In this document: piece after piece, positions 1-64,000 of the stretch
Numbering within the stretch: the first letter of the stretch is position 1
Layout of the letters: the number at the start of each line of letters is the position of its first letter
DNA from: a virus
Taxonomy: Duplodnaviria; Caudoviricetes
Virus record (IMG/VR): IMGVR_UViG_2595698517_000001
Span: 1 to 64,000 of that record
Length of the DNA: 64,000 nt
Strand: one strand, 5' to 3'
Position numbers and translations under genes: made by a program
The notes under the pieces: model-generated
The model's database searches: none
What the model saw: only the letters and a program-made list of their open reading frames with translations
What the model was told of the DNA's origin: nothing

Positions 1-36
1 ACTAAATCTCCTCCTAATATTCAATTGTGTAACTGA

Positions 37-109
37 TAGGGCTAGTAGGAGTCGAACCTACGACCTTGGGCTTATGAGACCCACGCTACTACCACTGAGC
101 TATAACCCT
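37..109 (-). tRNA. tRNA with CAT anticodon (elongator Met or Ile2)
   Basis: Acceptor AGGGTTA/TAGCCCT, anticodon arm TGGGT-CTCATAA-GCCCA, T loop GGTTCGACTCC. Confidence 0.9.
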
Positions 110-113
110 GTAT

Positions 114-197
114 TGGCAGGGGAGGAGGGAATCGAACCCCTTAGCGGTGGTTTTGGAGACCACTGACTTACCTCTCGTCTTTAAGCTTCTCTCCCCC
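114..197 (-). tRNA. tRNA-Trp(CCA), atypical long D region
   Basis: Anticodon arm GTGGT-CTCCAAA-ACCAC, T loop GGTTCGATTCC, encoded CCA; D region about 24 nt. Confidence 0.75.
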
Positions 198-253
198 ATA
201 AAAAGGGACAGGTGAGCAACCTGTCTGTAAACTTTGCAAAATCAACGAATTAA

Positions 254-326
254 TACCGAAGGTGGGACTCGAACCCACACTGTACGGTTTCTAAAACCGC
301 TATCTCTGCCATTGGATTACTTCGGC
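254..326 (-). tRNA. tRNA-Leu(TAG), short variable arm
   Basis: Acceptor GCCGAAG/CTTCGGT, anticodon arm GCGGT-TTTAGAA-ACCGT. Confidence 0.85.
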
Positions 327-331
327 ATATT

Positions 332-419
332 TGGTAGCGGAGGGGGGACTCGAACCCACCACGCCCATACGGACATAGCATTTTAAGTGCCATATGTCTA
401 CCAATTCCAACACTCCGCC
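332..419 (-). tRNA. tRNA-Leu(TAA)
   Basis: Anticodon arm TGGCA-CTTAAAA-TGCTA, long variable arm, CCA end. Confidence 0.9.
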
Positions 420-434
420 ATAATTTAATTTATT

Positions 435-511
435 TGGTACTAGGGGTAGGATTTGAACCTACGACCAATGCCTTATCAAGACACTGCTCTACCTGACTGA
501 GCTACCCTAGC
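435..511 (-). tRNA. tRNA-Ile(GAT)
   Basis: Anticodon arm GTGTC-TTGATAA-GGCAT, CCA end. Confidence 0.92.
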
Positions 512-512
512 A

Positions 513-599
513 TGGTGGGAAAGGCAGGACTCGAACCTGCAATGTATCTTACGTCACGGTTTTACAGACCGCTTGCTTCACCAATTTGCATACTCGCCC
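513..599 (-). tRNA. tRNA-Tyr(GTA)
   Basis: Anticodon arm GCGGT-CTGTAAA-ACCGT, long variable arm, CCA end. Confidence 0.92.
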
Positions 600-722
600 A
601 AAAAATCTCCTTCTCTTTTCCGTGGAGAAGGAGCAAAAAATATTGAAAGGAGAAAGAAATATGAAAATCAAACAAAAAAGTTTTGAGGGTTGACCCTAAG
701 ATTCGCACCTTCAGATCAACCA
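600..722 (-). ncRNA. Candidate sRNA in tRNA spacer (5' stem, anti-RBS/anti-AUG stretch, 3' hairpin plus U tract)
   Basis: Stem 688-695/714-721; minus strand reads UUUUCAUAUUUCUUUCUCCUUUC; 9-bp hairpin 607-615/625-633 followed by a T run. Confidence 0.35.
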
Positions 723-738
723 TGATACAAAGGGAATA

Positions 739-814
739 TGGTGGACGGAGTAGGGATCGAACCTACGACACGAGGATTTTCAGCCCTCTGCTCTACCAAC
801 TGAGCTATCCGTCC
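739..814 (-). tRNA. tRNA-Phe(GAA)
   Basis: Anticodon arm GAGGG-CTGAAAA-TCCTC, CCA end. Confidence 0.93.
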
Positions 815-929
815 ATAATGGGGATACCTTGAACCTGTATACTCAGGTATCCTAAGTTTTAACCTACTTCGATTGACACGGGACGCATCCCTGTAGGAGG
901 TAATTGTGAAAACCATAAACATAAACAAA

Positions 930-1004
930 TGCGGGTGGCAGGACTTGAACCTGCGACTTCTTGCTCCCAAAGCAAGCGCTCTAGCCAATCTGAGCTACAC
1001 CTAC
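930..1004 (-). tRNA. tRNA-Pro(TGG)
   Basis: Anticodon arm CTTGC-TTTGGGA-GCAAG. Confidence 0.9.
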
Positions 1005-1046
1005 ATAGTATATAACCCTATTTAAGGGACTCAATGCATTGAGTAA

Positions 1047-1118
1047 TCAGGATGAGGGGAATCGAACCCCTATTCAGTGATCCACAGTCACTTGCGTTAA
1101 CCGTTACGCCACACCCCG
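1047..1118 (-). tRNA. tRNA-His(GTG)
   Basis: Anticodon arm AGTGA-CTGTGGA-TCACT. Confidence 0.88.
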
Positions 1119-1201
1119 TAAACTAAGCCCAATACGTCTGATCGTCTGACTGGTAGGCATGTTATTGGACTTAGTTTACGAAGTACGGAACTTCGTGTTT
1201 A

Positions 1202-1272
1202 CTTCGGAGGATGGTCTCGAACCACCGATCATAGAGTCAAAGTCTATTGCCTTACCACTTGGCTACTCCGAA
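1202..1272 (-). tRNA. tRNA-Gln(TTG)
   Basis: Anticodon arm ATAGA-CTTTGAC-TCTAT. Confidence 0.9.
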
Positions 1273-1289
1273 AAAGTGTTTGTAAAGAG

Positions 1290-1318
1290 ATTGTATCATA
1301 GTCTGTAACTTTGTACAA
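1290..1318 (-). promoter_or_regulatory. sigma-A-type promoter inside tRNA cluster
   Basis: TTGTAC-N17-TACAAT with TG extension and AT-rich upstream tract. Confidence 0.6.
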
Positions 1319-1350
1319 CCCTATTTTTAAAATTTTTTGAAAATATTTTG

Positions 1351-1442
1351 TGGCGGAAGGAGTGGGATTCGAACCCACGCACGCTTTTACACGCCTAGCG
1401 GTTTTCAAGACCGACCTCTTTTATCCACTTGAGTACCCTTCC
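1351..1442 (-). tRNA. tRNA-Ser(TGA)
   Basis: Anticodon loop CTTGAAA, long variable arm, GCCA end. Confidence 0.92.
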
Positions 1443-1447
1443 ATAAA

Positions 1448-1522
1448 CATCCCATGTAGGACTCGAACCCACGATTAACGGGATAGAAGCCCGTTGCCTT
1501 GATCCAACTTGGCTAATGGGAT
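1448..1522 (-). tRNA. tRNA-Arg(TCT)
   Basis: Anticodon arm ACGGG-CTTCTAT-CCCGT. Confidence 0.9.
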
Positions 1523-1603
1523 AAAAAGGGACAGGTTTTTTCGTTGCCTGTCACAACGTTCCCTACCCTTTTGTATACCGTCTCAGAGGGATAACGGATA
1601 TTG

Positions 1604-1677
1604 CTCCCCTTGGAAGATTCGAACTTCCGATTCGCAGGACATAATCCCACTGCCTTGAACCGCTTGGCTAAAGGGGC
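1604..1677 (-). tRNA. tRNA with TAT anticodon (nominal Ile-AUA), atypical
   Basis: Anticodon arm GTGGG-ATTATGT-CCTGC, T loop AGTTCGAATCT, G1-A72 mismatch. Confidence 0.65.
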
Positions 1678-1680
1678 GGA

Positions 1681-1754
1681 AAGGGTATAAGGGATTCGAA
1701 CCCTCGTATCTCCGATAGAAAGTCGGATGTGTTTGACCACTTCACCAATACCCC
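1681..1754 (-). tRNA. tRNA-Glu(TTC)
   Basis: Anticodon arm TCCGA-CTTTCTA-TCGGA. Confidence 0.9.
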
Positions 1755-1883
1755 ACGATGGGAAAGGTTAGTTTCGTTTTTAATTTCGGACACCTTTCTA
1801 ACATAAAACTTCTACGAACATTGACTCGTGCAAGGCATTACCCCTGCTGTATACTCGCAGAATAAAAACGTATTAAGTCCTAA

Positions 1884-1954
1884 CGAGGTATAGGGGAGTT
1901 GAACCCCTGACTCTGCATAGACAGTGCAGTATTTTACCACTAAACTAATACCCC
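1884..1954 (-). tRNA. tRNA-Asp(GTC)
   Basis: Anticodon arm CTGCA-CTGTCTA-TGCAG. Confidence 0.9.
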
Positions 1955-1959
1955 ATGAT

Positions 1960-2035
1960 TGGAGGGACATGTCGGAATCGAACCGACCTCCCCTGGTTGG
2001 AAGCCAGGAATAATGAACCGATATACTAATGCCCC
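1960..2035 (-). tRNA. tRNA-Gly(TCC)
   Basis: Anticodon arm CCTGG-CTTCCAA-CCAGG, TCCA end. Confidence 0.9.
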
Positions 2036-2041
2036 CTATTT

Positions 2042-2132
2042 TGGCGGAGAGTACAGGATTTGAACCTGTGGTACGTTAAGGACGTACACCTATTTAGCAA
2101 ACAGGCACGATAAGCCACTCTGACAACTCTCC
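2042..2132 (-). tRNA. tRNA-Ser(GCT)
   Basis: Anticodon arm CCTGT-TTGCTAA-ATAGG, long variable arm, GCCA end. Confidence 0.92.
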
Positions 2133-2146
2133 ATAAATTTAATAAA

Positions 2147-2542
2147 TTAACTAATGGACATAAAACCTACCTTATAACAATCATATTTAGCAGTTAAGCT
2201 TAATTGATTTTTCTGTGTAACAACATCTTTAGGTATTTGGTACATTGTCCCTGATCCTGTTGCTACAAACAGATAGTCTACAGTAGAGTCCTGAAAGTTT
2301 TTAATTTTCTTAACACCTGTTGTAGAACTGGTTATAGTTCGTAGATAGACCTGATACATCCCATTATCACTTGTCGCTAAAGAAGTTTTAACTTGTACCT
2401 TCTTTAACTCGTTGTTAATATCGGCAATTAGGTCGTAGTCTTGGTTATCATTTAACGGTATGGAGACGTTATACCCTTTAGAAGTATAGTAGCCTATAGC
2501 CATACCTACACCGATATTACCTTTTTGAATTGGTGTCATCAT
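2147..2542 (-). CDS. PD-(D/E)XK endonuclease (PDDEXK_5 / I-Ssp6803I-like homing endonuclease family)
   Basis: KGNIG...GYNVSIPLNDNQDYDLIAD...KVQVKT motif; RBS GGAGGT. Confidence 0.8.
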   Translation of the reverse strand: MMTPIQKGNIGVGMAIGYYTSKGYNVSIPLNDNQDYDLIADINNELKKVQVKTSLATSDNGMYQVYLRTITSSTTGVKKIKNFQDSTVDYLFVATGSGTMYQIPKDVVTQKNQLSLTAKYDCYKVGFMSIS

Positions 2543-2618
2543 ACGATTATACCTCCCTATATGTACTATAGAGAGAAACGGTAGGAGCTTACCCTACACT
2601 TTAGTCTTTTCTCATGAT

Positions 2619-2693
2619 TGGCGCTCCTGGGTGGATTCGAACCACCGACCAACAGCTTAACAGGCTGCTGCGCTACCGCTACGCTACAGGAGC
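2619..2693 (-). tRNA. tRNA-Asn(GTT)
   Basis: Anticodon arm GCAGC-CTGTTAA-GCTGT, GCCA end. Confidence 0.92.
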
Positions 2694-2706
2694 AATATTT
2701 GATATA

Positions 2707-2780
2707 AGAAAGTGGTGGGATTCGAACCCACGAAAACTAGGGTTGCAATCTAGCCCGTTAAGCCACTTCGGTACACCTTC
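2707..2780 (-). tRNA. tRNA-Cys(GCA)
   Basis: Anticodon loop TTGCAAC, U discriminator. Confidence 0.88.
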
Positions 2781-2806
2781 ATGTTAGTTCCCCTGAGAAA
2801 ATTAGA

Positions 2807-2858
2807 ACGCAATCTGCAAGGTTTTCACGGGAGGGGAGCCACAGCTTGCAGATTGCGT
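2807..2858. repeat. Perfect 14-bp inverted repeat with 24-nt loop
   Basis: ACGCAATCTGCAAG (2807-2820) / CTTGCAGATTGCGT (2845-2858). Confidence 0.9.
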
Positions 2859-3079
2859 ATTAAGTTATAGAAGGAAGTATATAGGATCACCGTTTCCATA
2901 GGGTCACTATCCTTTTTCTCCTAATATTGATACTGGTGTGTGTTTACTGTTGTATCAAAGCCTAGTTATAGTATAACACACTCTGTACGATTCTAAACAT
3001 ACATATACAAAGTTTTTTAACTTTTTTCATTTATTTCTTGACTGGTAATTCATTTCCAATTTCGGACGTCTAACTATTA

Positions 3080-3552
3080 TTAATATTTTATAATAAGTTA
3101 TATAAGTATTTAATAATAATATACAGAACAGTTATAAATATAATAGTACATAAATTCCCTCTTTTTTGTCCTATTTAAATTTAAAATAAATAACCCTGAA
3201 ACAGGTGTCAAGATAGAACTATAATCTCTTCAAGCATTGATATAATAAGGTTTGTCAGGATATATGTTTGAACAATGTAATGGATCAGGTTAAACTTAAT
3301 GGTACATATTTAAGTTATTTTTGTCCTATTTAAATTATAACTCTGTCCTATTTATTATTTTACTTATTAATAATAAGTTATATAAGTAATTAATAATATA
3401 AATACAGAAGGAATAAAATTATAATATGTCAAGTTAGATTGTAATAATAACTATAAACCCCTTTGTATCAAGGGATTTAAATAGGTCAAAATAGTTTATA
3501 CACTTAGGGATAATAGGTCAGGAATAGGGGACTGTATAAAATAGGACAAAAA
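3080..3552. repeat. AT-rich non-coding region with TGTCCTATTTA direct and inverted repeats and a duplicated TAATAAGTTATATAAGTA block
   Basis: TGTCCTATTTA at 3167, 3322, 3344; inverted AATAGG(T/A)CA near 3480, 3512, 3540; duplicated block at 3091 and 3371. Confidence 0.75.
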
Positions 3553-3567
3553 TTTTTAAAGTGGTTG

Positions 3568-3596
3568 TTGACAATTAAACAACAAACTGATAAGAT
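3568..3596 (+). promoter_or_regulatory. sigma-A promoter for XRE regulator
   Basis: TTGACA-N17-TAAGAT with TG extension. Confidence 0.75.
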
Positions 3597-3681
3597 GAGG
3601 TCAAGATAAACAAACGACAACTAATCGTTCAGATTGAATATAAAGTAAGTTGTAAAATGTGACAAAACAAAATTAAGGGAG

Positions 3682-3969
3682 ATGTTTACAATGACAAATA
3701 AGAAAGCAGCTAAAAGCACATCAAGACCAAAACGAATGAAGAAATACCGTATGGACAAAGGATTAACGATTTATGATCTAGCGAAACGATTAGGTGTCGA
3801 TCACTCTTCAATTTGTAACTGGGAGAATGGTCAGAAGTACCCAAGACGTGGTAACTTAATGGCATTAGAAGATGTATTAGAAGCAAGTTACAGGGAGTTA
3901 TTCGAAGACTTAACACCTGAAGAAATTGTAGAAATTGACGATCGTAGATACAAAAGGGGGCAAGCATAA
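3682..3969 (+). CDS. XRE-family helix-turn-helix transcriptional regulator
   Basis: RMDKGLTIYDLAKRLGVDHSSICNWENGQKYP HTH_3 pattern. Confidence 0.9.
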   Translation: MFTMTNKKAAKSTSRPKRMKKYRMDKGLTIYDLAKRLGVDHSSICNWENGQKYPRRGNLMALEDVLEASYRELFEDLTPEEIVEIDDRRYKRGQA

Positions 3970-4163
3970 TGCATGGAACAGTAGCGTGTCCGTTTTGTAA
4001 CAACGAACAGTATGTAGAGTTTAATACTAATGGTAGGTGGGAACGACCTAAGTGTGCTGACTGTGGCAGCATATTTTATGCACAAGCCATCATGTCATTT
4101 GCTTCACAGCCGATTTCACAATGTAAAGAAGTAACGCCAACTTATATATGTCCCAAGGAATAA
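3969..4163 (+). CDS. Small zinc-ribbon protein
   Basis: CPFC and CADC; coupled TAATG overlap. Confidence 0.65.
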   Translation: MHGTVACPFCNNEQYVEFNTNGRWERPKCADCGSIFYAQAIMSFASQPISQCKEVTPTYICPKE

Positions 4164-4195
4164 AAAGAGAGACTAGGGAATCCCTGGTCTCTTTT
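4164..4195. terminator. Bidirectional intrinsic terminator
   Basis: GAGACTAGGGA-A-TCCCTGGTCTC-TTTT hairpin between convergent genes. Confidence 0.7.
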
Positions 4196-4427
4196 AGTAT
4201 TTTGGTACCATTTTTACAATCATCTGCGGGTTGATAAAGTAAAAGTCCCCTGACATATCTTCCATCGGATTCACTTTCATCATTGGTGCTCCGCTACCTT
4301 TAATGTAGTTACCTACAATCGAATCAGGAGCGTCAGGTACACCGAACGTGTTAAAGATTTCTAACGGTACATATGCTTTCTCGTTTAAAATTGTAGTGAC
4401 TTCCACTGACTTTAATTGTCTAGCCAT
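4194..4427 (-). CDS. Hypothetical protein
   Basis: ORF with RBS AAAGGA. Confidence 0.7.
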   Translation of the reverse strand: MARQLKSVEVTTILNEKAYVPLEIFNTFGVPDAPDSIVGNYIKGSGAPMMKVNPMEDMSGDFYFINPQMIVKMVPKY

Positions 4428-4443
4428 TTAAAATCATCCTTTC

Positions 4444-4770
4444 TTAGTGCTTGCTTGCCAAGCTGAAGATATAACTGATAAGTCCTCCAAGAACAACCAT
4501 CAGTGCGTTTTCAACAAGCTTACGTTGTCTGTCATCCCCTTTTTCATCCTTTGCTTCTAGGTCTTCTAGCTCCTGCTCTAGATGCTCGATTCTGTAAAAG
4601 AGGTGGGACTGTTTTTCTTCACTGATTGCCATTTTCTTATCAATATCTTGTACGATACCTTTAAGCTCATCGACAACCTTCTTCAGTTCAGCAGCGCTGT
4701 TTTCACGCTCTTGGAGAGTAGACTCAATTTCTTGTAGTTTTAATAATGCTTGTTGGTTGCTGTTATTCAC
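4444..4770 (-). CDS. Coiled-coil protein with C-terminal TM helix
   Basis: Heptad pattern then LVENALMVVLGGLISYIFSL. Confidence 0.75.
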   Translation of the reverse strand: MNNSNQQALLKLQEIESTLQERENSAAELKKVVDELKGIVQDIDKKMAISEEKQSHLFYRIEHLEQELEDLEAKDEKGDDRQRKLVENALMVVLGGLISYIFSLASKH

Positions 4771-4792
4771 TGAAACCCCACCTTTCTGCTAT

Positions 4793-5152
4793 TTACCATA
4801 TAAATCCTTTTCTTTTTTGTACCTTCTCATAACCCACATCGAAATGCTCCAAAAACTGTACCAGTACTTCTTTGCTTTCCTCATCTTCTACCTGCCCGTA
4901 CTGCGATTCTGTATTAATGGTAAACCGCACCTTTCCATCCTGCTTTAAGTCTAATTCGATTCGAACCCAATCCTTTTGATCTGATTCTATGTAATGAAAT
5001 GTAAAGTCGATTAGAAGACCTAATGACAATAATCTGTGTATCGTATACGTATGGTGGCTTGTCCTATTGCTATTAATCATATTGCTCACTAGGTCACGAA
5101 ATTCTGCCTTTAAATTAGGTTGCTGCTTACTCCCTACTCCGTTCATCTCCAA
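4793..5152 (-). CDS. Hypothetical protein
   Basis: ORF in operon, RBS GGAG. Confidence 0.7.
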   Translation of the reverse strand: MEMNGVGSKQQPNLKAEFRDLVSNMINSNRTSHHTYTIHRLLSLGLLIDFTFHYIESDQKDWVRIELDLKQDGKVRFTINTESQYGQVEDEESKEVLVQFLEHFDVGYEKVQKRKGFIW

Positions 5153-5432
5153 TCTCCTTTCGTTCGCTATTACTCGTTAGGGCAGTCGTAACTAGCACAA
5201 GTAGTAAACCGTTTTTGATCGTGATGGTTTGGTACATCCCGCTTCGAAAGAGGATAATATCTGATATAATAGAGATATACACTAATATGATGAATGCTAG
5301 AGCCTTCAGTGTTGGGAACACTAGTCTGAATAGTAATCCCTGGTGCAGGATAGACACTGTTATATACGACATATAAGTAACAATGACATAGAAGACAAGG
5401 GTTAAAATGACGGACGCAATCAAATAAATCAT
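5127..5432 (-). CDS. Membrane protein
   Basis: Three hydrophobic segments, RBS GAGGG. Confidence 0.75.
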   Translation of the reverse strand: MIYLIASVILTLVFYVIVTYMSYITVSILHQGLLFRLVFPTLKALAFIILVYISIISDIILFRSGMYQTITIKNGLLLVLVTTALTSNSERKEIGDERSRE

Positions 5433-5534
5433 TGTTTTCTACCCTCTTTGTCTTATTTATCCCTACTAATATAGAACTTTATAGCGTGTTTTTTGCAATA
5501 TCTTCTATATTAGAGATATAAAAATTTTTCTCAA

Positions 5535-5828
5535 GTGGAGGTTATGTCAATGTTGAAGTATAACAAGCAGATGCACATGAAGGTTATTCTCATTCTTCTA
5601 GCAGAAGCCTTAGCCATCTTGATTACAGACTTTGTATCAGCGAATATCGTTCCGATTGAACACACAACTATAACTTATATTGTATGTGGAGCGGTTTTAG
5701 CTTTAGCTGTAGTCAGTTCGTATGATTATATTATACGTAAAGGCGCTATGCGTGCTCAACAAGAGCGACAGGATTTACTGAATACAGCCATGCTTCGCTA
5801 CAGCACAAAGCATAGAGACCACAGATAA
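5535..5828 (+). CDS. Membrane protein (2 TM)
   Basis: RBS GGAGG; first gene of terminase operon after TATATTA motif. Confidence 0.75.
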   Translation: MEVMSMLKYNKQMHMKVILILLAEALAILITDFVSANIVPIEHTTITYIVCGAVLALAVVSSYDYIIRKGAMRAQQERQDLLNTAMLRYSTKHRDHR

Positions 5829-5839
5829 CAGGAAGGCAG

Positions 5840-6361
5840 GTGCTTCAAATGTTTGGATTATCAGAAAAAGATTTCGATGAGTTCAGAGACTTAGCACAGG
5901 ATTTTGCAGTGGAGGAATTAACACCAACTATTCTAAGTGAAGCAAAATTAATTACAATGTTAGTTGAGAAGGACGGGAAATTAGTACCTATTCCTTCGCA
6001 TATAAACAAGATGCTCTCTGATCTAGAAACAATTATCACGCTAACTACAGTAAATATGGCATGTGACTATGCAGACCTGGTTACAAAATTAGAATTAAGT
6101 GAAGCGGATATTATTAAGCACTTGCACGAAAAGTACGAGATTTACGTAACGAACCAGTTTATAAAATACTGTCTATGTTTCACTACTGAAGCGTCCGATC
6201 GCATTGTAGGCGAAATTATCCTGGAACTTCCGTATCTGTATGTAGATGCGATTAGTGATGAGGAGTTCGATGGGGACAAGTACTTGGAAGACAAGCTAAA
6301 AGCATACAATGACTACCTGGACAATAACCCAGTATTCAGTGAGGAAGACGAGGAAGAATAG
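5840..6361 (+). CDS. Hypothetical acidic protein
   Basis: ORF in terminase operon. Confidence 0.75.
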   Translation: MLQMFGLSEKDFDEFRDLAQDFAVEELTPTILSEAKLITMLVEKDGKLVPIPSHINKMLSDLETIITLTTVNMACDYADLVTKLELSEADIIKHLHEKYEIYVTNQFIKYCLCFTTEASDRIVGEIILELPYLYVDAISDEEFDGDKYLEDKLKAYNDYLDNNPVFSEEDEEE

Positions 6362-6371
6362 GTGAACTAAA

Positions 6372-6662
6372 ATGGTGACGAAAAAAGAGGTTGTAAGCAA
6401 AAGGCGGAAGCTTATGAGTCTAGCCGAAAAAAGTCACTCATTTAATAAAGGAGACAAGAGGGTGCATACTCCAAGGGTATGTGTGGTGTGTGGTCGCCCT
6501 CTATCCTCTTTGATTATTAATGAGAATAAGTACATAATTATACAGGCTCATACCCGCTATCATTTAAACGAATTGTTTATTGTAGACGCTTGTACAGACA
6601 TTACATCGTGCTACAGAACATTAAGGCAGAAAGGGGAGCTGATTGAGAATGTCAATGGCTGA
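6372..6662 (+). CDS. Zn-binding hypothetical protein
   Basis: CVVCGRPL...CTDITSC. Confidence 0.75.
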   Translation: MVTKKEVVSKRRKLMSLAEKSHSFNKGDKRVHTPRVCVVCGRPLSSLIINENKYIIIQAHTRYHLNELFIVDACTDITSCYRTLRQKGELIENVNG

Positions 6663-7068
6663 CAACATTAGAAACGGTATTAACAAGAGAAAGCAAGCAT
6701 TCGACAGTGAAAAGGAGCTTCGAGATGTTTTAAACTCTGCTTTGTCAAAGGGTGTAATGAAATTTATGCAGCGCATGGACGCAGGTGAAATTCCGATCGA
6801 TAACATTGCAGACCTACATCGTGTAGTTGGACTATACAAAGAGATGAATGGAATCGCAGACGTTATGGATGGTCAAGGTATGTCAGGTACGCTTCCTGAG
6901 ATTAACATGCGCCAGGATCAGGTACTAGATGAGAAGATTCGTGAAGGTAAAATGACAACAGATGAGGAAGGCAAGGTTAATGTCATGGACATGACCGCAG
7001 AAGAGGTTGCAGACTTAATCAGAGACTTCGACATAGCACAGAACAAAGAAAATGAGGGAACATTCTAA
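6643..7068 (+). CDS. Probable terminase small subunit
   Basis: Translationally coupled directly upstream of terL; size and position typical of Herelleviridae. Confidence 0.6.
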   Translation: MRMSMADNIRNGINKRKQAFDSEKELRDVLNSALSKGVMKFMQRMDAGEIPIDNIADLHRVVGLYKEMNGIADVMDGQGMSGTLPEINMRQDQVLDEKIREGKMTTDEEGKVNVMDMTAEEVADLIRDFDIAQNKENEGTF

Positions 7069-8867
7069 TGAATAACAATATCGATGGAAGAATGATCGCT
7101 AATGTTGCCAAGCAAACATTCGGTCGCACAGACTTAACAAGAGACGAATTATCATATGTATTAACGATGTTAAACACCTCTTCTTACCTTCTAAAGCATC
7201 ACAGAGTTAAAGGACATCCAATTACCTTCCACGTTAGCGGACACGAATCTAACAAAGCCCAGGCACACCGTCCTTGGCAGGTACAGATGATTAACGATAC
7301 ACACCCAAACAAAGCAGTTATCAAGTCCCGTCAGTTAGGACTATCCGAGGTTGGGGTAGGAGAAATGTTATGGTTTGCAGACTTATATAGTTATGCAGGT
7401 GTGAAATGTCTATACACATTCCCAACCAACCGACAAATGAAAGACTTTGTTTCTACTCGTATTAACCCGTTACTGGAACAAGGTTATTACGCTACAATTT
7501 CTGATCCTAAGATTGACTCGTTAGAGAAAAAGAAAATTAGAAATAGCTTCATGCTTTTCCGTTCGTCTTCTAAAGGCGCTGCGGTAGAGGGTGTCGATAT
7601 TGACTACCTTTCACTGGATGAGTATGACCGTGTAAATGCCAGTGCGGAAATCTCTGCAATGGAGTCTATGTCATCTTCACAATTCGGTGTACTACGTAGA
7701 TGGTCAACACCTACGGTACCTAACTACGGAATCCATGCTTTGTATGACCAATCCGACCAATGTGTGTACATGCATAAATGTGACCACTGCGGATACAGAC
7801 AACAAATGGATTACGAAAAAAATATCGAGTGTATGGATGAAACGGGTGTAGACGTACTAGCTAAGACTGTAAAAGACGGAACATTCCGATTTGTCTGTCA
7901 AAAGTGCAGAAAGACTCTCGATAGATGGTATAATGGAGAATGGGTAGCTGCTTATCCTGACCGTACTTTAAATAATCAAGGTACTCGTGGTTATCTGATT
8001 ACCCAAATGAACGCTGTATGGTTCACTGCTGATAAGCTTAAGCGTAAGGAATTAGAAGCAAAGTCTAAACAGCATTTCTATAACTACGTTTTAGGTTATC
8101 CCTTCCAGGACGTTGCGTTAGCGGTTCAGAGACCTGACGTTATGGATAATAGACGTAGTTACTTAGAGAAGCCATTAATGGACAGAGGAGACTACAGATT
8201 CATCTCTGTAGGTATTGACTGGGGTAACCGTCACTGGGTTACAGTTCGTGGCTTCAGAGACAATGGTATGATCGACATAATCCGTATCTTCTCGGTAGAA
8301 CGTGCTAGAGGTGTAGCGAATATCGAAGCGGATTTAGAGAGTATCATTAACCAATTAATCCCGTATAGTCCCGATATTATCTGTGCCGACATCGGGGATA
8401 GCGGAAACTACGTAGACAAGCTTATTCAGTTCTTCGGAGTAGGTCGAGTTTACGGGGTAAAAGTGAATCCGAACCCTCGTTCTAACGGTCAGATTCAACC
8501 TTCGTGGTCAGAAGGTCAGTCTAAGGTTACAGTCGATAAGTTAACACAGAATAAAAAGCACATCTCAGATATGAAGATGAAACGCTTAGGATTCTATAAC
8601 ACGATCGACCAGGACTTAGAGCTTTACTTGCAGCACTGGATTAACGTTATTATTCGAGACGAAGAGGACGAAAAAACAGGCGAAGTATACCAAATTATTA
8701 CAGACCGTGGAGACGACCATTACGCTCAATCGTCTGTATACAGTATGGTAGGAATGGATCATGTGTTAGAACCTTACATAACAAAAGAGCAAGAAAACGC
8801 CTTTGGTTACACGACTGTAGACATCATGACACCACAAGCAACAGATATTTTTACAAGAAGATACTAA
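7068..8867 (+). CDS. terL: Terminase large subunit
   Basis: Walker A KSRQLGLSE, Walker B LSLDEYD, coupling STP, nuclease GIDWG and DDHYAQ; uninterrupted. Confidence 0.95.
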   Translation: MNNNIDGRMIANVAKQTFGRTDLTRDELSYVLTMLNTSSYLLKHHRVKGHPITFHVSGHESNKAQAHRPWQVQMINDTHPNKAVIKSRQLGLSEVGVGEMLWFADLYSYAGVKCLYTFPTNRQMKDFVSTRINPLLEQGYYATISDPKIDSLEKKKIRNSFMLFRSSSKGAAVEGVDIDYLSLDEYDRVNASAEISAMESMSSSQFGVLRRWSTPTVPNYGIHALYDQSDQCVYMHKCDHCGYRQQMDYEKNIECMDETGVDVLAKTVKDGTFRFVCQKCRKTLDRWYNGEWVAAYPDRTLNNQGTRGYLITQMNAVWFTADKLKRKELEAKSKQHFYNYVLGYPFQDVALAVQRPDVMDNRRSYLEKPLMDRGDYRFISVGIDWGNRHWVTVRGFRDNGMIDIIRIFSVERARGVANIEADLESIINQLIPYSPDIICADIGDSGNYVDKLIQFFGVGRVYGVKVNPNPRSNGQIQPSWSEGQSKVTVDKLTQNKKHISDMKMKRLGFYNTIDQDLELYLQHWINVIIRDEEDEKTGEVYQIITDRGDDHYAQSSVYSMVGMDHVLEPYITKEQENAFGYTTVDIMTPQATDIFTRRY

Positions 8868-8929
8868 TTCGGTATCTTCTTTTTTATGACATACTTTTAC
8901 AAAATTATCTAAAAAATTCTAAAAATATG

Positions 8930-8958
8930 TTGACTTTGAATTTTCTGACGACTATACT
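8930..8958 (+). promoter_or_regulatory. sigma-A promoter
   Basis: TTGACT-N17-TATACT, A-tract UP element, after terL terminator. Confidence 0.75.
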
Positions 8959-9014
8959 AATAAATGTAAGGCTCGTACTTACAAAATATTCTAATAGTCG
9001 AAGGGAGAAATTTA

Positions 9015-11111
9015 ATGAAGTCTCAAGTAGTTTATATCGGGGTAGATGCTAGACCAGTTAACACAAAGTTAGTAGAAGACATCGCAAAAATCGGAGGAGC
9101 TTTCGAACTAGTTGTACCACCATCAGGAACTTACGGACAAGAGCTAATGGATTGGCTTAAATTGAACACGGATAATTTAACAGAGTTTGTACTATCTACA
9201 GACGCTATAGGTTACGGTGATCTTAGAGAGTCAAAAACATACTACCCACTAGAATATATTGATGCAACTTTGTATTCAACGTTTGAAGCCTTACGTGCCA
9301 CGTTCCCAGGAGTGCCTGTGACAGTGTTCAATAGTATCTTAGGATTATTACCTAACACGTATGACTATGACGGAAAAAGTGCTGAAGTAGCTATGTTAAT
9401 GCGTGAATTATCTATCAAAGAGGACTTATTGGACAACTATATCGGTGGCGATGGTGCAGAAATGCAAAAGATATACGAGGAAATTAAAGCATTAAAAGAA
9501 AAAATCAACAATCCCGAACTATTAGAAAATTGGGCTAAAGTTCGTGAACGTAACATCACTATTAATAGACGTATGTTATCCTGGACGGACTTAGGGTATA
9601 TCTCAAAGCTTGTATTCTTTGCTGATACATCGCATAAGTTCGGAGCTACAAGAGAAGACGTAGAAATCTTAGAAAGAAAAGTAGAACAGCTCCCTTCTAC
9701 ACTAAACGGAAAAGTTCATTTTATCTCAGGAGAGTACCAAGCAGGTGCGTTATTAATCGGTGGACTACAACAAAAGTATTCCAACCTTCCTGTAAAAATG
9801 AACTTATATCTTGACAGTGTTAATGGTACTGAAGAACGAGCTTGGTATGCTGAGAATGACGTATTTACGTTCGATAAAAACTTCGAAAACCATGCTAGAG
9901 CAATTGGTATCGAGATCGTTAATGAGTTTAACGCAGACTTCATTTTCTATGCCCATACACCTCTTACGAATACAGATAATATGATTAAACACATCAAGGC
10001 TAACGTGGGTAGAGCTGTTGTAACCGTTCCTAGCGGCTCCCAAGAGTTCATTGCACGACTTCGAAAAGAAGTACGTATTAATGAGTTAGTAGCCTTTGTT
10101 GGTACAGGTAACTTCGGTACGCAGATGGGTATTGCTATTGGTTATGCTGTGGCTCGTTATACTGCGCTACAAACATCTAAGTGGAATCATGAAACAGTTG
10201 CAACGCCTTTACATGTAGAAAATTTATTAAAAGGATTCTATGATGTTATTTATGAAGGCGTTAAGGATAAGATTGTTAAGAAAGCAAAAGACTTAGGTTA
10301 CAATCCTGTTAGCTTGAACAGCGGTGACAAAGAAATCAGTGACTTCGCTGACAAACTAGTGCGACCACGAGCAATTGCATTGTATGCAAGTAAATTCCAT
10401 AATTACTCAGTAAGACCTTATGAAGGTACTCTGTATACAATCATGGATCAAGACTTAGGGGCAACTGACCTACATAGGAACGTAAACAACCAAGAAATTA
10501 AACCGAATATCATAGCGAAGTTTGGAACATATTTCCCATCTCCGTTCAACGATGTTCCGACTGGGCATTGGGCGTACCCGCATGTTATGAAACTTGCTAA
10601 CCTAGATGTATTCTCAGGTGATGGAAATAATAACTTCTACCCTGACGCACCGATGCTACGTGCTCACTTAGCTATAACGATTCAAAAGTTATTTAAATTT
10701 AAGGTAGATGAATATATCCCAAACCCTGGGTTTACGGATGTACCTTCGGATAGTCCTTACTATGAAGCAATCTCAATTGTTAAGCATCTTGGATTAATGA
10801 ATGGTACAAGTGCTACTACATTCGATCCTAACGGTAGTTTAGACAGAGCTTCGGTTGCTATTGTTATTTCTAAGTTGTTCACGCTAGACTTAATGGCAGA
10901 AGGACGAGTAGTACCTGATTACTTCGTAGACGCAGGAAATATCTCTTGGGCAAAAACACATATTAACTTGCTAGGTGAGACGGGGATCGCTTCAATTCCT
11001 GAAGATAAAAAGTTCAATCCTACGACTATAGCGAGTCGAGCGGTTGTGGCTACATTCCTTTCTAAAGCACTAGAGCGAATGGATATTTTAAATGCTGAAG
11101 GAAAACTTTAA
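9015..11111 (+). CDS. DUF4127-like protein with three C-terminal S-layer homology (SLH) domains
   Basis: N-terminal YIGVDARPVN; FNDVPTGHWAY...FYPDAPMLRA, FTDVPSDSPYY...FDPNGSLDRA, FVDAGNISWA...FNPTTIASRA. Confidence 0.8.
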   Translation: MKSQVVYIGVDARPVNTKLVEDIAKIGGAFELVVPPSGTYGQELMDWLKLNTDNLTEFVLSTDAIGYGDLRESKTYYPLEYIDATLYSTFEALRATFPGVPVTVFNSILGLLPNTYDYDGKSAEVAMLMRELSIKEDLLDNYIGGDGAEMQKIYEEIKALKEKINNPELLENWAKVRERNITINRRMLSWTDLGYISKLVFFADTSHKFGATREDVEILERKVEQLPSTLNGKVHFISGEYQAGALLIGGLQQKYSNLPVKMNLYLDSVNGTEERAWYAENDVFTFDKNFENHARAIGIEIVNEFNADFIFYAHTPLTNTDNMIKHIKANVGRAVVTVPSGSQEFIARLRKEVRINELVAFVGTGNFGTQMGIAIGYAVARYTALQTSKWNHETVATPLHVENLLKGFYDVIYEGVKDKIVKKAKDLGYNPVSLNSGDKEISDFADKLVRPRAIALYASKFHNYSVRPYEGTLYTIMDQDLGATDLHRNVNNQEIKPNIIAKFGTYFPSPFNDVPTGHWAYPHVMKLANLDVFSGDGNNNFYPDAPMLRAHLAITIQKLFKFKVDEYIPNPGFTDVPSDSPYYEAISIVKHLGLMNGTSATTFDPNGSLDRASVAIVISKLFTLDLMAEGRVVPDYFVDAGNISWAKTHINLLGETGIASIPEDKKFNPTTIASRAVVATFLSKALERMDILNAEGKL

Positions 11112-11139
11112 ATAAAATCTAAAATTACTAGGCTATCCG

Positions 11140-11149
11140 TTATATTAAA
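11140..11149 (+). promoter_or_regulatory. Probable phage late promoter motif TTATATTA (also near 5505, 12049, 24052, 51975)
   Basis: Same motif precedes terminase operon, endolysin, 12081 gene, PAPS-reductase gene and HNH gene; resembles Twort-like late promoter TGTTATATTA. Confidence 0.6.
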
Positions 11150-11192
11150 GACGGGTAGCTTTTCCTATTATTTTAAAGAGGAGTGAAAGTAC

Positions 11193-12011
11193 ATGGGTAC
11201 ATATAACGTTCATGGTGGGCATAACTCAATCGTACAAGGTGCTAACTACGGTAGCAGAAAAGAACACGTTATGGATCGCCAGGTTAAAGATGCTTTAATT
11301 AGCAAGCTTCGTAGTCTTGGTCACACAGTTTATGACTGCACAGACGAAACAGGTTCTACACAAAGCGCTAACCTACGTAACATCGTAGCGAAATGTAATG
11401 CTCATCGAGTAGACTTAGACATTTCATTACACTTAAATGCGTACAACGGTTCTGCTAACGGAGTAGAAGTTTGCTACTACGACCAACAAGCTTTAGCTGC
11501 TAAAGTGTCTAAACAGCTTTCTGAAGACATCGGATGGTCTAACCGTGGAGCTAAACCTCGTACAGACCTTTACGTATTAAATAGCACATCTGCACCTGCT
11601 ATCTTAATCGAGCTTGGTTTCATCGATAATGAAAGCGACATGGCTAAATGGAATGTAGATAAAATCGCAGATTCTATCTGCTACGCTATCACAGGACAAC
11701 GTGCAGGCTCTACTGGTGGAAGCACAGGCGGGTCTACAGGCGGAAGCACTGGTGGAGGTGGATACGACTCTAGTTGGTTCACACCACAAAACGGTGTATT
11801 CACAGCTAACACTACAATCAAAGTGAGAAGCGAACCAAGTGTAAATGCTACACACCTTCGCACTCTGTACAGTGGTGGAACATTCACGTATACTTCATTC
11901 GGAATTGAGAAAGACGGTTACGTTTGGATCAAAGGAGTAGACGGTACATACGTTGCAACAGGGGAAACTCGTGATGGTAAACGTATCTCTTACTGGGGAA
12001 CTTTCCAGTAA
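11193..12011 (+). CDS. Endolysin, N-acetylmuramoyl-L-alanine amidase (Amidase_3) with GGST linker and SH3-like cell-wall binding domain
   Basis: HGGH, E, SLHLNA, ILIELGFIDN catalytic motifs; (GGST)n linker. Confidence 0.93.
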   Translation: MGTYNVHGGHNSIVQGANYGSRKEHVMDRQVKDALISKLRSLGHTVYDCTDETGSTQSANLRNIVAKCNAHRVDLDISLHLNAYNGSANGVEVCYYDQQALAAKVSKQLSEDIGWSNRGAKPRTDLYVLNSTSAPAILIELGFIDNESDMAKWNVDKIADSICYAITGQRAGSTGGSTGGSTGGSTGGGGYDSSWFTPQNGVFTANTTIKVRSEPSVNATHLRTLYSGGTFTYTSFGIEKDGYVWIKGVDGTYVATGETRDGKRISYWGTFQ

Positions 12012-12080
12012 TCTTATAGAAGCCGACTCTAAATAGGGTCGGTTTTCTTTTATATTAAAGAAGACTATCTTGTAGAAAGG

Positions 12081-12611
12081 ATGAAACCAATGTCAAACAA
12101 TCCTATGGCTCGTAATACCATGTATAATAATAACCCTGACATTCTTGAGAAAATCGGGGAACTTGATTTAGCAGTGCAAAAGCTAGAAGAAGGATCAGAA
12201 GGTAGCGGAGATTTTGCAACGAAATCAGAGCTTGAGACTGTTAGACTCGATGTAAATACACGAGCTAAGTCAGTAAATGGAAACAAGCCCGATGCAAACG
12301 GTAACATTACAATTTCAATCCCAAGCACTTCAGGAATGGTAAAGTCTGTAAACAGTACATTACCCGATGCAAACGGAAACGTAACAATTACTATCCCTAG
12401 TACAACAGGTTTTGTAAAGAAAGTCAATAACGTGCTTCCTGACGCAAACGGTGCTGTAACAATCAACCTGTTTCCTTCAGGAACTACAGCACAAAGACCT
12501 ACAACAACTGTAGTGGGTCAATATTTCTTCGATACAACTTTAAATAAGCCATTGTACCGTAATGCGGCTAACAATGGATGGGTAGATGGAACTGGTGCCC
12601 CTGTAACGTGA
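12081..12611 (+). CDS. Probable virion protein with three VxSVNxxxPDANGNxTI repeats
   Basis: Internal 24-aa repeats; C-terminal GTTAQRP...FFDTTLNKP...WVD motif of phage fibre proteins; late motif upstream. Confidence 0.7.
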   Translation: MKPMSNNPMARNTMYNNNPDILEKIGELDLAVQKLEEGSEGSGDFATKSELETVRLDVNTRAKSVNGNKPDANGNITISIPSTSGMVKSVNSTLPDANGNVTITIPSTTGFVKKVNNVLPDANGAVTINLFPSGTTAQRPTTTVVGQYFFDTTLNKPLYRNAANNGWVDGTGAPVT

Positions 12612-12679
12612 GTAGCTTCGGCTGCTCTTTTTTTATGGGGTACGATATATGTTATACTGTTTATACAGGAGGTGCAATC

Positions 12680-12820
12680 ATGCGTAAAGGTAAATACAGA
12701 CTTTCTAAAGACGGTGTGGATGAACTTATGCGAAGGCTTCTTAAAAAAGCAAAAGAGCTAGAGGAGACCGAAAAGAAAAAAGAAAGCGGTGTAACTAGTG
12801 ACAAGCGTTATAGAGTATGA
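12680..12820 (+). CDS. Small basic hypothetical protein
   Basis: RBS AGGAGG, TG-TATACT promoter upstream. Confidence 0.6.
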   Translation: MRKGKYRLSKDGVDELMRRLLKKAKELEETEKKKESGVTSDKRYRV

Positions 12821-13607
12821 TATAATGTTAGTTGGGTTAATTGTCTTATTTGTGTTTCTCTATTCAGCAATCTTATTTGCGGGGTACATACGATCAAGGA
12901 ACCACCATCGAGAGAACAGGAAGACAATGCAATCTTTAAAAGAGATAGTCGAGGAAGTGCTATCGGAAGTAAAACATACCATTAGAAGGGAAGAGATTCA
13001 GATGACAAACGAGAAGAATAACGGTAAGTTATGTACAGATGATTTGAAAGTTTTAAAAGCAACAGCAGAATCAACAGCAGAAGCAACAGAAACAGGAGTA
13101 TTTTATATTCCTGAGTACAAAGTTGCACCTGTAAATGAGTTAACATTAACACAGTTACTTACAACTGAACCAACTGACGAAGATTACCAAACGGTGGTTG
13201 AATTACTTACAGATTTATTCCAAAAGCGTTACCAGGAATATAAGTTCCTTATTGCGAAATCACCTGACGAAATCGATCGTCCGCACCTATTACAAGTACA
13301 AAGTAACTTCGAGGAAGACCCTTACTTACATAAGTTGATTTTTGCTAAGTGTATGAATGCGAACCTAGATATGACTGAATTATCTAAACGATTTGCGGAT
13401 TACGCAGTAAAAGGCAATGTCATTGATCTAGGCGAAGACGCTGTTATCATTGTTGACGATGGTACAGGTTTAGCGGCTACAGGCGTATCACCAATTAATA
13501 GTGGACTTGAAGACTCAGCTATTACATACATTCTTGGGTTCATCAAGAAGTCAAACTGGGCTGCATGGCACGAGAAAGCATTCCCTAAAACAGAGGATGC
13601 AGAATAA
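12798..13607 (+). CDS. Hypothetical protein with N-terminal TM
   Basis: Long ORF with phage-like codon usage. Confidence 0.75.
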   Translation: MTSVIEYDIMLVGLIVLFVFLYSAILFAGYIRSRNHHRENRKTMQSLKEIVEEVLSEVKHTIRREEIQMTNEKNNGKLCTDDLKVLKATAESTAEATETGVFYIPEYKVAPVNELTLTQLLTTEPTDEDYQTVVELLTDLFQKRYQEYKFLIAKSPDEIDRPHLLQVQSNFEEDPYLHKLIFAKCMNANLDMTELSKRFADYAVKGNVIDLGEDAVIIVDDGTGLAATGVSPINSGLEDSAITYILGFIKKSNWAAWHEKAFPKTEDAE

Positions 13608-13921
13608 TGAGTGCGGAACGCAAGACGTTAACCGCTAGTTTAATGGACACGTTCTTTATGTTTAAGGAACGTAAGACTGTAGGGAGAATGACAACGGAAC
13701 ACGAAATCTTTATCCCTGCTGAACTAATGCGTAATGCAGAAGATGAAACCGCAGAGTTTATCAAGGTGGCACGCCACATCAACAATCAACAAGAGTGGAA
13801 CTGCCCTGTTACTGCAACGCCAAAAGTTGTAATGAAAACGCCTGGTACTGAGTTTCTATTCACGTTCCAACCAAATACACAGTTCGATGATATTATAGCC
13901 TATATCTCGACTAAGATATAG
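13607..13921 (+). CDS. Hypothetical protein
   Basis: Coupled TAATG start, followed by UUCG terminator. Confidence 0.75.
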   Translation: MSAERKTLTASLMDTFFMFKERKTVGRMTTEHEIFIPAELMRNAEDETAEFIKVARHINNQQEWNCPVTATPKVVMKTPGTEFLFTFQPNTQFDDIIAYISTKI

Positions 13922-13959
13922 AGACTGCCTTCGGGTAGTCTTTTTCTTTTTAATTATTG

Positions 13960-13988
13960 TTGACATATCGTAAAGCAGCAATTATACT
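13960..13988 (+). promoter_or_regulatory. sigma-A promoter
   Basis: TTGACA-N17-TATACT. Confidence 0.75.
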
Positions 13989-14108
13989 AGGTATAACTAG
14001 CATTAACATAAAAAAAGATACAGTCGGGGGCTAGTGACCGAGAGGACGGTGTTATATGTGGTATAATTAGTGTAAGGTTACTAATACCTACAGTAAAGGA
14101 GCATACAT

Positions 14109-14798
14109 ATGGCAGGTACAGAACGTTTATCATTGGACAAGCTTTCAAAACAGGAATTTCCATTAATTAAGAGTTTAGACAGAGAACAACAAGATATGGT
14201 TGCAAAACTTTATAAACATCAAAGAGTAATGGTAGATTCAGTAGCGGGTTCAGGAAAGACAACCGTTACAACACAAGCTATGAACGCTTTACTTAAAAAA
14301 GGTTTGATCGATAGATTGTACTATGTAGTATTCCCAGTCCAAGAGAAGTCTTTAGGTTTCTTACCTGGTGAAGTTTCAGATAAGATAAAAGAATATGCGG
14401 TACCATTTATGCAAGCGCTACAAGGTGCAAACATAAATACACAGTACTTAAACTACGAATTAATGACAGACGAGTTTGCTAACTATGATTACAAAGTAGC
14501 ACCTCATACATTTATGCGTGGTCGCACATTCTCTAAAGTAGGTATTATCATTGACGAAGCGCAAAACGCTACGAAAGATGAACTTAAAAAGGTTTTAACC
14601 CGTATCGATGATAGCTGCTATGTAGCTATTACAGGTCACAGTGGACAAATTGACATCGCTAAAGATGCGTCAGGCTTTGCAGCGTATATACACCACTTTA
14701 AACAAGGTGTAGAAACAGGAATATATCCTGATATGGGCTTTGCAAGTCTAACACATAACTATCGAGGTAAGTTTAGTTCATTTGCAGACCAACTGTAA
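14109..14798 (+). CDS. phoH: PhoH-family ATPase
   Basis: AGSGKT, LGFLPG, FMRGRTF, IIDEAQN, LTRI. Confidence 0.92.
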   Translation: MAGTERLSLDKLSKQEFPLIKSLDREQQDMVAKLYKHQRVMVDSVAGSGKTTVTTQAMNALLKKGLIDRLYYVVFPVQEKSLGFLPGEVSDKIKEYAVPFMQALQGANINTQYLNYELMTDEFANYDYKVAPHTFMRGRTFSKVGIIIDEAQNATKDELKKVLTRIDDSCYVAITGHSGQIDIAKDASGFAAYIHHFKQGVETGIYPDMGFASLTHNYRGKFSSFADQL

Positions 14799-14820
14799 AT
14801 GAAATTAGGAGGAATTAAAC

Positions 14821-15777
14821 ATGGAAGAGACATTTAACAAAGTAGTAAGTCTCTTAGGTATGTCGGCTGATTCAGCACGGAACCTAGAGCGTGGTTTACT
14901 TACAGGGAACTTAGATGTAGATTCACCTGAAGTATATAACGAGATCGTTAAAATTGAAAAGAAACTGGAAAAAGCGCTTGTAGTATTGCAGGACTTAGAG
15001 GATAGAAAACAAGAAGAAGCATTGAAGAATGTGAATCTTGATAAACTATTCGAAGGGCATCCTGTGAACGCTTATGTACAAGCTATGTTAGGATTCTTAC
15101 CATCCGATAACTTTAAAGAGATCAATATGGTAGACTTGATTTCGAATTTAAGTAAGGCAGGTTTAGAATTAGCAAAGCACCAACAAAAAGCAGAGCAAGC
15201 GTTACAAAAAGCGGAAGCTCCTAAACCTAAGACAGAAGAAGAGTTCGTTCATTATGTAACTGATTCTTTAGACCTTGCTCATCCTGATTTAGCGGACACA
15301 TACAAAGATGCATTACGTTTAGGTATTGAACAGCTAAAACGTCATGGTCACGGGGTCGCTCCATTCGTAATTCCATTGAAAAGCGGAGCAGCTTATGGAA
15401 AGCTTCGAATCAGTAAAGGGGTAATCGAAATCAAGCTTAACGACTTAAACTTCGTATTCGACCCTGAAGAAGTGGAAGAGTATAGCGCAGAAGAAGCGGC
15501 AGCAGAACCAGTACCGTGTCCTGCTGAAGACCAGGTAGTTCCTTGCACATGTGATGACAAAGCTGATTGTTCTAAACCATGCGAACGTGACGTAATTGTT
15601 GACTTAGCGATCGCACACTTAACGGACAAGAAAGAGTTTACAGGTTCAGACTATGATCTAATCCGCTATTTCCTACGTGTAGTAGAAGGTGCAGATGACG
15701 AGGAAGTCAACTCACTGTCAAACCGTGCATTAGAACTAGCGTGGAAGCGTCACTGGTACCTTCGTAACGAAAAATAA
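14821..15777 (+). CDS. Hypothetical protein
   Basis: RBS AGGAGG, long ORF. Confidence 0.8.
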   Translation: MEETFNKVVSLLGMSADSARNLERGLLTGNLDVDSPEVYNEIVKIEKKLEKALVVLQDLEDRKQEEALKNVNLDKLFEGHPVNAYVQAMLGFLPSDNFKEINMVDLISNLSKAGLELAKHQQKAEQALQKAEAPKPKTEEEFVHYVTDSLDLAHPDLADTYKDALRLGIEQLKRHGHGVAPFVIPLKSGAAYGKLRISKGVIEIKLNDLNFVFDPEEVEEYSAEEAAAEPVPCPAEDQVVPCTCDDKADCSKPCERDVIVDLAIAHLTDKKEFTGSDYDLIRYFLRVVEGADDEEVNSLSNRALELAWKRHWYLRNEK

Positions 15778-15867
15778 ATAAGCTAACAAGCCAGTCAATT
15801 AATCGTTGACTGGTTTTTTATTTGTATGCTATAGTGAAGTTATACGCTTTATAGAAACTATAGGGAG

Positions 15868-17310
15868 ATGATGATTTTGACAGAAGACTTTACAGTCGTG
15901 CTAGATAGAATTGAATCGGGTGAGCTTGAACCGACATTCGAAATTGGGCACGTATCTTATTACATGATTGAAAAGACAGCCTACTCATTTCATTTCTATG
16001 CAACATATACGAAAGTAGTACGAAAAGTTGAAAAACTTGTTTTAACAGAAATGATGTATGATCTACGTAACAAGAAGTACTACATCGTACGTAATGGCAG
16101 AGAAGTTAAGTTTAATCTTGCTAATATAGACTTAGTTGTTCCTCGTGACCTGATATATGGTTACAGCAGGTCAAACGACTTCTATAATTCAGACGGAGCC
16201 AAAAAGTTTCTTGAAGAAGTATCGGTTCCTGAGAACAAAGGTATGTACGAAAAGATGGTAAAAATTATGGGTAAAATAGGCGAAGAGAAAGTAACAATGA
16301 CTTCTCGCTCTCTTGTACGCCTTATCAAGCAATATAGTAAGTTAGAGTTGTTGTATAAAGCAGGTCTAAATATTGACGATATTCAAAAGAACTCCGCCCT
16401 CCGTCAGATGGTGTATGACGCAGAAAGGAATGGAGTTAATAAAATACATCAAATGTTTGGGTTAACTAAGTCGCAGTATAAGTTCCTGCGGACATTTACA
16501 AATAATGCAGACAGACTGTATCATTTGTCAGATCATGCTTCTTTCTTAACACAGCAAGCTATGGACATTTATAGAGGGTATATCAAGCAGATTGAAGACC
16601 TGCAAGAGGTATTTCAAATGGATGACCGCCTAGATGTGTTTCTACGAAATGAGACTATAGATGATTTCTTACTAGCTAACCGAACTAGAGAATCGAAAAT
16701 GGGGCGTTATGCGGATGGTTCATTCTTCGGGTTTGTTTTCAAACATAACCACTCGAATACGTATAAACTTATTGAGTACCTATTGTTCGATTGCTATAAC
16801 ATGCAAGGGCTAGACTATGCTAGTGCTTTTGTTACATACAGAGACTATTACAACATGAACGTAGATATGGGCAATACAAGCTTCCATAAGTACCCTAGAT
16901 ACTTAAAAACGTACCATGATATTGTCGCTAGAAACTACAATGTTATGAAAGACCCTGTAGCAGTAGAAGAGTTTTCTAAGGCTGCGGACAACTATCGTGT
17001 ATTAGAAACAGGTCGATTAGGTGATTACAGAATAGTCGTACCAAAGGATGCTGCGGAGGTTGTAGCGGAAGGTAACGAACTACATCATTGTATCGCAAGT
17101 TACGTTAGAAAGGTTAACAAAGGCACATCTCAAATTGTGTTCCTACGTAACAAGGACGAGTTGGACAAGCCTTTAGTTTCTGTCGAGATCAGGGACTTTA
17201 ATGTTGTTCAGGCTAGAGGTTTCGCTAACCGTGTTGTAACTAAAAAGGAAAAAGAAGCATTACACATGTTCGCTAAACGTCATAAGCTAGGTGTGTCAGC
17301 TACACTTTAG
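15868..17310 (+). CDS. PcfJ-domain protein
   Basis: YRDY...P..L...HD...EGNELHHCIASY...IVFLR...QARGFAN. Confidence 0.85.
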   Translation: MMILTEDFTVVLDRIESGELEPTFEIGHVSYYMIEKTAYSFHFYATYTKVVRKVEKLVLTEMMYDLRNKKYYIVRNGREVKFNLANIDLVVPRDLIYGYSRSNDFYNSDGAKKFLEEVSVPENKGMYEKMVKIMGKIGEEKVTMTSRSLVRLIKQYSKLELLYKAGLNIDDIQKNSALRQMVYDAERNGVNKIHQMFGLTKSQYKFLRTFTNNADRLYHLSDHASFLTQQAMDIYRGYIKQIEDLQEVFQMDDRLDVFLRNETIDDFLLANRTRESKMGRYADGSFFGFVFKHNHSNTYKLIEYLLFDCYNMQGLDYASAFVTYRDYYNMNVDMGNTSFHKYPRYLKTYHDIVARNYNVMKDPVAVEEFSKAADNYRVLETGRLGDYRIVVPKDAAEVVAEGNELHHCIASYVRKVNKGTSQIVFLRNKDELDKPLVSVEIRDFNVVQARGFANRVVTKKEKEALHMFAKRHKLGVSATL

Positions 17311-17406
17311 TTCACTAACTAGTGTGTATTTTATCTCCACCACATCAGAGTGAATTTGGAGTATGTTATAATGAGAATATAACATAGCTTATGGCAGCAG
17401 CAGGAG

Positions 17407-17658
17407 GTGGGTGATATGGCTTCAGGGAGCAAGACAAAAACATGTTCTACATATCTACAATGCACAGAATGTAGCAATGTAGTTAAGATATATAGACGAA
17501 AAAGCAGGCTTAAAGAAAAAGACCACGTTAAGCATATGTACTGTTTTAAGTGTAAGGTTATTACTGCACATTTAGAAGTGAAAGAGGATGTGTTTATACC
17601 ATCCTGGATAGAAGAATGGCAACGATCAGTTAGAGGAGAAGATACAGATGACAATTAA
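17407..17658 (+). CDS. Zinc-ribbon protein
   Basis: CTEC...HVKHMYCFKC. Confidence 0.7.
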   Translation: MGDMASGSKTKTCSTYLQCTECSNVVKIYRRKSRLKEKDHVKHMYCFKCKVITAHLEVKEDVFIPSWIEEWQRSVRGEDTDDN

Positions 17659-18538
17659 CAACAACGTAGACCCCCAATACTTAGAATTAGCAGCAAAAAT
17701 CCTAAAAGAAGGTAATCACAAAGGAGATCGTACTGGAACAGGTACTCGATCATTATTCGGAGCACAAATGCGCTTTGATTTATCTAAAGGGTTCCCGATG
17801 CTAACAACAAAGAAACTCCCGTTCCGAGTGATTGTGGAAGAGCTATTATGGTTTATTAGTGGAAGTACGAACGTTAAAGATTTATTGGACAAGAATGTTC
17901 ATATTTGGGATGATGACGCTTATCGTTGGTACAAAGAATTAGGGCGACCTCTACCGAAGAAAGAATTTTTCGAATGTATTAAAGAGTTCGGCTTTGATCT
18001 CGGAGCTATTTATGGGGCGCAGTGGCGTAACTGGAACAATGAAGGTATTGACCAATTAAAGAACGTCATTGAAGAAATTAAAAAGAACCCTGACTCAAGA
18101 CGACTATTAGTATTGGCATTTAACCCGTCCGTAATCGGTAAGGTTGCATTACCACCATGTCACTATGTATTCCAGTTCTACGTAGCAGACGGAAAGTTAA
18201 GCTGTATGTTCACAATGCGTTCAAATGACGTATTCCTGGGGCTACCGTTTAACATCGCTAGTTATGCTCTACTAGTACATATCGTTGCGAAAATGACAGG
18301 TCTAGCGGTTGGAGAGCTTGTATATTCAGTCGGTGACGTGCATATTTATAACAACCATGTAGAGCAAATAGAGCTACAAATGACTCGTGAGCCTAAACCA
18401 TTACCAACACTTAAAGTGAATGCAGTTCATGAGAATATCGAGGACTATACGATAGACGACTTTGAACTTATCGGTTATGACCCTCATCCAGTGATTAAAG
18501 GCAAAGTGTCTGTGGGATTAAAAGAAGAGGAGAAGTGA
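17648..18538 (+). CDS. thyA: Thymidylate synthase
   Basis: DRTGTGT, YGAQWR, ALPPCH, RSNDVFLGLPFNIASY, HIYNNH. Confidence 0.97.
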   Translation: MTINNNVDPQYLELAAKILKEGNHKGDRTGTGTRSLFGAQMRFDLSKGFPMLTTKKLPFRVIVEELLWFISGSTNVKDLLDKNVHIWDDDAYRWYKELGRPLPKKEFFECIKEFGFDLGAIYGAQWRNWNNEGIDQLKNVIEEIKKNPDSRRLLVLAFNPSVIGKVALPPCHYVFQFYVADGKLSCMFTMRSNDVFLGLPFNIASYALLVHIVAKMTGLAVGELVYSVGDVHIYNNHVEQIELQMTREPKPLPTLKVNAVHENIEDYTIDDFELIGYDPHPVIKGKVSVGLKEEEK

Positions 18539-18542
18539 ATCC

Positions 18543-19163
18543 ATGAAATACACGGATAAGGATAAGAACATGGTCAGAGAAATTAAGATTGCTATTACAG
18601 GTGAGCTTAGATCAGGGAAGACTACGTTACAGAAATACGCTGAGAAGAAGTATGGTGGTTTCGTTCCTTTTGCTTTTGCAGATGACTTAAAAGAGATGTT
18701 TCATGCAGAGTTCCCGCATGTGCCGATGAACCCTAAGCCCCGTAAAGGTTATCAGTTATATGGGCAGCTTATGCGGTTTATCTTTGGTGAGGATTATTGG
18801 ATTAACAAATGTTTCCACAAAATCGAACGAGTGAGACACGCAGCTAAGAATTACAATATCCTGGGCGACCAAGTAGAGTTTATGCCTATGATTACAGACG
18901 CACGACAACCGAATGAGTTCGAACGCTGCTATAAAGAGGGTTATACCCTTATTAGAGTAGAAGCGTCAGAAGAGCTACGAATAGAACGTGCTAAGGCTGA
19001 AGGGGACAAATTCTCTCTAGAAGACTTACAGCACGAGTCAGAGAAGTATATCGCTGAAGCGCCTGTCCATTTTGTCCTGTATAATAACGGTTCGTTAGAG
19101 ACATTATATGCCCAGTTTGATGAGGTTATGACCTATTTGAAAGGGGAGCACTTGAATGGCTAA
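18543..19163 (+). CDS. Deoxynucleoside monophosphate kinase
   Basis: GELRSGKTT, AFADDLKE, ITDARQPNE, HESE. Confidence 0.85.
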   Translation: MKYTDKDKNMVREIKIAITGELRSGKTTLQKYAEKKYGGFVPFAFADDLKEMFHAEFPHVPMNPKPRKGYQLYGQLMRFIFGEDYWINKCFHKIERVRHAAKNYNILGDQVEFMPMITDARQPNEFERCYKEGYTLIRVEASEELRIERAKAEGDKFSLEDLQHESEKYIAEAPVHFVLYNNGSLETLYAQFDEVMTYLKGEHLNG

Positions 19164-19416
19164 ATGGATTGCATATGTATTATTCCTATACTTTGTTTTC
19201 ACTTTACCGATCGTTGTACCGCACTTTCTAGCTAAATATAAAGCGTGGAGAGCTAGTAAACAAGTAGCCTGGGCTCGTGTAACGGAGAGTGGAGAAATCA
19301 TCATGCACGAAGCGGAAGAAGGTACTTACTTCCTTGCAGCAGATGAAAAAGCTATTCCTATTATGATCGATAAAGAAGAAGGCAAGCGTTTATGGGAACA
19401 AGGCAAACCTATATAA
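19156..19416 (+). CDS. Small membrane protein
   Basis: N-terminal TM helix. Confidence 0.65.
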   Translation: MAKWIAYVLFLYFVFTLPIVVPHFLAKYKAWRASKQVAWARVTESGEIIMHEAEEGTYFLAADEKAIPIMIDKEEGKRLWEQGKPI

Positions 19417-19542
19417 TATGCAGGTTTGCGGAGGACTAGACTATAATGTCTAGTTCTTTTTCTATATTTTATTAAAAAGTTGTTGACTAATGTACAACCA
19501 CGGATATATACTAAATACAAGCAGTTGAGAGGAGCTTTACAG

Positions 19543-20031
19543 ATGGAAATATCTATGATAGCAGCGAAAGGAAAAAACAACGAGATTGGCTTAGAGAATA
19601 AGCTGCTATGGCACATCAAAGAGGACTTCGATTGGTTTAAAGAACATACATACAACAAGCCTGTAATTATGGGTAGAGCTACATACGAGAGTATAGGTAA
19701 ACCATTGCCGCATCGCATAAATGTTGTGTTAACCAGGGATGCAAGTTATAACCCTGATCCATCCGTAATAGTGCTTCCAAATGTGGAATCAGTTTTAAGT
19801 GAGTTCAAGAAGTACAGAGAAATAATGATTATTGGCGGAGAAAGCGTATACACGCAGTTTCTACCATTCGCAAACAGATTGTATCTAACTGAAATTGACG
19901 CTGCATTTGAAGCGGACAAGTTCTTTCCTGAATTTCCGTTAGAAGACTACCGTGAGTGCTACGAGCGTAAAGGGGTAGAAGACAAAGGGTATGACTACTG
20001 GTTCAGGGTATACCGAAAAAAATTAAAATGA
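19543..20031 (+). CDS. dfrA: Dihydrofolate reductase
   Basis: IAA...IG..NKLLWHIKED, VIMGRATYESIG.PLP.R.NVVLT, IIGGE; RBS GAGGAG. Confidence 0.96.
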   Translation: MEISMIAAKGKNNEIGLENKLLWHIKEDFDWFKEHTYNKPVIMGRATYESIGKPLPHRINVVLTRDASYNPDPSVIVLPNVESVLSEFKKYREIMIIGGESVYTQFLPFANRLYLTEIDAAFEADKFFPEFPLEDYRECYERKGVEDKGYDYWFRVYRKKLK

Positions 20032-20035
20032 GGGA

Positions 20036-20827
20036 GTGTATCAAATGAGATATGACGATGTAGATGTAAAGTGGGAGTACAATGTAACGGATGCTTTAAC
20101 ATTGGCGGAGAGCCATGAATGGAGCAAAAGTGACGAAATCGACTTTTTAGAAGTTGTACCGATTGTGACAATTGATTCTGATTCTCTACGAATTATCGAA
20201 ACACGACAAGACACGTTCCCGAAAAGCATTATAGAAGAAGCCATGCAATCAGTTTCTATTAGAAACATGGTTGACCGTGATATGGACACAGAAAACTATA
20301 ATATAATCTTAACAGACCTGGAACGATCAGTTATAGTAGCTATTGACCGTAAAACAAATAAGGTTGTCGCCTACGGGAAAATGGTCACTAGACGTGAACT
20401 TAAAATGTTTAATTACTTAACTTACAATCGTATTAAAGTTAAGAAAAGAGACATTGTAGAGGAAATGGGCACAGAACAGAACCCTAAGAAGAAAAAAGCT
20501 TCAGATTTAACGTACGCCCAAACAGTAGGGACTACACAGTTAGAACGTAAACTGAAGAGGGTAGCATTGCATAGCCTTGAGGAAGTTTTAAAAGAAGAGA
20601 AGCCAGGACTGATTCGTTATTTCTATACAGGTCTATTCCCTGACAAAAAGGTTCCTCATAATAAGTCCGAAGCTAAAATGTATGATGAAATGGTAGAGTT
20701 CCTAAGCTACGGTTGGACAGATGCACAGGAACAGTTCGCAACAGAGCTTGTTAGATACTTAGGTGTATTCGAAGGGAACTGGAACGCTTTAGTGAACCAA
20801 AGACGTAACCTTGATGGTGTACGATGA
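20036..20827 (+). CDS. YjbA/MdfA-like (DUF3603) protein
   Basis: Colinear motifs with B. subtilis YjbA as recalled: DVxVxW, HEWxKxD, VP, TD, GxTxxERxxK, YxYT, GWxD, FExxW. Confidence 0.7.
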   Translation: MYQMRYDDVDVKWEYNVTDALTLAESHEWSKSDEIDFLEVVPIVTIDSDSLRIIETRQDTFPKSIIEEAMQSVSIRNMVDRDMDTENYNIILTDLERSVIVAIDRKTNKVVAYGKMVTRRELKMFNYLTYNRIKVKKRDIVEEMGTEQNPKKKKASDLTYAQTVGTTQLERKLKRVALHSLEEVLKEEKPGLIRYFYTGLFPDKKVPHNKSEAKMYDEMVEFLSYGWTDAQEQFATELVRYLGVFEGNWNALVNQRRNLDGVR

Positions 20828-21012
20828 TAGGTGAAATTCACCCATTCAGAGTAATTTGTAGTAATGAAGATGTTGTTGTAGGCGGTATTTTAAAATTCAC
20901 TGACGGGTCTGAGGGTAAGGTTACCTCTATCCGTTCAGTGAAGTTCATTTCAATGACTACTGTTGAAGTGATCGGCAGAGCTAAAACAACGAAGATAGGG
21001 GCGGAGTCGTAA
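20824..21012 (+). CDS. Hypothetical protein
   Basis: ATGA overlap with upstream gene. Confidence 0.65.
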   Translation: MIGEIHPFRVICSNEDVVVGGILKFTDGSEGKVTSIRSVKFISMTTVEVIGRAKTTKIGAES

Positions 21013-21272
21013 TGGAAAAGGGTATGGTTTTTTGGGCAATCGCCTACCAGTTCGAAGAAGATGTGTTCTATGACTTTAAAGCAGAGGACGATACAACAGA
21101 CTTATCTCCAACATGCTTATTGCCTACAAAATCTATGGCAAAGACGTTTATTGAAGAAGAGTTATCAATCCAGTACGTTCCTGTACGAATTACGATCGAA
21201 ACACTTAAAGAGAACGGTATTTGGTCTTACTCACGAGGTCGAGTTGAACGTTGGGACGAAGACGTAGAATAG
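21012..21272 (+). CDS. Hypothetical protein
   Basis: Coupled TAATG start. Confidence 0.7.
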   Translation: MEKGMVFWAIAYQFEEDVFYDFKAEDDTTDLSPTCLLPTKSMAKTFIEEELSIQYVPVRITIETLKENGIWSYSRGRVERWDEDVE

Positions 21273-21282
21273 AGGTGAGTTT

Positions 21283-21516
21283 ATGAGGATGGAAGATGGT
21301 AAGGAGTATCTTGACAAGCTGTATGCACAGCGAAGACAAACGGAATTTGAACTAGAGATACTAGACAAGAACATCGAGCACACTCATAACCGTATAATGG
21401 ATATGTGCCCGCATGAGCATGTAACAGGTAAGATTATCAAATGGTGCCAGGATTGCGGTCATGCGGAGATGTTTTGGTCATTCCCGAAACGAGGAGGTAT
21501 TAATCGTGCTAGGTAG
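21283..21516 (+). CDS. Hypothetical Zn-binding protein
   Basis: CPH...CQDC; RBS GAGGT. Confidence 0.65.
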   Translation: MRMEDGKEYLDKLYAQRRQTEFELEILDKNIEHTHNRIMDMCPHEHVTGKIIKWCQDCGHAEMFWSFPKRGGINRAR

Positions 21517-21877
21517 AAACATTAGAGGTCTGCATGATATAGAAATGTACTTTAAAACCCCTGACGGTACTATAACTACAGTAGGCGAAGTTAAGACTTT
21601 AGTTGCCTATTCAGGTAAAGGTACGAGCAGGTTTCCTTCTATATTTGAAGGTTCTATTACTATTAGAGATGCATCGTTCGAATTAAACGACATCGGTAAG
21701 AAGGTACAAGAGCTTGGATTCAACGAACCCGATGCTTGGACAATATCTACTTTCTATGGTGAAGAAGGTTACAAAAACATTAAGAAACTCGTTAAAATGG
21801 GATTTTCTCCTAGAGCTGCATTTAACATCCACCGTACCAAAGGATCGAGTTGGAAGGAGGGTAAGAATGGACGTTAA
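21506..21877 (+). CDS. Hypothetical protein
   Basis: GTG start after GAGGAGG. Confidence 0.65.
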   Translation: MLGRNIRGLHDIEMYFKTPDGTITTVGEVKTLVAYSGKGTSRFPSIFEGSITIRDASFELNDIGKKVQELGFNEPDAWTISTFYGEEGYKNIKKLVKMGFSPRAAFNIHRTKGSSWKEGKNGR

Positions 21878-22322
21878 GAAGTACGAGTATCAGAAAATAC
21901 CAATCCACCATATATCGGAGGAGCATTACCACGGTACACTAAAAATACAGAAGTTACAGGAGCTAGGGGCAGAAGGGTGGCAATTAGTCACCGTATCAAG
22001 TGGTGAGTGTATATTTGTGCGTGAACGTACAGAGAAACACCCACTTGCAGATGTACGTCCTGCTGTAGCCTGGTTTGCTGCACAGATGGAAGAACAGCTT
22101 AAAAAGAACGACTTTAAAGAAAGTTGGTACAATTGCGATCCTAATTTTTTAAAGTATAAATTAGAAAGTAAGGCAGGCAGCTTTGAGGATAATGTCTTAC
22201 ATCACGGTTTAGCAATCGGTTCTCATCCTGTAGCTGCGATTACTGAAGCAGCACATATTGGGAACTATGCTATGATGGTTGCGACACGAGTGTACCATGA
22301 TGCTACAGGTGAGAAGCTGTGA
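21867..22322 (+). CDS. DUF4177-like N-terminus fused to MazG-like helical domain
   Basis: YEY...LQELGAEGWQLVTV; FAAQME...EAAHIGNYAMM; RBS AAGGAGG. Confidence 0.6.
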   Translation: MDVKKYEYQKIPIHHISEEHYHGTLKIQKLQELGAEGWQLVTVSSGECIFVRERTEKHPLADVRPAVAWFAAQMEEQLKKNDFKESWYNCDPNFLKYKLESKAGSFEDNVLHHGLAIGSHPVAAITEAAHIGNYAMMVATRVYHDATGEKL

Positions 22323-22537
22323 TTTGGTGGATCATAGGAGCGATCATTGCCTACTTAGTTATTGGCGTGATCTTTTGGATTTTTGTGATAGCTACAGACG
22401 GGTGGGGGTCTCTATTTCTATACCCGTTATACGCCCTTCTGTTGATAGTTGGGTGGTTACCTATATATCTCATTAACCTTGCAAAAGAAGTTAGTGAGTG
22501 GTACAAAGAAACTTTTGCAAAACGAGAGGAGAAGTAG
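22319..22537 (+). CDS. Membrane protein
   Basis: Two TM helices. Confidence 0.65.
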   Translation: MIWWIIGAIIAYLVIGVIFWIFVIATDGWGSLFLYPLYALLLIVGWLPIYLINLAKEVSEWYKETFAKREEK

Positions 22538-22539
22538 GT

Positions 22540-22779
22540 ATGTCTGCAAAATACGAAGTAGGAGACGAGTTCCAACTTCAGAAAGGCTCTGATTCTGTGA
22601 ACCTGGTTGTTCTATTTGTACCTCCAATAGATGGGTATGGAGTACAGCACTACTTGTGTTCAGTATATAGCGGGTATAATGACGGAGCTGAACACATGAC
22701 ATTACACCTTAAACAAGAAAAAATAATAGATCGTTTTTTCGAAAAGAGAAAACAACCGTTTATATGGGAGGAGAAATAA
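22540..22779 (+). CDS. Hypothetical protein
   Basis: RBS GAGGAG. Confidence 0.65.
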   Translation: MSAKYEVGDEFQLQKGSDSVNLVVLFVPPIDGYGVQHYLCSVYSGYNDGAEHMTLHLKQEKIIDRFFEKRKQPFIWEEK

Positions 22780-22780
22780 G

Positions 22781-23770
22781 ATGAGTAAAATTCAAACGTT
22801 ACACAAAGCAATGCAGGCGTTAAATGCAGCACACAAGGAAGCAAAAGGTACAATTTTCGAGATCATAGAGGAACTTATCAAAGAGAACAGCGCACTAGTA
22901 GAACATGTCAATAAGCTAGAAATGAAAGTGAAGCAGCTAGAAGCACGTTCAGGAACAGCTTTAACGTTACCTGTACCTAAAGATGAGGAAAGAAGCGCTA
23001 CTCTTACTGTAGAAGTAGACTATGAGAAACAAGAAGTTAAAAAAGTCGAAGAAGAGAGAATGCCTTTAGCGGAAGCTGTCGTATCTACAGAATTAATTCG
23101 TGACTTTAGCCCAACACCTGAGAAACTACAACTTCAACAAGACGTAATGGCTCGATTAGCTGAAGTGTTAGGAATCACTATTAAAGAAAATGCAACAATG
23201 ATCGACCGATACCCTGTGTTGCTAGTTGCAAAAGACAGTACAGGCTCTATGGGTCAATGGGAAACATATATGGCACAATGCGTAGCGCACTGGACAAAAG
23301 CAATGCTACACCTGCACTATGGTAGAAGTGTGGACGCACGCTATATCACATTTGACGCTGAAGGTGTCAGAAAAGCTAACTTTGAAAAGTGTTTCGGTGA
23401 GAGTGAAGGTGTTGGTGCATTAGTATCCCCTGCTATATCAGGGCTTAATAGCATGACAGATGAGTATGCTTACGAAGACTATCACGATGTTTATGTACTT
23501 ATCTTATCTGACGGTGATAACCATTCTGAAGATAACGCAGATATGGTAAGACAGTTAAAACGTCTAGCACCAAAGACTGAACAATTATGGTACGTAGAGA
23601 TGAACCAATATAACCGTATGTCACCTATACTAAGCGCACTTAAACCTAACAAAACTGACAAGCTACCTGAGAACATGTCAGCTCATATCATTCAGAGTAA
23701 ATCGAAAGTGTATGTAGAATTGTTCGAAATGTTCAAGCCTGTAGTAGAGAAGGAGGAAAACAATGGGTAA
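22781..23770 (+). CDS. Coiled-coil plus vWA-like (YhbH/YeaH DUF444-like) protein
   Basis: MIDAS-like DSTGSM and LSDGDN motifs. Confidence 0.65.
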   Translation: MSKIQTLHKAMQALNAAHKEAKGTIFEIIEELIKENSALVEHVNKLEMKVKQLEARSGTALTLPVPKDEERSATLTVEVDYEKQEVKKVEEERMPLAEAVVSTELIRDFSPTPEKLQLQQDVMARLAEVLGITIKENATMIDRYPVLLVAKDSTGSMGQWETYMAQCVAHWTKAMLHLHYGRSVDARYITFDAEGVRKANFEKCFGESEGVGALVSPAISGLNSMTDEYAYEDYHDVYVLILSDGDNHSEDNADMVRQLKRLAPKTEQLWYVEMNQYNRMSPILSALKPNKTDKLPENMSAHIIQSKSKVYVELFEMFKPVVEKEENNG

Positions 23771-24032
23771 GACATTCCTAGTAGAAATACCAGTTGTAAT
23801 GAAACTAGCAGTTTATGTAGAAGACGTAAACACCAGGGAAGAAGCAATTGAAGCGGTACGTAAAGCGGACGTAACTATTGAACCTGTTATCGTTGGTGAT
23901 AAATTCGAAGTAGGGGACTATGAGTGGGACTTCCATAAGCAAGTCGTACAAGGCAACGTATACTACGGTTGTATCAATGAGCAATCAGCCGAACTCGTTG
24001 AAGACGAAGAAGACGAGGAAGAAGAAGAATAA
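23763..24032 (+). CDS. Hypothetical acidic protein
   Basis: RBS AAGGAGG. Confidence 0.7.
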   Translation: MGKTFLVEIPVVMKLAVYVEDVNTREEAIEAVRKADVTIEPVIVGDKFEVGDYEWDFHKQVVQGNVYYGCINEQSAELVEDEEDEEEEE

Positions 24033-24099
24033 ACAGAATAGAAAGCTCTCTCTTATATTAAGGGAGAGTTTTTATTTACGATCAGGAGGATAACACACA

Positions 24100-25278
24100 A
24101 TGGAGATTATTAATAGATACAACCTACAGGTTCAACCATACAAAGACGGAGATAAGAAATGGCAGTCTACCCGTGCAGATAAAGCTACACGTTATGGTCA
24201 CTTTGAAGTGGACAAGCTAGGTACAACATTAGACATGAAAGAAAGACGTACGATCGAACTTTTAAAGATGGCACTACAGCGTGTACAACGCCCTGTATTA
24301 TCATGCAGCTTTGGTATCGACTCTATAGTCCAGTTATACTTAACTCGTAAGGCACTAGCTGAACTAGGCAGAGACCCATCGGACGTAGATATTATTTGGA
24401 ACGATACAGTAAACGAGTTCCCTGAAGTCTGACAATTTGCAAAATTCCTAACTACAGAGTGGAACTTACGACTGACAACAACGAAGCCGAAGCGATCCCT
24501 GAAGAAGATTATTGACGACAACGGAGGTATAACATCCGACTATTTCACAGCTCGTAAGGGTGCTAGACAACATGGTACACCGCTTAGTGAGAAATGCTGC
24601 GGCACATTAAAGCACGAACCAATGAAGAGAGCACTTAAGGAGCATACCTGGGACTTAATCATCGTAGGGTTACGTGCAGACGAATCCTCACAACGTAAGA
24701 TCGCAGGATTACGTGACGGAGAGTTCTTCTACTCAGTCCAGGAGTGGAAAGCCTTAGTTGTCAGACCTATCCTATGGTGGAACGAAGAAGACATATGGAA
24801 CTACGTAGAACAAGAGAAAATCCCTTATAGTGACATATACAAGAAGAATATGATTAAGAACTATCCTGATCCTAAAACGTTAGAACGAATTATAGACGAG
24901 CATAGACTGGTACTTACAGCAGTAGGTATAGACGTGGAACAGCTTAAAGAGCAGCAAATACAAACCGTTACACGTAGACAAGCTATGCTACTCAAGAAAC
25001 TAAAGTTTAGCATGTTCACTCCAAGGGTAGGCTGTATGATGTGCCCTATTCCCGTGAAGTATGGTTACATGCAATGGATGCGTACATATTATCCAAAGGT
25101 CTACAATGCAATGGTACATAACTTAGGATACGGTAAAGCTCTTCTCGATATGATCCCACAAGACGTACAGGACGAGATTAAGGAGTTTACTGGTATAGAC
25201 ATAACTGCTGAGAACGCACATGAACACCTAAAGGAAATCCTAGAAGCGAAACCGTGTACGTTTGACAGCTTCGATTGA
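24100..25278 (+). pseudogene. PAPS-reductase-family protein interrupted by a single in-frame TGA at 24430-24432
   Basis: SCSFGIDS PP-loop, DT..EFPE, then in frame after the stop CCGTLKHEP, GLRADES..R, RPILWW, RVGCMMCP. Confidence 0.85.
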
Positions 25279-25283
25279 TTATC

Positions 25284-25311
25284 AAGTCCCCTCCCTGGGG
25301 GCTTTTTATTT
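25284..25311 (+). terminator. Intrinsic terminator
   Basis: AAGTCCCC-TCCCT-GGGGGCTT followed by TTTATTT. Confidence 0.7.
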
Positions 25312-25409
25312 TGCCCACTACTTACAACTATATTGTATTATATAAATAATAGGATGCAAAGGTGGTACCCTTTTAAAATTTTTGGGTATTATTTTGTGGT
25401 CGGTTGTGG

Positions 25410-25645
25410 CTCATACTGGGCTCTCAGTTTGCTTCCTGTTGCTCTCTACGGGTGCTTATCATGTATTTCTATGTGGGGCTTCGTATGGGGCTTACACGGG
25501 GCGCTAGGGGCTTCTAGTCGGTACTTCCTATGTGAGCTCCTTATGTGAGCCTACTGGGTGCTTATTATGGGGCTTCCTATAGGGGCTTTTCATTGGGGCT
25601 CCATGATCGGGCTTATTGGGAGGGCTGCGTAGGGGCTACTTAGGT
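25410..25645. repeat. Degenerate tandem (TAT/TAG)GGGGCT repeats
   Basis: About 14 variants such as TATGGGGCTT, TAGGGGCTT, TATGTGAGC, CGGGTGCTTAT. Confidence 0.7.
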
Positions 25646-25775
25646 ACCATGACCCCCCGTTTAAGATACCTTCATATTTCACCCTAAAAAATTTTTTGGA
25701 AAAATTTGAGCCTGGGGTAGACCCCTGGTGGGGGGTGGTGCGTCTATATGGTAAAAAATGGTACGGGGTGGGGTC

Positions 25776-25792
25776 TGTCGAATGGTGTCGAA
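25776..25792 (+). promoter_or_regulatory. Tandem Spo0A-box matches
   Basis: TGTCGAA-TGG-TGTCGAA in intergenic DNA. Confidence 0.55.
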
Positions 25793-25826
25793 AAATAGTT
25801 CTTGACAAACAGAAAAAAAGTGACCC

Positions 25827-26138
25827 CTAAATGAAGTCACTCTGTTTGTGTCCTGCTTCTTTCATCGCTCTATCATATCTATCATAACTAGAATTATTAT
25901 ATGTTTTAAACTCTTCACTCTCTTCTAGTTCCTTGTATACATCTTCCAAGCGTTGCTCTGCTTCTATATCTGTCTTGAACCCATCTTCAAAGAGTTCACA
26001 CTCATGACCTAGCGCCCACTCACTAGGGCTATCTCCGTTACCTTCTAGCCACTGTACTTCCACCTCTTCCCCTTCCTCACCAAGGTTTCTTAATACGTTC
26101 TTCCATTCATCTACTGTTAATCGTTTCATATTATACAC
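25827..26138 (-). CDS. Early acidic hypothetical protein
   Basis: RBS AAGGAG. Confidence 0.75.
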   Translation of the reverse strand: MYNMKRLTVDEWKNVLRNLGEEGEEVEVQWLEGNGDSPSEWALGHECELFEDGFKTDIEAEQRLEDVYKELEESEEFKTYNNSSYDRYDRAMKEAGHKQSDFI

Positions 26139-26169
26139 GCTCCTTATATCGTTTTATTTAAATAGTTTA

Positions 26170-26424
26170 TTAATTGTGGTCTTCCTCGAAAAGCTCCTGC
26201 ATGATGATGCATATATTATCCTGGTTGTCAATCACTAAGTTTGTGTTGTTAGGTAGATTGCATAACCCTAATACATCATGGAATTGTTCTACTCTAAACC
26301 CGTTGTCGTGCTCTATATATAAATCTTGTTCAACCCGTGCCCATTCACCTTCATTAGTGACCACCGCATCCAAGTAAATATTAATCCCGTTATTATCATA
26401 GTAAACAGATATTAATTTAGTCAT
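26170..26424 (-). CDS. Early hypothetical protein
   Basis: RBS AGGAG; flanked by ~31-bp direct repeats. Confidence 0.75.
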   Translation of the reverse strand: MTKLISVYYDNNGINIYLDAVVTNEGEWARVEQDLYIEHDNGFRVEQFHDVLGLCNLPNNTNLVIDNQDNICIIMQELFEEDHN

Positions 26425-26437
26425 ATCTCACACGCTC

Positions 26438-26710
26438 CTATATCGTTTTATTTAAATAGTCAATCAGTGCAGGGCATTCAATAGACCTATCATTCACTAA
26501 CTCGCCTAGTATATCCTTTGTTAACGTGCCAATTTCCAAATACATTTCCACTGTAAATCCTGGGCTTTCCTTCCCCTGCATAACCTCTATACAATCGGTT
26601 GCTAGTGTGTACGTATCAAAGGTGACATATCGCACCTGTAGCCCTTTACGTGGATGCATACAATATATACGTATACTATACATATTTATTCCCCTTTCTG
26701 TATATAACAA
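26438..26710 (-). CDS. Early hypothetical protein
   Basis: Internal RBS AAAGGGG suggests a slightly downstream start. Confidence 0.7.
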   Translation of the reverse strand: MLYTERGINMYSIRIYCMHPRKGLQVRYVTFDTYTLATDCIEVMQGKESPGFTVEMYLEIGTLTKDILGELVNDRSIECPALIDYLNKTI

Positions 26711-27075
26711 CGCTTGTTGACAAAATATATTTCTTGTGCATGGTTGACAATATCTCCATTCTGTGCTTTGAACTTCTCATGTGTATATGGATTGTAGTAC
26801 ACCTCTTCTGTGAGGTGGCTCGGTTTCTCTATATCAACCCCTAAAAGTATTCCAGTTACCCACGCATGAACCCGTTTACGCTTGCTTTCTAGAATCTTTT
26901 TACGACCTGATTCCCCTACATGGAATTTACCGTCTGCCAGGTGCACAGTTTCCGCATACGCTACCACAAGCCCGCTTTTAGCGTCTACTAGTGAAAACCT
27001 TCCTTGCTGATTCAAGTTAACATATACTTTGACCTTTTGACCTGCTTCTACTGTGCGACCTTTGACCAATTCCAT
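26686..27075 (-). CDS. Conserved phage hypothetical protein
   Basis: VKVYVNL...RKRVHAWVTG...YYNPY; RBS AGGAGG. Confidence 0.8.
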   Translation of the reverse strand: MELVKGRTVEAGQKVKVYVNLNQQGRFSLVDAKSGLVVAYAETVHLADGKFHVGESGRKKILESKRKRVHAWVTGILLGVDIEKPSHLTEEVYYNPYTHEKFKAQNGDIVNHAQEIYFVNKRCYIQKGE

Positions 27076-27087
27076 TTGTACAACCTC

Positions 27088-27303
27088 CTAGTTATTTTCC
27101 AATTCGAACCGAACTTTTTCGGCTAGTATAGTTATATCAATTGCTTTCAACTTCATATCGCTTTTAAGATGGCTATTAGCCCACGTAACCCCGTTATCTA
27201 TCAGTTGGGATACATTCCCCTCTGTTAGCTCCATATCGCTGTTAGCGTCTTCTACAGCGCTGTAGAATACCATGTCTAGAAACTGCCTTCTCTCATCGCT
27301 CAT
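27088..27303 (-). CDS. Early hypothetical protein
   Basis: ORF in co-directional array. Confidence 0.65.
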   Translation of the reverse strand: MSDERRQFLDMVFYSAVEDANSDMELTEGNVSQLIDNGVTWANSHLKSDMKLKAIDITILAEKVRFELENN

Positions 27304-27408
27304 ATTACCGCATCCCCAATACTATTAAGTGTGAATAGAGTACAAGCAAACCATATAATGCAAGCCCACAAACTAGAACCTTTAGCGAACCTCTTCCAAA
27401 CTCTTTCA

Positions 27409-27798
27409 TCAATAGTTTTCCTCCTGTTCTTCCCACTCTTCATAGTCGGCTTGTGCGTCCTCAATATTATCTTCATGTAGTCGAACATACTCGACTAGTT
27501 TTTCCGTATCGAATGCATAGTCTACATCTTCCATAACATAATATTCTTCATGGCTACCAATTAACACCAGTGCATAATTTTCAGCTATTTCCAGGCGGAA
27601 AATATCACTCACATATTCGCTAGTCATCTTCCCGTTTTCATCGAATACTTGAAAGGCTATCATATCACTAGTTTCAAACTCGTAACCTTTCCACTTGCCT
27701 TCTGTATCCTGGTATTTTCTAACAAACTTGATAGTAGTGTCGCTGCCTTCCCCGTTAACAATTTGACCGATACTATTAATAATTTTCATAGTGTACAC
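27409..27798 (-). CDS. Early acidic hypothetical protein
   Basis: RBS AGGAG. Confidence 0.75.
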   Translation of the reverse strand: MYTMKIINSIGQIVNGEGSDTTIKFVRKYQDTEGKWKGYEFETSDMIAFQVFDENGKMTSEYVSDIFRLEIAENYALVLIGSHEEYYVMEDVDYAFDTEKLVEYVRLHEDNIEDAQADYEEWEEQEENY

Positions 27799-27846
27799 GC
27801 TCCTAATATTTTTTAGTGGTGACGGGGAACAAGTCCCCGCCTGGTG

Positions 27847-28155
27847 TTAGTTTTCTACTACAAAGAATACTTCTTCTTCTTCTTCATCATAAGCGACTGC
27901 CCACAAGCGACCGTCTTCAGTGATAGCGAAATATGATAGATAAACGCCTTCATGCTCGTAGTCCCCGTTACAAATGTTATACATTGCGTAGTCGCCTGAA
28001 GATACATAAGCAAGCCCTAATCCTTCAGCGTTTGTTAATAATGCATCATCATGATACATTTCGTCAATGATAGCGTCAATCCCGTAAAGCTCAACGTTTG
28101 ACATCTCTTTTTTAAAGCTCGCAGTTGGGTTATAAGAAGTTTGATATAATTTCAT
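27847..28155 (-). CDS. Early acidic hypothetical protein
   Basis: RBS AAGGTGG before MKLYQ. Confidence 0.75.
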   Translation of the reverse strand: MKLYQTSYNPTASFKKEMSNVELYGIDAIIDEMYHDDALLTNAEGLGLAYVSSGDYAMYNICNGDYEHEGVYLSYFAITEDGRLWAVAYDEEEEEVFFVVEN

Positions 28156-28194
28156 TTTAGTTTCCACCTTTTCATTTTTAGTTTTTTTTATCAT

Positions 28195-28210
28195 TGTTTC
28201 ACATGAAACA
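28195..28210. promoter_or_regulatory. parS-like palindrome
   Basis: TGTTTCACATGAAACA, 15/16 to parS TGTTTCACGTGAAACA, intergenic. Confidence 0.65.
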
Positions 28211-28212
28211 TT

Positions 28213-28656
28213 TTATAGATTATTGCGTAAACAGTCACCAAGGTGTACAGGCGTATCGTATATAAAGAAGTACGGGTTGTTCTCGCCTGTTTCCTCTTCC
28301 TCGTGGTCTTTAGTTTCTGAGATGAAGAATACCTTTTCCCCGTCTTCCTCTACGTATCCAAAAACCTTTCCATCATCGGATATGTCAATGACCTGGAATC
28401 CTGTACCGTTAACCGCATCATATGCAACCACTGGTTTTTTACCTGCTGAGAACTCCAACCATTGTTCTAAGATTGGGTGGTTTTCCAGGTCGTATTTCAA
28501 CCCGTTTAAATCATGCTCATTAGTAACTTCTAAGTTGTGATAGATGTCGCTTTCATCAGTTGTTTCTGCTAGGTAAAACTTTAATGATGTAAGTAACCCC
28601 GCTGCTGTATTCAATTCTTTTTCCCCACATTTGATATAATCCATTTTATATTCCAC
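28213..28656 (-). CDS. Early acidic hypothetical protein
   Basis: RBS AAAGGTGG, own promoter upstream. Confidence 0.75.
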   Translation of the reverse strand: MEYKMDYIKCGEKELNTAAGLLTSLKFYLAETTDESDIYHNLEVTNEHDLNGLKYDLENHPILEQWLEFSAGKKPVVAYDAVNGTGFQVIDISDDGKVFGYVEEDGEKVFFISETKDHEEEETGENNPYFFIYDTPVHLGDCLRNNL

Positions 28657-28697
28657 CTTTACGATTTAGTTTGGCGTTGCTTTATGTTTCTGTAATC

Positions 28698-28726
28698 ATT
28701 ATCTCATCTTGTTTTCTAAAAGTCAA
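28698..28726 (-). promoter_or_regulatory. Early sigma-A promoter with conserved spacer
   Basis: TTGACT-TTTAGAAAACAAGATGA-GATAAT. Confidence 0.65.
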
Positions 28727-28735
28727 CAACATTTT

Positions 28736-28969
28736 TTAATTTGTTTTTCCTTCTAGTGAATGCCAGTAAAAATGTTTGTAAGCGATTGGCGTTGTAATCG
28801 TTCCGCCTGCTAATTCATCCGCTATGACAACCGCCTGGTCATTTATAGAAAGAATCTTTCCATGATAGCGGTATGACTGCTTTCCTTCAGTGGTGCAGAT
28901 GGTTACCGTATCACCAACTTGTGCAGCAGCTTTAAACTTCTGAATGCCTTCATTGTTCATGTTCGGCAC
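28736..28969 (-). CDS. Early hypothetical protein
   Basis: RBS AAAAGGAG. Confidence 0.7.
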   Translation of the reverse strand: MPNMNNEGIQKFKAAAQVGDTVTICTTEGKQSYRYHGKILSINDQAVVIADELAGGTITTPIAYKHFYWHSLEGKTN

Positions 28970-29013
28970 GCTCCTTTTATTTAGTTGTTTGTGTGTTCCC
29001 TTATCTGTCTCTT

Positions 29014-29042
29014 ACTTTACATGATTGTTTTCTAAAGGTCAA
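29014..29042 (-). promoter_or_regulatory. Early sigma-A promoter with conserved spacer
   Basis: TTGACC-TTTAGAAAACAATCATG-TAAAGT. Confidence 0.65.
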
Positions 29043-29112
29043 CAACAAAATGCAAATTTCTTTAAAAAACTTTTCCTTCTATTATAGGGAAAATAAATCA
29101 TTCCAACGTCCT

Positions 29113-30110
29113 AGTTATCAGAATATTCAGTGTATTTAACTTTTTGAATGTTCTGATCCGACTGCTGAGACGATCGTAACTATATCGTAAAATTAGAATT
29201 AAAAAATTGTCTGAATATTCTGTAAATGGTGCTCTCACCCACGATCCAAATTATTGTCTTAATTTTCAGAATTGTCAGAATACTTAGAATAGTCATAATA
29301 GTAACTACATTTAGTCTATAGGATATAGGCAAAATACAGCCCAGGTTATACAGTCCTATGATTCATTTTAAGGCACCCAGGAGCCCGCACACGGGTTTTT
29401 ACGCTCCATCCCTAACAAGTGTATTACCTAGACCGCTAGAAACGCACCTGGGCAATTTGAGGTAGTAAAACCCACCTATACCAGGCGTTTAGAAATTGTC
29501 AGAATATTCTGCTCATTATACACATTATAATTATCTGACAATTAGTTTCATACTTTCAGCGATATGTCAAGTAAACAGTGTATTCTAAATATTCTGACAA
29601 TTGGAGCAGGGCTATACCATACACGACACGCTATGTCAAGTTAAAAGTATATTCTGAATTGTCAGTCAATTTAGTTTCATGTATATACCCAACTGTCAAG
29701 TAAAAAGAATATTCAGTCAATTCAAAATCATAAATATAGCACGATGTCAAGTAGTTAATATATTTAGAATAGTCTGACAATTATACGTGCAGCTGCTACC
29801 ACATATAATAGCTAGTGTCAAGTTAATAGTTTATTCTGAATTGTCAGTAAATTATAATCATTACAAGATGATACTATATGCAGAATATTAAATAGTCAGT
29901 CAATTTAGAATCATGAATATAGTATAGTGTCAAGTTAATTATATATTCTGAATTGTCAGTTAATTTTAATGATTCTAAAGTAAGAGCCTATATAGTATAC
30001 AGAATAGTCTGACAATTATAATTAGTATAGTTATCTGAATTGCTTAAATATTCTGACAATTGATTACACGGGCTCCTGGTATTTATAATTGACGAAATAT
30101 TCTGACAATT
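29113..30110. repeat. Non-coding array of CodY-box-like 15-mers with interspersed TGTCAAG elements
   Basis: AATTGTCWGAATATT / AATATTCTGACAATT variants at 29113, 29205, 29261, 29270, 29494, 29529, 29588, 29657, 29708, 29768, 29839, 29891, 29951, 30003, 30047, 30096. Confidence 0.85.
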
Positions 30111-30138
30111 TTCCTCGGGCGGCTCGTCCAATCCTGGT

Positions 30139-30294
30139 GCAGGGAGCTACTAGCAATTTCGACCTTTTTGCAGGGAGCTACTAAGGTTTTCAGACTTGGC
30201 GCAGGGAGCTACTAGTAAATTACCCCTATAAAAGAAACTCCCTACTTGGTGCAGGGAGCTACTTACGTTTTACTATATGGTGCAGGGAGCTACT
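30139..30294. repeat. Five exact direct repeats GCAGGGAGCTACT
   Basis: Starts 30139, 30170, 30201, 30251, 30282 (periods 31, 31, 50, 31). Confidence 0.95.
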
Positions 30295-30580
30295 AGAGTT
30301 CCTTGACAATTGGTACGAATGTTGGATCAAGTACGTTGTATATATCCTCTGCGTCTTCCCCTGTGATCTCATTCAGTATAGCTGCCGCTGCTTCAAACAC
30401 GTCTAGCTTGACCGTACGGTTCTTTGAACGCTTCCAACCCTCATTACCTAGCTTCCATTCTACGATCGCTATATAAGCTTGTCCTTTAAGCGTACAGTGT
30501 ATAATATCATGTCGTACCTTATCAGACACCTTAACCTCTCCTATTTGTACCTCTGTGTCCCATTTAAACTCTTTAGCCAT
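30293..30580 (-). CDS. PC4/YdbC-like ssDNA-binding protein (tentative)
   Basis: Beta-strand pattern LKGQAYIAIVEW...GWKRSK...VKLDVF then helix; RBS AGGAGGAG. Confidence 0.55.
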   Translation of the reverse strand: MAKEFKWDTEVQIGEVKVSDKVRHDIIHCTLKGQAYIAIVEWKLGNEGWKRSKNRTVKLDVFEAAAAILNEITGEDAEDIYNVLDPTFVPIVKEL

Positions 30581-30887
30581 TCCTAACTCCTCCTATCCAA
30601 TTCTTAGCGATCACATTATGTGTCTTCATACCATAAGACTCAGTTACCTCTTCAGTCAGTACTAGCACATTATAGTGTGTTTGTAGCATATGATTAACTA
30701 CAGTCTTACTAGCAAGCCTATGACGACCTATAATACCTGGGCTATCCTTCCATACTACAAACTTATCAGTAGTACCTGCCATACGTACGAATACTATATG
30801 GGCACTAAAGGCACCTGCGAATCTGCGATGCATTAAGTCCATATCAGTCTTCTGATCCTGCGCCTTCTTACGGAACCAACTAAGCAT
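30573..30887 (-). CDS. Hypothetical protein
   Basis: RBS GGAGGGG, coupled. Confidence 0.7.
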   Translation of the reverse strand: MLSWFRKKAQDQKTDMDLMHRRFAGAFSAHIVFVRMAGTTDKFVVWKDSPGIIGRHRLASKTVVNHMLQTHYNVLVLTEEVTESYGMKTHNVIAKNWIGGVRNG

Positions 30888-31105
30888 TACTCCCCCTCCT
30901 TGTATACTACAAACTCATTTGCAAGGAAGTAATTAAGTCCTGCCCCTGCTACTCTAATTTCCTTACTAGGGCTATCCAATTCCATTACCCATAAGCGATT
31001 ACCACTAATACAATAAGCACATATGTTAGAACCTTTAGCTACAAGCCAATTAGTCTTCATTTTCTCAAGAGCAGCGAATCCTTTATACGTCTTCTCGTTT
31101 TCCAT
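30887..31105 (-). CDS. Hypothetical protein
   Basis: RBS GAGGAG. Confidence 0.7.
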   Translation of the reverse strand: MENEKTYKGFAALEKMKTNWLVAKGSNICAYCISGNRLWVMELDSPSKEIRVAGAGLNYFLANEFVVYKEGE

Positions 31106-31247
31106 TACGTATCTCCTCAGCTTCCTGTTTAAGTTTAGCTATCCTGGCATCAGTCTCCTGCTTCTGCTTCATAAAACGTTCGTAGTCCGCTTGAGATAGC
31201 TTAGGTCTCTTACGTCTAGGTACTGCATAGTGAACCCACTCACGCAT
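31083..31247 (-). CDS. 54-aa hypothetical protein not in ORF track (MREWVHYAVPRRKRPK...)
   Basis: RBS AGGAGG; fills gap between neighbours. Confidence 0.6.
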   Translation of the reverse strand: MREWVHYAVPRRKRPKLSQADYERFMKQKQETDARIAKLKQEAEEIRNGKREDV

Positions 31248-31259
31248 ACTATATACCTC

Positions 31260-31508
31260 CTATCGTTTAAATCCTCTATACTTAGCAGCAGCGGGACGTA
31301 TCTTCTTAGCCTTGTCCCAAAACTGACGTAGTATCTTCTTCTGTGACAGCCCTGCACCGTCATAAGAGAAAGTCGTGTTCGTAGTATGATTCGTATAGTG
31401 ACCATATAAACCATTCTCACCCTCGATCAGTACTAATGTGAATACGCCCCCTATGTCAAATGTCCTGGGCTCGTTAACTATGTATACAGGTTGTTCGTTC
31501 GTAAGCAT
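31260..31508 (-). CDS. Hypothetical protein
   Basis: RBS GGAGG; TTGACT promoter near 31560. Confidence 0.7.
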   Translation of the reverse strand: MLTNEQPVYIVNEPRTFDIGGVFTLVLIEGENGLYGHYTNHTTNTTFSYDGAGLSQKKILRQFWDKAKKIRPAAAKYRGFKR

Positions 31509-31690
31509 ACTATAACCTCCCCTCTATATACTCTATATACTACAACACTGTATACCCACAGTCAACAACTAATTAGCAAATAAACACATATACTATACAT
31601 ATAACGGGAAATATAAGCATATAATACTCATTTATCCTCAAATAACGCAAAAAAGAACTGCCCCGTTAAGAGCAGCCCTTATACTATGTA

Positions 31691-31975
31691 TTATTCTTCT
31701 GTAGCAGCACCGTTTGCCTTCTCATTTACTTTCCTAGCTGAACATGTAGGACAATACCATTGTTGAGCCCCTGTGCCCATCTTTTCGCTCGTCCATCCCA
31801 TATTCATTGCTTCAGTACGTGCTTCTGTTAATAACTGTGCTATAAGCGGCTTACTATCAGCGCATTCGTCACAGTGTATTGTATATGCTAGTGAGATCAT
31901 ATAATTTTCACCTGCCTGTCCATTTAGTTTATAGATGCAGTTATGAGAGTCTAGTCTGAGGAGCATCCCAAACAC
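31691..31975 (-). CDS. Zinc-finger hypothetical protein (start probably at MISLAY)
   Basis: CDEC...GW...WYCPTC. Confidence 0.6.
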   Translation of the reverse strand: MFGMLLRLDSHNCIYKLNGQAGENYMISLAYTIHCDECADSKPLIAQLLTEARTEAMNMGWTSEKMGTGAQQWYCPTCSARKVNEKANGAATEE

Positions 31976-32049
31976 AAAACCTGGGGCTCTAGTCCTATCG
32001 AGTGTTTTTTGACTTTGGGAGTCGTAAGTGTGTTTTGCGTTCTAATAGT

Positions 32050-32520
32050 CACTATCGCCTATATAAGGTGTCAGTACGTTCCATTCTACTGTATATGTGT
32101 TAGGCTCCTATAAGGTATATAGTATATAAGGTTGAAAACATGAAGGTTCTATCGTATATTACAACTCATTATAACTTTCGACTTTTGGGTGTGTACTATA
32201 GGTGTAATTCGCTCTTTCCTATATAAGTTATTAGTTGTTGTTTTATTATAGTTATAGTTATACCTGCAATCCTTATATACTATATAGTGTGTATGGTTAC
32301 TCTCTGACTGTTCTCTCATACTGCTCTATATACTAAATGTTACTGTTAGGGATCATTACGTTGTACTTGCCTTATACTATATAGCGCTTTGAAGTATACT
32401 CACTCTTACATGCGTTGCTTACATGTTGGTTGCTTTTATGTTTCATACTCTACTCTATATACTATGTATACTTCTCTGCTTTACATCATAGGCTGTAGTG
32501 TTTTACTATATAGTATATGC
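32050..32520. repeat. Non-coding region rich in CTATATAG/TATAC near-palindromes
   Basis: CCTATATAAG, TACTATATAG, CTCTATATACT variants recur about ten times. Confidence 0.6.
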
Positions 32521-32584
32521 TTGTACGTTTGTAGTGAATTTGTCTTACGTTTATTATAGTAGCATGTTGTGTTCAGAACGTCAA

Positions 32585-32866
32585 CTACTTTTCATTATCT
32601 TTATTATCTTCTACTATTACTTCTTGTATAGCTAGGATTACTCCTTTATCTTTGAGAATGTCTAATATATACTCTTGTAGTTGTTTTTGATTAATTGGTT
32701 CTGTTAATGCTGCTGTGTATACACCTTTTCGCATGTATAAGGTTTTATAGGTACGTTTCTTCTTTGCTTCTTTCTGTATACATGCTTCACAAGCCCAAGG
32801 GTGTTCTTCAGGTTGTGTGCTTGATGTTTCATAGTTTGGTTCATTACAGTGGATACATGTTTTCAT
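32585..32866 (-). CDS. Zn-binding hypothetical protein
   Basis: CIHC...CEAC. Confidence 0.65.
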   Translation of the reverse strand: MKTCIHCNEPNYETSSTQPEEHPWACEACIQKEAKKKRTYKTLYMRKGVYTAALTEPINQKQLQEYILDILKDKGVILAIQEVIVEDNKDNEK

Positions 32867-33126
32867 TATTGTTCCTCTCCTCTACCGTATACTCTGTTTA
32901 CTGTTGCTACTTTGTCTAGGTATACTGCATATGTTATCTTACCTTCTGTGTAATCTTTGTTTAGTTGTTCGATTAGTGTAACGTATGGCATTTCCCCTGC
33001 TACTCTTCTACATTCTTCTAGTAGCTTTACCTTGTTCTTCTCCTGGTTTAGTCTAGCTGCTAGGTAGCCTATGATCCCGCCTGATATGGTCATGGTTAAT
33101 ATGATTGTGATTTGGTATGCGTTCAT
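32866..33126 (-). CDS. Small membrane protein
   Basis: N-terminal TM. Confidence 0.65.
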   Translation of the reverse strand: MNAYQITIILTMTISGGIIGYLAARLNQEKNKVKLLEECRRVAGEMPYVTLIEQLNKDYTEGKITYAVYLDKVATVNRVYGRGEEQ

Positions 33127-33365
33127 ATGTCTAAATACTCCTCGTTTAGTTTTCTACCTTCTATATACATGAAATGCTTAAAAGTTTGAGGAAGTGTCGG
33201 TAATAAGACTACTTGGTAATGTACTTCTACTTTGAATCCATCATCTAATAGCTTATCTTTATGCTCTGTTACTGCTTTTAAGAAAAACGTTCTGTCTGTG
33301 TGTTCTATAATAGCTGTTTCTACTATATACTTGTGTACTTGGTTCTTTGCGTTTTCAGGATTCAT
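33123..33365 (-). CDS. Hypothetical protein
   Basis: RBS AAGGGGG. Confidence 0.65.
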   Translation of the reverse strand: MNPENAKNQVHKYIVETAIIEHTDRTFFLKAVTEHKDKLLDDGFKVEVHYQVVLLPTLPQTFKHFMYIEGRKLNEEYLDI

Positions 33366-33494
33366 CTCATTTCCCCCTTGTATTTGTTATTTAGATGGGA
33401 CATACAACTTACGTATACTTCGTAGGTGATTTCTTTGTTCTCGTATGCTTTTGTAATACGATCGTGCATGTAATCGTAGTAGTCTTGCTGCATA

Positions 33495-34139
33495 TCAGTC
33501 TACCTTCCCTTTATATGCGGACGTAATGATTGCTCTTACCCATTTGTGAGCATCTTCGTCTACCTTACCGTGGTGTTTGAATGTGTCAAGCTGTTTCATT
33601 ATTTCCTCGTATCTTTCGACTGACATCATTATCTCTGCTACGGTTTCCTCTATAGTAGGCTCTGCTTGTGCTTCCTTCATTAGCTTTTCTATTACAGGGA
33701 TCAATGATTGAACAGCTATCATATCCTCTGCATGTGTTTTAGTCGCTAACGGATGTGGGTTCATCTGTCTTCTAACTATCTTTTCTTCCTGTTTCTTTAA
33801 CCATTCGAGCTGCATAGGTAACGTATACTTCTCAGGCTCTATCATTTGTACCTCTCTGAAGTGGTTCGTAAGCTTTTCTTTGTCTACTGGGTGCTTCTCT
33901 CCAAACTCATCTGTAAACACCATGTAGTTAGGCTCCTTGCCTTCATATGCACTGTATATCTTTCCTCTAGTGAAAGACTTATACGGTTTTAATCCTCTCA
34001 TGTTTAAGCATAAGTAATGTTTCATAACAGTTTCTCTCATAATGTGTTCCTCCTGGTCATGTAATTTGTGTAGCGCTTTGTAGTTCTCTTTAATCGTTTG
34101 CCTAATCATAGCCTTCTTCCTGGTCTTTTTCATACACAC
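33495..34139 (-). CDS. Hypothetical protein
   Basis: RBS AAGGAG. Confidence 0.7.
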   Translation of the reverse strand: MCMKKTRKKAMIRQTIKENYKALHKLHDQEEHIMRETVMKHYLCLNMRGLKPYKSFTRGKIYSAYEGKEPNYMVFTDEFGEKHPVDKEKLTNHFREVQMIEPEKYTLPMQLEWLKKQEEKIVRRQMNPHPLATKTHAEDMIAVQSLIPVIEKLMKEAQAEPTIEETVAEIMMSVERYEEIMKQLDTFKHHGKVDEDAHKWVRAIITSAYKGKVD

Positions 34140-34144
34140 TCTCC

Positions 34145-34363
34145 TTAGAACGCAGGTGTTAAGAGTTTGGCATTGTCACCAGTTTGGAACGGGCTTATAA
34201 CTCTTTTAGCCATACCTTGTACTCGTAACCTGCCGCTATTCGTAATAGTTACCTCGTTAACTTTGTAAATCTCATAGTAGCTGCCACTGTATAAAAATAC
34301 ATCACCTACCTTTACTGTTCCATCATTAAATGCTGCATTAAACGGTACCTTCGCTGCTGCCAT
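34145..34363 (-). CDS. Hypothetical protein
   Basis: RBS GAGGAGG. Confidence 0.7.
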   Translation of the reverse strand: MAAAKVPFNAAFNDGTVKVGDVFLYSGSYYEIYKVNEVTITNSGRLRVQGMAKRVISPFQTGDNAKLLTPAF

Positions 34364-34778
34364 GTTTACCCTCCTCTACTAAGCTTTCTAGAAATTTAAG
34401 CTCCCATGTCTTAGACTGTAGTTCTCCTACTCGTAATCCGTATGAGACGTGAGCACCTATAGGTAAATTAGTGTCACTAGCATCATAACCTACTACATCG
34501 TCATGCTCATCTAGCTCAACAATTCTGTCTTTAACAAACTGTATTCGTTCCTTAATCTTCTTTTCCTCTAGCTCTATTAGTTCTTCCAGGAACGCTATTT
34601 CCATTTCCTTTGCTCCGATTCTACCTTCTTCTGTGCCCCACGTTCTGAATCCATGCTTCGATAGGTTATCTTCCCTACTCTTATAATGGTTCACACGAGG
34701 TTCTATACGATGTTCTATTTGTCGTTCTAAGAAGGATTTTCTATGCTTAAGCTTTTCAATCAGTGTCTTCTGCTTCAT
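34338..34778 (-). CDS. Hypothetical protein
   Basis: RBS GAGGAGG. Confidence 0.7.
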   Translation of the reverse strand: MKQKTLIEKLKHRKSFLERQIEHRIEPRVNHYKSREDNLSKHGFRTWGTEEGRIGAKEMEIAFLEELIELEEKKIKERIQFVKDRIVELDEHDDVVGYDASDTNLPIGAHVSYGLRVGELQSKTWELKFLESLVEEGKHGSSEGTV

Positions 34779-34941
34779 GACACTTCTCCTCCTCTTTTAT
34801 CAGTCTACTTAAGCCTAGCAGTGATAATCCTCCGAATATATACCAGTACCATGCGATGTTAAAATACTTTCCTACATATACTATCCCTGCACCGATCACA
34901 AGTGTAAGGATTGCACATATAATTTCTTCTTTTAAACTCAT
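34756..34941 (-). CDS. Small membrane protein
   Basis: Two TM helices. Confidence 0.65.
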   Translation of the reverse strand: MSLKEEIICAILTLVIGAGIVYVGKYFNIAWYWYIFGGLSLLGLSRLIKEEEKCHEAEDTD

Positions 34942-35354
34942 TTCTTATCCACCTGACCTTTTACAAAGTCCATTAAGTCTTGTAATGCGTAGTACTCAGG
35001 GTTCATAAGCTTTTTAATGCCTAATGTAATCCAGTCTATCTCATTCCATGCTACGATAATCGTAAATACTATAGCACCTGCAATAACAAACCCAAACAAT
35101 ACTTCTATACCTTCGTCCGCAAACATTTCCCATTTCTTGATAATCAGCTTATTAACCAGGAACCATACTACTGCTAGTACTACAAGCCAAATTAATGCTT
35201 TTACTAATAGACTAACACCATCTACGAATTGCTGCTTCACTAGTACTTCATATACATGTGTTGCTGCTACACCTAACTGTTTTGCTAACTCATCGATGAA
35301 TCCGCCTAGCTTGTCCGCTCTATCCATTAACCAATTGACTGCTTTATCACTCAT
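34938..35354 (-). CDS. Membrane protein
   Basis: LAKQLGVAATHVYEVLVKQ, two TM, NPEYYAL. Confidence 0.75.
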   Translation of the reverse strand: MSDKAVNWLMDRADKLGGFIDELAKQLGVAATHVYEVLVKQQFVDGVSLLVKALIWLVVLAVVWFLVNKLIIKKWEMFADEGIEVLFGFVIAGAIVFTIIVAWNEIDWITLGIKKLMNPEYYALQDLMDFVKGQVDKK

Positions 35355-35689
35355 TGTTCTTCCCCCTTAGGTTTTAATAGCCCTTCTTCTACAGCAGTAC
35401 AGTAGAAGTCTGCAATAGGAGCAAAAGGTACAGAAGTTGTTTTACCGCTCTCATGTATGCATGTCATCTGAGTAGGTCTAGCACCTTTCACAACTTTAAG
35501 TCCAGTTTTAGCTTCAGCTAGTCTCTTACCTATGTTTTTCATCTTATGTGCCCACTCAAGGAACCCTATCATATATGTGTGTGTTTGATTGGTTTTACCG
35601 TGCATAACTTCCTTGCGCCAGTAATCTCTAGTATCTAAATCTGCACCTTTACACTTAGAAATCGCTCTTCTTCTTACTCTTCTGCTCAT
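35351..35689 (-). CDS. Hypothetical protein
   Basis: RBS AAGGAGG. Confidence 0.7.
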   Translation of the reverse strand: MSRRVRRRAISKCKGADLDTRDYWRKEVMHGKTNQTHTYMIGFLEWAHKMKNIGKRLAEAKTGLKVVKGARPTQMTCIHESGKTTSVPFAPIADFYCTAVEEGLLKPKGEEQ

Positions 35690-35903
35690 TTTGCTCCTCC
35701 TTAAGTTCTCTTACAACAATGTAAGTTAGTACCGTACCTACTACCCAAGGAAGTATCACAAGAGCGATAGTTCCAGGCATTGTAGTGTATACTTCCCATT
35801 TTAAATTAGTTAGTAATAGATTTAATCCCATGCTTGACATAAAGATAACCATTACCCATATCCCTAAGAAACTTAGTATGTAGCCTGAGCTTATATTCTT
35901 CAT
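35655..35903 (-). CDS. Membrane protein
   Basis: Two TM helices. Confidence 0.65.
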   Translation of the reverse strand: MKNISSGYILSFLGIWVMVIFMSSMGLNLLLTNLKWEVYTTMPGTIALVILPWVVGTVLTYIVVRELKEEQNEQKSKKKSDF

Positions 35904-36172
35904 TTGCTACACTCCTTGTTTTCTATAGTAGAGGGGACAGGAACCTTGCCTGCCATATTAACTGTAGTTGTGTACTCACCTGTACCTACCAGTTCCCCTC
36001 CCCGATCATGACAATCTTTCCACTCGTAATACATACCAATAGCACTAATAGGTAATAAGATGATACAAGTGATTAGTAGTATCTTCATGAGTGCTTCAAG
36101 AAAGTCAGTTAACATAGTATCACTCCTCTTGCTTACTAAACCTAGTACGAATGCTTTCTGTAATGGCTTCAT
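35900..36172 (-). CDS. Membrane protein (start probably at MLTDF)
   Basis: TM helix, RBS GAGGAG. Confidence 0.6.
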   Translation of the reverse strand: MKPLQKAFVLGLVSKRSDTMLTDFLEALMKILLITCIILLPISAIGMYYEWKDCHDRGGELVGTGEYTTTVNMAGKVPVPSTIENKECSK

Positions 36173-36539
36173 ACTGTTCTAATGTGATTAAGTTGTTATT
36201 AAATAGTTCTGTTAGTATAATGTGATAATAAGCAGGATTATTTCTATCCTTTGCAAATGCTAGTGGGTATGTTTCTCGTATCTTCTTGTTATCCTCTATA
36301 GCCTTACCAAAGAAACCTTTACTATTTTTATCGATCACTGTTTTTAACTGCCTTACACCTATACCTGGTGCGGAGACTACAGTGATAATAGCTTCATCTT
36401 GCTTCTTGTTCATCATCCCATTAAGCCACACATCATAGCTACTTTGTACTACACCGTCACAACACCAGGTACCTTTAGCTAAATACTTACCACAACTTGG
36501 GCAGTTACCGTATATCATGTAATCACTGACAATAGCCAC
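36120..36539 (-). CDS. Hypothetical Zn-binding protein
   Basis: CPSC...CC. Confidence 0.65.
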   Translation of the reverse strand: MAIVSDYMIYGNCPSCGKYLAKGTWCCDGVVQSSYDVWLNGMMNKKQDEAIITVVSAPGIGVRQLKTVIDKNSKGFFGKAIEDNKKIRETYPLAFAKDRNNPAYYHIILTELFNNNLITLEQYEAITESIRTRFSKQEE

Positions 36540-36541
36540 TT

Positions 36542-36880
36542 CTATTCCCCCTTAAATCGTTTTGATATGAATGAGTACTTATTGTGTAATGCTCTCTCCT
36601 CGTATACCTCATTAACCGCAGGAGATATTTCTAGGAAATACCAGGCTGTAACTAACAGAGCGTACATTATACTAAATATTATCACCATTAGGTTTAACAT
36701 ATGTTGAATGTCAGGTACAGGACGGAAGTATAAATAGATGTTTGCTGCTAGTATAATTAGTATGACTAGCCCAAATTCTTTTAGTGAAGGTAGCACCCTT
36801 TCATGCAGTAGCATTCGTAGCTTAACTTTAGTCTGTACACTCACCCCTATTCCTCCTCGTGACGCAGTTTGTATTCCCAT
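36542..36880 (-). CDS. Membrane protein
   Basis: Two TM helices. Confidence 0.6.
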   Translation of the reverse strand: MGIQTASRGGIGVSVQTKVKLRMLLHERVLPSLKEFGLVILIILAANIYLYFRPVPDIQHMLNLMVIIFSIMYALLVTAWYFLEISPAVNEVYEERALHNKYSFISKRFKGE

Positions 36881-37029
36881 TGTACATAGTAGTTATAAGA
36901 CTTTTCCAAGTTCTCAGGTAACATATCTTCGAAGCAACATTCTACTTCGTCACCTTTCATTGCAGCCATTCTATAACAGAAGTTAATCTTCTCTTCTAAT
37001 GTACGGTCTTCCATTCTTTTAGCTTCCAT
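36847..37029 (-). CDS. Hypothetical protein
   Basis: RBS GAGGAGG. Confidence 0.65.
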   Translation of the reverse strand: MEAKRMEDRTLEEKINFCYRMAAMKGDEVECCFEDMLPENLEKSYNYYVQWEYKLRHEEE

Positions 37030-37089
37030 GTTAATCCTCCTCTTAATAATGGAGGGGTGTAAGGTTAGTTACACCCGCACCGTCATATA

Positions 37090-37680
37090 TTAGTCACAGA
37101 ATGAACTGCTAGAACCACTGTCAGAGCTACTATAGCTACTTGAACTACTAGAGTGGTCACTATAACTGCTGCTTGAACTACTAGATGAGCTATGGTCACT
37201 CCATGAGCTGCTATGGCTACTGTGGCTGCTGCAAGAGTTAGAACTACTGCTACTACTTCTAGACGAATCATCGTCCGTATACGTGCTGCTAAGTGCCCCA
37301 AACGTCCATCCTGGATTGTAGTCATCATCGTTACGGTCTCTACTAGTGCTTCGGCTTGGTGTGCTAGTACTTGTTTGCTTACGTGCTGCTACAGAAGTAG
37401 ACTCATACTTTTTAGTAGGTGTTGAAGTAGAAGTGAATGTCTTTGGTGCTCCCGATGATACATGAACTGTAGACTTATAGCCCTGCTCACGTAAGTAGTC
37501 GTTCGTTTCTTTTCTAACTTGCTCTAAGCGCTCTTTACCTTTGTCAACCTTTTCAGTCTTCTTAATTTCTACTTTCTTCTGCTTTGGTTTTTGGGTATCC
37601 AAGTAACCCCAAATAGCTAGTCCCACCCAAATTGCTGCTAATATTAACATAATCCAAATAAACATGTAATCACTCCTCAA
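37090..37680 (-). CDS. Membrane-anchored protein with Ser-rich C-terminal tail
   Basis: N-terminal TM; poly-Ser tract. Confidence 0.75.
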   Translation of the reverse strand: MRSDYMFIWIMLILAAIWVGLAIWGYLDTQKPKQKKVEIKKTEKVDKGKERLEQVRKETNDYLREQGYKSTVHVSSGAPKTFTSTSTPTKKYESTSVAARKQTSTSTPSRSTSRDRNDDDYNPGWTFGALSSTYTDDDSSRSSSSSSNSCSSHSSHSSSWSDHSSSSSSSSSYSDHSSSSSSYSSSDSGSSSSFCD

Positions 37681-37705
37681 TTTAATAGTGTATAACTCTT
37701 AAGGA

Positions 37706-38050
37706 TCAGGCTAGGTACCAACCGCCTTCACCGTCATCCTTGTGCCCAATCTTATGTGCGTCAACGTCAGTTATCTTGCTTAGTGTTGCTTCTAAAGCAG
37801 CAGCCTGAGCCTTCATATCTTTCAGGTAGTCTTTCACTAGTTTCCACTGTACAGTAGCTCCGTGACCTTTTGTTACCTTAAGGTATGTACGGACTAATAC
37901 TCCTCCATTCCATACATGTAGATATACACCAGTACTATACAAGTCTGCACTATTCTTCGCTTCCTCAATATCAGCACCTACATATAGGACATTCTCCATA
38001 AACTGCTTGCTTTGGTATGTGCCAGTTAACTGAACTAAATAAGTTTCCAT
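37706..38050 (-). CDS. Hypothetical protein (paralogue of 38399-38737)
   Basis: Shared YxGxD...AK, VW..G, QW motifs. Confidence 0.7.
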   Translation of the reverse strand: METYLVQLTGTYQSKQFMENVLYVGADIEEAKNSADLYSTGVYLHVWNGGVLVRTYLKVTKGHGATVQWKLVKDYLKDMKAQAAALEATLSKITDVDAHKIGHKDDGEGGWYLA

Positions 38051-38051
38051 T

Positions 38052-38432
38052 TTACATCCCCCTATTAATTACTTTGGCAGTTGCATTGCCTTTAATGTTG
38101 TTACAATTGATAGAAGTACCTGATACTGCATTGCCACCTATGTTATTGCAGTTAACGCTTGTTCCTGCTTTAACATTGCCTGTAACGTTATTGCAATTTA
38201 CACTTGTACTTGACTCTACATTACCTGTAACATCGCCTTGAATATGTATAGATTCATCGCTAGTAATACGTTCTACTCCACTTTCAACTACAATCGTAAC
38301 TTTCTCATCCAAGGTACCGTCTTGTACCACACCATCTACAATAACTTGTCCATTGTTAACGATGATGTTATTACCTGAATACGACTTACCATTAATGTTT
38401 ATTCCGCTGTTTTTTCCAAAGAAGTTGAACAT
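38052..38432 (-). CDS. Beta-helix repeat protein
   Basis: (GNV.AGTSVNCNNI)-like repeats. Confidence 0.75.
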   Translation of the reverse strand: MFNFFGKNSGININGKSYSGNNIIVNNGQVIVDGVVQDGTLDEKVTIVVESGVERITSDESIHIQGDVTGNVESSTSVNCNNVTGNVKAGTSVNCNNIGGNAVSGTSINCNNIKGNATAKVINRGM

Positions 38433-38737
38433 TTCTTATCTTCCTCCTGTAATAAGATGTTAGCTGCCACGAGTGATTCTAGCTCTAGAGTAGATTTACG
38501 GATTTCTTCTGCAAGCTTTTCCTTACGATCGTAAGTTTTCACCCATTGCTTCTCCTCATGACCTTCTACTGTTCTACGTTCGTACGTTTCAATGTGGGTA
38601 CCTTCTAACCATACCGTAATTTTTGCACCATAACGTGCTCGTTCTTTTGCCATTTTAAAGTCCAACCCTGCATAAGGAACATCGAATGTCCCGTGGTACA
38701 TTGTACGTTCTGTTTCTGTTACATACACTCTATGCAT
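38399..38737 (-). CDS. Hypothetical protein
   Basis: RBS AAGGAGG. Confidence 0.7.
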   Translation of the reverse strand: MHRVYVTETERTMYHGTFDVPYAGLDFKMAKERARYGAKITVWLEGTHIETYERRTVEGHEEKQWVKTYDRKEKLAEEIRKSTLELESLVAANILLQEEDKKCSTSLEKTAE

Positions 38738-38749
38738 AAATTCCCCTCC

Positions 38750-38932
38750 TTAAAGTCCAAATAAGCTTGCGATGATACCTAAAAATATACCAATTATGAA
38801 GAATGCGCCAAGACCTGATAAAATGTATACGACTCCGAGCCACCCGAAAGTTGCGATTAGGAACCCACATCCGATCAGGAATACCATTAGGATGATAAAC
38901 ATACATCCTACTAGGATAGGTAGCTTTTCCAT
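38750..38932 (-). CDS. Small membrane protein
   Basis: Hydrophobic, RBS GGAGGAGG. Confidence 0.65.
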   Translation of the reverse strand: MEKLPILVGCMFIILMVFLIGCGFLIATFGWLGVVYILSGLGAFFIIGIFLGIIASLFGL

Positions 38933-39108
38933 TAATCCTCCTCCATTTCTGCTTGCATTTCTTTAATTGCTTGTAGAATATCTTCCTTGGAGAACTTATC
39001 CACATGATGTAAGTAATTCGCTGCAAACTTTACGTCTCCTGTTCCCGATATTACAATTTCGAAGATGGAGTCTTTAATCACTTTAATTGTTTCTTGGTTA
39101 TCAGCCAT
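38932..39108 (-). CDS. 58-aa hypothetical protein not in ORF track (MADNQETIKVIK...)
   Basis: RBS AGGAGGTG, TTGACA promoter near 39165. Confidence 0.65.
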   Translation of the reverse strand: MADNQETIKVIKDSIFEIVISGTGDVKFAANYLHHVDKFSKEDILQAIKEMQAEMEED

Positions 39109-39200
39109 GTATTCACCTCCTCATAACCTTGTAACCAAAGAATATCATAGAGGTTGTCCAAGTGTCAACAAAAAATATAAATAAAAAAAGATACAGAGTA

Positions 39201-39425
39201 TTAACCCTGTATCTCTTCTTCAGGCAGCTCCACTAAAATAGCTACCATCTTCTTATATCCTTTTTTAGGGCTACGGTTACTACCCTCACCTTGACCTGTA
39301 TACCGTCTAGTAATACTACCGTCTGACCAGGCACTGAAGCAGTTCACAATTTTCAGATGCTCCGCTACATTTAGATCAGCCAGGATGTCTTTCACTTTAC
39401 TAACGTCAGTTTGCTTCTTAGCCAT
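39201..39425 (-). CDS. Hypothetical protein
   Basis: Co-directional ORF. Confidence 0.6.
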   Translation of the reverse strand: MAKKQTDVSKVKDILADLNVAEHLKIVNCFSAWSDGSITRRYTGQGEGSNRSPKKGYKKMVAILVELPEEEIQG

Positions 39426-39427
39426 AC

Positions 39428-39850
39428 TTAGCAGCCTATTCCAATGCAGAAGTCGCCAGTCTCTTCTTCCACGAAAGTTTCCTGATTAGGGTTGCGTACA
39501 ATACCGCCTGCATCGTAATCTACGCTACCCCAGTACACTTCTATATTTTGATTTTCGTCTTCGTCATCGAAAGCAAGAGTGATAGATATGATGTCGCTCG
39601 TTTTAAGGATCGCTACTACTGTTTCACTGTGAGATTCAAAGTGCTCGACAAACCCTGGGTCTCGACACTCGTTAGGAGTCTTTTTAATGCGTATACGTGT
39701 TCTTCGAGCTCCTAGTGAATCGTATACATTACCCTCGCTAACAAGAATACCTGACTGTAGACTATCGAATTTGATATACTCTATAAGGTCTTTACCTACA
39801 GTCAATTTCCCTCCGTTTTGCATATAAAAAATAACGTCTTTAAATTCCAT
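39428..39850 (-). CDS. Hypothetical protein
   Basis: Co-directional ORF. Confidence 0.7.
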   Translation of the reverse strand: MEFKDVIFYMQNGGKLTVGKDLIEYIKFDSLQSGILVSEGNVYDSLGARRTRIRIKKTPNECRDPGFVEHFESHSETVVAILKTSDIISITLAFDDEDENQNIEVYWGSVDYDAGGIVRNPNQETFVEEETGDFCIGIGC

Positions 39851-39851
39851 A

Positions 39852-40280
39852 CTATTCCTTGTCCCCTTTCAAGAAGCCTTCTAAGTCGTCTAGCTCTAGC
39901 TCAGTCTTCTTATCTTCAGATAACAGTTTGTCTAACTTAGCTTCTGCACGCTGTAACTCACGAAGCTCCTCTGCTTTAGTTAGCTGCGTGTATCGTGCTT
40001 TACAATCCTTTAACATACCTTGTACAGAGTTACCACTCATTTTTACAGATGCTAACGGTAAGTCTTGTGCTTCAGCAGATACTAGTAAGGAATGGAATAG
40101 TGAGATAAAGAGTGGCAGCTCATCCTCACGTAATACACGGATATTCTTTTTCTCGTTATTCCAAGTGAATAAACAGTTAGTTTCAGTCTTAAGAATCTCG
40201 TTCCAATCCCCTAACTTTTCACGTTTCTCCTCGATCAGTTTCTTTAATGCTAAAATACGAGCGTCATTATTCTTTGCCAT
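39852..40280 (-). CDS. Coiled-coil hypothetical protein
   Basis: RBS AGGAGG; LDKLLSEDKKTELEL. Confidence 0.75.
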   Translation of the reverse strand: MAKNNDARILALKKLIEEKREKLGDWNEILKTETNCLFTWNNEKKNIRVLREDELPLFISLFHSLLVSAEAQDLPLASVKMSGNSVQGMLKDCKARYTQLTKAEELRELQRAEAKLDKLLSEDKKTELELDDLEGFLKGDKE

Positions 40281-40292
40281 TATTGTTTCCTC

Positions 40293-40625
40293 CTATTTCT
40301 TTGGTTGGAATGTCTCACCATATAGTTCCATAAACTCTTCAAACGTACAACTTATTACAGGCTTTACACCTTTATACCCTAAGAACTGGTACCAGGCGTA
40401 GTCTACCATATCATCAGGGTCACTATGGAACCTACAGTCTACTAACTGGAATATTCCTGTCTTACCTGATCTCATCTCAGTTTCCCATAATGTATTCGCA
40501 CTGTAGCCAAACCTATGTAGATAAAAGCCTGAACCTCGGTTAAAGTCGTGAAACTTCTTACCACTGGTACGGTCTCTCCATATTCTATACTTCTTCCAGT
40601 TTTTAAGCTTATATAGTAAACCCAC
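40293..40625 (-). CDS. Hypothetical protein
   Basis: RBS AGGAGG. Confidence 0.7.
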   Translation of the reverse strand: MGLLYKLKNWKKYRIWRDRTSGKKFHDFNRGSGFYLHRFGYSANTLWETEMRSGKTGIFQLVDCRFHSDPDDMVDYAWYQFLGYKGVKPVISCTFEEFMELYGETFQPKK

Positions 40626-40636
40626 AGTAGCCCCTC

Positions 40637-41038
40637 CTACTTCTTATTACTTGTTTGTAAATCAATATCAGGAATAATTGTTTCAGGTCTGAAGATTACT
40701 TTGTAGTGGTACGCATCTTCATACTTTGCATCCGTCTGTTCAATGAAATAAGTAACATTGTCACTCAATCCAAGATAGTGTTTTTTATACTGGTCTTTAC
40801 CTACTTTACATGTAATGCTTACTTTCTTATCACTACTAGCATCAAGCGCACATAAACCTTCAACTGACAGTAAATACTTATCAGTGATACCATTGACAAA
40901 TACTACTCTGCGCTGCACTTCAAAGGAATCTGCTGATTTCGATAAGTTCTGAGAAACTGTATCTGCTTCTGTACTACAACCTGCTAGACCTACCATTGCC
41001 ATAATAGCTAACAAACCTGCGTAAATTAGTTTTTTCAT
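40637..41038 (-). CDS. Conserved phage lipoprotein
   Basis: Lipobox LAGC; RRVVFVNGITDKYLL, YKKHYLGLSDNVTY. Confidence 0.8.
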   Translation of the reverse strand: MKKLIYAGLLAIMAMVGLAGCSTEADTVSQNLSKSADSFEVQRRVVFVNGITDKYLLSVEGLCALDASSDKKVSITCKVGKDQYKKHYLGLSDNVTYFIEQTDAKYEDAYHYKVIFRPETIIPDIDLQTSNKK

Positions 41039-41039
41039 A

Positions 41040-41426
41040 CTATTTTACCTCCTGGATAGTATCTATATTCGGGTACATTGAGAAGATTGGTACTCGGAAG
41101 CCACGCATCTTCACTTTGTATTTTTTACCTGTATGTACTTTAGCCTGGATGTCTGCTGAGTCCCATTTAAGCATTAATAAGCTATCTTTGTTCACTAATA
41201 CTTTCTCATCCTCGTTCTTTTCTTGTACAACTACATAGAAGTGGTCTGAGTCACCTTTACGCTTGTTATACTTCTCTGTAACTACACCCTCTACTTCAGA
41301 TACATGAAAGTAACTGAAGATAGAGAATGACATGATTAGTGCCAGGAAGCACAGTCCTACGATCACTTTAAGCTTGTCCATCTTGTTTTTCCTCCTCTTC
41401 CTTACATCTCTCACAGTTTTCATCAT
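41040..41426 (-). CDS. DUF1523-like membrane protein
   Basis: TM then NKDSLLMLKWDSAD, GFRVPIFSMYPNI. Confidence 0.7.
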   Translation of the reverse strand: MMKTVRDVRKRRKNKMDKLKVIVGLCFLALIMSFSIFSYFHVSEVEGVVTEKYNKRKGDSDHFYVVVQEKNEDEKVLVNKDSLLMLKWDSADIQAKVHTGKKYKVKMRGFRVPIFSMYPNIDTIQEVK

Positions 41427-41501
41427 CTATATAAGCAACTACGCATCTAGGCTCCCACTCTTCCATTTTCTTTTTGAAATGCTTCTTGCAGAGAGTCTCC
41501 A

Positions 41502-42617
41502 TTATGCTTTCTCCTTCCGAAGGAAGTTACCATTAGATAGATACACTTTACGATGTTTTGAAGGTTGTAACTGCTCGTGTAACTCTTCTAGTGAACCGCT
41601 AAATACTTGAACATCTCTTTCAGAATAACGTCTATCATAGTCCCAAAAGCTTGCTCTGTATTTATACCCGATGATTTCCCCTTTGTCACCCCAACGCCAG
41701 TTACGCTCGTATATAGCTTCTTTATGGATATTAACCTCTTCGTTCTTATATTCCCCTTGTGTTACATACAGTCGTGGAGTAGAGCGGTTTTCCCACTGAC
41801 CTTCCATGTACTTATTTAGCGCTTCTAAAGACAATGGACTGTACTCATATGCGTCCTCATCAATCGGGGAGTATTCTTCCCAGTGCTCCATAAGCTCGAT
41901 CATATCTGCATACCGTTCATGAGGTACCTCAGAAGCAGAACGAACAAACATTTTATTAATATTACTTGTAGCACTGACTGATACTTTTTGCTCACCTTCA
42001 GCATTCGTCCATACTCGACCAAAATAGAAATGCTTTGCACTCTTTTTCTTACCAGTCCAACTATTATAGTTGTGGTATTTTCCTAAGAATACTTTTTCGT
42101 CCCCATTTGTTGTAACGTAAGCGAACCCAGGCTTTAACTCTTTAGGCTTAACAAACAGGTCTTCTTTGACCATTGTGTTATACTCTATGATCTCTGCATA
42201 ATCAGGAGAGTCTACAGGAAGCAGTACAAGCTGTGTATTATCCCAGGCATATACAAACTCACCTTCTAAGCCCTTTCCTTTGTTACACACGCAGTTTTCT
42301 AGAATGAACATAAGGTTAGGTATTGTAATCTCTATCTCGAAGCCCCGAGGATCGTAGACACGTACATAAGACTGCCTGTGGTTCCATCCTGTAGAATACC
42401 CACCTGCTTTTTTATTCAGTACTAACCCTGAAGTCGGTACGTTATCAACCACCATAGGCTCAATCTTCTTATGTCTCCAACTCTCCCAGGACGCTTCTTT
42501 ACGTAGTACGCCTTTCTCGTCCCAGTAGATGATATAGGCTAGTTGCCCATCGTATGTATCTCGTCCACCCTGGAAACCAATCTTAAGCTTGTCAGGTACC
42601 TTTAAATTAGTCTTCAA
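41502..42617 (-). CDS. Conserved phage hypothetical protein
   Basis: Long ORF, YDPRGFEIEIT motif. Confidence 0.8.
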   Translation of the reverse strand: MKTNLKVPDKLKIGFQGGRDTYDGQLAYIIYWDEKGVLRKEASWESWRHKKIEPMVVDNVPTSGLVLNKKAGGYSTGWNHRQSYVRVYDPRGFEIEITIPNLMFILENCVCNKGKGLEGEFVYAWDNTQLVLLPVDSPDYAEIIEYNTMVKEDLFVKPKELKPGFAYVTTNGDEKVFLGKYHNYNSWTGKKKSAKHFYFGRVWTNAEGEQKVSVSATSNINKMFVRSASEVPHERYADMIELMEHWEEYSPIDEDAYEYSPLSLEALNKYMEGQWENRSTPRLYVTQGEYKNEEVNIHKEAIYERNWRWGDKGEIIGYKYRASFWDYDRRYSERDVQVFSGSLEELHEQLQPSKHRKVYLSNGNFLRKEKA

Positions 42618-43375
42618 TTTGTTTCCTCCTTAAGTGGAATAGGTTGTACAACGTTAAACCCTAGTCTTTTAGCTTCTGCTACGTCAAAACCTTCGTCCAG
42701 GTGCATACAGTATACCGAGCCACGATTCGCCTTGATAAGCTCACTAAGCTCTCTAAGCGATAGGTGTACATTTCCTTTGTAATCTGCTATACACGTATCT
42801 TGGTAAAAGTAATCGATTTTACCTTGCTCGTGCATAGTGGCAATGTATGGAGATATGAAGTTAGAGTCTCCGCTATAGTAAATTGTTTGGTCTTTGTACG
42901 AGATTAGGTACCCATAACATTGTAGTGCCGACACATGACGTGTAGGAACCACTGAGAATTGAATATGGAAGTCACCTTTTTTAAATCCTGGTGGATACTC
43001 GTTAGACGAATCAAACTGGATTAGTCTGTAAGCGTCTCTACCTACGCCCATACCTTCTAACACTTTACTAATCTTCATATCATATGGAGCGTATACAGTG
43101 GTTGCTATAGCTCCCATTTTACCCATCTTATATTTACTGAAGAAGATAAGGTCTCCAAGCGATCCTACATGGTCAGGGTGTGTATGAGTCATTAGTACTA
43201 CAATTTCCTCTACACCTTCTAACAGGTCGCTACGTCTGATTCTGTCGAAGTTAGCACTACCGCAGTCAATCATGAATAGTACGTTACCTTCCTTAATGAA
43301 AGCACTGTTGTTACCTAAAGCTGTGTTAAACGCACTCCCGCATCCAATAAAGTTTAACATGTTGTTCCTCCTCAA
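42614..43375 (-). CDS. Metallo-beta-lactamase-fold hydrolase, Apyc1-like
   Basis: GCGSAF, NNS, IDCG, THTHPDH, PTRHVS, YSGD, VHLSLREL, MH. Confidence 0.8.
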   Translation of the reverse strand: MRRNNMLNFIGCGSAFNTALGNNSAFIKEGNVLFMIDCGSANFDRIRRSDLLEGVEEIVVLMTHTHPDHVGSLGDLIFFSKYKMGKMGAIATTVYAPYDMKISKVLEGMGVGRDAYRLIQFDSSNEYPPGFKKGDFHIQFSVVPTRHVSALQCYGYLISYKDQTIYYSGDSNFISPYIATMHEQGKIDYFYQDTCIADYKGNVHLSLRELSELIKANRGSVYCMHLDEGFDVAEAKRLGFNVVQPIPLKEETN

Positions 43376-43569
43376 CCAAATATGATTTCATAAACTGGTA
43401 CATCTTGGTATGTTGCTACCCAAGGCATACACAGTGTATAAATCAGGAATAATATCATTATAGCTTTTATAAGCTTGCTTTTCCCTAACTGATAAGCTAA
43501 CCATATGCCAAAGGCGGCTAGTAGAATCATTGGGATGCATAGTATGTATGCTGCTAATAACACCATCAA
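43372..43569 (-). CDS. Small membrane protein
   Basis: Two TM helices. Confidence 0.6.
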   Translation of the reverse strand: MMVLLAAYILCIPMILLAAFGIWLAYQLGKSKLIKAIMILFLIYTLCMPWVATYQDVPVYEIIFG

Positions 43570-43616
43570 AGGCTTGTCCTCCTTTATTTAAAAGAAGTAG
43601 GGGAAACCCCCTACTC

Positions 43617-44714
43617 TTAAGCTAAATTGTAGTTAACACCGACTTCTCTTACATGAGTAATGACTACAGATTCAACTGTAACTTGTGCCACGTCTTCACT
43701 GTCAGACTGTAATTCTGTCTGTACGTATTCACCTTCAAGTGTCATGCAGTTAGCACCTTCCACAATGTTACCTGGGTCGAATGTAATAACTAGGTAGTCA
43801 TCACGATCAATGTATTTATCCAGGCGAATCTCTTCACTGAATAGGCTAAGGTTTCGGTCTTTGAAGTCGATAACTCTGCCGCCAGTTAGAGTAACCTTCA
43901 CATCGTAACGTTGTGTCTCAGTTGTTAGGATGTTTAAGTCACCGATAGAAGAGCGGAATGTGTAACCTTCGTTTAACTCGAATGCGATCGCACGTAAGCT
44001 ATCATAGTTAAGTTTCACACGGTTTGCAAACGATACAACATGTTTGATTTCACCGTGGTACTGCTCGTCCACTTTGTCACGTAAGTAGATTTCAACTTCA
44101 GCAGATGATGGATAGTCGAAACGGATATGGTAATGGAATCGACCAGGACGACTAAGCATGAAGCTATTTACTTTATGTAAATCGTTAACTGTGATAGCAT
44201 ACATACGTTTCTTTTGAGATGTACCATCGAATAGTCCTAGTAAACTGTCTTGCTTTTCTGCATCTTCATTACGTGGGTTGAACATCTTTTCAAATTCATC
44301 GAATACAACTAAGCATTCCTGGTCAATCGATTCAATGAAGTCTGCAATCCCTGGGTACGCTTTTGGAACCATGATAACAGGAATGTCTAAATCCTCTACA
44401 ACTCGTTCACCAATTAACTGCACGAACATTGATTTACCCATACCTTTGTGACCACTTAATATGATACCTAAGCTACGATCGAACTTGTTGTATGATTTTA
44501 GAACTTTATCAATCTTCTCCTGGTGGCTACCGTAAATCTTTTCTTCTTTAGATACAAAGTTGTCAATTCTTTCTAAGAAGAAGCCTGATCGTGGGTGGAA
44601 CTCTGCTTTGTATGTACCCGCAGGTAATTTATCGTAAGTTTTTAAGTCATCCCCATAGATTCTGTATGTAGTACCAACGCTAACGATTTTCATAATAATT
44701 TTTCTCCTCTTCAT
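43617..44714 (-). CDS. AAA+ ATPase
   Basis: GHKGMGKS, VFDEFEK, SRPGRF. Confidence 0.9.
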   Translation of the reverse strand: MKRRKIIMKIVSVGTTYRIYGDDLKTYDKLPAGTYKAEFHPRSGFFLERIDNFVSKEEKIYGSHQEKIDKVLKSYNKFDRSLGIILSGHKGMGKSMFVQLIGERVVEDLDIPVIMVPKAYPGIADFIESIDQECLVVFDEFEKMFNPRNEDAEKQDSLLGLFDGTSQKKRMYAITVNDLHKVNSFMLSRPGRFHYHIRFDYPSSAEVEIYLRDKVDEQYHGEIKHVVSFANRVKLNYDSLRAIAFELNEGYTFRSSIGDLNILTTETQRYDVKVTLTGGRVIDFKDRNLSLFSEEIRLDKYIDRDDYLVITFDPGNIVEGANCMTLEGEYVQTELQSDSEDVAQVTVESVVITHVREVGVNYNLA

Positions 44715-44766
44715 TTAAGTTTAGTTTTTTATTATTTAATGGAGCAGGGGGCGAACCCCCTACTGT

Positions 44767-45156
44767 TTAAAGGCTGTCGATTCTAGCTTGGATTTCCGCA
44801 GCAGACAAATTCTTTAATTCTTCGTTTTGCTTATCTGCTAAGATTGCCATTAATTTTTGCTTCTCTTCTTTCTTAGCTTTAGCTTCTTGTAGTGCTTCCT
44901 TCTCAGACACTTTCACTGTGTAGATGTACTTCACAATTTCAACCTTTAATTCAAGCTCTTTGTCTTTAGTCGTTTTTACTTTCGTTAAGCTTTCCTCAGA
45001 CACTTGCTTTAACTCAGCGTTAAGCGTTTTGAATACTGCATCTAACTGAGTTGGTGTTAAATCCCATAAGTCGATTACTGAAATCAAACCTCGGAATGGG
45101 AAAAGCATTTTCGTACGTGTAGCTACCTCAAATAATTTGTCAGTTGTGTTTGTCAT
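44767..45156 (-). CDS. Conserved phage hypothetical protein
   Basis: FPFRGLISVIDLWDL; coiled coil. Confidence 0.8.
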   Translation of the reverse strand: MTNTTDKLFEVATRTKMLFPFRGLISVIDLWDLTPTQLDAVFKTLNAELKQVSEESLTKVKTTKDKELELKVEIVKYIYTVKVSEKEALQEAKAKKEEKQKLMAILADKQNEELKNLSAAEIQARIDSL

Positions 45157-45191
45157 AATAATTCACTACTCCTCTTCTTTAATTAGTTTTA

Positions 45192-47225
45192 TTAGAATTT
45201 TACTTTTACTACTCGTTCTGTTTGACCCTTAACCTTGATTAACACTTCGTTGCGCTTCGTAGATGAGAAACCTACACCTGATAACTGGTCTTCAACTTGC
45301 TTAACTGCCATTTTGCTACCTAACGCTTCGAATACTCGTTTATGTGGTAACAAGTCAGCTTTTAAGAACTCGTTGTAGAAACCATTTGGATTCTCAGGGT
45401 TCACGCAATCTTTCAGCATGAAGAAGTAATGCTTGTGACCAATTCCTTGTTGCTCGTCCCAATAGTTAGGAGAGAACATCGCTACTGATACTGGGATGAA
45501 TTGGTTCGTTTTAAGACCCCATACATCCTTAGAAGACAAGCTAGATGGTAATTTCTCTGTGATAGTGAAGTTAGTACCATCAAAGTATACTTCTGCAACT
45601 TCAACGTTTTCACCGTCACGTAATGGTTGTGTGTACTCGAATGCGAATACTTGTCCATCAAATTCAACCTCAGCTTTGAAGCCAGTACGTCCACCACGGT
45701 TGTTGTAGTTATTTACCACGAAGCGGTATTTACCTGGTTGCATTCTAGCTTTAGAAGCCCATGTGATGTTCTCTACAGCAGGTGTACCTTGTGTTGGGTG
45801 GATAATATCTACGTCTAACTTGCCGCCAGTGAATCGGCTAACTTTGCTACCGAAGTAGATACGGTTTCCGTTTGGTTCGAAGCAATGAGCATCCAGGTCG
45901 TTACCATCGTACTCCTCATCGTTCCATTGGATAGAGAATCGTAACACACCATCGACTTTACCGCCCGCAGACTTTACATTTTCTTTCATAGAGCTGTCTG
46001 TGATGTTACCTGAGTAAGCCCAACTGAAAGCGTTGTTCCATTTGAATAGCGTATTGCCTGTGTTGTGTTCAGGTGCGATCAGTGAAACCATGTTACTTGC
46101 GTGCTTGTTCTCTAAGTATAGCTCTAACTCTTGTGCTGTTGGTAATACGTTAGCTAAGAAAGCTTCGATAGAGATTTCTTCAACTCGTGCAAACTTTTTA
46201 GGGTTAACAGCTACTTCATTCATCATCTCTTCGAACACATTACCTGCCATACGTTTAGCAGCAAACTTGTTAGAGAATAGGACGTTATTGACTGTGATGT
46301 CTTCTAAGCGTGCATAACGTCTTCCTAGCTCGTCCATTAAGCCTAGCTCTTGAATTGTCTTTTGTGCTTCTTCTAACATCTTCTTAGTGAAGATTGCTTT
46401 AGGGCGCTTATAGTTAGCAGGAGCCACGATTACTTCATATTTCTTAACCGCTGTATCTAAATCCATACCTTCACTGATATTGACAAGTAAAGTACCGATA
46501 CTGTGGTTACGAATCTTACCGATCGCACTTCCGATGCGTACTGACTGTTCCCAAGCCCAGTTTTCTCTAGCTGAAGGCTCTAATACATCGTATGCTTGTT
46601 TGAAAGCAAGGAACTGAGTTAAGACCTTTTGCCATTCTGCACCTTTGTATAAGGAGTTCTGAGCGATCAGGTCTAATACGGTAACGATACTCTCTTCAGA
46701 GATTTCATCCAGTGAGCGCTTGAATACATTTCGTACATCTCGAAGTCCACCACGGATTTCAGCTTCTGAGCGGCTGCTGCGGTTAACAAATTTATCAGGT
46801 AAGTCTACATGTAAATGCTGCCAGTCGTAAATTTGTGCACCTACTTGCTCAAGGTTACTATCAGTACCAATCTTCTTGAACTTGTTAACCCATACGTCTG
46901 TAACTGCATGTCCTTTAATGAAGCGTGATAGAGCGTCTAATACTGGTTGGAATGTTGTACTTTCCACTTGGAAGTCCCAAATAGTGTGTACTTTGTTATC
47001 CTTGATAACTACTACATTACCCATGTTACGAATGAAGTTTCGGCAAGCGCTGCAATCGTACTCTCTACGCTCACGGAATACTTGGTTAGTTCCTTCAGGG
47101 AAACTATCTAAATATAAGTCCCACATTACATCCTTGTCTACTTCTACTTCAAATAAATGGTCAACCTCTTGTACTAAGCCTTTAAAGTTCTTTTTAAGTT
47201 CCTTTTTAAATTGTTTGAATTCCAT
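45192..47225 (-). CDS. Large conserved phage protein with YfaP-like C-terminal domain
   Basis: DCSACRNFI; DLDAHC...GKLDVD...AVENITW. Confidence 0.8.
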   Translation of the reverse strand: MEFKQFKKELKKNFKGLVQEVDHLFEVEVDKDVMWDLYLDSFPEGTNQVFRERREYDCSACRNFIRNMGNVVVIKDNKVHTIWDFQVESTTFQPVLDALSRFIKGHAVTDVWVNKFKKIGTDSNLEQVGAQIYDWQHLHVDLPDKFVNRSSRSEAEIRGGLRDVRNVFKRSLDEISEESIVTVLDLIAQNSLYKGAEWQKVLTQFLAFKQAYDVLEPSARENWAWEQSVRIGSAIGKIRNHSIGTLLVNISEGMDLDTAVKKYEVIVAPANYKRPKAIFTKKMLEEAQKTIQELGLMDELGRRYARLEDITVNNVLFSNKFAAKRMAGNVFEEMMNEVAVNPKKFARVEEISIEAFLANVLPTAQELELYLENKHASNMVSLIAPEHNTGNTLFKWNNAFSWAYSGNITDSSMKENVKSAGGKVDGVLRFSIQWNDEEYDGNDLDAHCFEPNGNRIYFGSKVSRFTGGKLDVDIIHPTQGTPAVENITWASKARMQPGKYRFVVNNYNNRGGRTGFKAEVEFDGQVFAFEYTQPLRDGENVEVAEVYFDGTNFTITEKLPSSLSSKDVWGLKTNQFIPVSVAMFSPNYWDEQQGIGHKHYFFMLKDCVNPENPNGFYNEFLKADLLPHKRVFEALGSKMAVKQVEDQLSGVGFSSTKRNEVLIKVKGQTERVVKVKF

Positions 47226-47251
47226 TTCAATCTCTCCCTTTTAATTGTTTT

Positions 47252-47470
47252 TTATTGGTTTTTATTTACTAAGAATAACTCATTTGCATAAGGACTAACT
47301 ACTAGCATTTGAACGTGATACTGGTTCTGCGGGCAGTTTAGCATAGGCTCGTCCTTCCTGGTAACACCTAACATGATTTTTGTATCAAAACCAACGTCAG
47401 GAGTATCCATCGCCCATTCTATAAGCTCACCTATAGTTAGGACTTTATTAATCTGTTTACTCGATGCCAT
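47252..47470 (-). CDS. Hypothetical protein
   Basis: RBS AAGGTG. Confidence 0.6.
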   Translation of the reverse strand: MASSKQINKVLTIGELIEWAMDTPDVGFDTKIMLGVTRKDEPMLNCPQNQYHVQMLVVSPYANELFLVNKNQ

Positions 47471-47756
47471 TAAAACTCACCTTCTTCATGTTCAATCTCT
47501 GCAATCGTTATGTAAATCGCCCCTCGAACATGGTCTTTCACATGATCGAGAGAACCGACAGCCATTCTCTTGTTGCCATCTGCTAAGTGTTTTTCTGCTA
47601 AGTCTAAGAAGTGTCTAGCTTTTTGTATTTTCTCCGCTGTTAACTCCATTTTCTTCTCCCCCTGATTCCCCTACTTACCTGCTTTGTAATCTGCAATCAA
47701 TTTAGTAATTTCGTAAACACCGTTTTCTAAAGCTACCATAACATGGTCACCTCCCT

Positions 47757-47948
47757 TCAGTGGTTATTCTTATTTCGTTCACGTTCTTGTCGTCTACCCT
47801 CTAACTGCCAACCGATGATTCCTGCGGCTACGATCGAACCGATTATCAGGAATCCTGGGAAAAACACCAGGAGTACGAGGAACGCTACTACCATACCGAT
47901 GACTGCAAACACTGCGCCTATAACTTCCATAGGGTTCATGTCCAACAC
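47757..47948 (-). CDS. Small membrane protein
   Basis: TM hairpin; TTGACT promoter near 47998. Confidence 0.65.
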   Translation of the reverse strand: MLDMNPMEVIGAVFAVIGMVVAFLVLLVFFPGFLIIGSIVAAGIIGWQLEGRRQERERNKNNH

Positions 47949-48024
47949 CTTCCTTGTTATGTTATATACTCATTGTAACAGGGTGTTTACTGCTAGTCAA
48001 CTATATAATTAAGTTTTTTCCAAA

Positions 48025-48411
48025 TTAATGAATAACTTCTAAACTTATACCGTGGTTGGTTAGTTCTTCTACTACTTTTTCCTTGCTTTTGGTCTTTGTA
48101 ACCATGCCTTGGAAATCCTTACGATGGAAGTAGAATAACCTAGCTACAGTTTCTACAGTAGCGGTGTTGTCAGGAAACTTAAAGTTATTTGGGAAGATTT
48201 CATTAAACTCTTTCCACTTAATCCACTCAGCTGTAATGTCTACAGTTCCTGAAGTGATCGTGTATTCAGACTCCTCATTGTCCCACCAGTTAATGTGGTT
48301 TACGTCTACTGCGTGATATATGCCAGGATCAGTTTCGTCTTTCTTAACGAATACTGCACCATGTACGAGTGTTTTAGAACTTTCATTACATTTCAACCAA
48401 TCTGTTTTCAT
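48025..48411 (-). CDS. Hypothetical protein
   Basis: RBS AAGGAG before MKTDW; promoter 48443-48471. Confidence 0.7.
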   Translation of the reverse strand: MKTDWLKCNESSKTLVHGAVFVKKDETDPGIYHAVDVNHINWWDNEESEYTITSGTVDITAEWIKWKEFNEIFPNNFKFPDNTATVETVARLFYFHRKDFQGMVTKTKSKEKVVEELTNHGISLEVIH

Positions 48412-48556
48412 CTGTAACAGCTCCTTGTTATTTGGTAAGTTAAATATACCATGTTGTTTTCTAGAGGTCAATAACTTTTTTAAAAAATATAAAATAAATT
48501 ATAGACAAGTTATAGTCATAAGAAAACCCTATCCAATTGTAGATAGGGTCTCGGTA

Positions 48557-48802
48557 TTATTCGTTAATTTTCTTACATCCTTTAGGCTTTCCATACTCAT
48601 CTAAACGCACAGTCATACCGCCTTTACCTGCATAACCACTTGTGCTGTCTCTATATAGATACTCACAGCCTGTCTCTTTATCAACATACGCATGGATAAC
48701 TTTCGTGCTCTCTGACTTTTGTACATCAGTTGGGGGCGGAGAGTCATCACACCCTGCTAGTGCCAACGTTAATATACCTAAAACTGCTAATAGCTTTTTC
48801 AT
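48557..48802 (-). CDS. Lipoprotein (DUF6440-like)
   Basis: LAGC lipobox; VDKETGCEYL...GGMTVRLD..GKP. Confidence 0.75.
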   Translation of the reverse strand: MKKLLAVLGILTLALAGCDDSPPPTDVQKSESTKVIHAYVDKETGCEYLYRDSTSGYAGKGGMTVRLDEYGKPKGCKKINE

Positions 48803-48814
48803 TGCTTGTCCTCC

Positions 48815-49324
48815 TCAATCTGTTCTTGGTTTACACCAAAGTTTTTTAAACGGGCTGTAACTACTAGCTATCTTGGCTACTTCAGAACGGGAGAGAGGTG
48901 GCGTTGTTGCTGCTTCCTCTTCTGTCCACTTTCTCCTGCTCTTAAATAGGCGGTAATATAACGTAGTGTATTGTATACCGTTTAACCTTGCTCGTTCAAT
49001 TAATTCGTCACTAATGTAACGTTTTTTCGCTTTGCGGGCTCTTGCAGACTGTTCGCTGCGTGTCCTAACCTTTTCAGTTGCTGCACGTTCAGGTGTGTAC
49101 CCGAAGTTTAGTCTTGTATTGAAGGTGTCCCAACATATACCATTACTCAATGCAACTTCCTTCCATTCAGACCAACCCGTGTCAGTGTTACGTACAGGTT
49201 TAGTGATCGCTTTTTCTTTTGAAAACCCTTGATGATAAAACCGATTATGTGCTAGTTCCCTATGTATTCCATTCTTCTCTGCGATGTCGAAATCTTCAGG
49301 TGTAAGATAGCCTTCAGTAATCAT
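48815..49324 (-). CDS. DNA-binding repeat protein (PVL ORF50-like)
   Basis: Three A..NGI....R...G/W..E.A.T repeats. Confidence 0.75.
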   Translation of the reverse strand: MITEGYLTPEDFDIAEKNGIHRELAHNRFYHQGFSKEKAITKPVRNTDTGWSEWKEVALSNGICWDTFNTRLNFGYTPERAATEKVRTRSEQSARARKAKKRYISDELIERARLNGIQYTTLYYRLFKSRRKWTEEEAATTPPLSRSEVAKIASSYSPFKKLWCKPRTD

Positions 49325-49338
49325 GCTACTCTCCCCCT

Positions 49339-49707
49339 TTAATTATTCTCCTTTTGTATAAAATGTGCTGCTGTGTACCTCATTCCATTAACCCAAGCTA
49401 CCACAAACGGAAATCGGTGGTTATCAGGCTCGAAGTTTGAGTGCTTAAGTGGGTACCTTAAGGACATTTCGAGTGCTAGTTTCTTTAGACTAACCATTAA
49501 GTGCGGGTGTTTTTCTTCCCAACTTAAATATTCATCTTCTACTTGGTTTAAAAACCAGTCATACCCGTTTCGAGTGATATTCGAAATATTAAAGGAAACC
49601 TCTATCCTATGAACTTTTGAACCTGAAATGATAGCTCTGTGTGAAGGCAAGCACGTATACGCAGGTACACATTCTCCATTTTCGATGTTAAAGTACAGTT
49701 CTTTCAC
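49339..49707 (-). CDS. Hypothetical protein
   Basis: RBS AAGGAGG. Confidence 0.65.
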   Translation of the reverse strand: MKELYFNIENGECVPAYTCLPSHRAIISGSKVHRIEVSFNISNITRNGYDWFLNQVEDEYLSWEEKHPHLMVSLKKLALEMSLRYPLKHSNFEPDNHRFPFVVAWVNGMRYTAAHFIQKENN

Positions 49708-49916
49708 TCTACACCCTCCTTTTCCAAGTAGCTAATAACTTCTTTCATTTCGGCTATTGTCATATCTGTTAGGTTTGGTACATATCCTAATACTGTACCT
49801 AGTACAAACCGTTTCTCCTTTAGCTTGTACCCTTTTTCTTTAAACAGTTTATTCATTACTCTCTTGGTCTCGTTGTGAGCCTGGAAAAACATATACATTT
49901 TAATTCTCCCCTTCAA
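49704..49916 (-). CDS. Hypothetical protein
   Basis: Co-directional ORF. Confidence 0.6.
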   Translation of the reverse strand: MKGRIKMYMFFQAHNETKRVMNKLFKEKGYKLKEKRFVLGTVLGYVPNLTDMTIAEMKEVISYLEKEGVE

Positions 49917-50139
49917 AATAAAGACTGTATAGTCTTTTATATTCTTTTTTAATAAACGTTACTTGTGTTGCAGTTCTAACATTGAAGAATCTCTGCTGTA
50001 CATATTTGAAGTCCACATGATCGATGCTTGCAGGTGGAGCAGGGAAATAGGTAGAAGCACATACACCACTACCTGTTGTATAATAAACCCTAAGCCCTCC
50101 GTCACTACGTCTAACAAATTCCAAAGTAGGTCTCATCAT
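49900..50139 (-). CDS. Hypothetical protein
   Basis: Co-directional ORF. Confidence 0.6.
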   Translation of the reverse strand: MMRPTLEFVRRSDGGLRVYYTTGSGVCASTYFPAPPASIDHVDFKYVQQRFFNVRTATQVTFIKKEYKRLYSLYFEGEN

Positions 50140-50552
50140 TTTTCGTCCTGCTCCATTCGTCCATAAGCTCGTGTAGCAAGTGCTCGTAGCTTCTCAGATA
50201 TGTCTAACGCTTGCTGCGGTGATAAGTACAAGTCCAGTATGTCATGTGCGTTAATATCCATGTTAATGTTGTTGTGGTAATCGAGACTGAAATCAATAAT
50301 ACCTTCGTCTCCTTCTAAGTGGTATCGTTCCACCAGGTTAAGCTCTGTGTAAGGAACCTGGTGACCACATTCATTAAACCAAGCATGTATTGCGTACGAC
50401 TGACCATGTACCGTTAACGTATCGATGTAAGGTTTCCCCATTTTCTTACCACATTTAGGACATTCCCATAAAGCTACTACAGTTTTTGTACCGATAACTG
50501 CTAACCTTCCTTTAGGGTCTACTATAGGAACGATGATTGTTTCTTCTCTCAT
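50136..50552 (-). CDS. Zn-finger protein (paralogue of 50549-50827)
   Basis: WECPKCG...HAW..CGH. Confidence 0.7.
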   Translation of the reverse strand: MREETIIVPIVDPKGRLAVIGTKTVVALWECPKCGKKMGKPYIDTLTVHGQSYAIHAWFNECGHQVPYTELNLVERYHLEGDEGIIDFSLDYHNNINMDINAHDILDLYLSPQQALDISEKLRALATRAYGRMEQDEK

Positions 50553-50827
50553 TTTGTTTCCTCCTTCACTTCTTTTAATTCATCATAACGTAAGATATGG
50601 TTGCAAGGTGTATCCCATTTATGTACTTCGTAGGAGTTACCTAATAAGTCTTCTAAAGCTTCTAAGTGCGGTTCAGGCATATCACCGCCACATTCAGGAC
50701 ACTTCCATTCAACTATGATTGTTTCAGTTAGATGCCCCTCTCTAAATAATCTTTCATTTCTGTTTGGAATAACAATTGTTTTGCTTTTCATAATAAATCC
50801 TCCTATACTCCTATCTCTTTTAGCCAT
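50549..50827 (-). CDS. Zn-finger protein
   Basis: WKCPECG...HKW..CNH. Confidence 0.7.
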   Translation of the reverse strand: MAKRDRSIGGFIMKSKTIVIPNRNERLFREGHLTETIIVEWKCPECGGDMPEPHLEALEDLLGNSYEVHKWDTPCNHILRYDELKEVKEETK

Positions 50828-51051
50828 TCATTGCTGCTTGTGTAAAAGTTGGCTACATATGTTTGACCGATGTATTCTGTTTGAACAAAACGTATTGCGC
50901 CTTTTAACGAACCTTTAAACTCTAGAAGTTCTATGTTTGATCTGTCGGTATACGACCGTGCAGGAAACGTAATATCAATCTTAAAGGTATCGTTCCATAG
51001 GCTTTTCTTTTCCTTCATAAGAACACCTCCTATAACTCGTCTGTAACTCAT
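50803..51051 (-). CDS. Hypothetical protein
   Basis: RBS AGGAGG; TTGACT promoter near 51083. Confidence 0.65.
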   Translation of the reverse strand: MSYRRVIGGVLMKEKKSLWNDTFKIDITFPARSYTDRSNIELLEFKGSLKGAIRFVQTEYIGQTYVANFYTSSNEWLKEIGV

Positions 51052-51142
51052 GACCTTATTGTATAATCATAGTGTCTATAAGTCAACAACAAATTTAAAA
51101 TAAATGAAAAAGAGTGAACCCATAACGGGCTCACCCTGTAGC

Positions 51143-51883
51143 TTACTTCTCTGAATTAGCGACCTTCTCTTGTTGCTGTTGTTGTAGCGGTTTCAACTTA
51201 GCTACTTCGTCACGGTACTCTTTTAACTTAGCTTCTAAATCTGCGATCTGTTTATCCTTCTCTTTACCTGCGCTCTTAGCTTCGTCTAACTCTTTCTTCG
51301 TTTGAGCCAGGATTACTTGCGTATTCTTCAATTGTTGCTCTGTAGCTTTTAACGTTTCTTTCAGTGTATTAATAGTAGCTAGTTGCTCTGCATTTACTTT
51401 TTCTAAGCCTTCAACTTTATCCTGTAACCCTTTAACTTGCCCCTCTAGCTCTGCGATACAAGCTGTTAACTTATCGATTGTAAGATTCTTGTTAGCGATG
51501 TCTTGCTGTAGCTTCTTAACCTGTTCTGTGAATGCTGCAACCTCACCATTTAACTTTTCAATCTCCTGGTCTTTCTGTTGGTTAGAAGCCTTCAGATCAC
51601 TGTTTGCTTTTTCTAAATCTGCAACTGCTTTGTTTAGTTCTTTAATCGTTCCATTCTTGCTTACTACTTTAGCTGTTAGTTCGTTGCTCCATGATTGGAA
51701 TGCTACTAAGTCCTGTGTATTGTCATTTAAGTACCCGCTTGCTCCTGCCCCGCCAACTGCTCCTACTAATAATGCTGCTGTTAAAGCTCCACCTAATAAT
51801 ACTTTCTGTTTCATGTTTTTCATTTGTAATTCCTCCCTAGTGTCTTCTGTTTTGTTGTGGCTCTCTCCCACACGATATAGCAT
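51143..51883 (-). CDS. Signal-peptide/TM-anchored long coiled-coil protein
   Basis: MKNMKQKVLLGGALTAALL then heptad repeats. Confidence 0.8.
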   Translation of the reverse strand: MLYRVGESHNKTEDTREELQMKNMKQKVLLGGALTAALLVGAVGGAGASGYLNDNTQDLVAFQSWSNELTAKVVSKNGTIKELNKAVADLEKANSDLKASNQQKDQEIEKLNGEVAAFTEQVKKLQQDIANKNLTIDKLTACIAELEGQVKGLQDKVEGLEKVNAEQLATINTLKETLKATEQQLKNTQVILAQTKKELDEAKSAGKEKDKQIADLEAKLKEYRDEVAKLKPLQQQQQEKVANSEK

Positions 51884-52010
51884 ATGGAGTTAATTTGTAA
51901 AGTAGAACTAAAATTTGTTTTCTGTTAGAAAATAACTTATTTGTCTCCGCTACTAGGTAAAGGTGATGATTGTGTTATATTAGAAGAAAGAACATAAGGA
52001 GTGCATATTC

Positions 52011-52763
52011 ATGGCAATTACATATGAAGAAGTTAGACAAGCCTTTACAGACAGAGGTTACACCTTATTAGCTACAGAGTATAAGAACGCTAGAACAAAA
52101 ATGGAGTACAAATGTAGCAAGCACCCCCAGGACAGACAACATGTTACCTGGGATAAGTTTAAGAATAGAGGACAAGGTTGTAAGTATTGTGCAATAGATG
52201 CTAGGAGAGACAAATACAAGTTACCGTTTGAGACAGTCAAAAAGGCTTTCGAAGATAAAGGATACATCTTATTAGAAGATAACTACATCAATAATAGTAC
52301 GCACATGAGGTACATATGCCCTAAACATCCTGATAAAGAACAAAAGATAGTATATAATTCTTTAAAGCAAGGTAATGGGTGCAAGTTCTGCGGTATAGAA
52401 TCGGGTGTCAAGAATAGAGTAGCACAAGGGCACCCTTGGTCTGCACGAGGAGAGAAGCATTACAGATGGAATGATAAATTGACTGACGAAGACAGGGAAG
52501 CTAATAAAAGTAGACATGGGCTTCCAGGTTATATGCCTTGGATCAGATCGGTCTTTAAAAAAGATAATTATACTTGTCAGAAGTGTAATGCAAGAGGGGT
52601 AGGGCTAGAAGCACACCATAAGGACGGGTGGAGTTGGTGTGAAGAGAGACGCTTTGATGTGACTAATGGAGCTACGTTATGTATAGAGTGCCATAAGGAT
52701 TTTCATGATAAGTATGGATACGGGGACAATACAGAACAACAGTACAAAGAGTGGGTGAAATAA
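52011..52763 (+). CDS. HNH homing endonuclease with N-terminal zinc-ribbon repeats
   Basis: Two GY.LL...Y.N....M.Y.C..H...GC..C repeats; DNYTCQKC...AHH...NGATLC..CH..FH; opposite strand to neighbours. Confidence 0.88.
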   Translation: MAITYEEVRQAFTDRGYTLLATEYKNARTKMEYKCSKHPQDRQHVTWDKFKNRGQGCKYCAIDARRDKYKLPFETVKKAFEDKGYILLEDNYINNSTHMRYICPKHPDKEQKIVYNSLKQGNGCKFCGIESGVKNRVAQGHPWSARGEKHYRWNDKLTDEDREANKSRHGLPGYMPWIRSVFKKDNYTCQKCNARGVGLEAHHKDGWSWCEERRFDVTNGATLCIECHKDFHDKYGYGDNTEQQYKEWVK

Positions 52764-52770
52764 CCCACTC

Positions 52771-55044
52771 TTATTTTTTGCTCTTATATCTAGCCAATGT
52801 TAATTCATCTATTGTTAGTTCGTACCCTTTAGCTTTAGACTTGTGTTTAGTTAGCCAACCCTCTTCAACTAGACGATTCATTAGCGCAGTTAATGTTTCT
52901 GCTTTTATTTTCATTAGATTCCGTAATTCTCCTACCTTTGTTTCCTTTGTATCGGCTATAACTCCTTTCAATCTAGCTAGTAGGTCATCTTCTGTGATAA
53001 GGTACTCAACTGAATTATCTTCTTCAGCTTCTAAAGCGTTATCTAATATAGGAGCCACTGTGACGCTTGAGAAATAGTCCGTAATCTTTTGGAATACCTC
53101 CTCCTCTTTCTTCTCATCAGGGCTTACTATTCCCCCTTGGAATCGCTGAAATTCTTTTGACCAACCTTCAATCTTCATTACCCCGTCACCCCGTCCAAGA
53201 AGCGTGTGAGGGATACCTTTTGAAAAGACGGTCTTATAGTCTGTATTCCCATTTAGTTTGAAACTGATAGCATTGGGTATAACTGATTTGATGCGACCGC
53301 TGATAATGTCTGCGCTTGGTCTTTGTGTAGCAATTACCATATGAATACCTGCTGCTCGTGCTTTTTGTCCTAATCGTGCGATATATTCTTCAACTTCAGG
53401 GTTCATGTCCTGTAAGTCTGCGTACTCGTCAATTACACATACGATATATGGCATCTTCTTTTCCATCTTTTCATTATATAATTTGATGTTCTTTACTCCG
53501 TTTTCGCTGAACTGTGAATATCGTCTATCCATCTCCTTTGTAAGTTTACTTAGCATAGCTGCTGCTTTACCCATATCAGTAACTACATGCTCAACATGTG
53601 GCAGTCCTTTATAGTGACTAAGCTCTACCAGTTTCGGGTCAACCATATAGAATCTCAGTAACTCAGGAGGATAGGTGGAGAGTAGACATAGGATCAGTGT
53701 ATTCATAAATACCGACTTACCCGAACCTGTCGTACCCGCAATCATTAGATGCACTAGCTTACTTAAGGATAGGTATATAGGCTGATTAATTTCATCTACC
53801 CCGACAATGAAAGGGAGGTCTTGCTCTTCAGCAAAACTGTGGAACTCAGGAGCTTCTAATAACTCCCGAAGTCCTATAACAGAAGGCACTTTATTAGGGA
53901 GTGTAAAGCGCACCGTATCGGGGGTGTCGCCTTGTTCTATACTTAGGGACGCTACGCCTAATGCTGCCTGGATGTCCTTTGCCTTGCTTATAAGTTGAGT
54001 AAGGGTTTTACCTTTAGGAATACTACATTGGACTACGGAGAGCCTGATACCCGCAGTTATTGTGCTGTTTTCGACTCTAGCTTTGCTGACTAACCCAACT
54101 CGTTTCAAGGCTCCTGCAATATCTGCTACAATGCCCTCGTCTACTTCCACCTGTGGTCTATTGTATTCGGGAAGTAAACTAATTAGACCACCCGTTTTTA
54201 CCGCTTTCGGTACGATCGCTTCTTGTACCTCTGTCTGTACGTTATCTGCTATAATCAAGTCTCCACCAAATAAGGAAGCTATCTCTTTTCTGCTAAGTAT
54301 TTGTCCTTCTGTATCCGCAGTCATTAAGAAACTCAAGTACTCTTGTCTAAAACCCTTTGGCTTTCGTTTATACAAGCGTAATGCATTGTGGGAGTCATAT
54401 TGGCTTAGGATGAGCTCTAATCGCTTCCTAACGTCCTCAGGGGCTTCAGAATGTACGACTACTCTTAACTGAAACTGATACACCTCATCCATAATCTTTT
54501 CCTCTACTGCCTGGTTATAAGGTCGAGCCATATCAAATGACGATATTTTGTTCAGAACCTTAAGCATTTTATCCTGGAATCCTCTACCGAACCTGGAACC
54601 TAACGGATAGTCATTTCCTTCTAAGTAACTTGCGTATCTATCTATTGCATTTGTTCTCCAATCATCGTATCGTTTCCTAAATAGCCATTGTAATTCCACC
54701 AGTTCGTCTTCCTTCATATACATCTCAGACAAGGCATTCAATAAGAACCCGTTAAACTCCCCGTAGAGCGGTAGAAAGTTTGGTTCGACTAAATACCCTT
54801 CATAATACGTTAGTCCCTGCATACAGCCAATTACGATAGACTCACTGCTTGGTTTCTGTTCACCTAATCTTAAGAAAGAAGGAGTGACGAGCGTTGCGCC
54901 CATCACACCTGGTCGTAGACTTAATTCAACTCCGAATACACATTCACTTTCTTTTTCCATAATCTGCTCAAAAGCTTTGCCGATGTCTGTCACTTTAGAA
55001 TAGTAGTTGGAAAGATTCTTGGCATGTTTTGATTTAGTCCACAC
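52771..55044 (-). CDS. FtsK/SpoIIIE-family DNA translocase
   Basis: HLMIAGTTGSGKS, DPK, IDEYAD, ARAAGIH...ATQRP, LLGRGD. Confidence 0.92.
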   Translation of the reverse strand: MWTKSKHAKNLSNYYSKVTDIGKAFEQIMEKESECVFGVELSLRPGVMGATLVTPSFLRLGEQKPSSESIVIGCMQGLTYYEGYLVEPNFLPLYGEFNGFLLNALSEMYMKEDELVELQWLFRKRYDDWRTNAIDRYASYLEGNDYPLGSRFGRGFQDKMLKVLNKISSFDMARPYNQAVEEKIMDEVYQFQLRVVVHSEAPEDVRKRLELILSQYDSHNALRLYKRKPKGFRQEYLSFLMTADTEGQILSRKEIASLFGGDLIIADNVQTEVQEAIVPKAVKTGGLISLLPEYNRPQVEVDEGIVADIAGALKRVGLVSKARVENSTITAGIRLSVVQCSIPKGKTLTQLISKAKDIQAALGVASLSIEQGDTPDTVRFTLPNKVPSVIGLRELLEAPEFHSFAEEQDLPFIVGVDEINQPIYLSLSKLVHLMIAGTTGSGKSVFMNTLILCLLSTYPPELLRFYMVDPKLVELSHYKGLPHVEHVVTDMGKAAAMLSKLTKEMDRRYSQFSENGVKNIKLYNEKMEKKMPYIVCVIDEYADLQDMNPEVEEYIARLGQKARAAGIHMVIATQRPSADIISGRIKSVIPNAISFKLNGNTDYKTVFSKGIPHTLLGRGDGVMKIEGWSKEFQRFQGGIVSPDEKKEEEVFQKITDYFSSVTVAPILDNALEAEEDNSVEYLITEDDLLARLKGVIADTKETKVGELRNLMKIKAETLTALMNRLVEEGWLTKHKSKAKGYELTIDELTLARYKSKK

Positions 55045-55162
55045 GATTCTTCAGCTCCTTCATTATCATTACCGAATGTACCGCAGATACCGTAGCATTT
55101 GTTAATAACATCGTAAAATTTAAAAGCATAATCACTGTAGCTGTACTCATAATAAGTTCCCC

Positions 55163-56419
55163 CTATTTTTTAAGTTTCTTAAGTAAACCTATAGGACTCA
55201 TAACAGCCTTCTTAGAGAAAGCAAGATTCTTCATTACTGTTGTAATTGCATTCTTTTTCTTGTTACCTGTGATTTCGTCCATCCCTCCTCTATTATCTAA
55301 ATGTTTCGCTATGATGTTAGGTGGGTTCGTCATACGTCCGAATCCGCCAATTACTACTATTAATTTGATAACTGTACCTGTGAAGTCTGTTGGTGTAGGG
55401 ATACCGAAGATGAACCAACCGATGATTAATAGGAATAGAGAGTGGAATACTTGCACCAGGGATAAATGCTTTAGGTTCGACCACCATTGGTTGAATAGAT
55501 GTCTGTATGAATCGAATACCCAGGCTACTAATGCTAATGGAGTAACTACACCTAGTACGAGTAGGTCAAAGAATCGTCTACCGTTTTGCCATAATAGCGG
55601 GATGACTGTACTAATCAGGACTACATCGAATGCAATAAGAGCTATGACATCGACTGTACTAAAAGTGGTAGAGAGAGCGGCAGTTTTCATCGTGTCTCCG
55701 CCCAGGGCTGAAATCTTTTCAGATAGAAAGTTTAGGAATTGGAAGGCTCTTTGGAATACATACGGAACAACTGCTGTGAATCCTGCAACCAGGCTCCAAC
55801 GTTTTATGATCGTAGAAAATTCCATTGGTGCTGATACTAGAGACTTCTTCCCGTCTTTGACACCCGATAGCATTCTTTTGATTCCTTCTATAATAGTTAG
55901 AACTGTCGCTGCTCCTAAAGCTACTGCACTGAATAGGTGGCACATGTTAAAGAACCATTCATTATCGAATAACCATAATGGAGTTTTCAGGATCAGGTCG
56001 GAACAAAGTTGGTATATCCATGCCATAAGGTCTGCGGACATTTGCCCGATTGCTTTTGGTAGTCCCTCGATTAGTTTTGTAAATTCCCCAAACCAGTTAA
56101 TAATCTTTTGTATTGGGTCAGGTATAAGAGTGTTTTGTACTTGCCCTGTAAAGAAGTTCGTTACAGTTTGAAACATGCTTCCGCCTTGCCCGTCAAAGAA
56201 TGAGTTGGTCGATGCTGCATAAGCACGTTCTGTAATCGATGTGAAGAAGAAGGTAGAAATAGCTGCTACTGGAATTGTCGCAATTTTTACATATTTTATA
56301 AGGCTAGTTTTAAGAAGTCTAAGTTGTCGAATAGAAGCTTCGCCAGGTAGTATAGTAGGTAAACACTCGGAATACTTATCAACACCTGCACGAGCCCTCT
56401 TAGTATGTCTTGGCTCCAT
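55163..56419 (-). CDS. Polytopic membrane protein, TrbL/VirB6-like (true start likely near 56297)
   Basis: Several TM helices; RRFFDLLVLGVVTPLALVAW. Confidence 0.65.
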   Translation of the reverse strand: MEPRHTKRARAGVDKYSECLPTILPGEASIRQLRLLKTSLIKYVKIATIPVAAISTFFFTSITERAYAASTNSFFDGQGGSMFQTVTNFFTGQVQNTLIPDPIQKIINWFGEFTKLIEGLPKAIGQMSADLMAWIYQLCSDLILKTPLWLFDNEWFFNMCHLFSAVALGAATVLTIIEGIKRMLSGVKDGKKSLVSAPMEFSTIIKRWSLVAGFTAVVPYVFQRAFQFLNFLSEKISALGGDTMKTAALSTTFSTVDVIALIAFDVVLISTVIPLLWQNGRRFFDLLVLGVVTPLALVAWVFDSYRHLFNQWWSNLKHLSLVQVFHSLFLLIIGWFIFGIPTPTDFTGTVIKLIVVIGGFGRMTNPPNIIAKHLDNRGGMDEITGNKKKNAITTVMKNLAFSKKAVMSPIGLLKKLKK

Positions 56420-56826
56420 GCATCTGCTTCTTGTTTCTTTCTGAACATTCTGTAAATTCCCGCTACTGCTAACATGACGATCGCTGTTACTACTCCGACT
56501 GCTACTGCTACACCCGCTACCATTAACCCGTACTTGAATATCATGGCAGGTGTTATAGCGGACGATGTAACCGTTGCTGTTGCTGCGAATGCTTTCGGTG
56601 CGGTGTTTAGTGTCATCCCCAGGACGGACATTGTTACCTTTAACAGTTTTTTCATTTTCTTTACCTTTTTTACTCGTTTCCCGTCTACCTCCTGCATCAC
56701 CTCCTCGATTAGATTGTTTACCATAAAAACCGATTCGTCTTCAGTTTTAGTCACTGTAACCTTTTTGAATGGAACATACTCTACACCTTCAGTTAACTTA
56801 CGAGCTCTTATATTTGCAGTTATCAT
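56296..56826 (-). CDS. Membrane protein, pilin-like topology
   Basis: AFA processing-like site then two TM helices. Confidence 0.65.
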   Translation of the reverse strand: MITANIRARKLTEGVEYVPFKKVTVTKTEDESVFMVNNLIEEVMQEVDGKRVKKVKKMKKLLKVTMSVLGMTLNTAPKAFAATATVTSSAITPAMIFKYGLMVAGVAVAVGVVTAIVMLAVAGIYRMFRKKQEADAWSQDILRGLVQVLISIPSVYLLYYLAKLLFDNLDFLKLAL

Positions 56827-56854
56827 TTTTACTTCCTCCTTTATAGTTACTAGC

Positions 56855-57034
56855 TTATTTAGCGTTCTTAGGGCGATTCATCATGCTTTGCATACGTTCT
56901 CTATGATCTGTCTTCTCCTTCTCACCATTGCTAAAATTGTACTCATACGTGTGTAGCCATTTGAACACGGTAGATACTGCCACCCCACTTACGCACATAA
57001 CCACGATAGACGCACCCGTTACAAGAATACCCAT
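56855..57034 (-). CDS. 59-aa membrane protein not in ORF track (MGILVTGASIVV...)
   Basis: RBS GGAGG; N-terminal TM. Confidence 0.6.
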   Translation of the reverse strand: MGILVTGASIVVMCVSGVAVSTVFKWLHTYEYNFSNGEKEKTDHRERMQSMMNRPKNAK

Positions 57035-57109
57035 TTTAAAAACCTCCGTATAATTTATTTTGGTTTGGTAAAACTACTTTCAACGAATCACTATAAAGGA
57101 GGAAGCGAA

Positions 57110-57280
57110 ATGTTTTTAGGCTATGATTACAACAAATATGAAACTCGTTACGAAAAACAAATGGAATTGATAAATCATTTAGTGCTTCATGAAATTAAGG
57201 AGAAGAAAAATATTAATATCGACATGAAGGAACTTTACAAAATTTTAGAAACTTTACACGATTTTCGAGTGATTGATTAA
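57110..57280 (+). CDS. Small hypothetical protein (divergent)
   Basis: RBS AAAGGAGG before MFLGYDY. Confidence 0.6.
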   Translation: MFLGYDYNKYETRYEKQMELINHLVLHEIKEKKNINIDMKELYKILETLHDFRVID

Positions 57281-57415
57281 TTCCCTTTTAACCCCTTGAT
57301 AGCACTGTATTTACCCTTAATTCCCCTGGAATCTAGACTCATAAAATCGTGGGAATTTAGGGGGTGAATAAGCTGTTACTGGGAATTAAGGAAAAAGGGA
57401 ATTTGGGAATTAAGG
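57279..57415. repeat. GGGAATT(AAGG) direct and inverted repeats
   Basis: AATTCCC at 57279, 57319; GGGAATT at 57351, 57381, 57397, 57405. Confidence 0.75.
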
Positions 57416-57420
57416 ACTGT

Positions 57421-57744
57421 TTAGAAATTGTCTAACTTGCTTTCTATCTCCTTATTAGACACTTCTTTCCTCTCAAGTTTGATGTTCATTAATGGCTTTG
57501 TAATACTTTGTGTGCGATTGTCATACTTTGCGCCTGAAGCCTTTGGTTTATAAGGCTTTGAAGGAGTATTACTTTGTGGTACTTTGTCATACATTCTGCC
57601 GCTCTTCTGTAATTCTCTGTATTTAATACCGTCCCTAATCAGTTCTCTAATGACGTGTGCAAAGCTTGCGTGCTGCATTAAGGGTTCGACTACTAATAGA
57701 ATATCCGCATCCAGTGTTTCCCTGAGATACAGTGACTGTCTCAT
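57421..57744 (-). CDS. ParR-like ribbon-helix-helix adaptor (tentative)
   Basis: Directly downstream of ParM; RQSLYL..DADI...SFAHVIRELIRDGI; disordered C-terminus. Confidence 0.6.
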   Translation of the reverse strand: MRQSLYLRETLDADILLVVEPLMQHASFAHVIRELIRDGIKYRELQKSGRMYDKVPQSNTPSKPYKPKASGAKYDNRTQSITKPLMNIKLERKEVSNKEIESKLDNF

Positions 57745-57756
57745 AAAACCTCCCTC

Positions 57757-58863
57757 CTACCCTCTAAATGAATTACCGCCTACCTGAATACTAATGTTCT
57801 TCTTTGTCTTTCTAGCCAATCGTATACCGTACTTACGAAGCCCTCTTGCATTTGCGAAGCGGTCTAGGAAGATCATATTAACTCCTCTATCCTTAAATCG
57901 TTCTTCTAAGTAAGGACGTAATAGCTCTGCTCCGCCACCAGTGAATATAATGCTCGTTACAAACCCGTAGGAATCGATTAGCAGCTTATCAAGTGTGTTT
58001 AGGATTCTATTTGCGTGATTCTCATACGCCTGGTTGATTAAAGGAGTAATGTCTATATTCCGTATTTCCTTTTCAGTCATAATCATTGGAAGCTTTCCAT
58101 CAGGTACCAGGATACCTTTTTCTGTTTCTAAGTACTCACCTACAGTTTGATAAGCCTGGAACATTCCGAAATTATTATGTGTTGTAAGCCCAGGCTGTTC
58201 TTCTAGTGCATCTAATGTCAGAATATTTAAAGTTCTTGCTCCAACATCTGCAATTACGTTAAACCCTTTAGCTAAGTTATGATCGATAATCTCTCCTTCT
58301 CCATTTAGCATTACGTCACATATGGAACCAAATGGCTGCTTCTTAATGACTACATCTTCTACTGTTACGCATCTAGGAAGAAATTCTTTTCCATCGTAGG
58401 AGATTTCTAATTCGTGTGTACCCTGTACGAGCTTCATTAATGCGTCTCTACGCTCTTTTGTATCATTCTTAATAGGTAAGTTCATCATTAGAGTGTACAT
58501 GCGCTCTCTGTAGCCCCTAGCCATTCTAGCTAGTGCTGTTTTGAACAGGATACCGAATCGTTTGTCAAGGTGCTTATTTTCCCCACCTATCCAGTCTACA
58601 TTCGTTCCCATCTTGATTGCGTAATTACCGACTACCCATTTCTGACCATCGATATTGACTGCCAGGTACTCTAGCTTACTCCCATTTGAGAACTCATCTT
58701 GTGGCTTATGTTTGAATGGAATTACGAATGACGGGATCAGTAGCGGTGTTCCTGTGCTATCGAACTTAAGGTCTCCGAACCCATCATCTAATGAAGCAAC
58801 CGAGATACCATCATCTACAGGAGGAATTTTTATTGATTTATTCGTTATCATACTTTTACACAC
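57757..58863 (-). CDS. ParM/StbA-like actin-fold ATPase
   Basis: LDDGFGDLK, QPFG, ADVGARTLN, FTGGGA, ANARG. Confidence 0.88.
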   Translation of the reverse strand: MCKSMITNKSIKIPPVDDGISVASLDDGFGDLKFDSTGTPLLIPSFVIPFKHKPQDEFSNGSKLEYLAVNIDGQKWVVGNYAIKMGTNVDWIGGENKHLDKRFGILFKTALARMARGYRERMYTLMMNLPIKNDTKERRDALMKLVQGTHELEISYDGKEFLPRCVTVEDVVIKKQPFGSICDVMLNGEGEIIDHNLAKGFNVIADVGARTLNILTLDALEEQPGLTTHNNFGMFQAYQTVGEYLETEKGILVPDGKLPMIMTEKEIRNIDITPLINQAYENHANRILNTLDKLLIDSYGFVTSIIFTGGGAELLRPYLEERFKDRGVNMIFLDRFANARGLRKYGIRLARKTKKNISIQVGGNSFRG

Positions 58864-59026
58864 CTTTCAAATTTGTTTGTATTACTTTGTAACACTCTCT
58901 AACTTGGTGTGTGAGAAAGTGTGTTTTTGTAATACTTTACTAAATGATATGGGCGTGTGTGGAGAATGTTGCCAGTACATAAAAAAAAAGTTCCGATTTT
59001 TTATCGAAACTTTGTACATTGTGTCC

Positions 59027-59269
59027 TTATTTGTGGACATCGGACGATTGAATTAGTAGTAGCATTTCAGCAATAGGGCGGTAATATGGCTTATTGTCCG
59101 CTATAACTAGGTAACGAGTATTTTCCGTCTTCCCTTGCTGCTGTCGGAACATGTTGACACGCTCGACAATATTGTCTAACATTTGTAGTTCTGTATCCGT
59201 ACATACCTGGGATACCTCGTCAATATCCCATACAATGTAGTTCGGTGCTTGCTTTTCGTTCTGTTCCAT
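59027..59269 (-). CDS. Small protein, possibly Acb4-like sponge family
   Basis: YIV...L..IV..V...R...GK..N..YLV...KPY pattern. Confidence 0.45.
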   Translation of the reverse strand: MEQNEKQAPNYIVWDIDEVSQVCTDTELQMLDNIVERVNMFRQQQGKTENTRYLVIADNKPYYRPIAEMLLLIQSSDVHK

Positions 59270-59279
59270 TTGAATCCTC

Positions 59280-60980
59280 CTAGTTGTTAACCTTCATATT
59301 GAAGTTTACCTTTTCAGCAGGTAACTCTTGGACTACACGTATTAGTTGTTCCAATTTTCCAATAACTTCACCCTTAGGAAGAGCGTTACCCGTAGCTGTG
59401 AGGTCTACCGTCATACTAAATGACGACTCCGCAGGTTTACTAGCTGCTTCTAACATTGCGATTTCTTTAGAGAAGTCACGGTTTTCTATTCGATCATGTA
59501 TCGCTCTTTTTATCTCTTCCTTAGATACAGGTCTAATCCCCATACCGACTGATAAAGGCTTCACATCCGTACCTACAGTTAAGGGAGAAACTGGATTAGA
59601 TTTACCGACTACAGGGGTTGTAAGAGTCATATCAGGTTTATATTGTAATGCGGCTCCACCTGGTATTACTCCTTTTACTACACCTACATCTCCACCCTGG
59701 ATAGCTGCGTTAGCTGCTTGGCGTTCCTTCTTCGCTTTATCCATACCTGCTAATATTTCCATACCTGCTGTTGTTTTAACAATATCGATACGAAGCTTAT
59801 TCGCATAGTACCAAACGTTTGCATAAGGTACCCCTGTTTTTTCTTCAATTTCAGGTACAGTGTATACACCTTTTTTCAATAATTCTATTACTTGTGCTCT
59901 TTGTTCCTTTGTAATTCTTTTAGGAGCTTTCTTTTTCTCAGTCACTTCGATCACCTTCTCCTCTTTAATTGGTTCTTCTTTCACTACAGGCTTAGGTTTC
60001 GCTACTGGTTTAGCAGGAGCTACAGTCTTCACCTCCTTCTCAGTAGCACGGAACTTTTTTTCAAGTACCTCTAGCTTGTCCATCGGAACTAGGGTAACCT
60101 CATTTATATCCTTTAAGTTCATATCCGTTTCACGTAACAATTTTCCTGCTCTCTTTCTATCGCCTGTTCTTGACATCGGCTTTCCCTCCTTAGTTAATTC
60201 TTCCTTTAATGTTGCTAATGCTCTTCTTTCTAATCGTGAAACCTGTACCTGAGAGACCCCTAGAATCTTAGCTACTTCTGTCTGACCCTTATCATGTAAG
60301 TAACGAAGCTCTACAATTTGGCGCTCCCTTTCAGGTAATGATTCCATAGCATCTCTAACTTCCATATGGTCGAGCCAGTTACCATTTACATCGCCTGAGA
60401 CGATTTCACCAAAGGATATGTCTTCACTACCTTTAGCTATACCGCCACTATAGAAAGATTCATCCATACTTTTAACAGTGTGATTATAAAGAAAATCTAG
60501 AGATCGCTCAACACGTTTAATAGCTCTATCGTAAGGTACATCTTCTTGTACAAGATTAAGTGCCGCTACAATCTCCGCAGGAGTTTCTTTTTCCATCTCT
60601 GCTTTTAAGATTCTGTACGCAAGTTCCTTAACGATTCTAGGGATTTTAATAATGTTATCATCACGTAAGAACAAACGAATTGCCCCTTGTATGATTGGTA
60701 CTGCGTATGTAGAAAACTGTACGTCATAGCTCAGGTCGAATCTTCGAATACTGTTAATAAGACCAATCATGCCAATTTGGTATATGTCCTCAGGTGTCAT
60801 ATCTTCTCTGTGATTGTACTTATTTGTCACCTTCAGGACTAAACGTTCATTCGCAAATATTAACTTTTCCTCAGCTTCTTGTGACCCTTCCTGCGCTTCC
60901 TTGATTAATGATCTGATTTCCTCTTGAGATAATTTAAACTTTTTCGCTTCCCTCTTGATTTTTACACCTTTTCTTCCCAT
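59280..60980 (-). CDS. SigF/SigG-like sigma factor with long C-terminal extension
   Basis: DIYQIGMIGLINSIRRFDLSYDVQFSTYAVPIIQGAIRLFLRDD; QTEVAKILGVSQVQVSRLER. Confidence 0.9.
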   Translation of the reverse strand: MGRKGVKIKREAKKFKLSQEEIRSLIKEAQEGSQEAEEKLIFANERLVLKVTNKYNHREDMTPEDIYQIGMIGLINSIRRFDLSYDVQFSTYAVPIIQGAIRLFLRDDNIIKIPRIVKELAYRILKAEMEKETPAEIVAALNLVQEDVPYDRAIKRVERSLDFLYNHTVKSMDESFYSGGIAKGSEDISFGEIVSGDVNGNWLDHMEVRDAMESLPERERQIVELRYLHDKGQTEVAKILGVSQVQVSRLERRALATLKEELTKEGKPMSRTGDRKRAGKLLRETDMNLKDINEVTLVPMDKLEVLEKKFRATEKEVKTVAPAKPVAKPKPVVKEEPIKEEKVIEVTEKKKAPKRITKEQRAQVIELLKKGVYTVPEIEEKTGVPYANVWYYANKLRIDIVKTTAGMEILAGMDKAKKERQAANAAIQGGDVGVVKGVIPGGAALQYKPDMTLTTPVVGKSNPVSPLTVGTDVKPLSVGMGIRPVSKEEIKRAIHDRIENRDFSKEIAMLEAASKPAESSFSMTVDLTATGNALPKGEVIGKLEQLIRVVQELPAEKVNFNMKVNN

Positions 60981-61001
60981 CGTTTCTCCTCCTCGACATT
61001 T

Positions 61002-61742
61002 TTATGAGTGTATTAACCGCTCTTTTTCTATTTCTTTCCTTAACTGCGCTAGTGCCGCTGTCTCTAAACGAGATATTTGAGCACCTGACACTCCGAATAT
61101 TGGAGCTATTTCTCTGTTAACCAAACTATACCAGTATTTTAACTTTATAATTTCCTTTGACCTGGAATCCAAACGGTTTAAGATTTCTTCTATTTCTATA
61201 ACTTGTAACCATTCTCCATTTACATCTCCTGACAGTTCAATGACCATATCTTTCTTTTCGCCTTCTAAAAGCTTGTCTATCGATAGTAGCGGGTTATGTA
61301 TAATCTGCAAAGCTGTCTCAATACACTCTATGTCGTCCGTATCTAGGGCTGCTGATATTTCTTCAATCGTGCTTTCTGTCAGAGCTTTTGAATGTATCTT
61401 CTGAATCGCTACGCTCACATTACGAGGTATCCGCATTGTGTGCCTATGTTCTCGTAACCAAGTGCTTATTTCCCCATTCACTTTCGTTACTACATAGGAA
61501 GAAAATTTTACTTTCTTTTTAGTATCATAATCTCTGATCGCTTTCAGTAATGCAACCATCCCCATCTGAATGAAATCGTCCGCTTCGTAACCTGGGTGGT
61601 AGTACCTCTGTGCTGCGTGACCCACCAGGCGTACATGACCTTCTACAAGTTGTTCTATTGCTGTTTCGCTTCCTTCTTGTGCCTGTAAAAGGAGATCGTT
61701 CGTTTCCGCATCAGAGAGAATGTCATGCTTAAAGTTGTACAT
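61002..61742 (-). CDS. Second sigma-70 family (SigB/F/G-like) sigma factor
   Basis: DDFIQMGMVALLKAIRDYD...FSSY; EIAPIFGVSGAQISRLE. Confidence 0.88.
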   Translation of the reverse strand: MYNFKHDILSDAETNDLLLQAQEGSETAIEQLVEGHVRLVGHAAQRYYHPGYEADDFIQMGMVALLKAIRDYDTKKKVKFSSYVVTKVNGEISTWLREHRHTMRIPRNVSVAIQKIHSKALTESTIEEISAALDTDDIECIETALQIIHNPLLSIDKLLEGEKKDMVIELSGDVNGEWLQVIEIEEILNRLDSRSKEIIKLKYWYSLVNREIAPIFGVSGAQISRLETAALAQLRKEIEKERLIHS

Positions 61743-61911
61743 GTCCTCATCTCCACTGTGTTTTTCTTGTTAAATACAGTGTATCAAAAGTCTGTAACTT
61801 TGTCTATAATGTTTTTGTTCTTTTTTCAAAAGTTATAGAATATATGCAATTCATCGAAAATTATGACTAAAAGGATAAAAAAAATAGGCGTTAGGTGCAA
61901 CGCCTGGGTAT

Positions 61912-62187
61912 TTAGTTCTGTTCCGATACTAGACCTACTGCTAAGTAATCAGGTTCAGCTACCTCGATCACTTTCCATCCGAATACTGTGTCTGCTTTTA
62001 CACCTTCAATAACCTTGCCTGACTCGTCAAAATACTGCATGAGAGCTACTACATTACTTCCTGCGTATAAACGGTTCGGTGATACCTTGTTCTTTGTATG
62101 GAACGATTTACCCAGTTCCCAAATTACATTTTTTAATTCCTTTGCATATTGCTTTCTTTCCTCAGTTGTTGTCCTCATAATTGACAT
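61912..62187 (-). CDS. Hypothetical protein
   Basis: RBS GAGGAG. Confidence 0.65.
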   Translation of the reverse strand: MSIMRTTTEERKQYAKELKNVIWELGKSFHTKNKVSPNRLYAGSNVVALMQYFDESGKVIEGVKADTVFGWKVIEVAEPDYLAVGLVSEQN

Positions 62188-62380
62188 CTCCTCTTCGAAT
62201 GATTTTTACTTGCTTGTGTACGTTACGTAAAGCTTCCTGCCCTGTGTCACCGTCTATAACGATTACCCCACTGAATGGATTAATTTCTACATAAAACGTA
62301 AGACCGTCAAGAACTACCTTATCATCTAAAGCAATAAGCTTGTTATTTTTATCTCGGTACGGTGTCATAATTAAACCCAC
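62162..62380 (-). CDS. Hypothetical protein (YopX-like start)
   Basis: YRDKNNKLI..DDKV. Confidence 0.6.
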   Translation of the reverse strand: MGLIMTPYRDKNNKLIALDDKVVLDGLTFYVEINPFSGVIVIDGDTGQEALRNVHKQVKIIRRGDVNYEDNN

Positions 62381-62429
62381 GTTGTTGACCTCCTGTGCAT
62401 ATTTTAAGGGGCGGTTAAGCCCCTCTATG

Positions 62430-63224
62430 TTAGTTAGCTTTTACTACAAATTTTGGAGTACCTGGTTTCTTAATCTTCGTAGCCTTAACTGCATCCACAA
62501 CTTCTTTATCCAGTTTAGCAGAAGCAAGAACACCTTCCAGTTTCTTACCGTTAACACGAACCTCTGTAGCCTGTTTGATAAGGTCTTTGTGTTCACCTAG
62601 AGCTAAGATTACATCGTTTAAGTCGTAATCAGTGTAAAGTGAAGTTGAGTTAGAAGCCGCTGACTCCTGGAACATTACACGCTTACCTTCTGTACCTTTG
62701 ATTTCGTTAAGCTTGTTGTTGTTCATGTATTCCGTGATGCTTGGTTTTAACTTTTTCAGTTTAGCTTCAAGTGCCGCTTTTTCTGCATGTAATTTAAGAT
62801 ATTCGTCTACATCTTTTTGTGCTTTAGGAGAAATGTCAGATACTTCTTCCTCTTCCACTACTGGTGTTTCAGCTCCTGTTGGTTGTAACAAGCTATCGAA
62901 CCCACTTGATATTACACGTAAACCATCTTCTTTAACTGCTGTAGCTTTTACTTCTGTCCATCCGTAGTTTAAGAAGCTGTCACGCACTTTATTTAGATCG
63001 TAAGCATTACCCATGTTAGTTGTTTGTACTCCACGAGTTACAGATACAAGACCGTTACGGTCAACCGATACGATTGCTTCCTCTTTACTTTTATTGTGAA
63101 CGAATTTTACCACCTGTGCCATATTAACTTCCTCCTCAGTTCCGAATAGTTGTTGGTTTACAATATCTAACTTTCTTGCCGCTTGCTCCATTGATCCTAC
63201 TTCTTTACGTTCTCTCTTAGCCAT
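62430..63224 (-). CDS. Hypothetical protein
   Basis: RBS AGGAGG; own promoter 63267-63295. Confidence 0.8.
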   Translation of the reverse strand: MAKRERKEVGSMEQAARKLDIVNQQLFGTEEEVNMAQVVKFVHNKSKEEAIVSVDRNGLVSVTRGVQTTNMGNAYDLNKVRDSFLNYGWTEVKATAVKEDGLRVISSGFDSLLQPTGAETPVVEEEEVSDISPKAQKDVDEYLKLHAEKAALEAKLKKLKPSITEYMNNNKLNEIKGTEGKRVMFQESAASNSTSLYTDYDLNDVILALGEHKDLIKQATEVRVNGKKLEGVLASAKLDKEVVDAVKATKIKKPGTPKFVVKAN

Positions 63225-63266
63225 TTTGTTTCCTCCTAAAATTTGTTTTGTTTTTAACTTGTCTTC

Positions 63267-63295
63267 ATCTTATCATGTTGTTTTCCAAAGGTCAA
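63267..63295 (-). promoter_or_regulatory. Early sigma-A promoter with conserved spacer
   Basis: TTGACC-TTTGGAAAACAACATGA-TAAGAT. Confidence 0.7.
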
Positions 63296-63380
63296 CACTT
63301 TTTATAAAAAAACTTTTATTAAATGTTAGAGAGCATGTTACAGTGTGTTTGTACCTATAACATGCTCCATTGTGACTAAA

Positions 63381-63614
63381 TTATACTCGTGAATTAAAGA
63401 ATGTACCTAGCAGGACTAAGATAACGATTGGAATAAATATGAACCAATATACTCCTGCGTATGTAACACTTGCACCGAAAACGAAGTGCATTAACACCCA
63501 AGCTAGTGCTGCGGGTATAACACAACCGATAGCAACGTATACTACTAATAGAGCGATCGCTATTAGGATTCCTATGACCGCTCCTGCTGTTCCTTTAGAG
63601 CTTTTTCTTCTCAC
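63381..63614 (-). CDS. Membrane protein
   Basis: Hydrophobic helices. Confidence 0.65.
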   Translation of the reverse strand: MRRKSSKGTAGAVIGILIAIALLVVYVAIGCVIPAALAWVLMHFVFGASVTYAGVYWFIFIPIVILVLLGTFFNSRV

Positions 63615-63840
63615 TGTTTGTCCCCTCCTTTTTATCCTCTAAAACCATTGCCCATATTACAGGGAATGTTAATACAAAACTTACCCAATAAATTGCTTTA
63701 GTTGAGAAGTCGTATTCTAAAATTCCATTGAATACTACGTAGCCCATGCCTGTAGTCCCTAGTGAAGCTAATGTAACTAATCCCAGGAATATGATGAACC
63801 CTGCGAAGCTTTCTAGCATCCTTACGCCTTTAGTTTTCAT
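63595..63840 (-). CDS. Membrane protein
   Basis: Hydrophobic helices; RBS GGAG. Confidence 0.65.
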   Translation of the reverse strand: MKTKGVRMLESFAGFIIFLGLVTLASLGTTGMGYVVFNGILEYDFSTKAIYWVSFVLTFPVIWAMVLEDKKEGTNSEKKKL

Positions 63841-64000
63841 TTTGCGCTCTCATCTCCTTCAGCTTCTTGAGCATTTCTACATAAGTCATTGCAGGAATGT
63901 CATTAATAACTTTAAAGAAATAAGTTAACTCCATATCCCTACACCCTATGTAGTAAGGTTCTTCTTTTTTAGTTTCTAGATCAAGACTCGTTAACTTACG

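Follow-up and report, generated by a model that had tools for sequence, protein, structure and literature searches.

Conserved motifs in the long terminal repeat of a Bacillus cereus-group myophage suggest a virus that may sense a host about to form a spore

Introduction

Can host regulators of sporulation, chromosome segregation and nutrition act on the terminal region of a lytic phage that infects spore-forming bacteria? The question is raised by a locus within a window of 64,000 nucleotides (IMG/VR record IMGVR_UViG_2595698517_000001, positions 1 to 64,000), where a preliminary description had noted motifs resembling sites for Spo0A, ParB/Spo0J and CodY and had read them as a module that senses the state of the host. 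There is precedent in smaller phages: as the accessible text of PMC2731898 describes, Spo0A protects pairs of boxes 3 bp apart in phi29 and Nf, and in phi29 its sites lie approximately 30 bp away from the termini of the DNA and block replication. SPO1, which belongs to the same family as the phage studied here, forms virospores (accessible text of PMC12991052).

Results

The source phage is a Tsarbombavirus, a Bacillus cereus-group myophage with a genome of 156,176 bp. Homology to annotated long terminal repeats (LTRs) bore out the assignment of the locus to a terminal/early region: the studied stretch is the inner part of a 6.27-kb LTR (window ~25715 to 31982) and holds leftward early genes together with a control region. 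The main landmarks are as follows.

25658..25775, no strand assigned: conserved LTR-boundary block, reading CGTTTAAGAT...CCTGG/GGTAG...TATGGTAAAAAATGGTACGGGGTGGGGT
25817..25843, minus strand: terminator-like hairpin closing the leftward early operon
25827..28969, minus strand: leftward early operon, comprising some ten small genes
28726..28698, minus strand: promoter-like site TTGACT-17-GATAAT
29042..29014, minus strand: promoter-like site TTGACC-17-TAAAGT
30293..31982, minus strand: outer LTR genes and right LTR boundary, ...AAACACAAAACCT/GGGG at ~31982

The left boundary, at ~25715/25716, was mapped from position 1 of 0524phi7-1, the repeat_region of QCM8, the repeat annotations of Mater and phiAGATE, and the aligned LTR of Goe3, a repeat of 4,954 bp whose borders were fixed by primer walking; the right boundary is where position 1 of the TsarBomba record aligns. 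For Q8-like phages, the accessible text of PMC5418689 gives one mapped terminus, 5'-AGGTTTTTGTG. The boundary block was matched in 72 phage records, and the boundary anchor ACGGGGWGGGGT is pan-Bastillevirinae; in the literature that could be searched, neither this anchor nor the modules after it were found to have a published function. A promoter scan over 25200 to 32600 returned 36 matches against 23.9 +/- 6.0 expected, a modest enrichment, and the GC skew followed gene orientation, with no origin signal.

Immediately after the anchor lies the first of the three motif classes.

25776..25792, plus strand: tandem perfect 0A boxes, TGTCGAA-tgg-TGTCGAA, with a 10-bp period (TGTCGAAtggTGTCGAA)

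This pair, present as the preliminary description had reported, begins 61 bp inside the LTR boundary, and the promoter scan found no promoter near it. It is the sole TGNCGAA-N3-TGNCGAA of the whole genome at 0 or 1 mismatch. Among 3000 mononucleotide shuffles of the genome, 32 contained any TGNCGAA tandem and 6 a perfect TGTCGAA tandem; single boxes are not enriched genome-wide (13 TGTCGAA observed versus ~20 expected from base composition). None of the 14 box positions differs among the 10 aligned Tsarbombavirus sequences, in which two spacer positions vary (TGG, CCG, CGG), as do the flanks. Because the pair is embedded in a block of ~150 bp conserved for LTR-boundary function, its invariance may serve a phage protein. 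In other genera, consensus TGTCGAA follows straight after the same anchor (Mater carries TGTCGAAactTGACGAC, and Goe8-like contigs carry a single box), and in Caeruleovirus the box lies ~40 nt further from it; genera infecting B. subtilis and B. pumilus have no 0A box at the anchor-adjacent spot, and a CodY-like element occupies that slot in other genera instead of the 0A pair. According to the accessible text of PMC3485338, the consensus box is predictive of Spo0A binding, even across genera. We lean slightly towards the view that host Spo0A binds this site in vivo.

The second class is represented once, inside the early operon.

28195..28210, no strand assigned: parS-like palindrome TGTTTCACATGAAACA, 15/16, in an intercistronic spacer

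The parS consensus is TGTTNCACGTGAAACA, and the palindrome was recovered with the single difference, central G to A, implied by its earlier description as a 15/16 match. Nowhere else does the genome contain a match with 2 or fewer mismatches, and 43 of 3000 mononucleotide genome shuffles produced one with 1 or fewer. A TAA stop (28213-28215) stands on one side, and the RBS-supported start of the next gene (28155) on the other. The site is unique in each of seven genomes and perfect (16/16) in MarvelLand; the majority form, like that of the window, carries the central mismatch. It has been kept despite gene swaps that involve at least three unrelated downstream genes and two unrelated upstream genes, it varies only at the consensus N and the central base, and the same variant is found on bacterial contigs, clustered in multiple copies. 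Binding by host Spo0J in vivo is possible on this evidence, and we rate it a little less probable than its absence.

The third class and its associated elements fill the control region.

29113..30110, no strand assigned: array of 16 CodY-like 15-mers with their own consensus, AATTGTCAGAATATT / AATATTCTGACAATT
29300..29490, no strand assigned: conserved non-repeat island within the array region
29565..29935, plus strand: six TGTCAAGT motifs
30060..30089, plus strand: conserved rightward sigma-A-type promoter, TTGATT-18-TATAAT
30090..30096, plus strand: single 0A box TGACGAA, directly after the -10 and at the -10/+1 junction of that promoter
30096..30110, plus strand: CodY-like box AATATTCTGACAATT, at ~+1 to +15 of the same promoter
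30139..30294, plus strand: five copies of GCAGGGAGCTACT, spaced 31, 31, 50 and 31 bp

The array was found where it had been proposed, as CodY-like boxes. Scored by mismatches to AATTTTCWGAAAATT, 16 of the 31 genome sites with 3 or fewer mismatches, and 7 of the 12 with 2 or fewer, lie inside it; the whole genome contains no site with 1 or fewer. Against the 16 observed, 500 Markov shuffles of the array yielded 0.14 +/- 0.37 sites and never more than 2, and the genome outside the array carries a near-expected number (15 versus 12.7 +/- 4.3). For thirteen of the 16 boxes a partner lies at +/-9 bp when up to 5 mismatches are allowed in it, which is the CodY-type 9-bp overlap. CodY reads DNA shape and tolerates 2 to 5 mismatches (accessible text of PMC10415144); array boxes differ by no more than 1 nt from the proven strong braB site II motifs (PMC4608796, Table 1), and one is identical to a predicted thrC CodY box (PMC5966866, Table 1). 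The canonical half-site AATTTTC is almost never used (2 of 76 arms) and nowhere serves as the favoured arm, and the array's own consensus features G5/C11. As far as such likeness can indicate, host CodY may bind the array in vivo, a proposal that we place just below the balance point.

Within the array, TGTCAAGT stands 23 bp ahead of a CodY-like box in five of six units, many of which have a -10-like hexamer at -12 to -7 on the plus strand; this hexamer precedes an invariant TGTCAAGT in 33 distinct units from nine genomes. Most units have poor -35 elements, their spacing is regular (~50 to 110 bp), and their number differs between relatives. The non-repeat island gave no Rfam match and only weak covariation. 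The conserved rightward sigma-A promoter is new here: its hexamers are kept and its spacer varies in the window and eight relatives, and positions 30090 to 30110 are invariant in all eight relatives whose records extend that far. The third 0A box and the CodY-like box thus sit at candidate operator positions of a conserved promoter.

Confined to the LTR, the CodY-like element lies near both LTR ends in Goe3 and phiAGATE. Tsarbombavirus arrays hold 8 to 19 sites versus 3 per LTR in Goe3, where a copy 87 bp from the outer end and a copy 81 bp from the inner boundary are in inverted orientation, and one more lies between. No such element is present in the LTRs of Mater and Goe8; hence, it is no universal LTR requirement.

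All three classes are intergenic, as had been described, with the 0A pair between convergent terminators, parS in a spacer and the array in a 1.3-kb stretch that is non-coding by annotation in most relatives. Conservation, which the preliminary description had named as one test of its reading, was found in nine of nine fetched relatives for the 0A tandem and for the array, and in six of nine for parS, which is absent from the other three. In line with that description, the window does encode two sigma factors that are SigF/SigG-like, as well as a YhbH-like protein, a DUF3603 protein, a ParM-like actin and a translocase resembling FtsK. ParB_N, Spo0A_C and HTH_CodY domains are absent from the phage genome, so that any member of these families would need to come from the host.

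Discussion

The three motif classes are each far above chance and conserved. They may be cis-acting sites for host global regulators that couple phage development to host state, a tentative reading that we prefer over the others yet regard as somewhat less probable than not. The host-state module as originally proposed is partly supported: the terminal early location, the conserved sites and the encoded proteins argue for it, but the position of the 0A pair away from a promoter, the absence of parS in three of nine relatives and the private consensus of the CodY-like element argue against a simple form of it. We infer that the sites are bound, which way they would regulate and any tie to spore entrapment. 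In this reading, phosphorylated Spo0A would bind as a dimer, with high affinity, at the tandem 0A pair, which lies 61 bp from the packaging boundary and end of the genome; once the host has committed to sporulation, this binding could impede replication or the processing of the end. Host Spo0J/ParB would be loaded at the parS site, of which each LTR has one and the virion DNA therefore two, and the genome would thereby become linked to the origin-segregation machinery that the forespore captures. The CodY-type boxes, arrayed for ~1 kb over promoter-like repeat units, would make transcription there dependent on nutrient state.

A somewhat less probable alternative is that the 0A-like and CodY-like motifs are sites of phage proteins that define, replicate or package the terminal repeat, such as a small terminase, an origin protein or an end-synapsis protein, with the likeness to host sites coincidental or partial. 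The 0A pair directly adjoins the pan-Bastillevirinae anchor, a slot that in other genera holds the CodY-like element; the Goe3 element is confined to the LTR, near both ends and in inverted orientation, a placement that fits a phage LTR-handling protein equally well; and the array combines its G5/C11 consensus with a fixed TGTCAAGT partner. GGGRGCT-type repeats also flank the LTR boundaries, and short-repeat arrays are usual beside terminal-repeat junctions in phages with direct terminal repeats. However, no DNA-binding protein could be named among the 15 LTR products, two perfect boxes at Spo0A spacing are rare in shuffled genomes, and the array boxes are nearly identical to proven CodY motifs and share their 9-bp overlap; nor is the element constant, being absent from Mater and Goe8 and ranging widely in copy number. 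Less probable still is that the array is a cluster of promoter-like units in tandem and acts in early or antisense control or as a replication origin primed by transcription; its repeats would then be operators or iterons, and the 0A and parS motifs might yet be real host sites. The conserved sigma-A promoter, the hexamer ahead of an invariant TGTCAAGT and the regular spacing of units that vary in number are in keeping with this explanation, but the poor -35 elements, the modest enrichment in the promoter scan and a GC skew that gives no origin signal speak against it.

For the palindrome alone, a role as an intercistronic RNA hairpin or recombination module junction, with no Spo0J site, seems as probable as the phage-protein explanation does for the other motifs. 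It stands in the hairpin slot of the order stop codon, hairpin, A-rich tract, RBS, which hairpins fill at other junctions (-14.7 kcal/mol for the fold at 27815-27840). In TsarBomba and BC-T25, a hairpin rich in GC stands upstream of this downstream gene family, so that the slot may simply need a hairpin. Its conserved core takes in the last codon and stop of the upstream gene (CTATAA), a T-to-C change in Emiliahah preserves a G-U pair on the mRNA strand, and three relatives lack the site. Against this, the fold is weak (-4.2 to -4.7 kcal/mol), a hairpin does not need a 15- to 16-of-16 match to parS, which few shuffles produced, and the variable positions are only those least constrained in parS.

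The closest parallels are phi29 and Nf (accessible text of PMC2731898): like them, the present phage is lytic and infects a spore-former, and it has consensus TGTCGAA boxes paired 3 bp apart, a Spo0A-type site tens of base pairs from a genome end and a parS-type site, with no ParB or Spo0A of its own. However, phi29 is a 19-kb protein-primed podophage with five parS sites, whereas the present phage, a Herelleviridae myophage of 156 kb, has long terminal repeats, one parS per LTR, a tandem 0A pair away from early promoters and a CodY-like array that has no phi29 counterpart. B. subtilis CodY operators (braB site II, hutP and ureA) likewise consist of 15-mers with 2 to 3 mismatches and partners at a 9-bp offset; the phage boxes differ from tATTaTCTGAcAATT and AATTgaCAGAAtATT by no more than 1 nt, and one covers ~+1 to +15 of a promoter. 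Unlike those operators, the phage array spreads sixteen boxes over 1 kb of non-coding DNA with regular spacing and an TGTCAAGT partner, rarely uses the canonical half-site, and has a related element marking LTR ends in other genera. Within SPO1-like phages and the Bastillevirinae, the shared feature is that an 0A pair, or a CodY-like element in other genera, comes directly after the anchor. Conserved sites for a host cell-state regulator in lytic phages are also reminiscent of the CtrA boxes of Alphaproteobacteria phages, termed "lytic deferment" in the accessible text of PMC9437464; those involve other regulators and hosts, whereas up to three regulators may be addressed in one terminal repeat here.

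In conclusion, the conserved motifs in the LTR of this Tsarbombavirus suggest a virus that may sense the approach of spore formation in its host.

Genomic context and the long terminal repeat

The phage genome is a single contig of 156,176 bp, and the window covers its first 64 kb. Region 25300-30400 matched 29 phage records by megablast, and the best of these all belong to Tsarbombavirus (Bastillevirinae, Herelleviridae), whose members infect the Bacillus cereus group. Nine relatives were compared; two of them, PBC6 and BC01, are near-identical, so that the independent lineages number fewer than nine.

Several annotations place the left boundary of the long terminal repeat (LTR) at about 25715/25716, between GAGCCTGG and GGTAGACC: the QCM8 repeat_region 1..6731, position 1 of 0524phi7-1, the repeats annotated in Mater and phiAGATE (phages of other genera) and the primer-walked LTR of Goe3, also of another genus, which measures 4,954 bp (PMC5490822) and was aligned to the window. 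At the right end, position 1 of the TsarBomba record falls at about 31982, between AAACACAAAACCT and GGGG, consistent with a Q8-like terminus of 5'-AGGTTTTTGTG (PMC5418689). By homology to annotated LTRs and their boundaries, we conclude that the region is the Tsarbombavirus LTR, with a predicted extent of about 25715-31982 (6.27 kb); 156,176 + 6,268 is close to TsarBomba's length of 162,486 bp.

The interval 25776-30294 makes up the inner two-thirds of this LTR. Every gene in it is encoded on the minus strand, Pfam and PHROGs gave a function for none of them, and GC skew reflected gene orientation only. The preliminary description placed tandem 0A boxes, a parS palindrome matching at 15 of 16 positions and a CodY-like array here; all were borne out, and all three motif classes are intergenic. 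This phage was found in no public sequencing run (best share of sampled words, 0.23; relatives' contigs only), and an Rfam search of 25000-33000 at E <= 1 gave a sub-threshold snoRNA as its sole match.

Features of the LTR
25776-25792, tandem 0A boxes, TGTCGAAtggTGTCGAA
28195-28210, parS-like palindrome, TGTTTCACATGAAACA
29113-30110, array of CodY-like 15-mers
30060-30089, plus strand, predicted promoter TTGATT-18-TATAAT
30139-30294, five GCAGGGAGCTACT repeats (spacings of 31, 31, 50 and 31 bp), downstream of the rightward promoter

Other features of the window were recorded in passing. Eighteen tRNA genes are clustered at 37-2780 on the minus strand. Immediately beyond the left LTR boundary, at 25330-25650, are GGGGCT-type repeats (e.g., TAGGGGCTTC and GTAGGGGCTACTTAGG), and GGGGCTCTAG lies at the right boundary (31980-31995); the boundary repeats resemble the GCAGGGAGCTACT repeats within the LTR, and GGGGCT-type repeats may be packaging or boundary signals. 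A PAPS-reductase-like gene (24100-25278) has the length of the intact 1179-bp PBC6 gene and is 98% identical to it with no indels; its codon 111 (24430-24432) is a single in-frame stop that divides it into open reading frames 24100-24432 and 24622-25278. The early promoter region 28677-28735 (TTGACT-17-GATAAT), with a near copy at 29025-29047, is 93% identical to an annotated repeat_region of Bc431v3, a phage of another genus, and looks like an early-promoter cassette common to genera.

Conservation of the three motif classes

The preliminary description held that loss of the sites in relatives would speak against a regulatory role. The 0A tandem and the array were each kept in nine of nine relatives, and the parS-like site was kept in six of the nine.

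The parS-like site and the number of CodY-like array sites (up to three mismatches) in the window and its relatives
Window: TGTTTCACATGAAACA; 16 sites
QCM8: parS identical to window; 11 sites
0524phi7-1: parS identical to window; 18 sites
PBC6: parS identical to window; 19 sites
BC01: parS identical to window; 19 sites
MarvelLand: TGTTTCACGTGAAACA, a perfect 16/16; 17 sites
Emiliahah: TGTTCCACATGAAACA; 11 sites
TsarBomba: parS absent at up to two mismatches; 14 sites
BC-T25: parS absent at up to two mismatches; 11 sites
McCartney: parS absent at up to two mismatches; 8 sites, the record ending within the array

Tandem 0A boxes and the LTR-boundary anchor

The tandem consists of two perfect TGTCGAA boxes (25776 and 25786), directly repeated with a 3-bp gap between them. 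The 0A core is TGNCGAA, with TGTCGAA as the optimum (PMC2731898, PMC3485338), and consensus boxes predict Spo0A binding in Clostridioides as well (PMC3485338); judged by its sequence, the geometry of the pair is the Spo0A optimum. With up to one mismatch, TGNCGAA-N3-TGNCGAA occurs at 25776-25792 only, genome-wide. Among 3,000 shuffles, any TGNCGAA tandem arose in 32 and a perfect tandem in 6, and single TGTCGAA boxes were not enriched in the genome (13 observed versus about 20 expected from composition by our own arithmetic). Ten aligned sequences agreed at every one of the 14 positions in the boxes but differed at two of the spacer's three positions (TGG, CCG, CGG) and in the flanking bases. 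No promoter was found at the tandem pair.

The LTR end is 61 bp from the start of the pair, which occupies the right edge of a block of about 150 bp that straddles the LTR boundary and matches 72 phage records. Scanning IMG/VR for the anchor of this boundary, ATGG-N10-11-ACGGGGWGGGGT, gave 63 loci with 44 distinct sequences; 29 of the 44 had neither a 0A nor a CodY-like motif, and most of those look unrelated. Among the rows of Bastillevirinae type, the module that follows the anchor is, by its predicted motifs, dependent on the genus. The tandem 0A pair followed it in two distinct rows (Tsarbombavirus), and a single TGTCGAA followed directly in five: Mater (with TGTCGAAactTGACGAC), three Goe8-like sequences and a contig whose second box is inverted. 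In eight distinct rows, plus one close variant outside the search pattern, the module was a CodY-like GTCWGAYAATT element; these rows represent genera infecting B. subtilis and B. pumilus, and Caeruleovirus, which additionally carries GTCGAATTGTCGAA some 30-40 nt further along. In Goe3 this element is confined to the LTR (positions 87, 1781 and 4873 of 4954 bp), and none was found in the LTRs of Mater and Goe8.

Further 0A-like boxes were noted in some relatives. MarvelLand, TsarBomba, PBC6 and BC01 (L003-L005, L009) have a second tandem pair within the array (about L004:7274-7290), on the minus strand with one mismatch per box, and an additional lone TTCGACA is present there in QCM8, MarvelLand and BC-T25; neither occurs in the window.

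The parS-like palindrome

The palindrome matches the consensus TGTTNCACGTGAAACA, which agrees with the published 16-bp parS consensus (PMC7022226), at 15 of 16 positions, and it is the genome's only such site at up to two mismatches. A site with up to one mismatch arose in 43 of 3,000 shuffles. Whole-record scans of the six relatives that keep parS found it once per LTR and nowhere else; Mater lacked it at up to two mismatches. On the mRNA strand the conserved core is CTATAAAA plus parS, and by blastp its neighbors included at least three unrelated downstream genes and at least two unrelated upstream genes. The exact central-A variant occurs in multicopy clusters on many bacterial contigs (at least 132 stretches), whereas the 24-mer of parS plus TTTTATAG was uninformative, matching five IMG/VR loci in unrelated contexts.

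As an RNA hairpin the site would be weak (-4.2 to -4.7 kcal/mol versus -14.7 kcal/mol for the hairpin at 27815-27840). TsarBomba and BC-T25, which lack parS, have a GC-rich hairpin upstream of the same gene family. The 27815-27840 hairpin is itself GC-rich and intercistronic, lying between two early genes (z = -3.7, no U-tract), and similar hairpins occur at other gene junctions in relatives.

The CodY-like array and its promoter

With up to three mismatches to AATTTTCWGAAAATT, 16 of the genome's 31 CodY-like sites lie in the array, as do 7 of the 12 with up to two; the array contains none with up to one. In 500 shuffles the array sequence yielded 0.14 +/- 0.37 sites and never more than 2, and the rest of the genome was at expectation (15 sites versus 12.7 +/- 4.3). 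A CodY box may depart from the 15-bp AATTTTCWGAAAATT by up to about five mismatches. The array prefers the 15-mer AATTGTCAGAATATT / AATATTCTGACAATT, and the canonical half-site AATTTTC accounts for 2 of 76 arms. For 13 of the 16 boxes there is a partner motif at +/-9 bp with up to five mismatches; the mean number of mismatches dips to 5.8 at offset -9 and to 7.7 at +9, the remaining offsets examined giving 7.3-11.9, and overlapping sites at a 9-bp offset are reported as the CodY-type geometry (PMC10415144). Array boxes also differ by no more than 1 nt from tATTaTCTGAcAATT and AATTgaCAGAAtATT, the motifs of the strong site II of braB (PMC4608796, Table 1), and AATATTCTGACAATT is the predicted CodY box of Streptococcus salivarius thrC (PMC5966866, Table 1).

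Six TGTCAAGT motifs accompany the boxes, and in five of these six units TGTCAAGT stands 23 bp before a box. A plus-strand hexamer resembling a -10 tends to lie at -12 to -7 before TGTCAAGT in the 33 distinct units of nine genomes, and the units have weak -35 elements. We rejected TGTCAAGT as a weak 0A box, since a G5-to-A change cuts Spo0A affinity about 10-fold (PMC3485338), and as a minus-strand -35, since a -10 at 16-18 bp spacing is absent. The array repeats do not fit the TnrA, Fur-family, Rex, LexA, PlcR or ScoC consensus motifs, and SigF, SigG, SigE and SigK promoter patterns had no matches in 28970-30300.

The one well-supported promoter predicted in the array is that at 30060-30089, whose hexamers are conserved; its CodY-like box is in operator position, and the other units are weakly promoter-like. 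Seven of eight relatives share the window's -10 (MarvelLand has GAGAAT), the -35 occurs as TTGATT, TTGACT or TTGTCG, and the spacer sequence varies. Directly after the -10, on the -10/+1 junction, is a third 0A box, TGACGAA, followed by AATATTCTGACAATT at about +1 to +15; both are invariant in all eight relatives whose records extend there. We infer a rightward transcript from this promoter, one that would lie antisense to the genes of the outer LTR. The stability of the putative transcript at 30096-30310 was not above that of shuffles (z = +0.67).

The GCAGGGAGCTACT repeats are kept at four to five copies in eight of nine relatives. Each copy has an AGGGAG core, which is Shine-Dalgarno-like (GGA), and the last shares bases with the stop codon of gene 30293-30580. 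Midway through the array, 29300-29490 is a GC-richer, nonrepeat island with blocks invariant in nine sequences (e.g., AGCCCGCACA and ATACCAGGCGTT). It had no Rfam match; within 29250-29500, compensatory change was seen in just 3 of 40 pairs, and the covariation term was unfavorable.

Phage-encoded proteins

The SigF/G-like, ParM-like and FtsK-like proteins anticipated in the preliminary description are encoded in the window.

Proteins encoded in the window
20036-20827, DUF3603 protein
22781-23770, YhbH-like protein
52771-55044, FtsK-like translocase
57757-58863, ParM-like actin
59280-60980 and 61002-61742, two SigF/SigG-like sigma factors

The predicted product of the open reading frame 59280-60980 has 566 amino acids, with its SigF/SigG-like domain at residues 7-263 and a C-terminal part of about 300 amino acids without a family match. 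The phage genome had no ParB_N, Spo0A_C or HTH_CodY match, and B. subtilis controls were positive for each; a ParB acting on parS would therefore be the host Spo0J.

Discussion

In this study, we have found that the inner part of the Tsarbombavirus LTR carries conserved intergenic motifs resembling sites for host Spo0A, Spo0J and CodY. The proposal that they form a module reading the state of the host fared unevenly. Conservation, the geometry of the 0A and CodY-like sites, the multicopy bacterial clusters of the exact parS variant, the weakness of that site as an RNA hairpin and the lack of phage homologues of the three regulators favor it. Against it count the lack of a promoter at the tandem pair, the position of that pair within a block conserved for other reasons, the absence of parS from three of nine relatives, and, in the array, the systematically off-consensus half-site with its fixed TGTCAAGT partner. 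On balance, it is quite possible, though we would stop short of calling it probable, that two or more of these classes are genuine sites for host regulators and influence development. The same motifs might instead be sites for phage proteins that handle the LTR. Their recurrence beside LTR ends fits this explanation, yet it would fit end modules for host factors equally, and we regard sites for phage LTR proteins as a somewhat less likely explanation of the motifs.

A larger claim is that a strictly lytic myophage reads three host regulators through one LTR cis module and thereby switches between lysis and entrapment; we consider this full switch improbable. In such a scheme, CodY and Spo0A boxes would gate rightward promoters running antisense to the early genes that enter first, a dimer site for Spo0A beside the genome end would block end replication or packaging at the onset of sporulation, and Spo0J-loaded parS would pull the arrested genome into the forespore. 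The outcome would be a phi29-like virospore switch, independently evolved and with nutrient sensing added. The 16 boxes of the array, taken over all genome copies, may in addition titrate CodY and lift repression of the host's starvation genes.

To our knowledge, the mechanism by which lytic phages become entrapped in spores is understood for phi29 only. The phi29/Nf strategy, which combines 0A boxes with parS, is the closest known system; in phi29, Spo0A sites about 30 bp away from the ends of the DNA block replication (PMC2731898). The phage described here differs in family and genome-end type, in the placement of the tandem pair, in parS copy number and in the added CodY-type array. Virospores were recently shown for its relative SPO1, for which that report gives just four 0A boxes, intragenic and at chance level, and no other cis sites (PMC12991052). 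In the main texts of openly accessible papers, these sites are undescribed in Tsarbombavirus or Bastillevirinae, and as far as the literature was searched, a link to CodY would be without precedent among phages.

Some large Bacillus phages are candidates for biocontrol of the B. cereus group. If the motifs are host-regulator sites, then the conserved intergenic 0A boxes, parS and CodY-type array would be mutable handles on the sensing of starvation and sporulation. Even if they serve phage proteins, the genus-specific modules behind a pan-subfamily anchor would define the LTR-processing signals of Bastillevirinae.

Follow-up and report, generated by a model that had tools for sequence, protein, structure and literature searches.

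A lytic phage of the Bacillus cereus group carries, in a gap between genes, a kilobase-long array of 15-mers that resemble the binding site of CodY, a host regulator that is activated by the binding of GTP and of branched-chain amino acids. The array extends from position 29113 to position 30110 of the 64,000-nucleotide stretch of DNA under study (the window), which is part of the 156,176-bp genome of a Tsarbombavirus (Herelleviridae). With moderate confidence, we read the gap as a multi-operator array that would load host CodY onto the long terminal repeat of the phage. Our evidence lies in the motif itself, its enrichment and phasing, its conservation, its location in a repeat, and its recurrence in unrelated phages.

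Phased CodY-box-like sites in a gap between genes

The array lies within a 1,323-bp gap (28970–30292; GC content 0.34) that separates two small, early-type genes on the minus strand. The earlier note had described this kilobase as free of open reading frames, a description that holds in that every frame in the gap (from a list of open reading frames) is 50 aa or shorter and that six of seven annotated relatives have no gene call there (MarvelLand has two). The first gene downstream of the array (28736–28969, minus strand) encodes a 77-aa protein of unknown function (phrog_17652), and the last gene upstream (30293–30580, minus strand) encodes a 95-aa protein (phrog_2404) that is annotated in relatives as a PC4-like single-stranded-DNA-binding or DNA-binding protein; no known family was matched by the genes adjoining the array. 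Because there are minus-strand genes on both sides, the location of the early operon had to be corrected from the earlier note: the downstream operon begins at 28969 and runs leftward. As judged from relatives, the gap is probably situated inside the long terminal repeat. The homologous gap of phage QCM8 falls within an annotated repeat_region (1–6731), and in TsarBomba and QCM8 each of the two terminal copies contains the gap.

Measured against the CodY box consensus AATTTTCWGAAAATT, the array contains 16 sites with three or fewer mismatches and 21 with four or fewer, built of phased 9-bp units of the form AAT(T/A)(T/G)TCWG. Seven sites (at 29205, 29494, 29529, 29588, 29839, 30047, and 30096) differ from the consensus at exactly two positions, and these are the seven 15-mers that had been singled out beforehand, each with the coordinate and mismatch number originally given. 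The further sites that the earlier note had reported are also real, but it had put them at about nine with three or four mismatches, whereas the count is nine with three and five with four. The density of sites withstood both a genome-wide scan and a comparison with shuffled DNA. The array region accounts for seven of the eight sites with two or fewer mismatches in the window (16 of 23 with three or fewer) and for seven of the 12 in the whole genome (16 of 31). In 1,000 dinucleotide-preserving shuffles of the region, the mean numbers of sites with at most two, three, and four mismatches were 0.005, 0.13, and 1.11, and no shuffle matched the observed 7, 16, and 21. Two 9-mers are likewise concentrated in the array, which holds 11 of the 13 genomic copies of AATTGTCAG and eight of the 12 copies of AATATTCTG.

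The sites are phased. A partner with four or fewer mismatches is present at a distance of exactly +9 or −9 bp for six of the 16 sites, as compared with a mean of 0.35 under the null model, and six or more were reached in none of 5,000 simulations. At all other offsets from 1 to 24, the array contained no partner within the same limit. Among the 9-bp pairs proposed earlier, 29205/29214 (two and three mismatches), 29261/29270 (three and three), 29113/29122 (three and four), and 29494/29503 (two and four) stand, but two other proposed members, 29279 and 29648, have five mismatches each. Taken together, the consensus match, the 9-bp phase, the presence of alternative letters that are also seen in Streptococcus salivarius, and the occurrence of the exact 15-mer before LivJ-type genes of CodY-encoding bacteria (see below) favor the earlier identification of these sequences as CodY-type boxes in a CodY-type overlapping layout.

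Layout of the gap and its conservation

The boxes are arranged in several distinct blocks. One is a composite site, AATTGTCTGAATATTCTG... (29205–29228, plus strand), that consists of two overlapping boxes with two and three mismatches; it is nearly invariant in eight phages, and a similar site is kept in the Caeruleovirus Bcp1. It is followed by about five tandem 9-bp units (29253–29302, plus strand; TRF period 9), within which the segment 29261–29284, compared by eye, differs at three of 24 positions from the optimized double CodY site of the crystal structures (as quoted in an excerpt of PMC10415144). A GC-richer core without boxes (29330–29490), which varies among relatives and has no supported RNA structure, separates these units from the boxes at 29494/29503 and 29529 (29494–29543), which lie within a block that is invariant in all eight phages. 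The next half kilobase (29548–30017, plus strand) is made up of five to six diverged tandem units of 51–112 bp that are 60%–76% alike (repeat families D1, D2, and D4; TRF period 112). Each unit has the word TGTCAAGT followed by a box pair at a fixed distance of +23 (once +14), and the copies of this word at 29565, 29634, 29694, 29745, 29816, and 29928 are six of the seven in the genome. The array closes with two AATATTCTGACAATT boxes at 30047 and 30096 (30038–30110), the second within a 23-bp block, ATTGACGAAATATTCTGACAATT, that is invariant in the eight phages. Beyond the array is a second repeat family, unrelated to the boxes and unique to the gap, which is represented by five direct copies of GCAGGGAGCTACT (at 30139, 30170, 30201, 30251, and 30282; 30139–30294, plus strand). 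A consensus scan also detected a terminator-like hairpin with a T-run (30236–30260, minus strand) that would end the upstream minus-strand operon.

The array is kept in all seven relatives that we fetched, with 11–19 sites of three or fewer mismatches per gap and none or one in the flanks examined. Of the 148 box columns that are fully occupied in the alignment of the eight phages, 118 are invariant, as compared with 303 of 548 non-box columns; this difference, which points to selection on the boxes, was reached in 44 of 2,000 circular shifts. From one relative to another, the units vary freely in number and spacing, but not in box sequence or 9-bp phase. Arrays persist across genera of the Bastillevirinae, with regular 40-bp units interleaved with AGCTACT in phage P59. 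Against the CodY reading, Caeruleoviruses of the same hosts have only two composite sites, and no array was found in SPO1, phage K, or A511, which have two, two, and four scattered sites, respectively; these three phages infect Firmicutes, which are taken to have CodY.

Could the array be a decaying tandem duplication, or a structural element of the DNA (curvature or easy melting), that has no sequence-specific binder and contains a CodY-like word by chance? The 51- to 112-bp tandem units of 29548–30017, the differing unit numbers of relatives, and the plain 9-bp microsatellite-like runs of metagenomic contig G003 (see below) would all be expected of such a sequence. Nevertheless, we regard this explanation as improbable, for the boxes at 29113, 29205, 29261, 29494, 29529, 30047, and 30096 lie in unique contexts outside the tandem part, the boxes are conserved better than the rest of the units and have been kept while the units diverged, and the arrays persist from genus to genus.

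A second explanation, which we also judge improbable, takes the gap for a cluster of promoters or of genes for small non-coding RNAs, the units being promoter-operator cassettes for sense or antisense transcripts. In keeping with such a cluster, the words TTGTCA and TTGACA occur within or beside boxes, and, by eye, Bcp1 has a plus-strand TTGACA-17-TACAAT sequence with a box immediately after it, and boxes of another metagenomic contig, G001, overlap TTGTCA...TATAAT sites. Also, a 2,200-nt contig from an RNA library (run X5) covers 28685–30062 at a depth like that of its neighbors, but contigs from RNA libraries (X5 and X11) can derive from DNA, and their cover or gaps reveal neither transcription nor strand nor ends; two further runs, X23 and X24, contributed no contig here. 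A cluster of σA promoters was rejected on the ground that sites of the σ70 type (−35 and −10 at a spacing of 16–18 bp) are not in excess (11, as compared with 8.5 ± 2.7 in shuffles); six ACTTGACA words, inspected by eye, have no acceptable −10 at 16–18 bp. As for a non-coding RNA, a search of Rfam 15 returned only a chance match to the snoRNA snR67 (21.7 bits, where the gathering score is 55; E = 0.16), and the GC-richer core (29296–29500; 205 columns) gave weak consensus folds on both strands (alifold energies of −10.6 and −16.9 kcal/mol), so this candidate was rejected as well.

Bacterial CodY sites, unrelated phages, and the candidate binder

The consensus used here is that of CodY from B. 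cereus and B. anthracis (PMC5633148, excerpt). CodY reads mostly the shape of DNA and contacts specific bases at just two points in each half-site, and functional sites can have up to about five mismatches to the 15-bp pseudo-palindrome; overlapping 15-mers that share 6 nt, that is, with a 9-bp offset, are bound cooperatively, and at three or more overlapping sites CodY can form higher oligomers (PMC10415144, excerpt). The T beside the central C and the A beside the G are near-invariant, the bases named being T15 and T15' of the 24-nt site (PMC10415144, excerpt). In the phage motif, positions 1–3, 6–7, 9–10, and 13–15 follow the CodY consensus almost always, and only positions 4–5 and 11–12 vary. 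Position 6, to which, along with position 10, we assign T15/T15' by our own reading of the excerpt of PMC10415144, is a T in 27 of 32 symmetrized half-sites of the window and in 198 of 234 over the eight phages, frequencies that are inflated by the pre-selection of sites with three or fewer mismatches. Chromosomal operators such as those of B. subtilis hutP and ureA are alike in having the 15-bp pseudo-palindrome, the 9-bp offset, two, three, or more units in phase, and two to five mismatches (PMC10415144, excerpt).

The departures of the phage motif from the consensus also have bacterial counterparts. Its alternative letters, A at position 4 and G at position 5, are those of predicted CodY boxes of S. 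salivarius: the commonest phage box, AATATTCTGACAATT, is letter for letter the predicted box of thrC, and the predicted boxes of ilvE, lysC, and livK have the same G5/C11 as the phage variant. The exact 15-mer is also located 48–100 bp upstream of genes for Peripla_BP_6 proteins (LivJ-type, branched-chain amino-acid transporter) in Granulicatella, Trichococcus, and a Carnobacteriaceae MAG, three members of the Lactobacillales that all encode CodY. On the other side, of 10 genes examined downstream of exact copies, only three were LivJ-type and one was hpf, and in two of the five genomes tested, an Erysipelotrichaceae MAG and a Lachnospiraceae MAG that have the 15-mer, no match to the CodY GAF domain was detected, although MAGs can be incomplete. 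As a weak pointer, the site was not crossed by a frame of at least 100 aa at 20 of 35 loci labeled as Firmicutes, as compared with nine of 45 others (80 of at least 120 stretches), where the label is a reading of record titles and coding status comes from a crude frame test.

Arrays of the same kind are present in unrelated phages. The staphylococcal siphophage vB-SscS-F1 (Sextaecvirus) has seven of its 12 sites within 420 bp. Four metagenomic contigs (G001–G004) provide further examples. G001 has 46 sites with two or fewer mismatches in 38.5 kb, 34 of which are outside open reading frames that cover 82% of the contig, and the relatives of its terL are all phages of Firmicutes. G002 and G004 have 16 and 13 sites, respectively, within about 450 bp, and one box of G002 is a perfect match to the consensus. 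The best annotated relative of the G002/G004 terL is from a [Clostridium] innocuum phage (41%), and among 400 genomes searched from a single phylum there was one match (38% identity); the helicase-like protein of G003 has matches in phages of many phyla. At positions 4 and 5, the arrays of these unrelated phages use the alternative letters A and G as well, and a second, GC-richer family of direct repeats always accompanies the arrays: GCAGGGAGCTACT here, AGCTACT in P59, and GAGAGTTGACGG in G002 and G004. We tentatively put forward a broader proposal, to which we give less weight than to the reading of this one gap: dense arrays of overlapping CodY operators may have arisen independently in three or more unrelated lineages of phages that infect Firmicutes, namely the myophages of the Bastillevirinae, the siphophages of Sextaecvirus, and metagenomic phages of Bacillales type and gut type. 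Each array would bring the sensor of GTP and branched-chain amino acids onto phage DNA, either as a license, such that early development, replication, or packaging would proceed only with active CodY, or, at high copy, as a means to drain CodY from the host regulon.

The main competitor to host CodY is a sequence-specific DNA-binding protein encoded by the phage, for which the boxes would be iterons; the gap would then be a cis-element of the terminal repeat (a replication origin, a site of packaging or terminus processing, or a centromere-like array), and the resemblance to CodY boxes would reflect convergence of A/T-rich 9-bp repeats. Several observations lend themselves to such an interpretation. 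A single box variant, AATTGTCAGAATATT, which is not the consensus, is strictly kept across genera of the Bastillevirinae, and none of 117 sites in eight Tsarbombaviruses has fewer than two mismatches to the CodY consensus, as befits a binder with an optimum of its own. The motif is restricted to one locus per genome (14 of the 17 genomic matches to its 18-mer form fall in the gap), and within the Herelleviridae the array is limited to one lineage. The array stands next to a second repeat family, as an origin or packaging site might, and the units of P59 are regular and interleaved; A/T-rich DNA is present in the gap as well. In G002 and G004 the array, with eight GAGAGTTGACGG repeats, is placed between the terS-like and terL genes. 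Finally, an Xre-type helix-turn-helix protein is conserved in TsarBomba, QCM8, P59, and OTooleKemple52.

Arrays of iterons, centromeres, and packaging sites, such as λ cosB with its host-factor site, SPP1 pac, and TubR-tubC, are similar in that numerous direct repeats, in phase, occupy a stretch without genes and have a second repeat family alongside. TubR binds DNA with a dimerized winged helix similar to that of CodY (PMC10415144, excerpt). The phage array differs from them in that its motif is the box of a host regulator and recurs across unrelated phages, and in that no cognate phage protein was found by blastp. At the level of BLAST, no protein was common to all array-bearing phages. When all open reading frames of at least 50 aa were compared by blastp (E ≤ 1e-4), G001–G004 matched this phage only in an Xre helix-turn-helix (31%–33% over 48 aa), a VG64/RDF-type protein, and structural genes. 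The Xre protein was rejected as a shared binder: its gene is missing from vB-SscS-F1, and its own promoter region has different repeats and no box. Other features also run counter to a phage-encoded binder: unrelated phages and bacterial operators share the alternative letters at positions 4 and 5, the exact 15-mer precedes LivJ-type genes in bacteria that encode CodY, and the GC skew, which mainly follows the direction of transcription, does not turn at the locus. In balance, we consider iterons for a phage protein a possible but doubtful account. If such a protein were the binder, the locus would mark an unrecognized cis-element of Bastillevirinae terminal repeats, with a role in origin function, packaging, or terminus processing.

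Two other candidates were also rejected. A phage-encoded CodY received no support, in that there was no match to PF06018 (CodY GAF) in this phage and none to PF08222 (CodY HTH) in contigs G001–G005. The PC4-like neighbor is present in all five Bastillevirinae searched, but in four of them it lies 6–12 kb from the array; it does not adjoin the array in P59, OTooleKemple52, Bastille, or B4.

A proposed role for the array

We infer that CodY is the binder, and the consequences considered here depend on that inference. A composite site has two to five phased 9-bp units, on which CodY dimers would assemble cooperatively into tetramers and higher oligomers, and with about a dozen composite sites per copy of the repeat the array would be a high-capacity landing pad for CodY. 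Because unit number and spacing change freely while box sequence and phase do not, the array would act mainly through the amount of CodY bound. The end of the genome that enters first and is duplicated would thereby adopt a nucleoprotein state that depends on nutrients, and after replication the array could serve as a sink for CodY. Either the sponge or the nutrient sensor suggested earlier may be a role of the array. SPO1-type phages shut off host transcription early, which would blunt a sponge that acts through host genes.

The array has partial parallels in known systems. Bacterial regulatory regions under CodY control have one to three boxes near a promoter, whereas the phage has about 16–21 candidate sites, known from sequence, spread over a kilobase of terminal repeat with no clear promoter partner. 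The E. coli locus datA is a chromosomal site for titration of DnaA that acts on the cell's own initiator; it is similar in being a cluster of sites that works through the amount of protein bound rather than through control of an adjacent promoter, as is proposed for the phage array. In phage T5, the injection-stop region, which belongs to a long terminal repeat with early genes, is itself gene-free and full of direct and inverted repeats. The likeness to the present gap, which is also gene-free and repeat-rich and located in a terminal repeat, is one of description, and we know of no two-step injection in the Bastillevirinae. φ29 has a few Spo0A sites, at promoters and origins, which couple its cycle to host physiology. 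φ29 and Nf are virulent Bacillus phages with sites for a global host regulator of nutritional or developmental state (PMC2731898, excerpt), as is proposed for the present phage; φ29 differs in the regulator and the motif and in having no kilobase array in a terminal repeat. Boxes for Spo0A, the consensus of which we take to be TGNCGAA, are not enriched in the gap (one, at 30090; the genome has 63, a mean of 0.40 per kb).

The earlier note knew of no such array in phages, and we too found none in the literature searched, nor any phage-borne sink for a nutrient regulator; the paper on phage 0524phi7-1 makes no mention of the terms non-coding, intergenic, terminal repeat, origin, or promoter. If CodY binds, virulent phages of Bacillus and Staphylococcus would carry a read-out of the GTP and branched-chain amino-acid status of the host, the signal that decides among growth, production of virulence factors, and sporulation. 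The connection between φ29 and Spo0A, the single well-studied case, would be joined by one that involves another global regulator and a new architecture, a terminal repeat with a kilobase array, and, if the broader proposal holds, phages would have an undescribed general way to read or rewire host nutrient sensing. Such a mechanism would bear on why medium and growth phase affect the yield of phage, a matter of relevance to biocontrol phages of the B. cereus group, and the arrays would be natural high-capacity decoys for CodY that could be used as tools.

Finally, we consider the region nearest to the downstream gene. A consensus scan identified a promoter-like site for that gene, TTGACC-17-TAAAGT (29042–29014), which together with a conserved upstream A/T-rich element (29034–29106) makes up the segment 29014–29106 (minus strand), an invariant alignment block. 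Upstream of this promoter-like site, the nearest box lies about 70 bp from the −35, and most boxes are 0.2–1 kb away. Because they are also kept in Caeruleovirus, the promoter-proximal composite sites (29205–29290) may serve as an ordinary operator. The A/T-rich element is itself kept in other genera of the Bastillevirinae and, in a megablast search, matched 17 further records (query positions 135–207).

CodY-Box-Like Sites in an ORF-Free Gap

The stretch at 29113-30110, which the earlier note had described as a non-coding array of operators for CodY (the Firmicutes sensor of GTP and branched-chain amino acids), lies in a gap of 1,323 bp (28970-30292) that indeed holds no open reading frame longer than 50 amino acids and is bordered on each side by a small minus-strand gene, neither of which has a known function. 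The seven 15-mers named in that note were all found in place, each two mismatches from the CodY consensus AATTTTCWGAAAATT. The region holds seven of the whole genome's 12 sites with two or fewer mismatches, 16 of its 31 with three or fewer, and five sites with exactly four. None of 1,000 dinucleotide-preserving shuffles of the region reached the observed counts (means of 0.005, 0.13, and 1.1 at up to two, three, and four mismatches, respectively). For the 9-bp half AATTTTCWG, the 1-kb bin 29000-30000 contains 43 units at up to two mismatches; the genome's median bin has 7. The 9-bp offset between boxes also proved to be real: six of the 16 sites have a partner (four or fewer mismatches) at +9 or -9, a number reached in none of 5,000 simulations (null mean 0.35), and no site has such a partner at any other offset from 1 to 24. 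Tandem Repeats Finder likewise reported a period of 9 at 29253-29302.

The array motif is systematic, its mismatches not being randomly scattered. Among sites pre-selected at three or fewer mismatches, positions 1-3, 6-7, 9-10, and 13-15 almost always carry the consensus letter; T or A is found at position 4, and G or T at position 5. Two 9-mers dominate: the gap contains 11 of the genome's 13 copies of AATTGTCAG and 8 of the 12 of AATATTCTG. They are linked head to tail, for example as AATTGTCAG-AATATTCTG or as TATTCTG-AATTGTCAG-TNAATT; of 17 matches to the 18-mer AATTGTCWGAATATTCTG genome-wide (up to three mismatches), 14 are in the gap. Boxes at 29548-30017 are embedded in tandem units that have diverged from one another (five to six, each 51-112 bp long), every unit containing the word TGTCAAGT with the next box at a fixed +23 or +14; the surroundings of the boxes at 29113, 29205, 29261, 29494, 29529, 30047, and 30096 are unique. 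A GC-richer core (29330-29490) is devoid of boxes. A second repeat family, GCAGGGAGCTACT, is present in five direct copies spaced 31-50 bp apart (30139-30294); it is unique to this locus within the 156-kb genome, is kept in Tsarbombavirus, Caeruleovirus, and Bastillevirus, and has one copy that forms a terminator-like hairpin of the upstream operon. The downstream gene has a promoter-like site (29014-29042) with a conserved A/T-rich element upstream. That the gap is a cluster of promoters or of RNAs is very unlikely, as promoter-like sites are in no excess and neither an RNA family nor a fold was found. In contigs from RNA libraries the gap has a depth like that of its neighbors, such contigs being unable to show transcription.

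We also observed a 73-bp non-coding block (29034-29106), upstream of the promoter-like site of the downstream gene, that does not vary among eight Tsarbombaviruses. In other Bastillevirinae, 17 records have it at about 83% identity, including one that bears the label of a Xanthomonas phage.

Likeness to CodY Operators

According to the available text of PMC10415144, recognition by CodY depends chiefly on how a narrow A/T minor groove is shaped, each half-site adding two base-specific hydrogen bonds, and sites with five mismatches are still functional. Regulation there typically involves two 15-mers overlapping by 6 nt and bound cooperatively by two dimers, higher oligomers forming on three or more overlapping sites. 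By eye, the segment at 29261-29284 differs at three of 24 positions from the optimized crystal 24-mer of that source. The consensus of B. cereus and B. anthracis CodY is the same one (available text of PMC5633148).

A full-text search for the phage's words returned, as its top result, a study of the CodY regulon of Streptococcus salivarius, whose Table 1 gives predicted CodY boxes before genes derepressed in a codY mutant. The box predicted for thrC, AATATTCTGACAATT, is identical to the 15-mers at 29588, 30047, and 30096; others are AATTGTCAGAATTTT (ilvE and lysC) and AATTGTCTGATAATT (livK). Judging by these boxes, it is nothing unusual for a predicted CodY box to have G at position 5 and C at position 11. 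Scanning species-representative genomes for exact copies of AATATTCTGACAATT yielded at least 120 stretches, 80 of which were examined. Among the matches listed, those in Granulicatella, Trichococcus, and a Carnobacteriaceae MAG place the 15-mer 48-100 bp ahead of a Peripla_BP_6 (LivJ-type) gene, and all three of these genomes encode CodY; of the other seven downstream genes examined, one is hpf and six are outside known CodY themes. No CodY match was found in a Lachnospiraceae MAG and an Erysipelotrichaceae MAG that also have the 15-mer.

Conservation and Distribution in Phages

The window is the opening 64 kb of a virus record of 156,176 bp, and the region matches, at 80-90% identity, that of Tsarbombavirus phages of the Bacillus cereus group (Herelleviridae, Bastillevirinae), including 0524phi7-1, MarvelLand, QCM8, TsarBomba, BC-T25, Emiliahah, and PBC6. 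Members of the Herelleviridae are known as strictly virulent phages. The homologous gap is without a called gene in six of seven annotated relatives, and in QCM8 it is contained in the annotated terminal repeat (1-6731). The sites appear twice per record at a constant offset in TsarBomba, QCM8, P59, and OTooleKemple52, and hence lie in both terminal copies. The position of the repeat at 29-30 kb in the present record is explained by the assembly, which is collapsed and permuted.

The array is retained in each of the seven relatives: at up to three mismatches, every gap has 11-19 sites, and the flanks examined have 0-1. In an alignment of eight phages, whole units have been both gained and lost among the Tsarbombaviruses, and several boxes sit inside blocks invariant in all eight while neighboring sequence varies. 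Counting fully occupied box columns, 118 of 148 box columns are invariant versus 303 of 548 non-box columns, a difference matched by 44 of 2,000 circular shifts of the mask. Selection appears to act on the boxes themselves rather than on their number or spacing. An array with no specific binder at all is very improbable.

Within Herelleviridae, arrays were found in these Bastillevirinae: Tsarbombavirus, Bastillevirus (Bastille, nine sites in 2.3 kb; OTooleKemple52, nine sites at nt 96 to 1877 of a terminal repeat whose length, about 2.4 kb, was inferred from the copy offset), Bequatrovirus B4 (five sites in 1.3 kb), and the Cytobacillus phage P59 (21 sites in each repeat copy, many of them regularly spaced with a period of about 40 bp). 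In the caeruleoviruses Bcp1, Hobo, and JBP901, the gap measures about 400 bp and contains, besides GCAGGGAGCTACT repeats, only two composite sites (boxes overlapping at the 9-bp offset). There is no array in SPO1, Staphylococcus phage K, or Listeria phage A511, whose sites are scattered and number 2, 2, and 4, respectively. P59 has a shorter word, AGCTACT, in alternation with its CodY-like boxes. By eye, Bcp1 has a plus-strand TTGACA-17-TACAAT promoter-like site (L016 3090-3210, in that comparison stretch's coordinates), antisense to the flanking genes and directly followed by a composite box.

Outside Herelleviridae, an IMG/VR scan with one 18-mer and BLAST with array sequences uncovered dense arrays in Sextaecvirus siphophages of Mammaliicoccus and Staphylococcus and in the metagenomic contigs G001, G002, and G004. 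In Staphylococcus phage vB-SscS-F1, seven of 12 sites fall within 420 bp (L159 2370-2790, record 31117-31537), in a divergent intergenic region that separates a leftward from a rightward block of genes; other Sextaecvirus-type records have related arrays, one relative being labelled an Arcanobacterium phage. G001, whose terL relatives are all phages of Firmicutes, has 46 sites of up to two mismatches over its 38.5 kb; ORFs make up 82% of the contig, and 34 of the sites lie outside them. Its first 12 kb (L139, L151), an early-gene-like module, carries dozens of boxes across many intergenic regions, and by eye some overlap TTGTCA...TATAAT promoter-like sites, as operators of a repressor would. 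G002 and G004 have 16 and 13 sites in about 450 bp, one of those in G002 matching the consensus perfectly. Between a terS-like gene and terL (L142 1-720, L157 5150-5750), overlapping boxes close to the consensus take up about 330 bp, and eight GAGAGTTGACGG repeats follow directly. This locus may serve for packaging with the help of a host factor. A further contig, G003, has plain 9-bp tandem runs resembling the CodY half-unit (GATTCAGAA about 30 times and GAGTATTCT about 10 times, at L147 12870-13170 and 14000-14200). The variable positions and their letters are the same throughout the arrays of these unrelated elements.

Candidate Binders and a Proposed Mechanism

We put at about even the chance that host CodY binds the array, a reading suggested by the motif, its phasing, its tolerated variants, and its use in bacterial operators. 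Binding by a phage-encoded protein is a possible, if doubtful, alternative. It would fit the retention by Bastillevirinae of one box variant that never approaches the consensus (none of 117 sites in eight Tsarbombaviruses has fewer than two mismatches), the confinement of arrays to a single locus with a second, GC-richer repeat family always alongside, the location of the G002 and G004 arrays where a packaging site is expected, and the lineage-restricted occurrence among phages of Firmicutes hosts. Also in favor of host CodY, the motif recurs in phages with no detectable DNA-binding protein in common, and no CodY homologue was found in the phages examined.

Beyond the presence of CodY-type sites, we infer every step of what host CodY might do here. 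The number and spacing of units drift, box sequence and phase are held, and most boxes lie 0.2-1 kb from the nearest promoter-like site, and we therefore favor a mechanism in which the quantity of loaded CodY is what counts. Oligomers of active CodY would cover the terminal repeat, and after replication two repeat copies per genome, each with about a dozen composite sites, would constitute a large CodY sink. The pay-off could be that early events at the terminal repeat are licensed according to nutrient supply, or that the host CodY regulon is derepressed. SPO1-type phages shut off host transcription early, which argues against the latter. The promoter-proximal sites at 29205-29290, which are the part of the array retained in Caeruleovirus, may for that reason be an ordinary operator.

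The earlier note knew of no such array in phages, and none was found described in the literature searched; the 0524phi7-1 paper does not mention the region. The nearest precedent is that of phages phi29 and Nf with host Spo0A (available text of PMC2731898), which likewise involves phage cis-sites for a global regulator of the host but differs in regulator and architecture. If host CodY is the binder, what would be new is the choice of regulator, the architecture, and how widely the sites occur among phages, the cis-site principle being already known.

Finally, we note another gene-free A/T-rich stretch (2543-3969, GC 0.28) upstream of an Xre-type HTH gene (3682-3969, plus strand) that is kept in TsarBomba, QCM8, P59, and OTooleKemple52. 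The stretch contains repeated TGTCCTATTTA-like words, which are probably the Xre-type protein's own operators.
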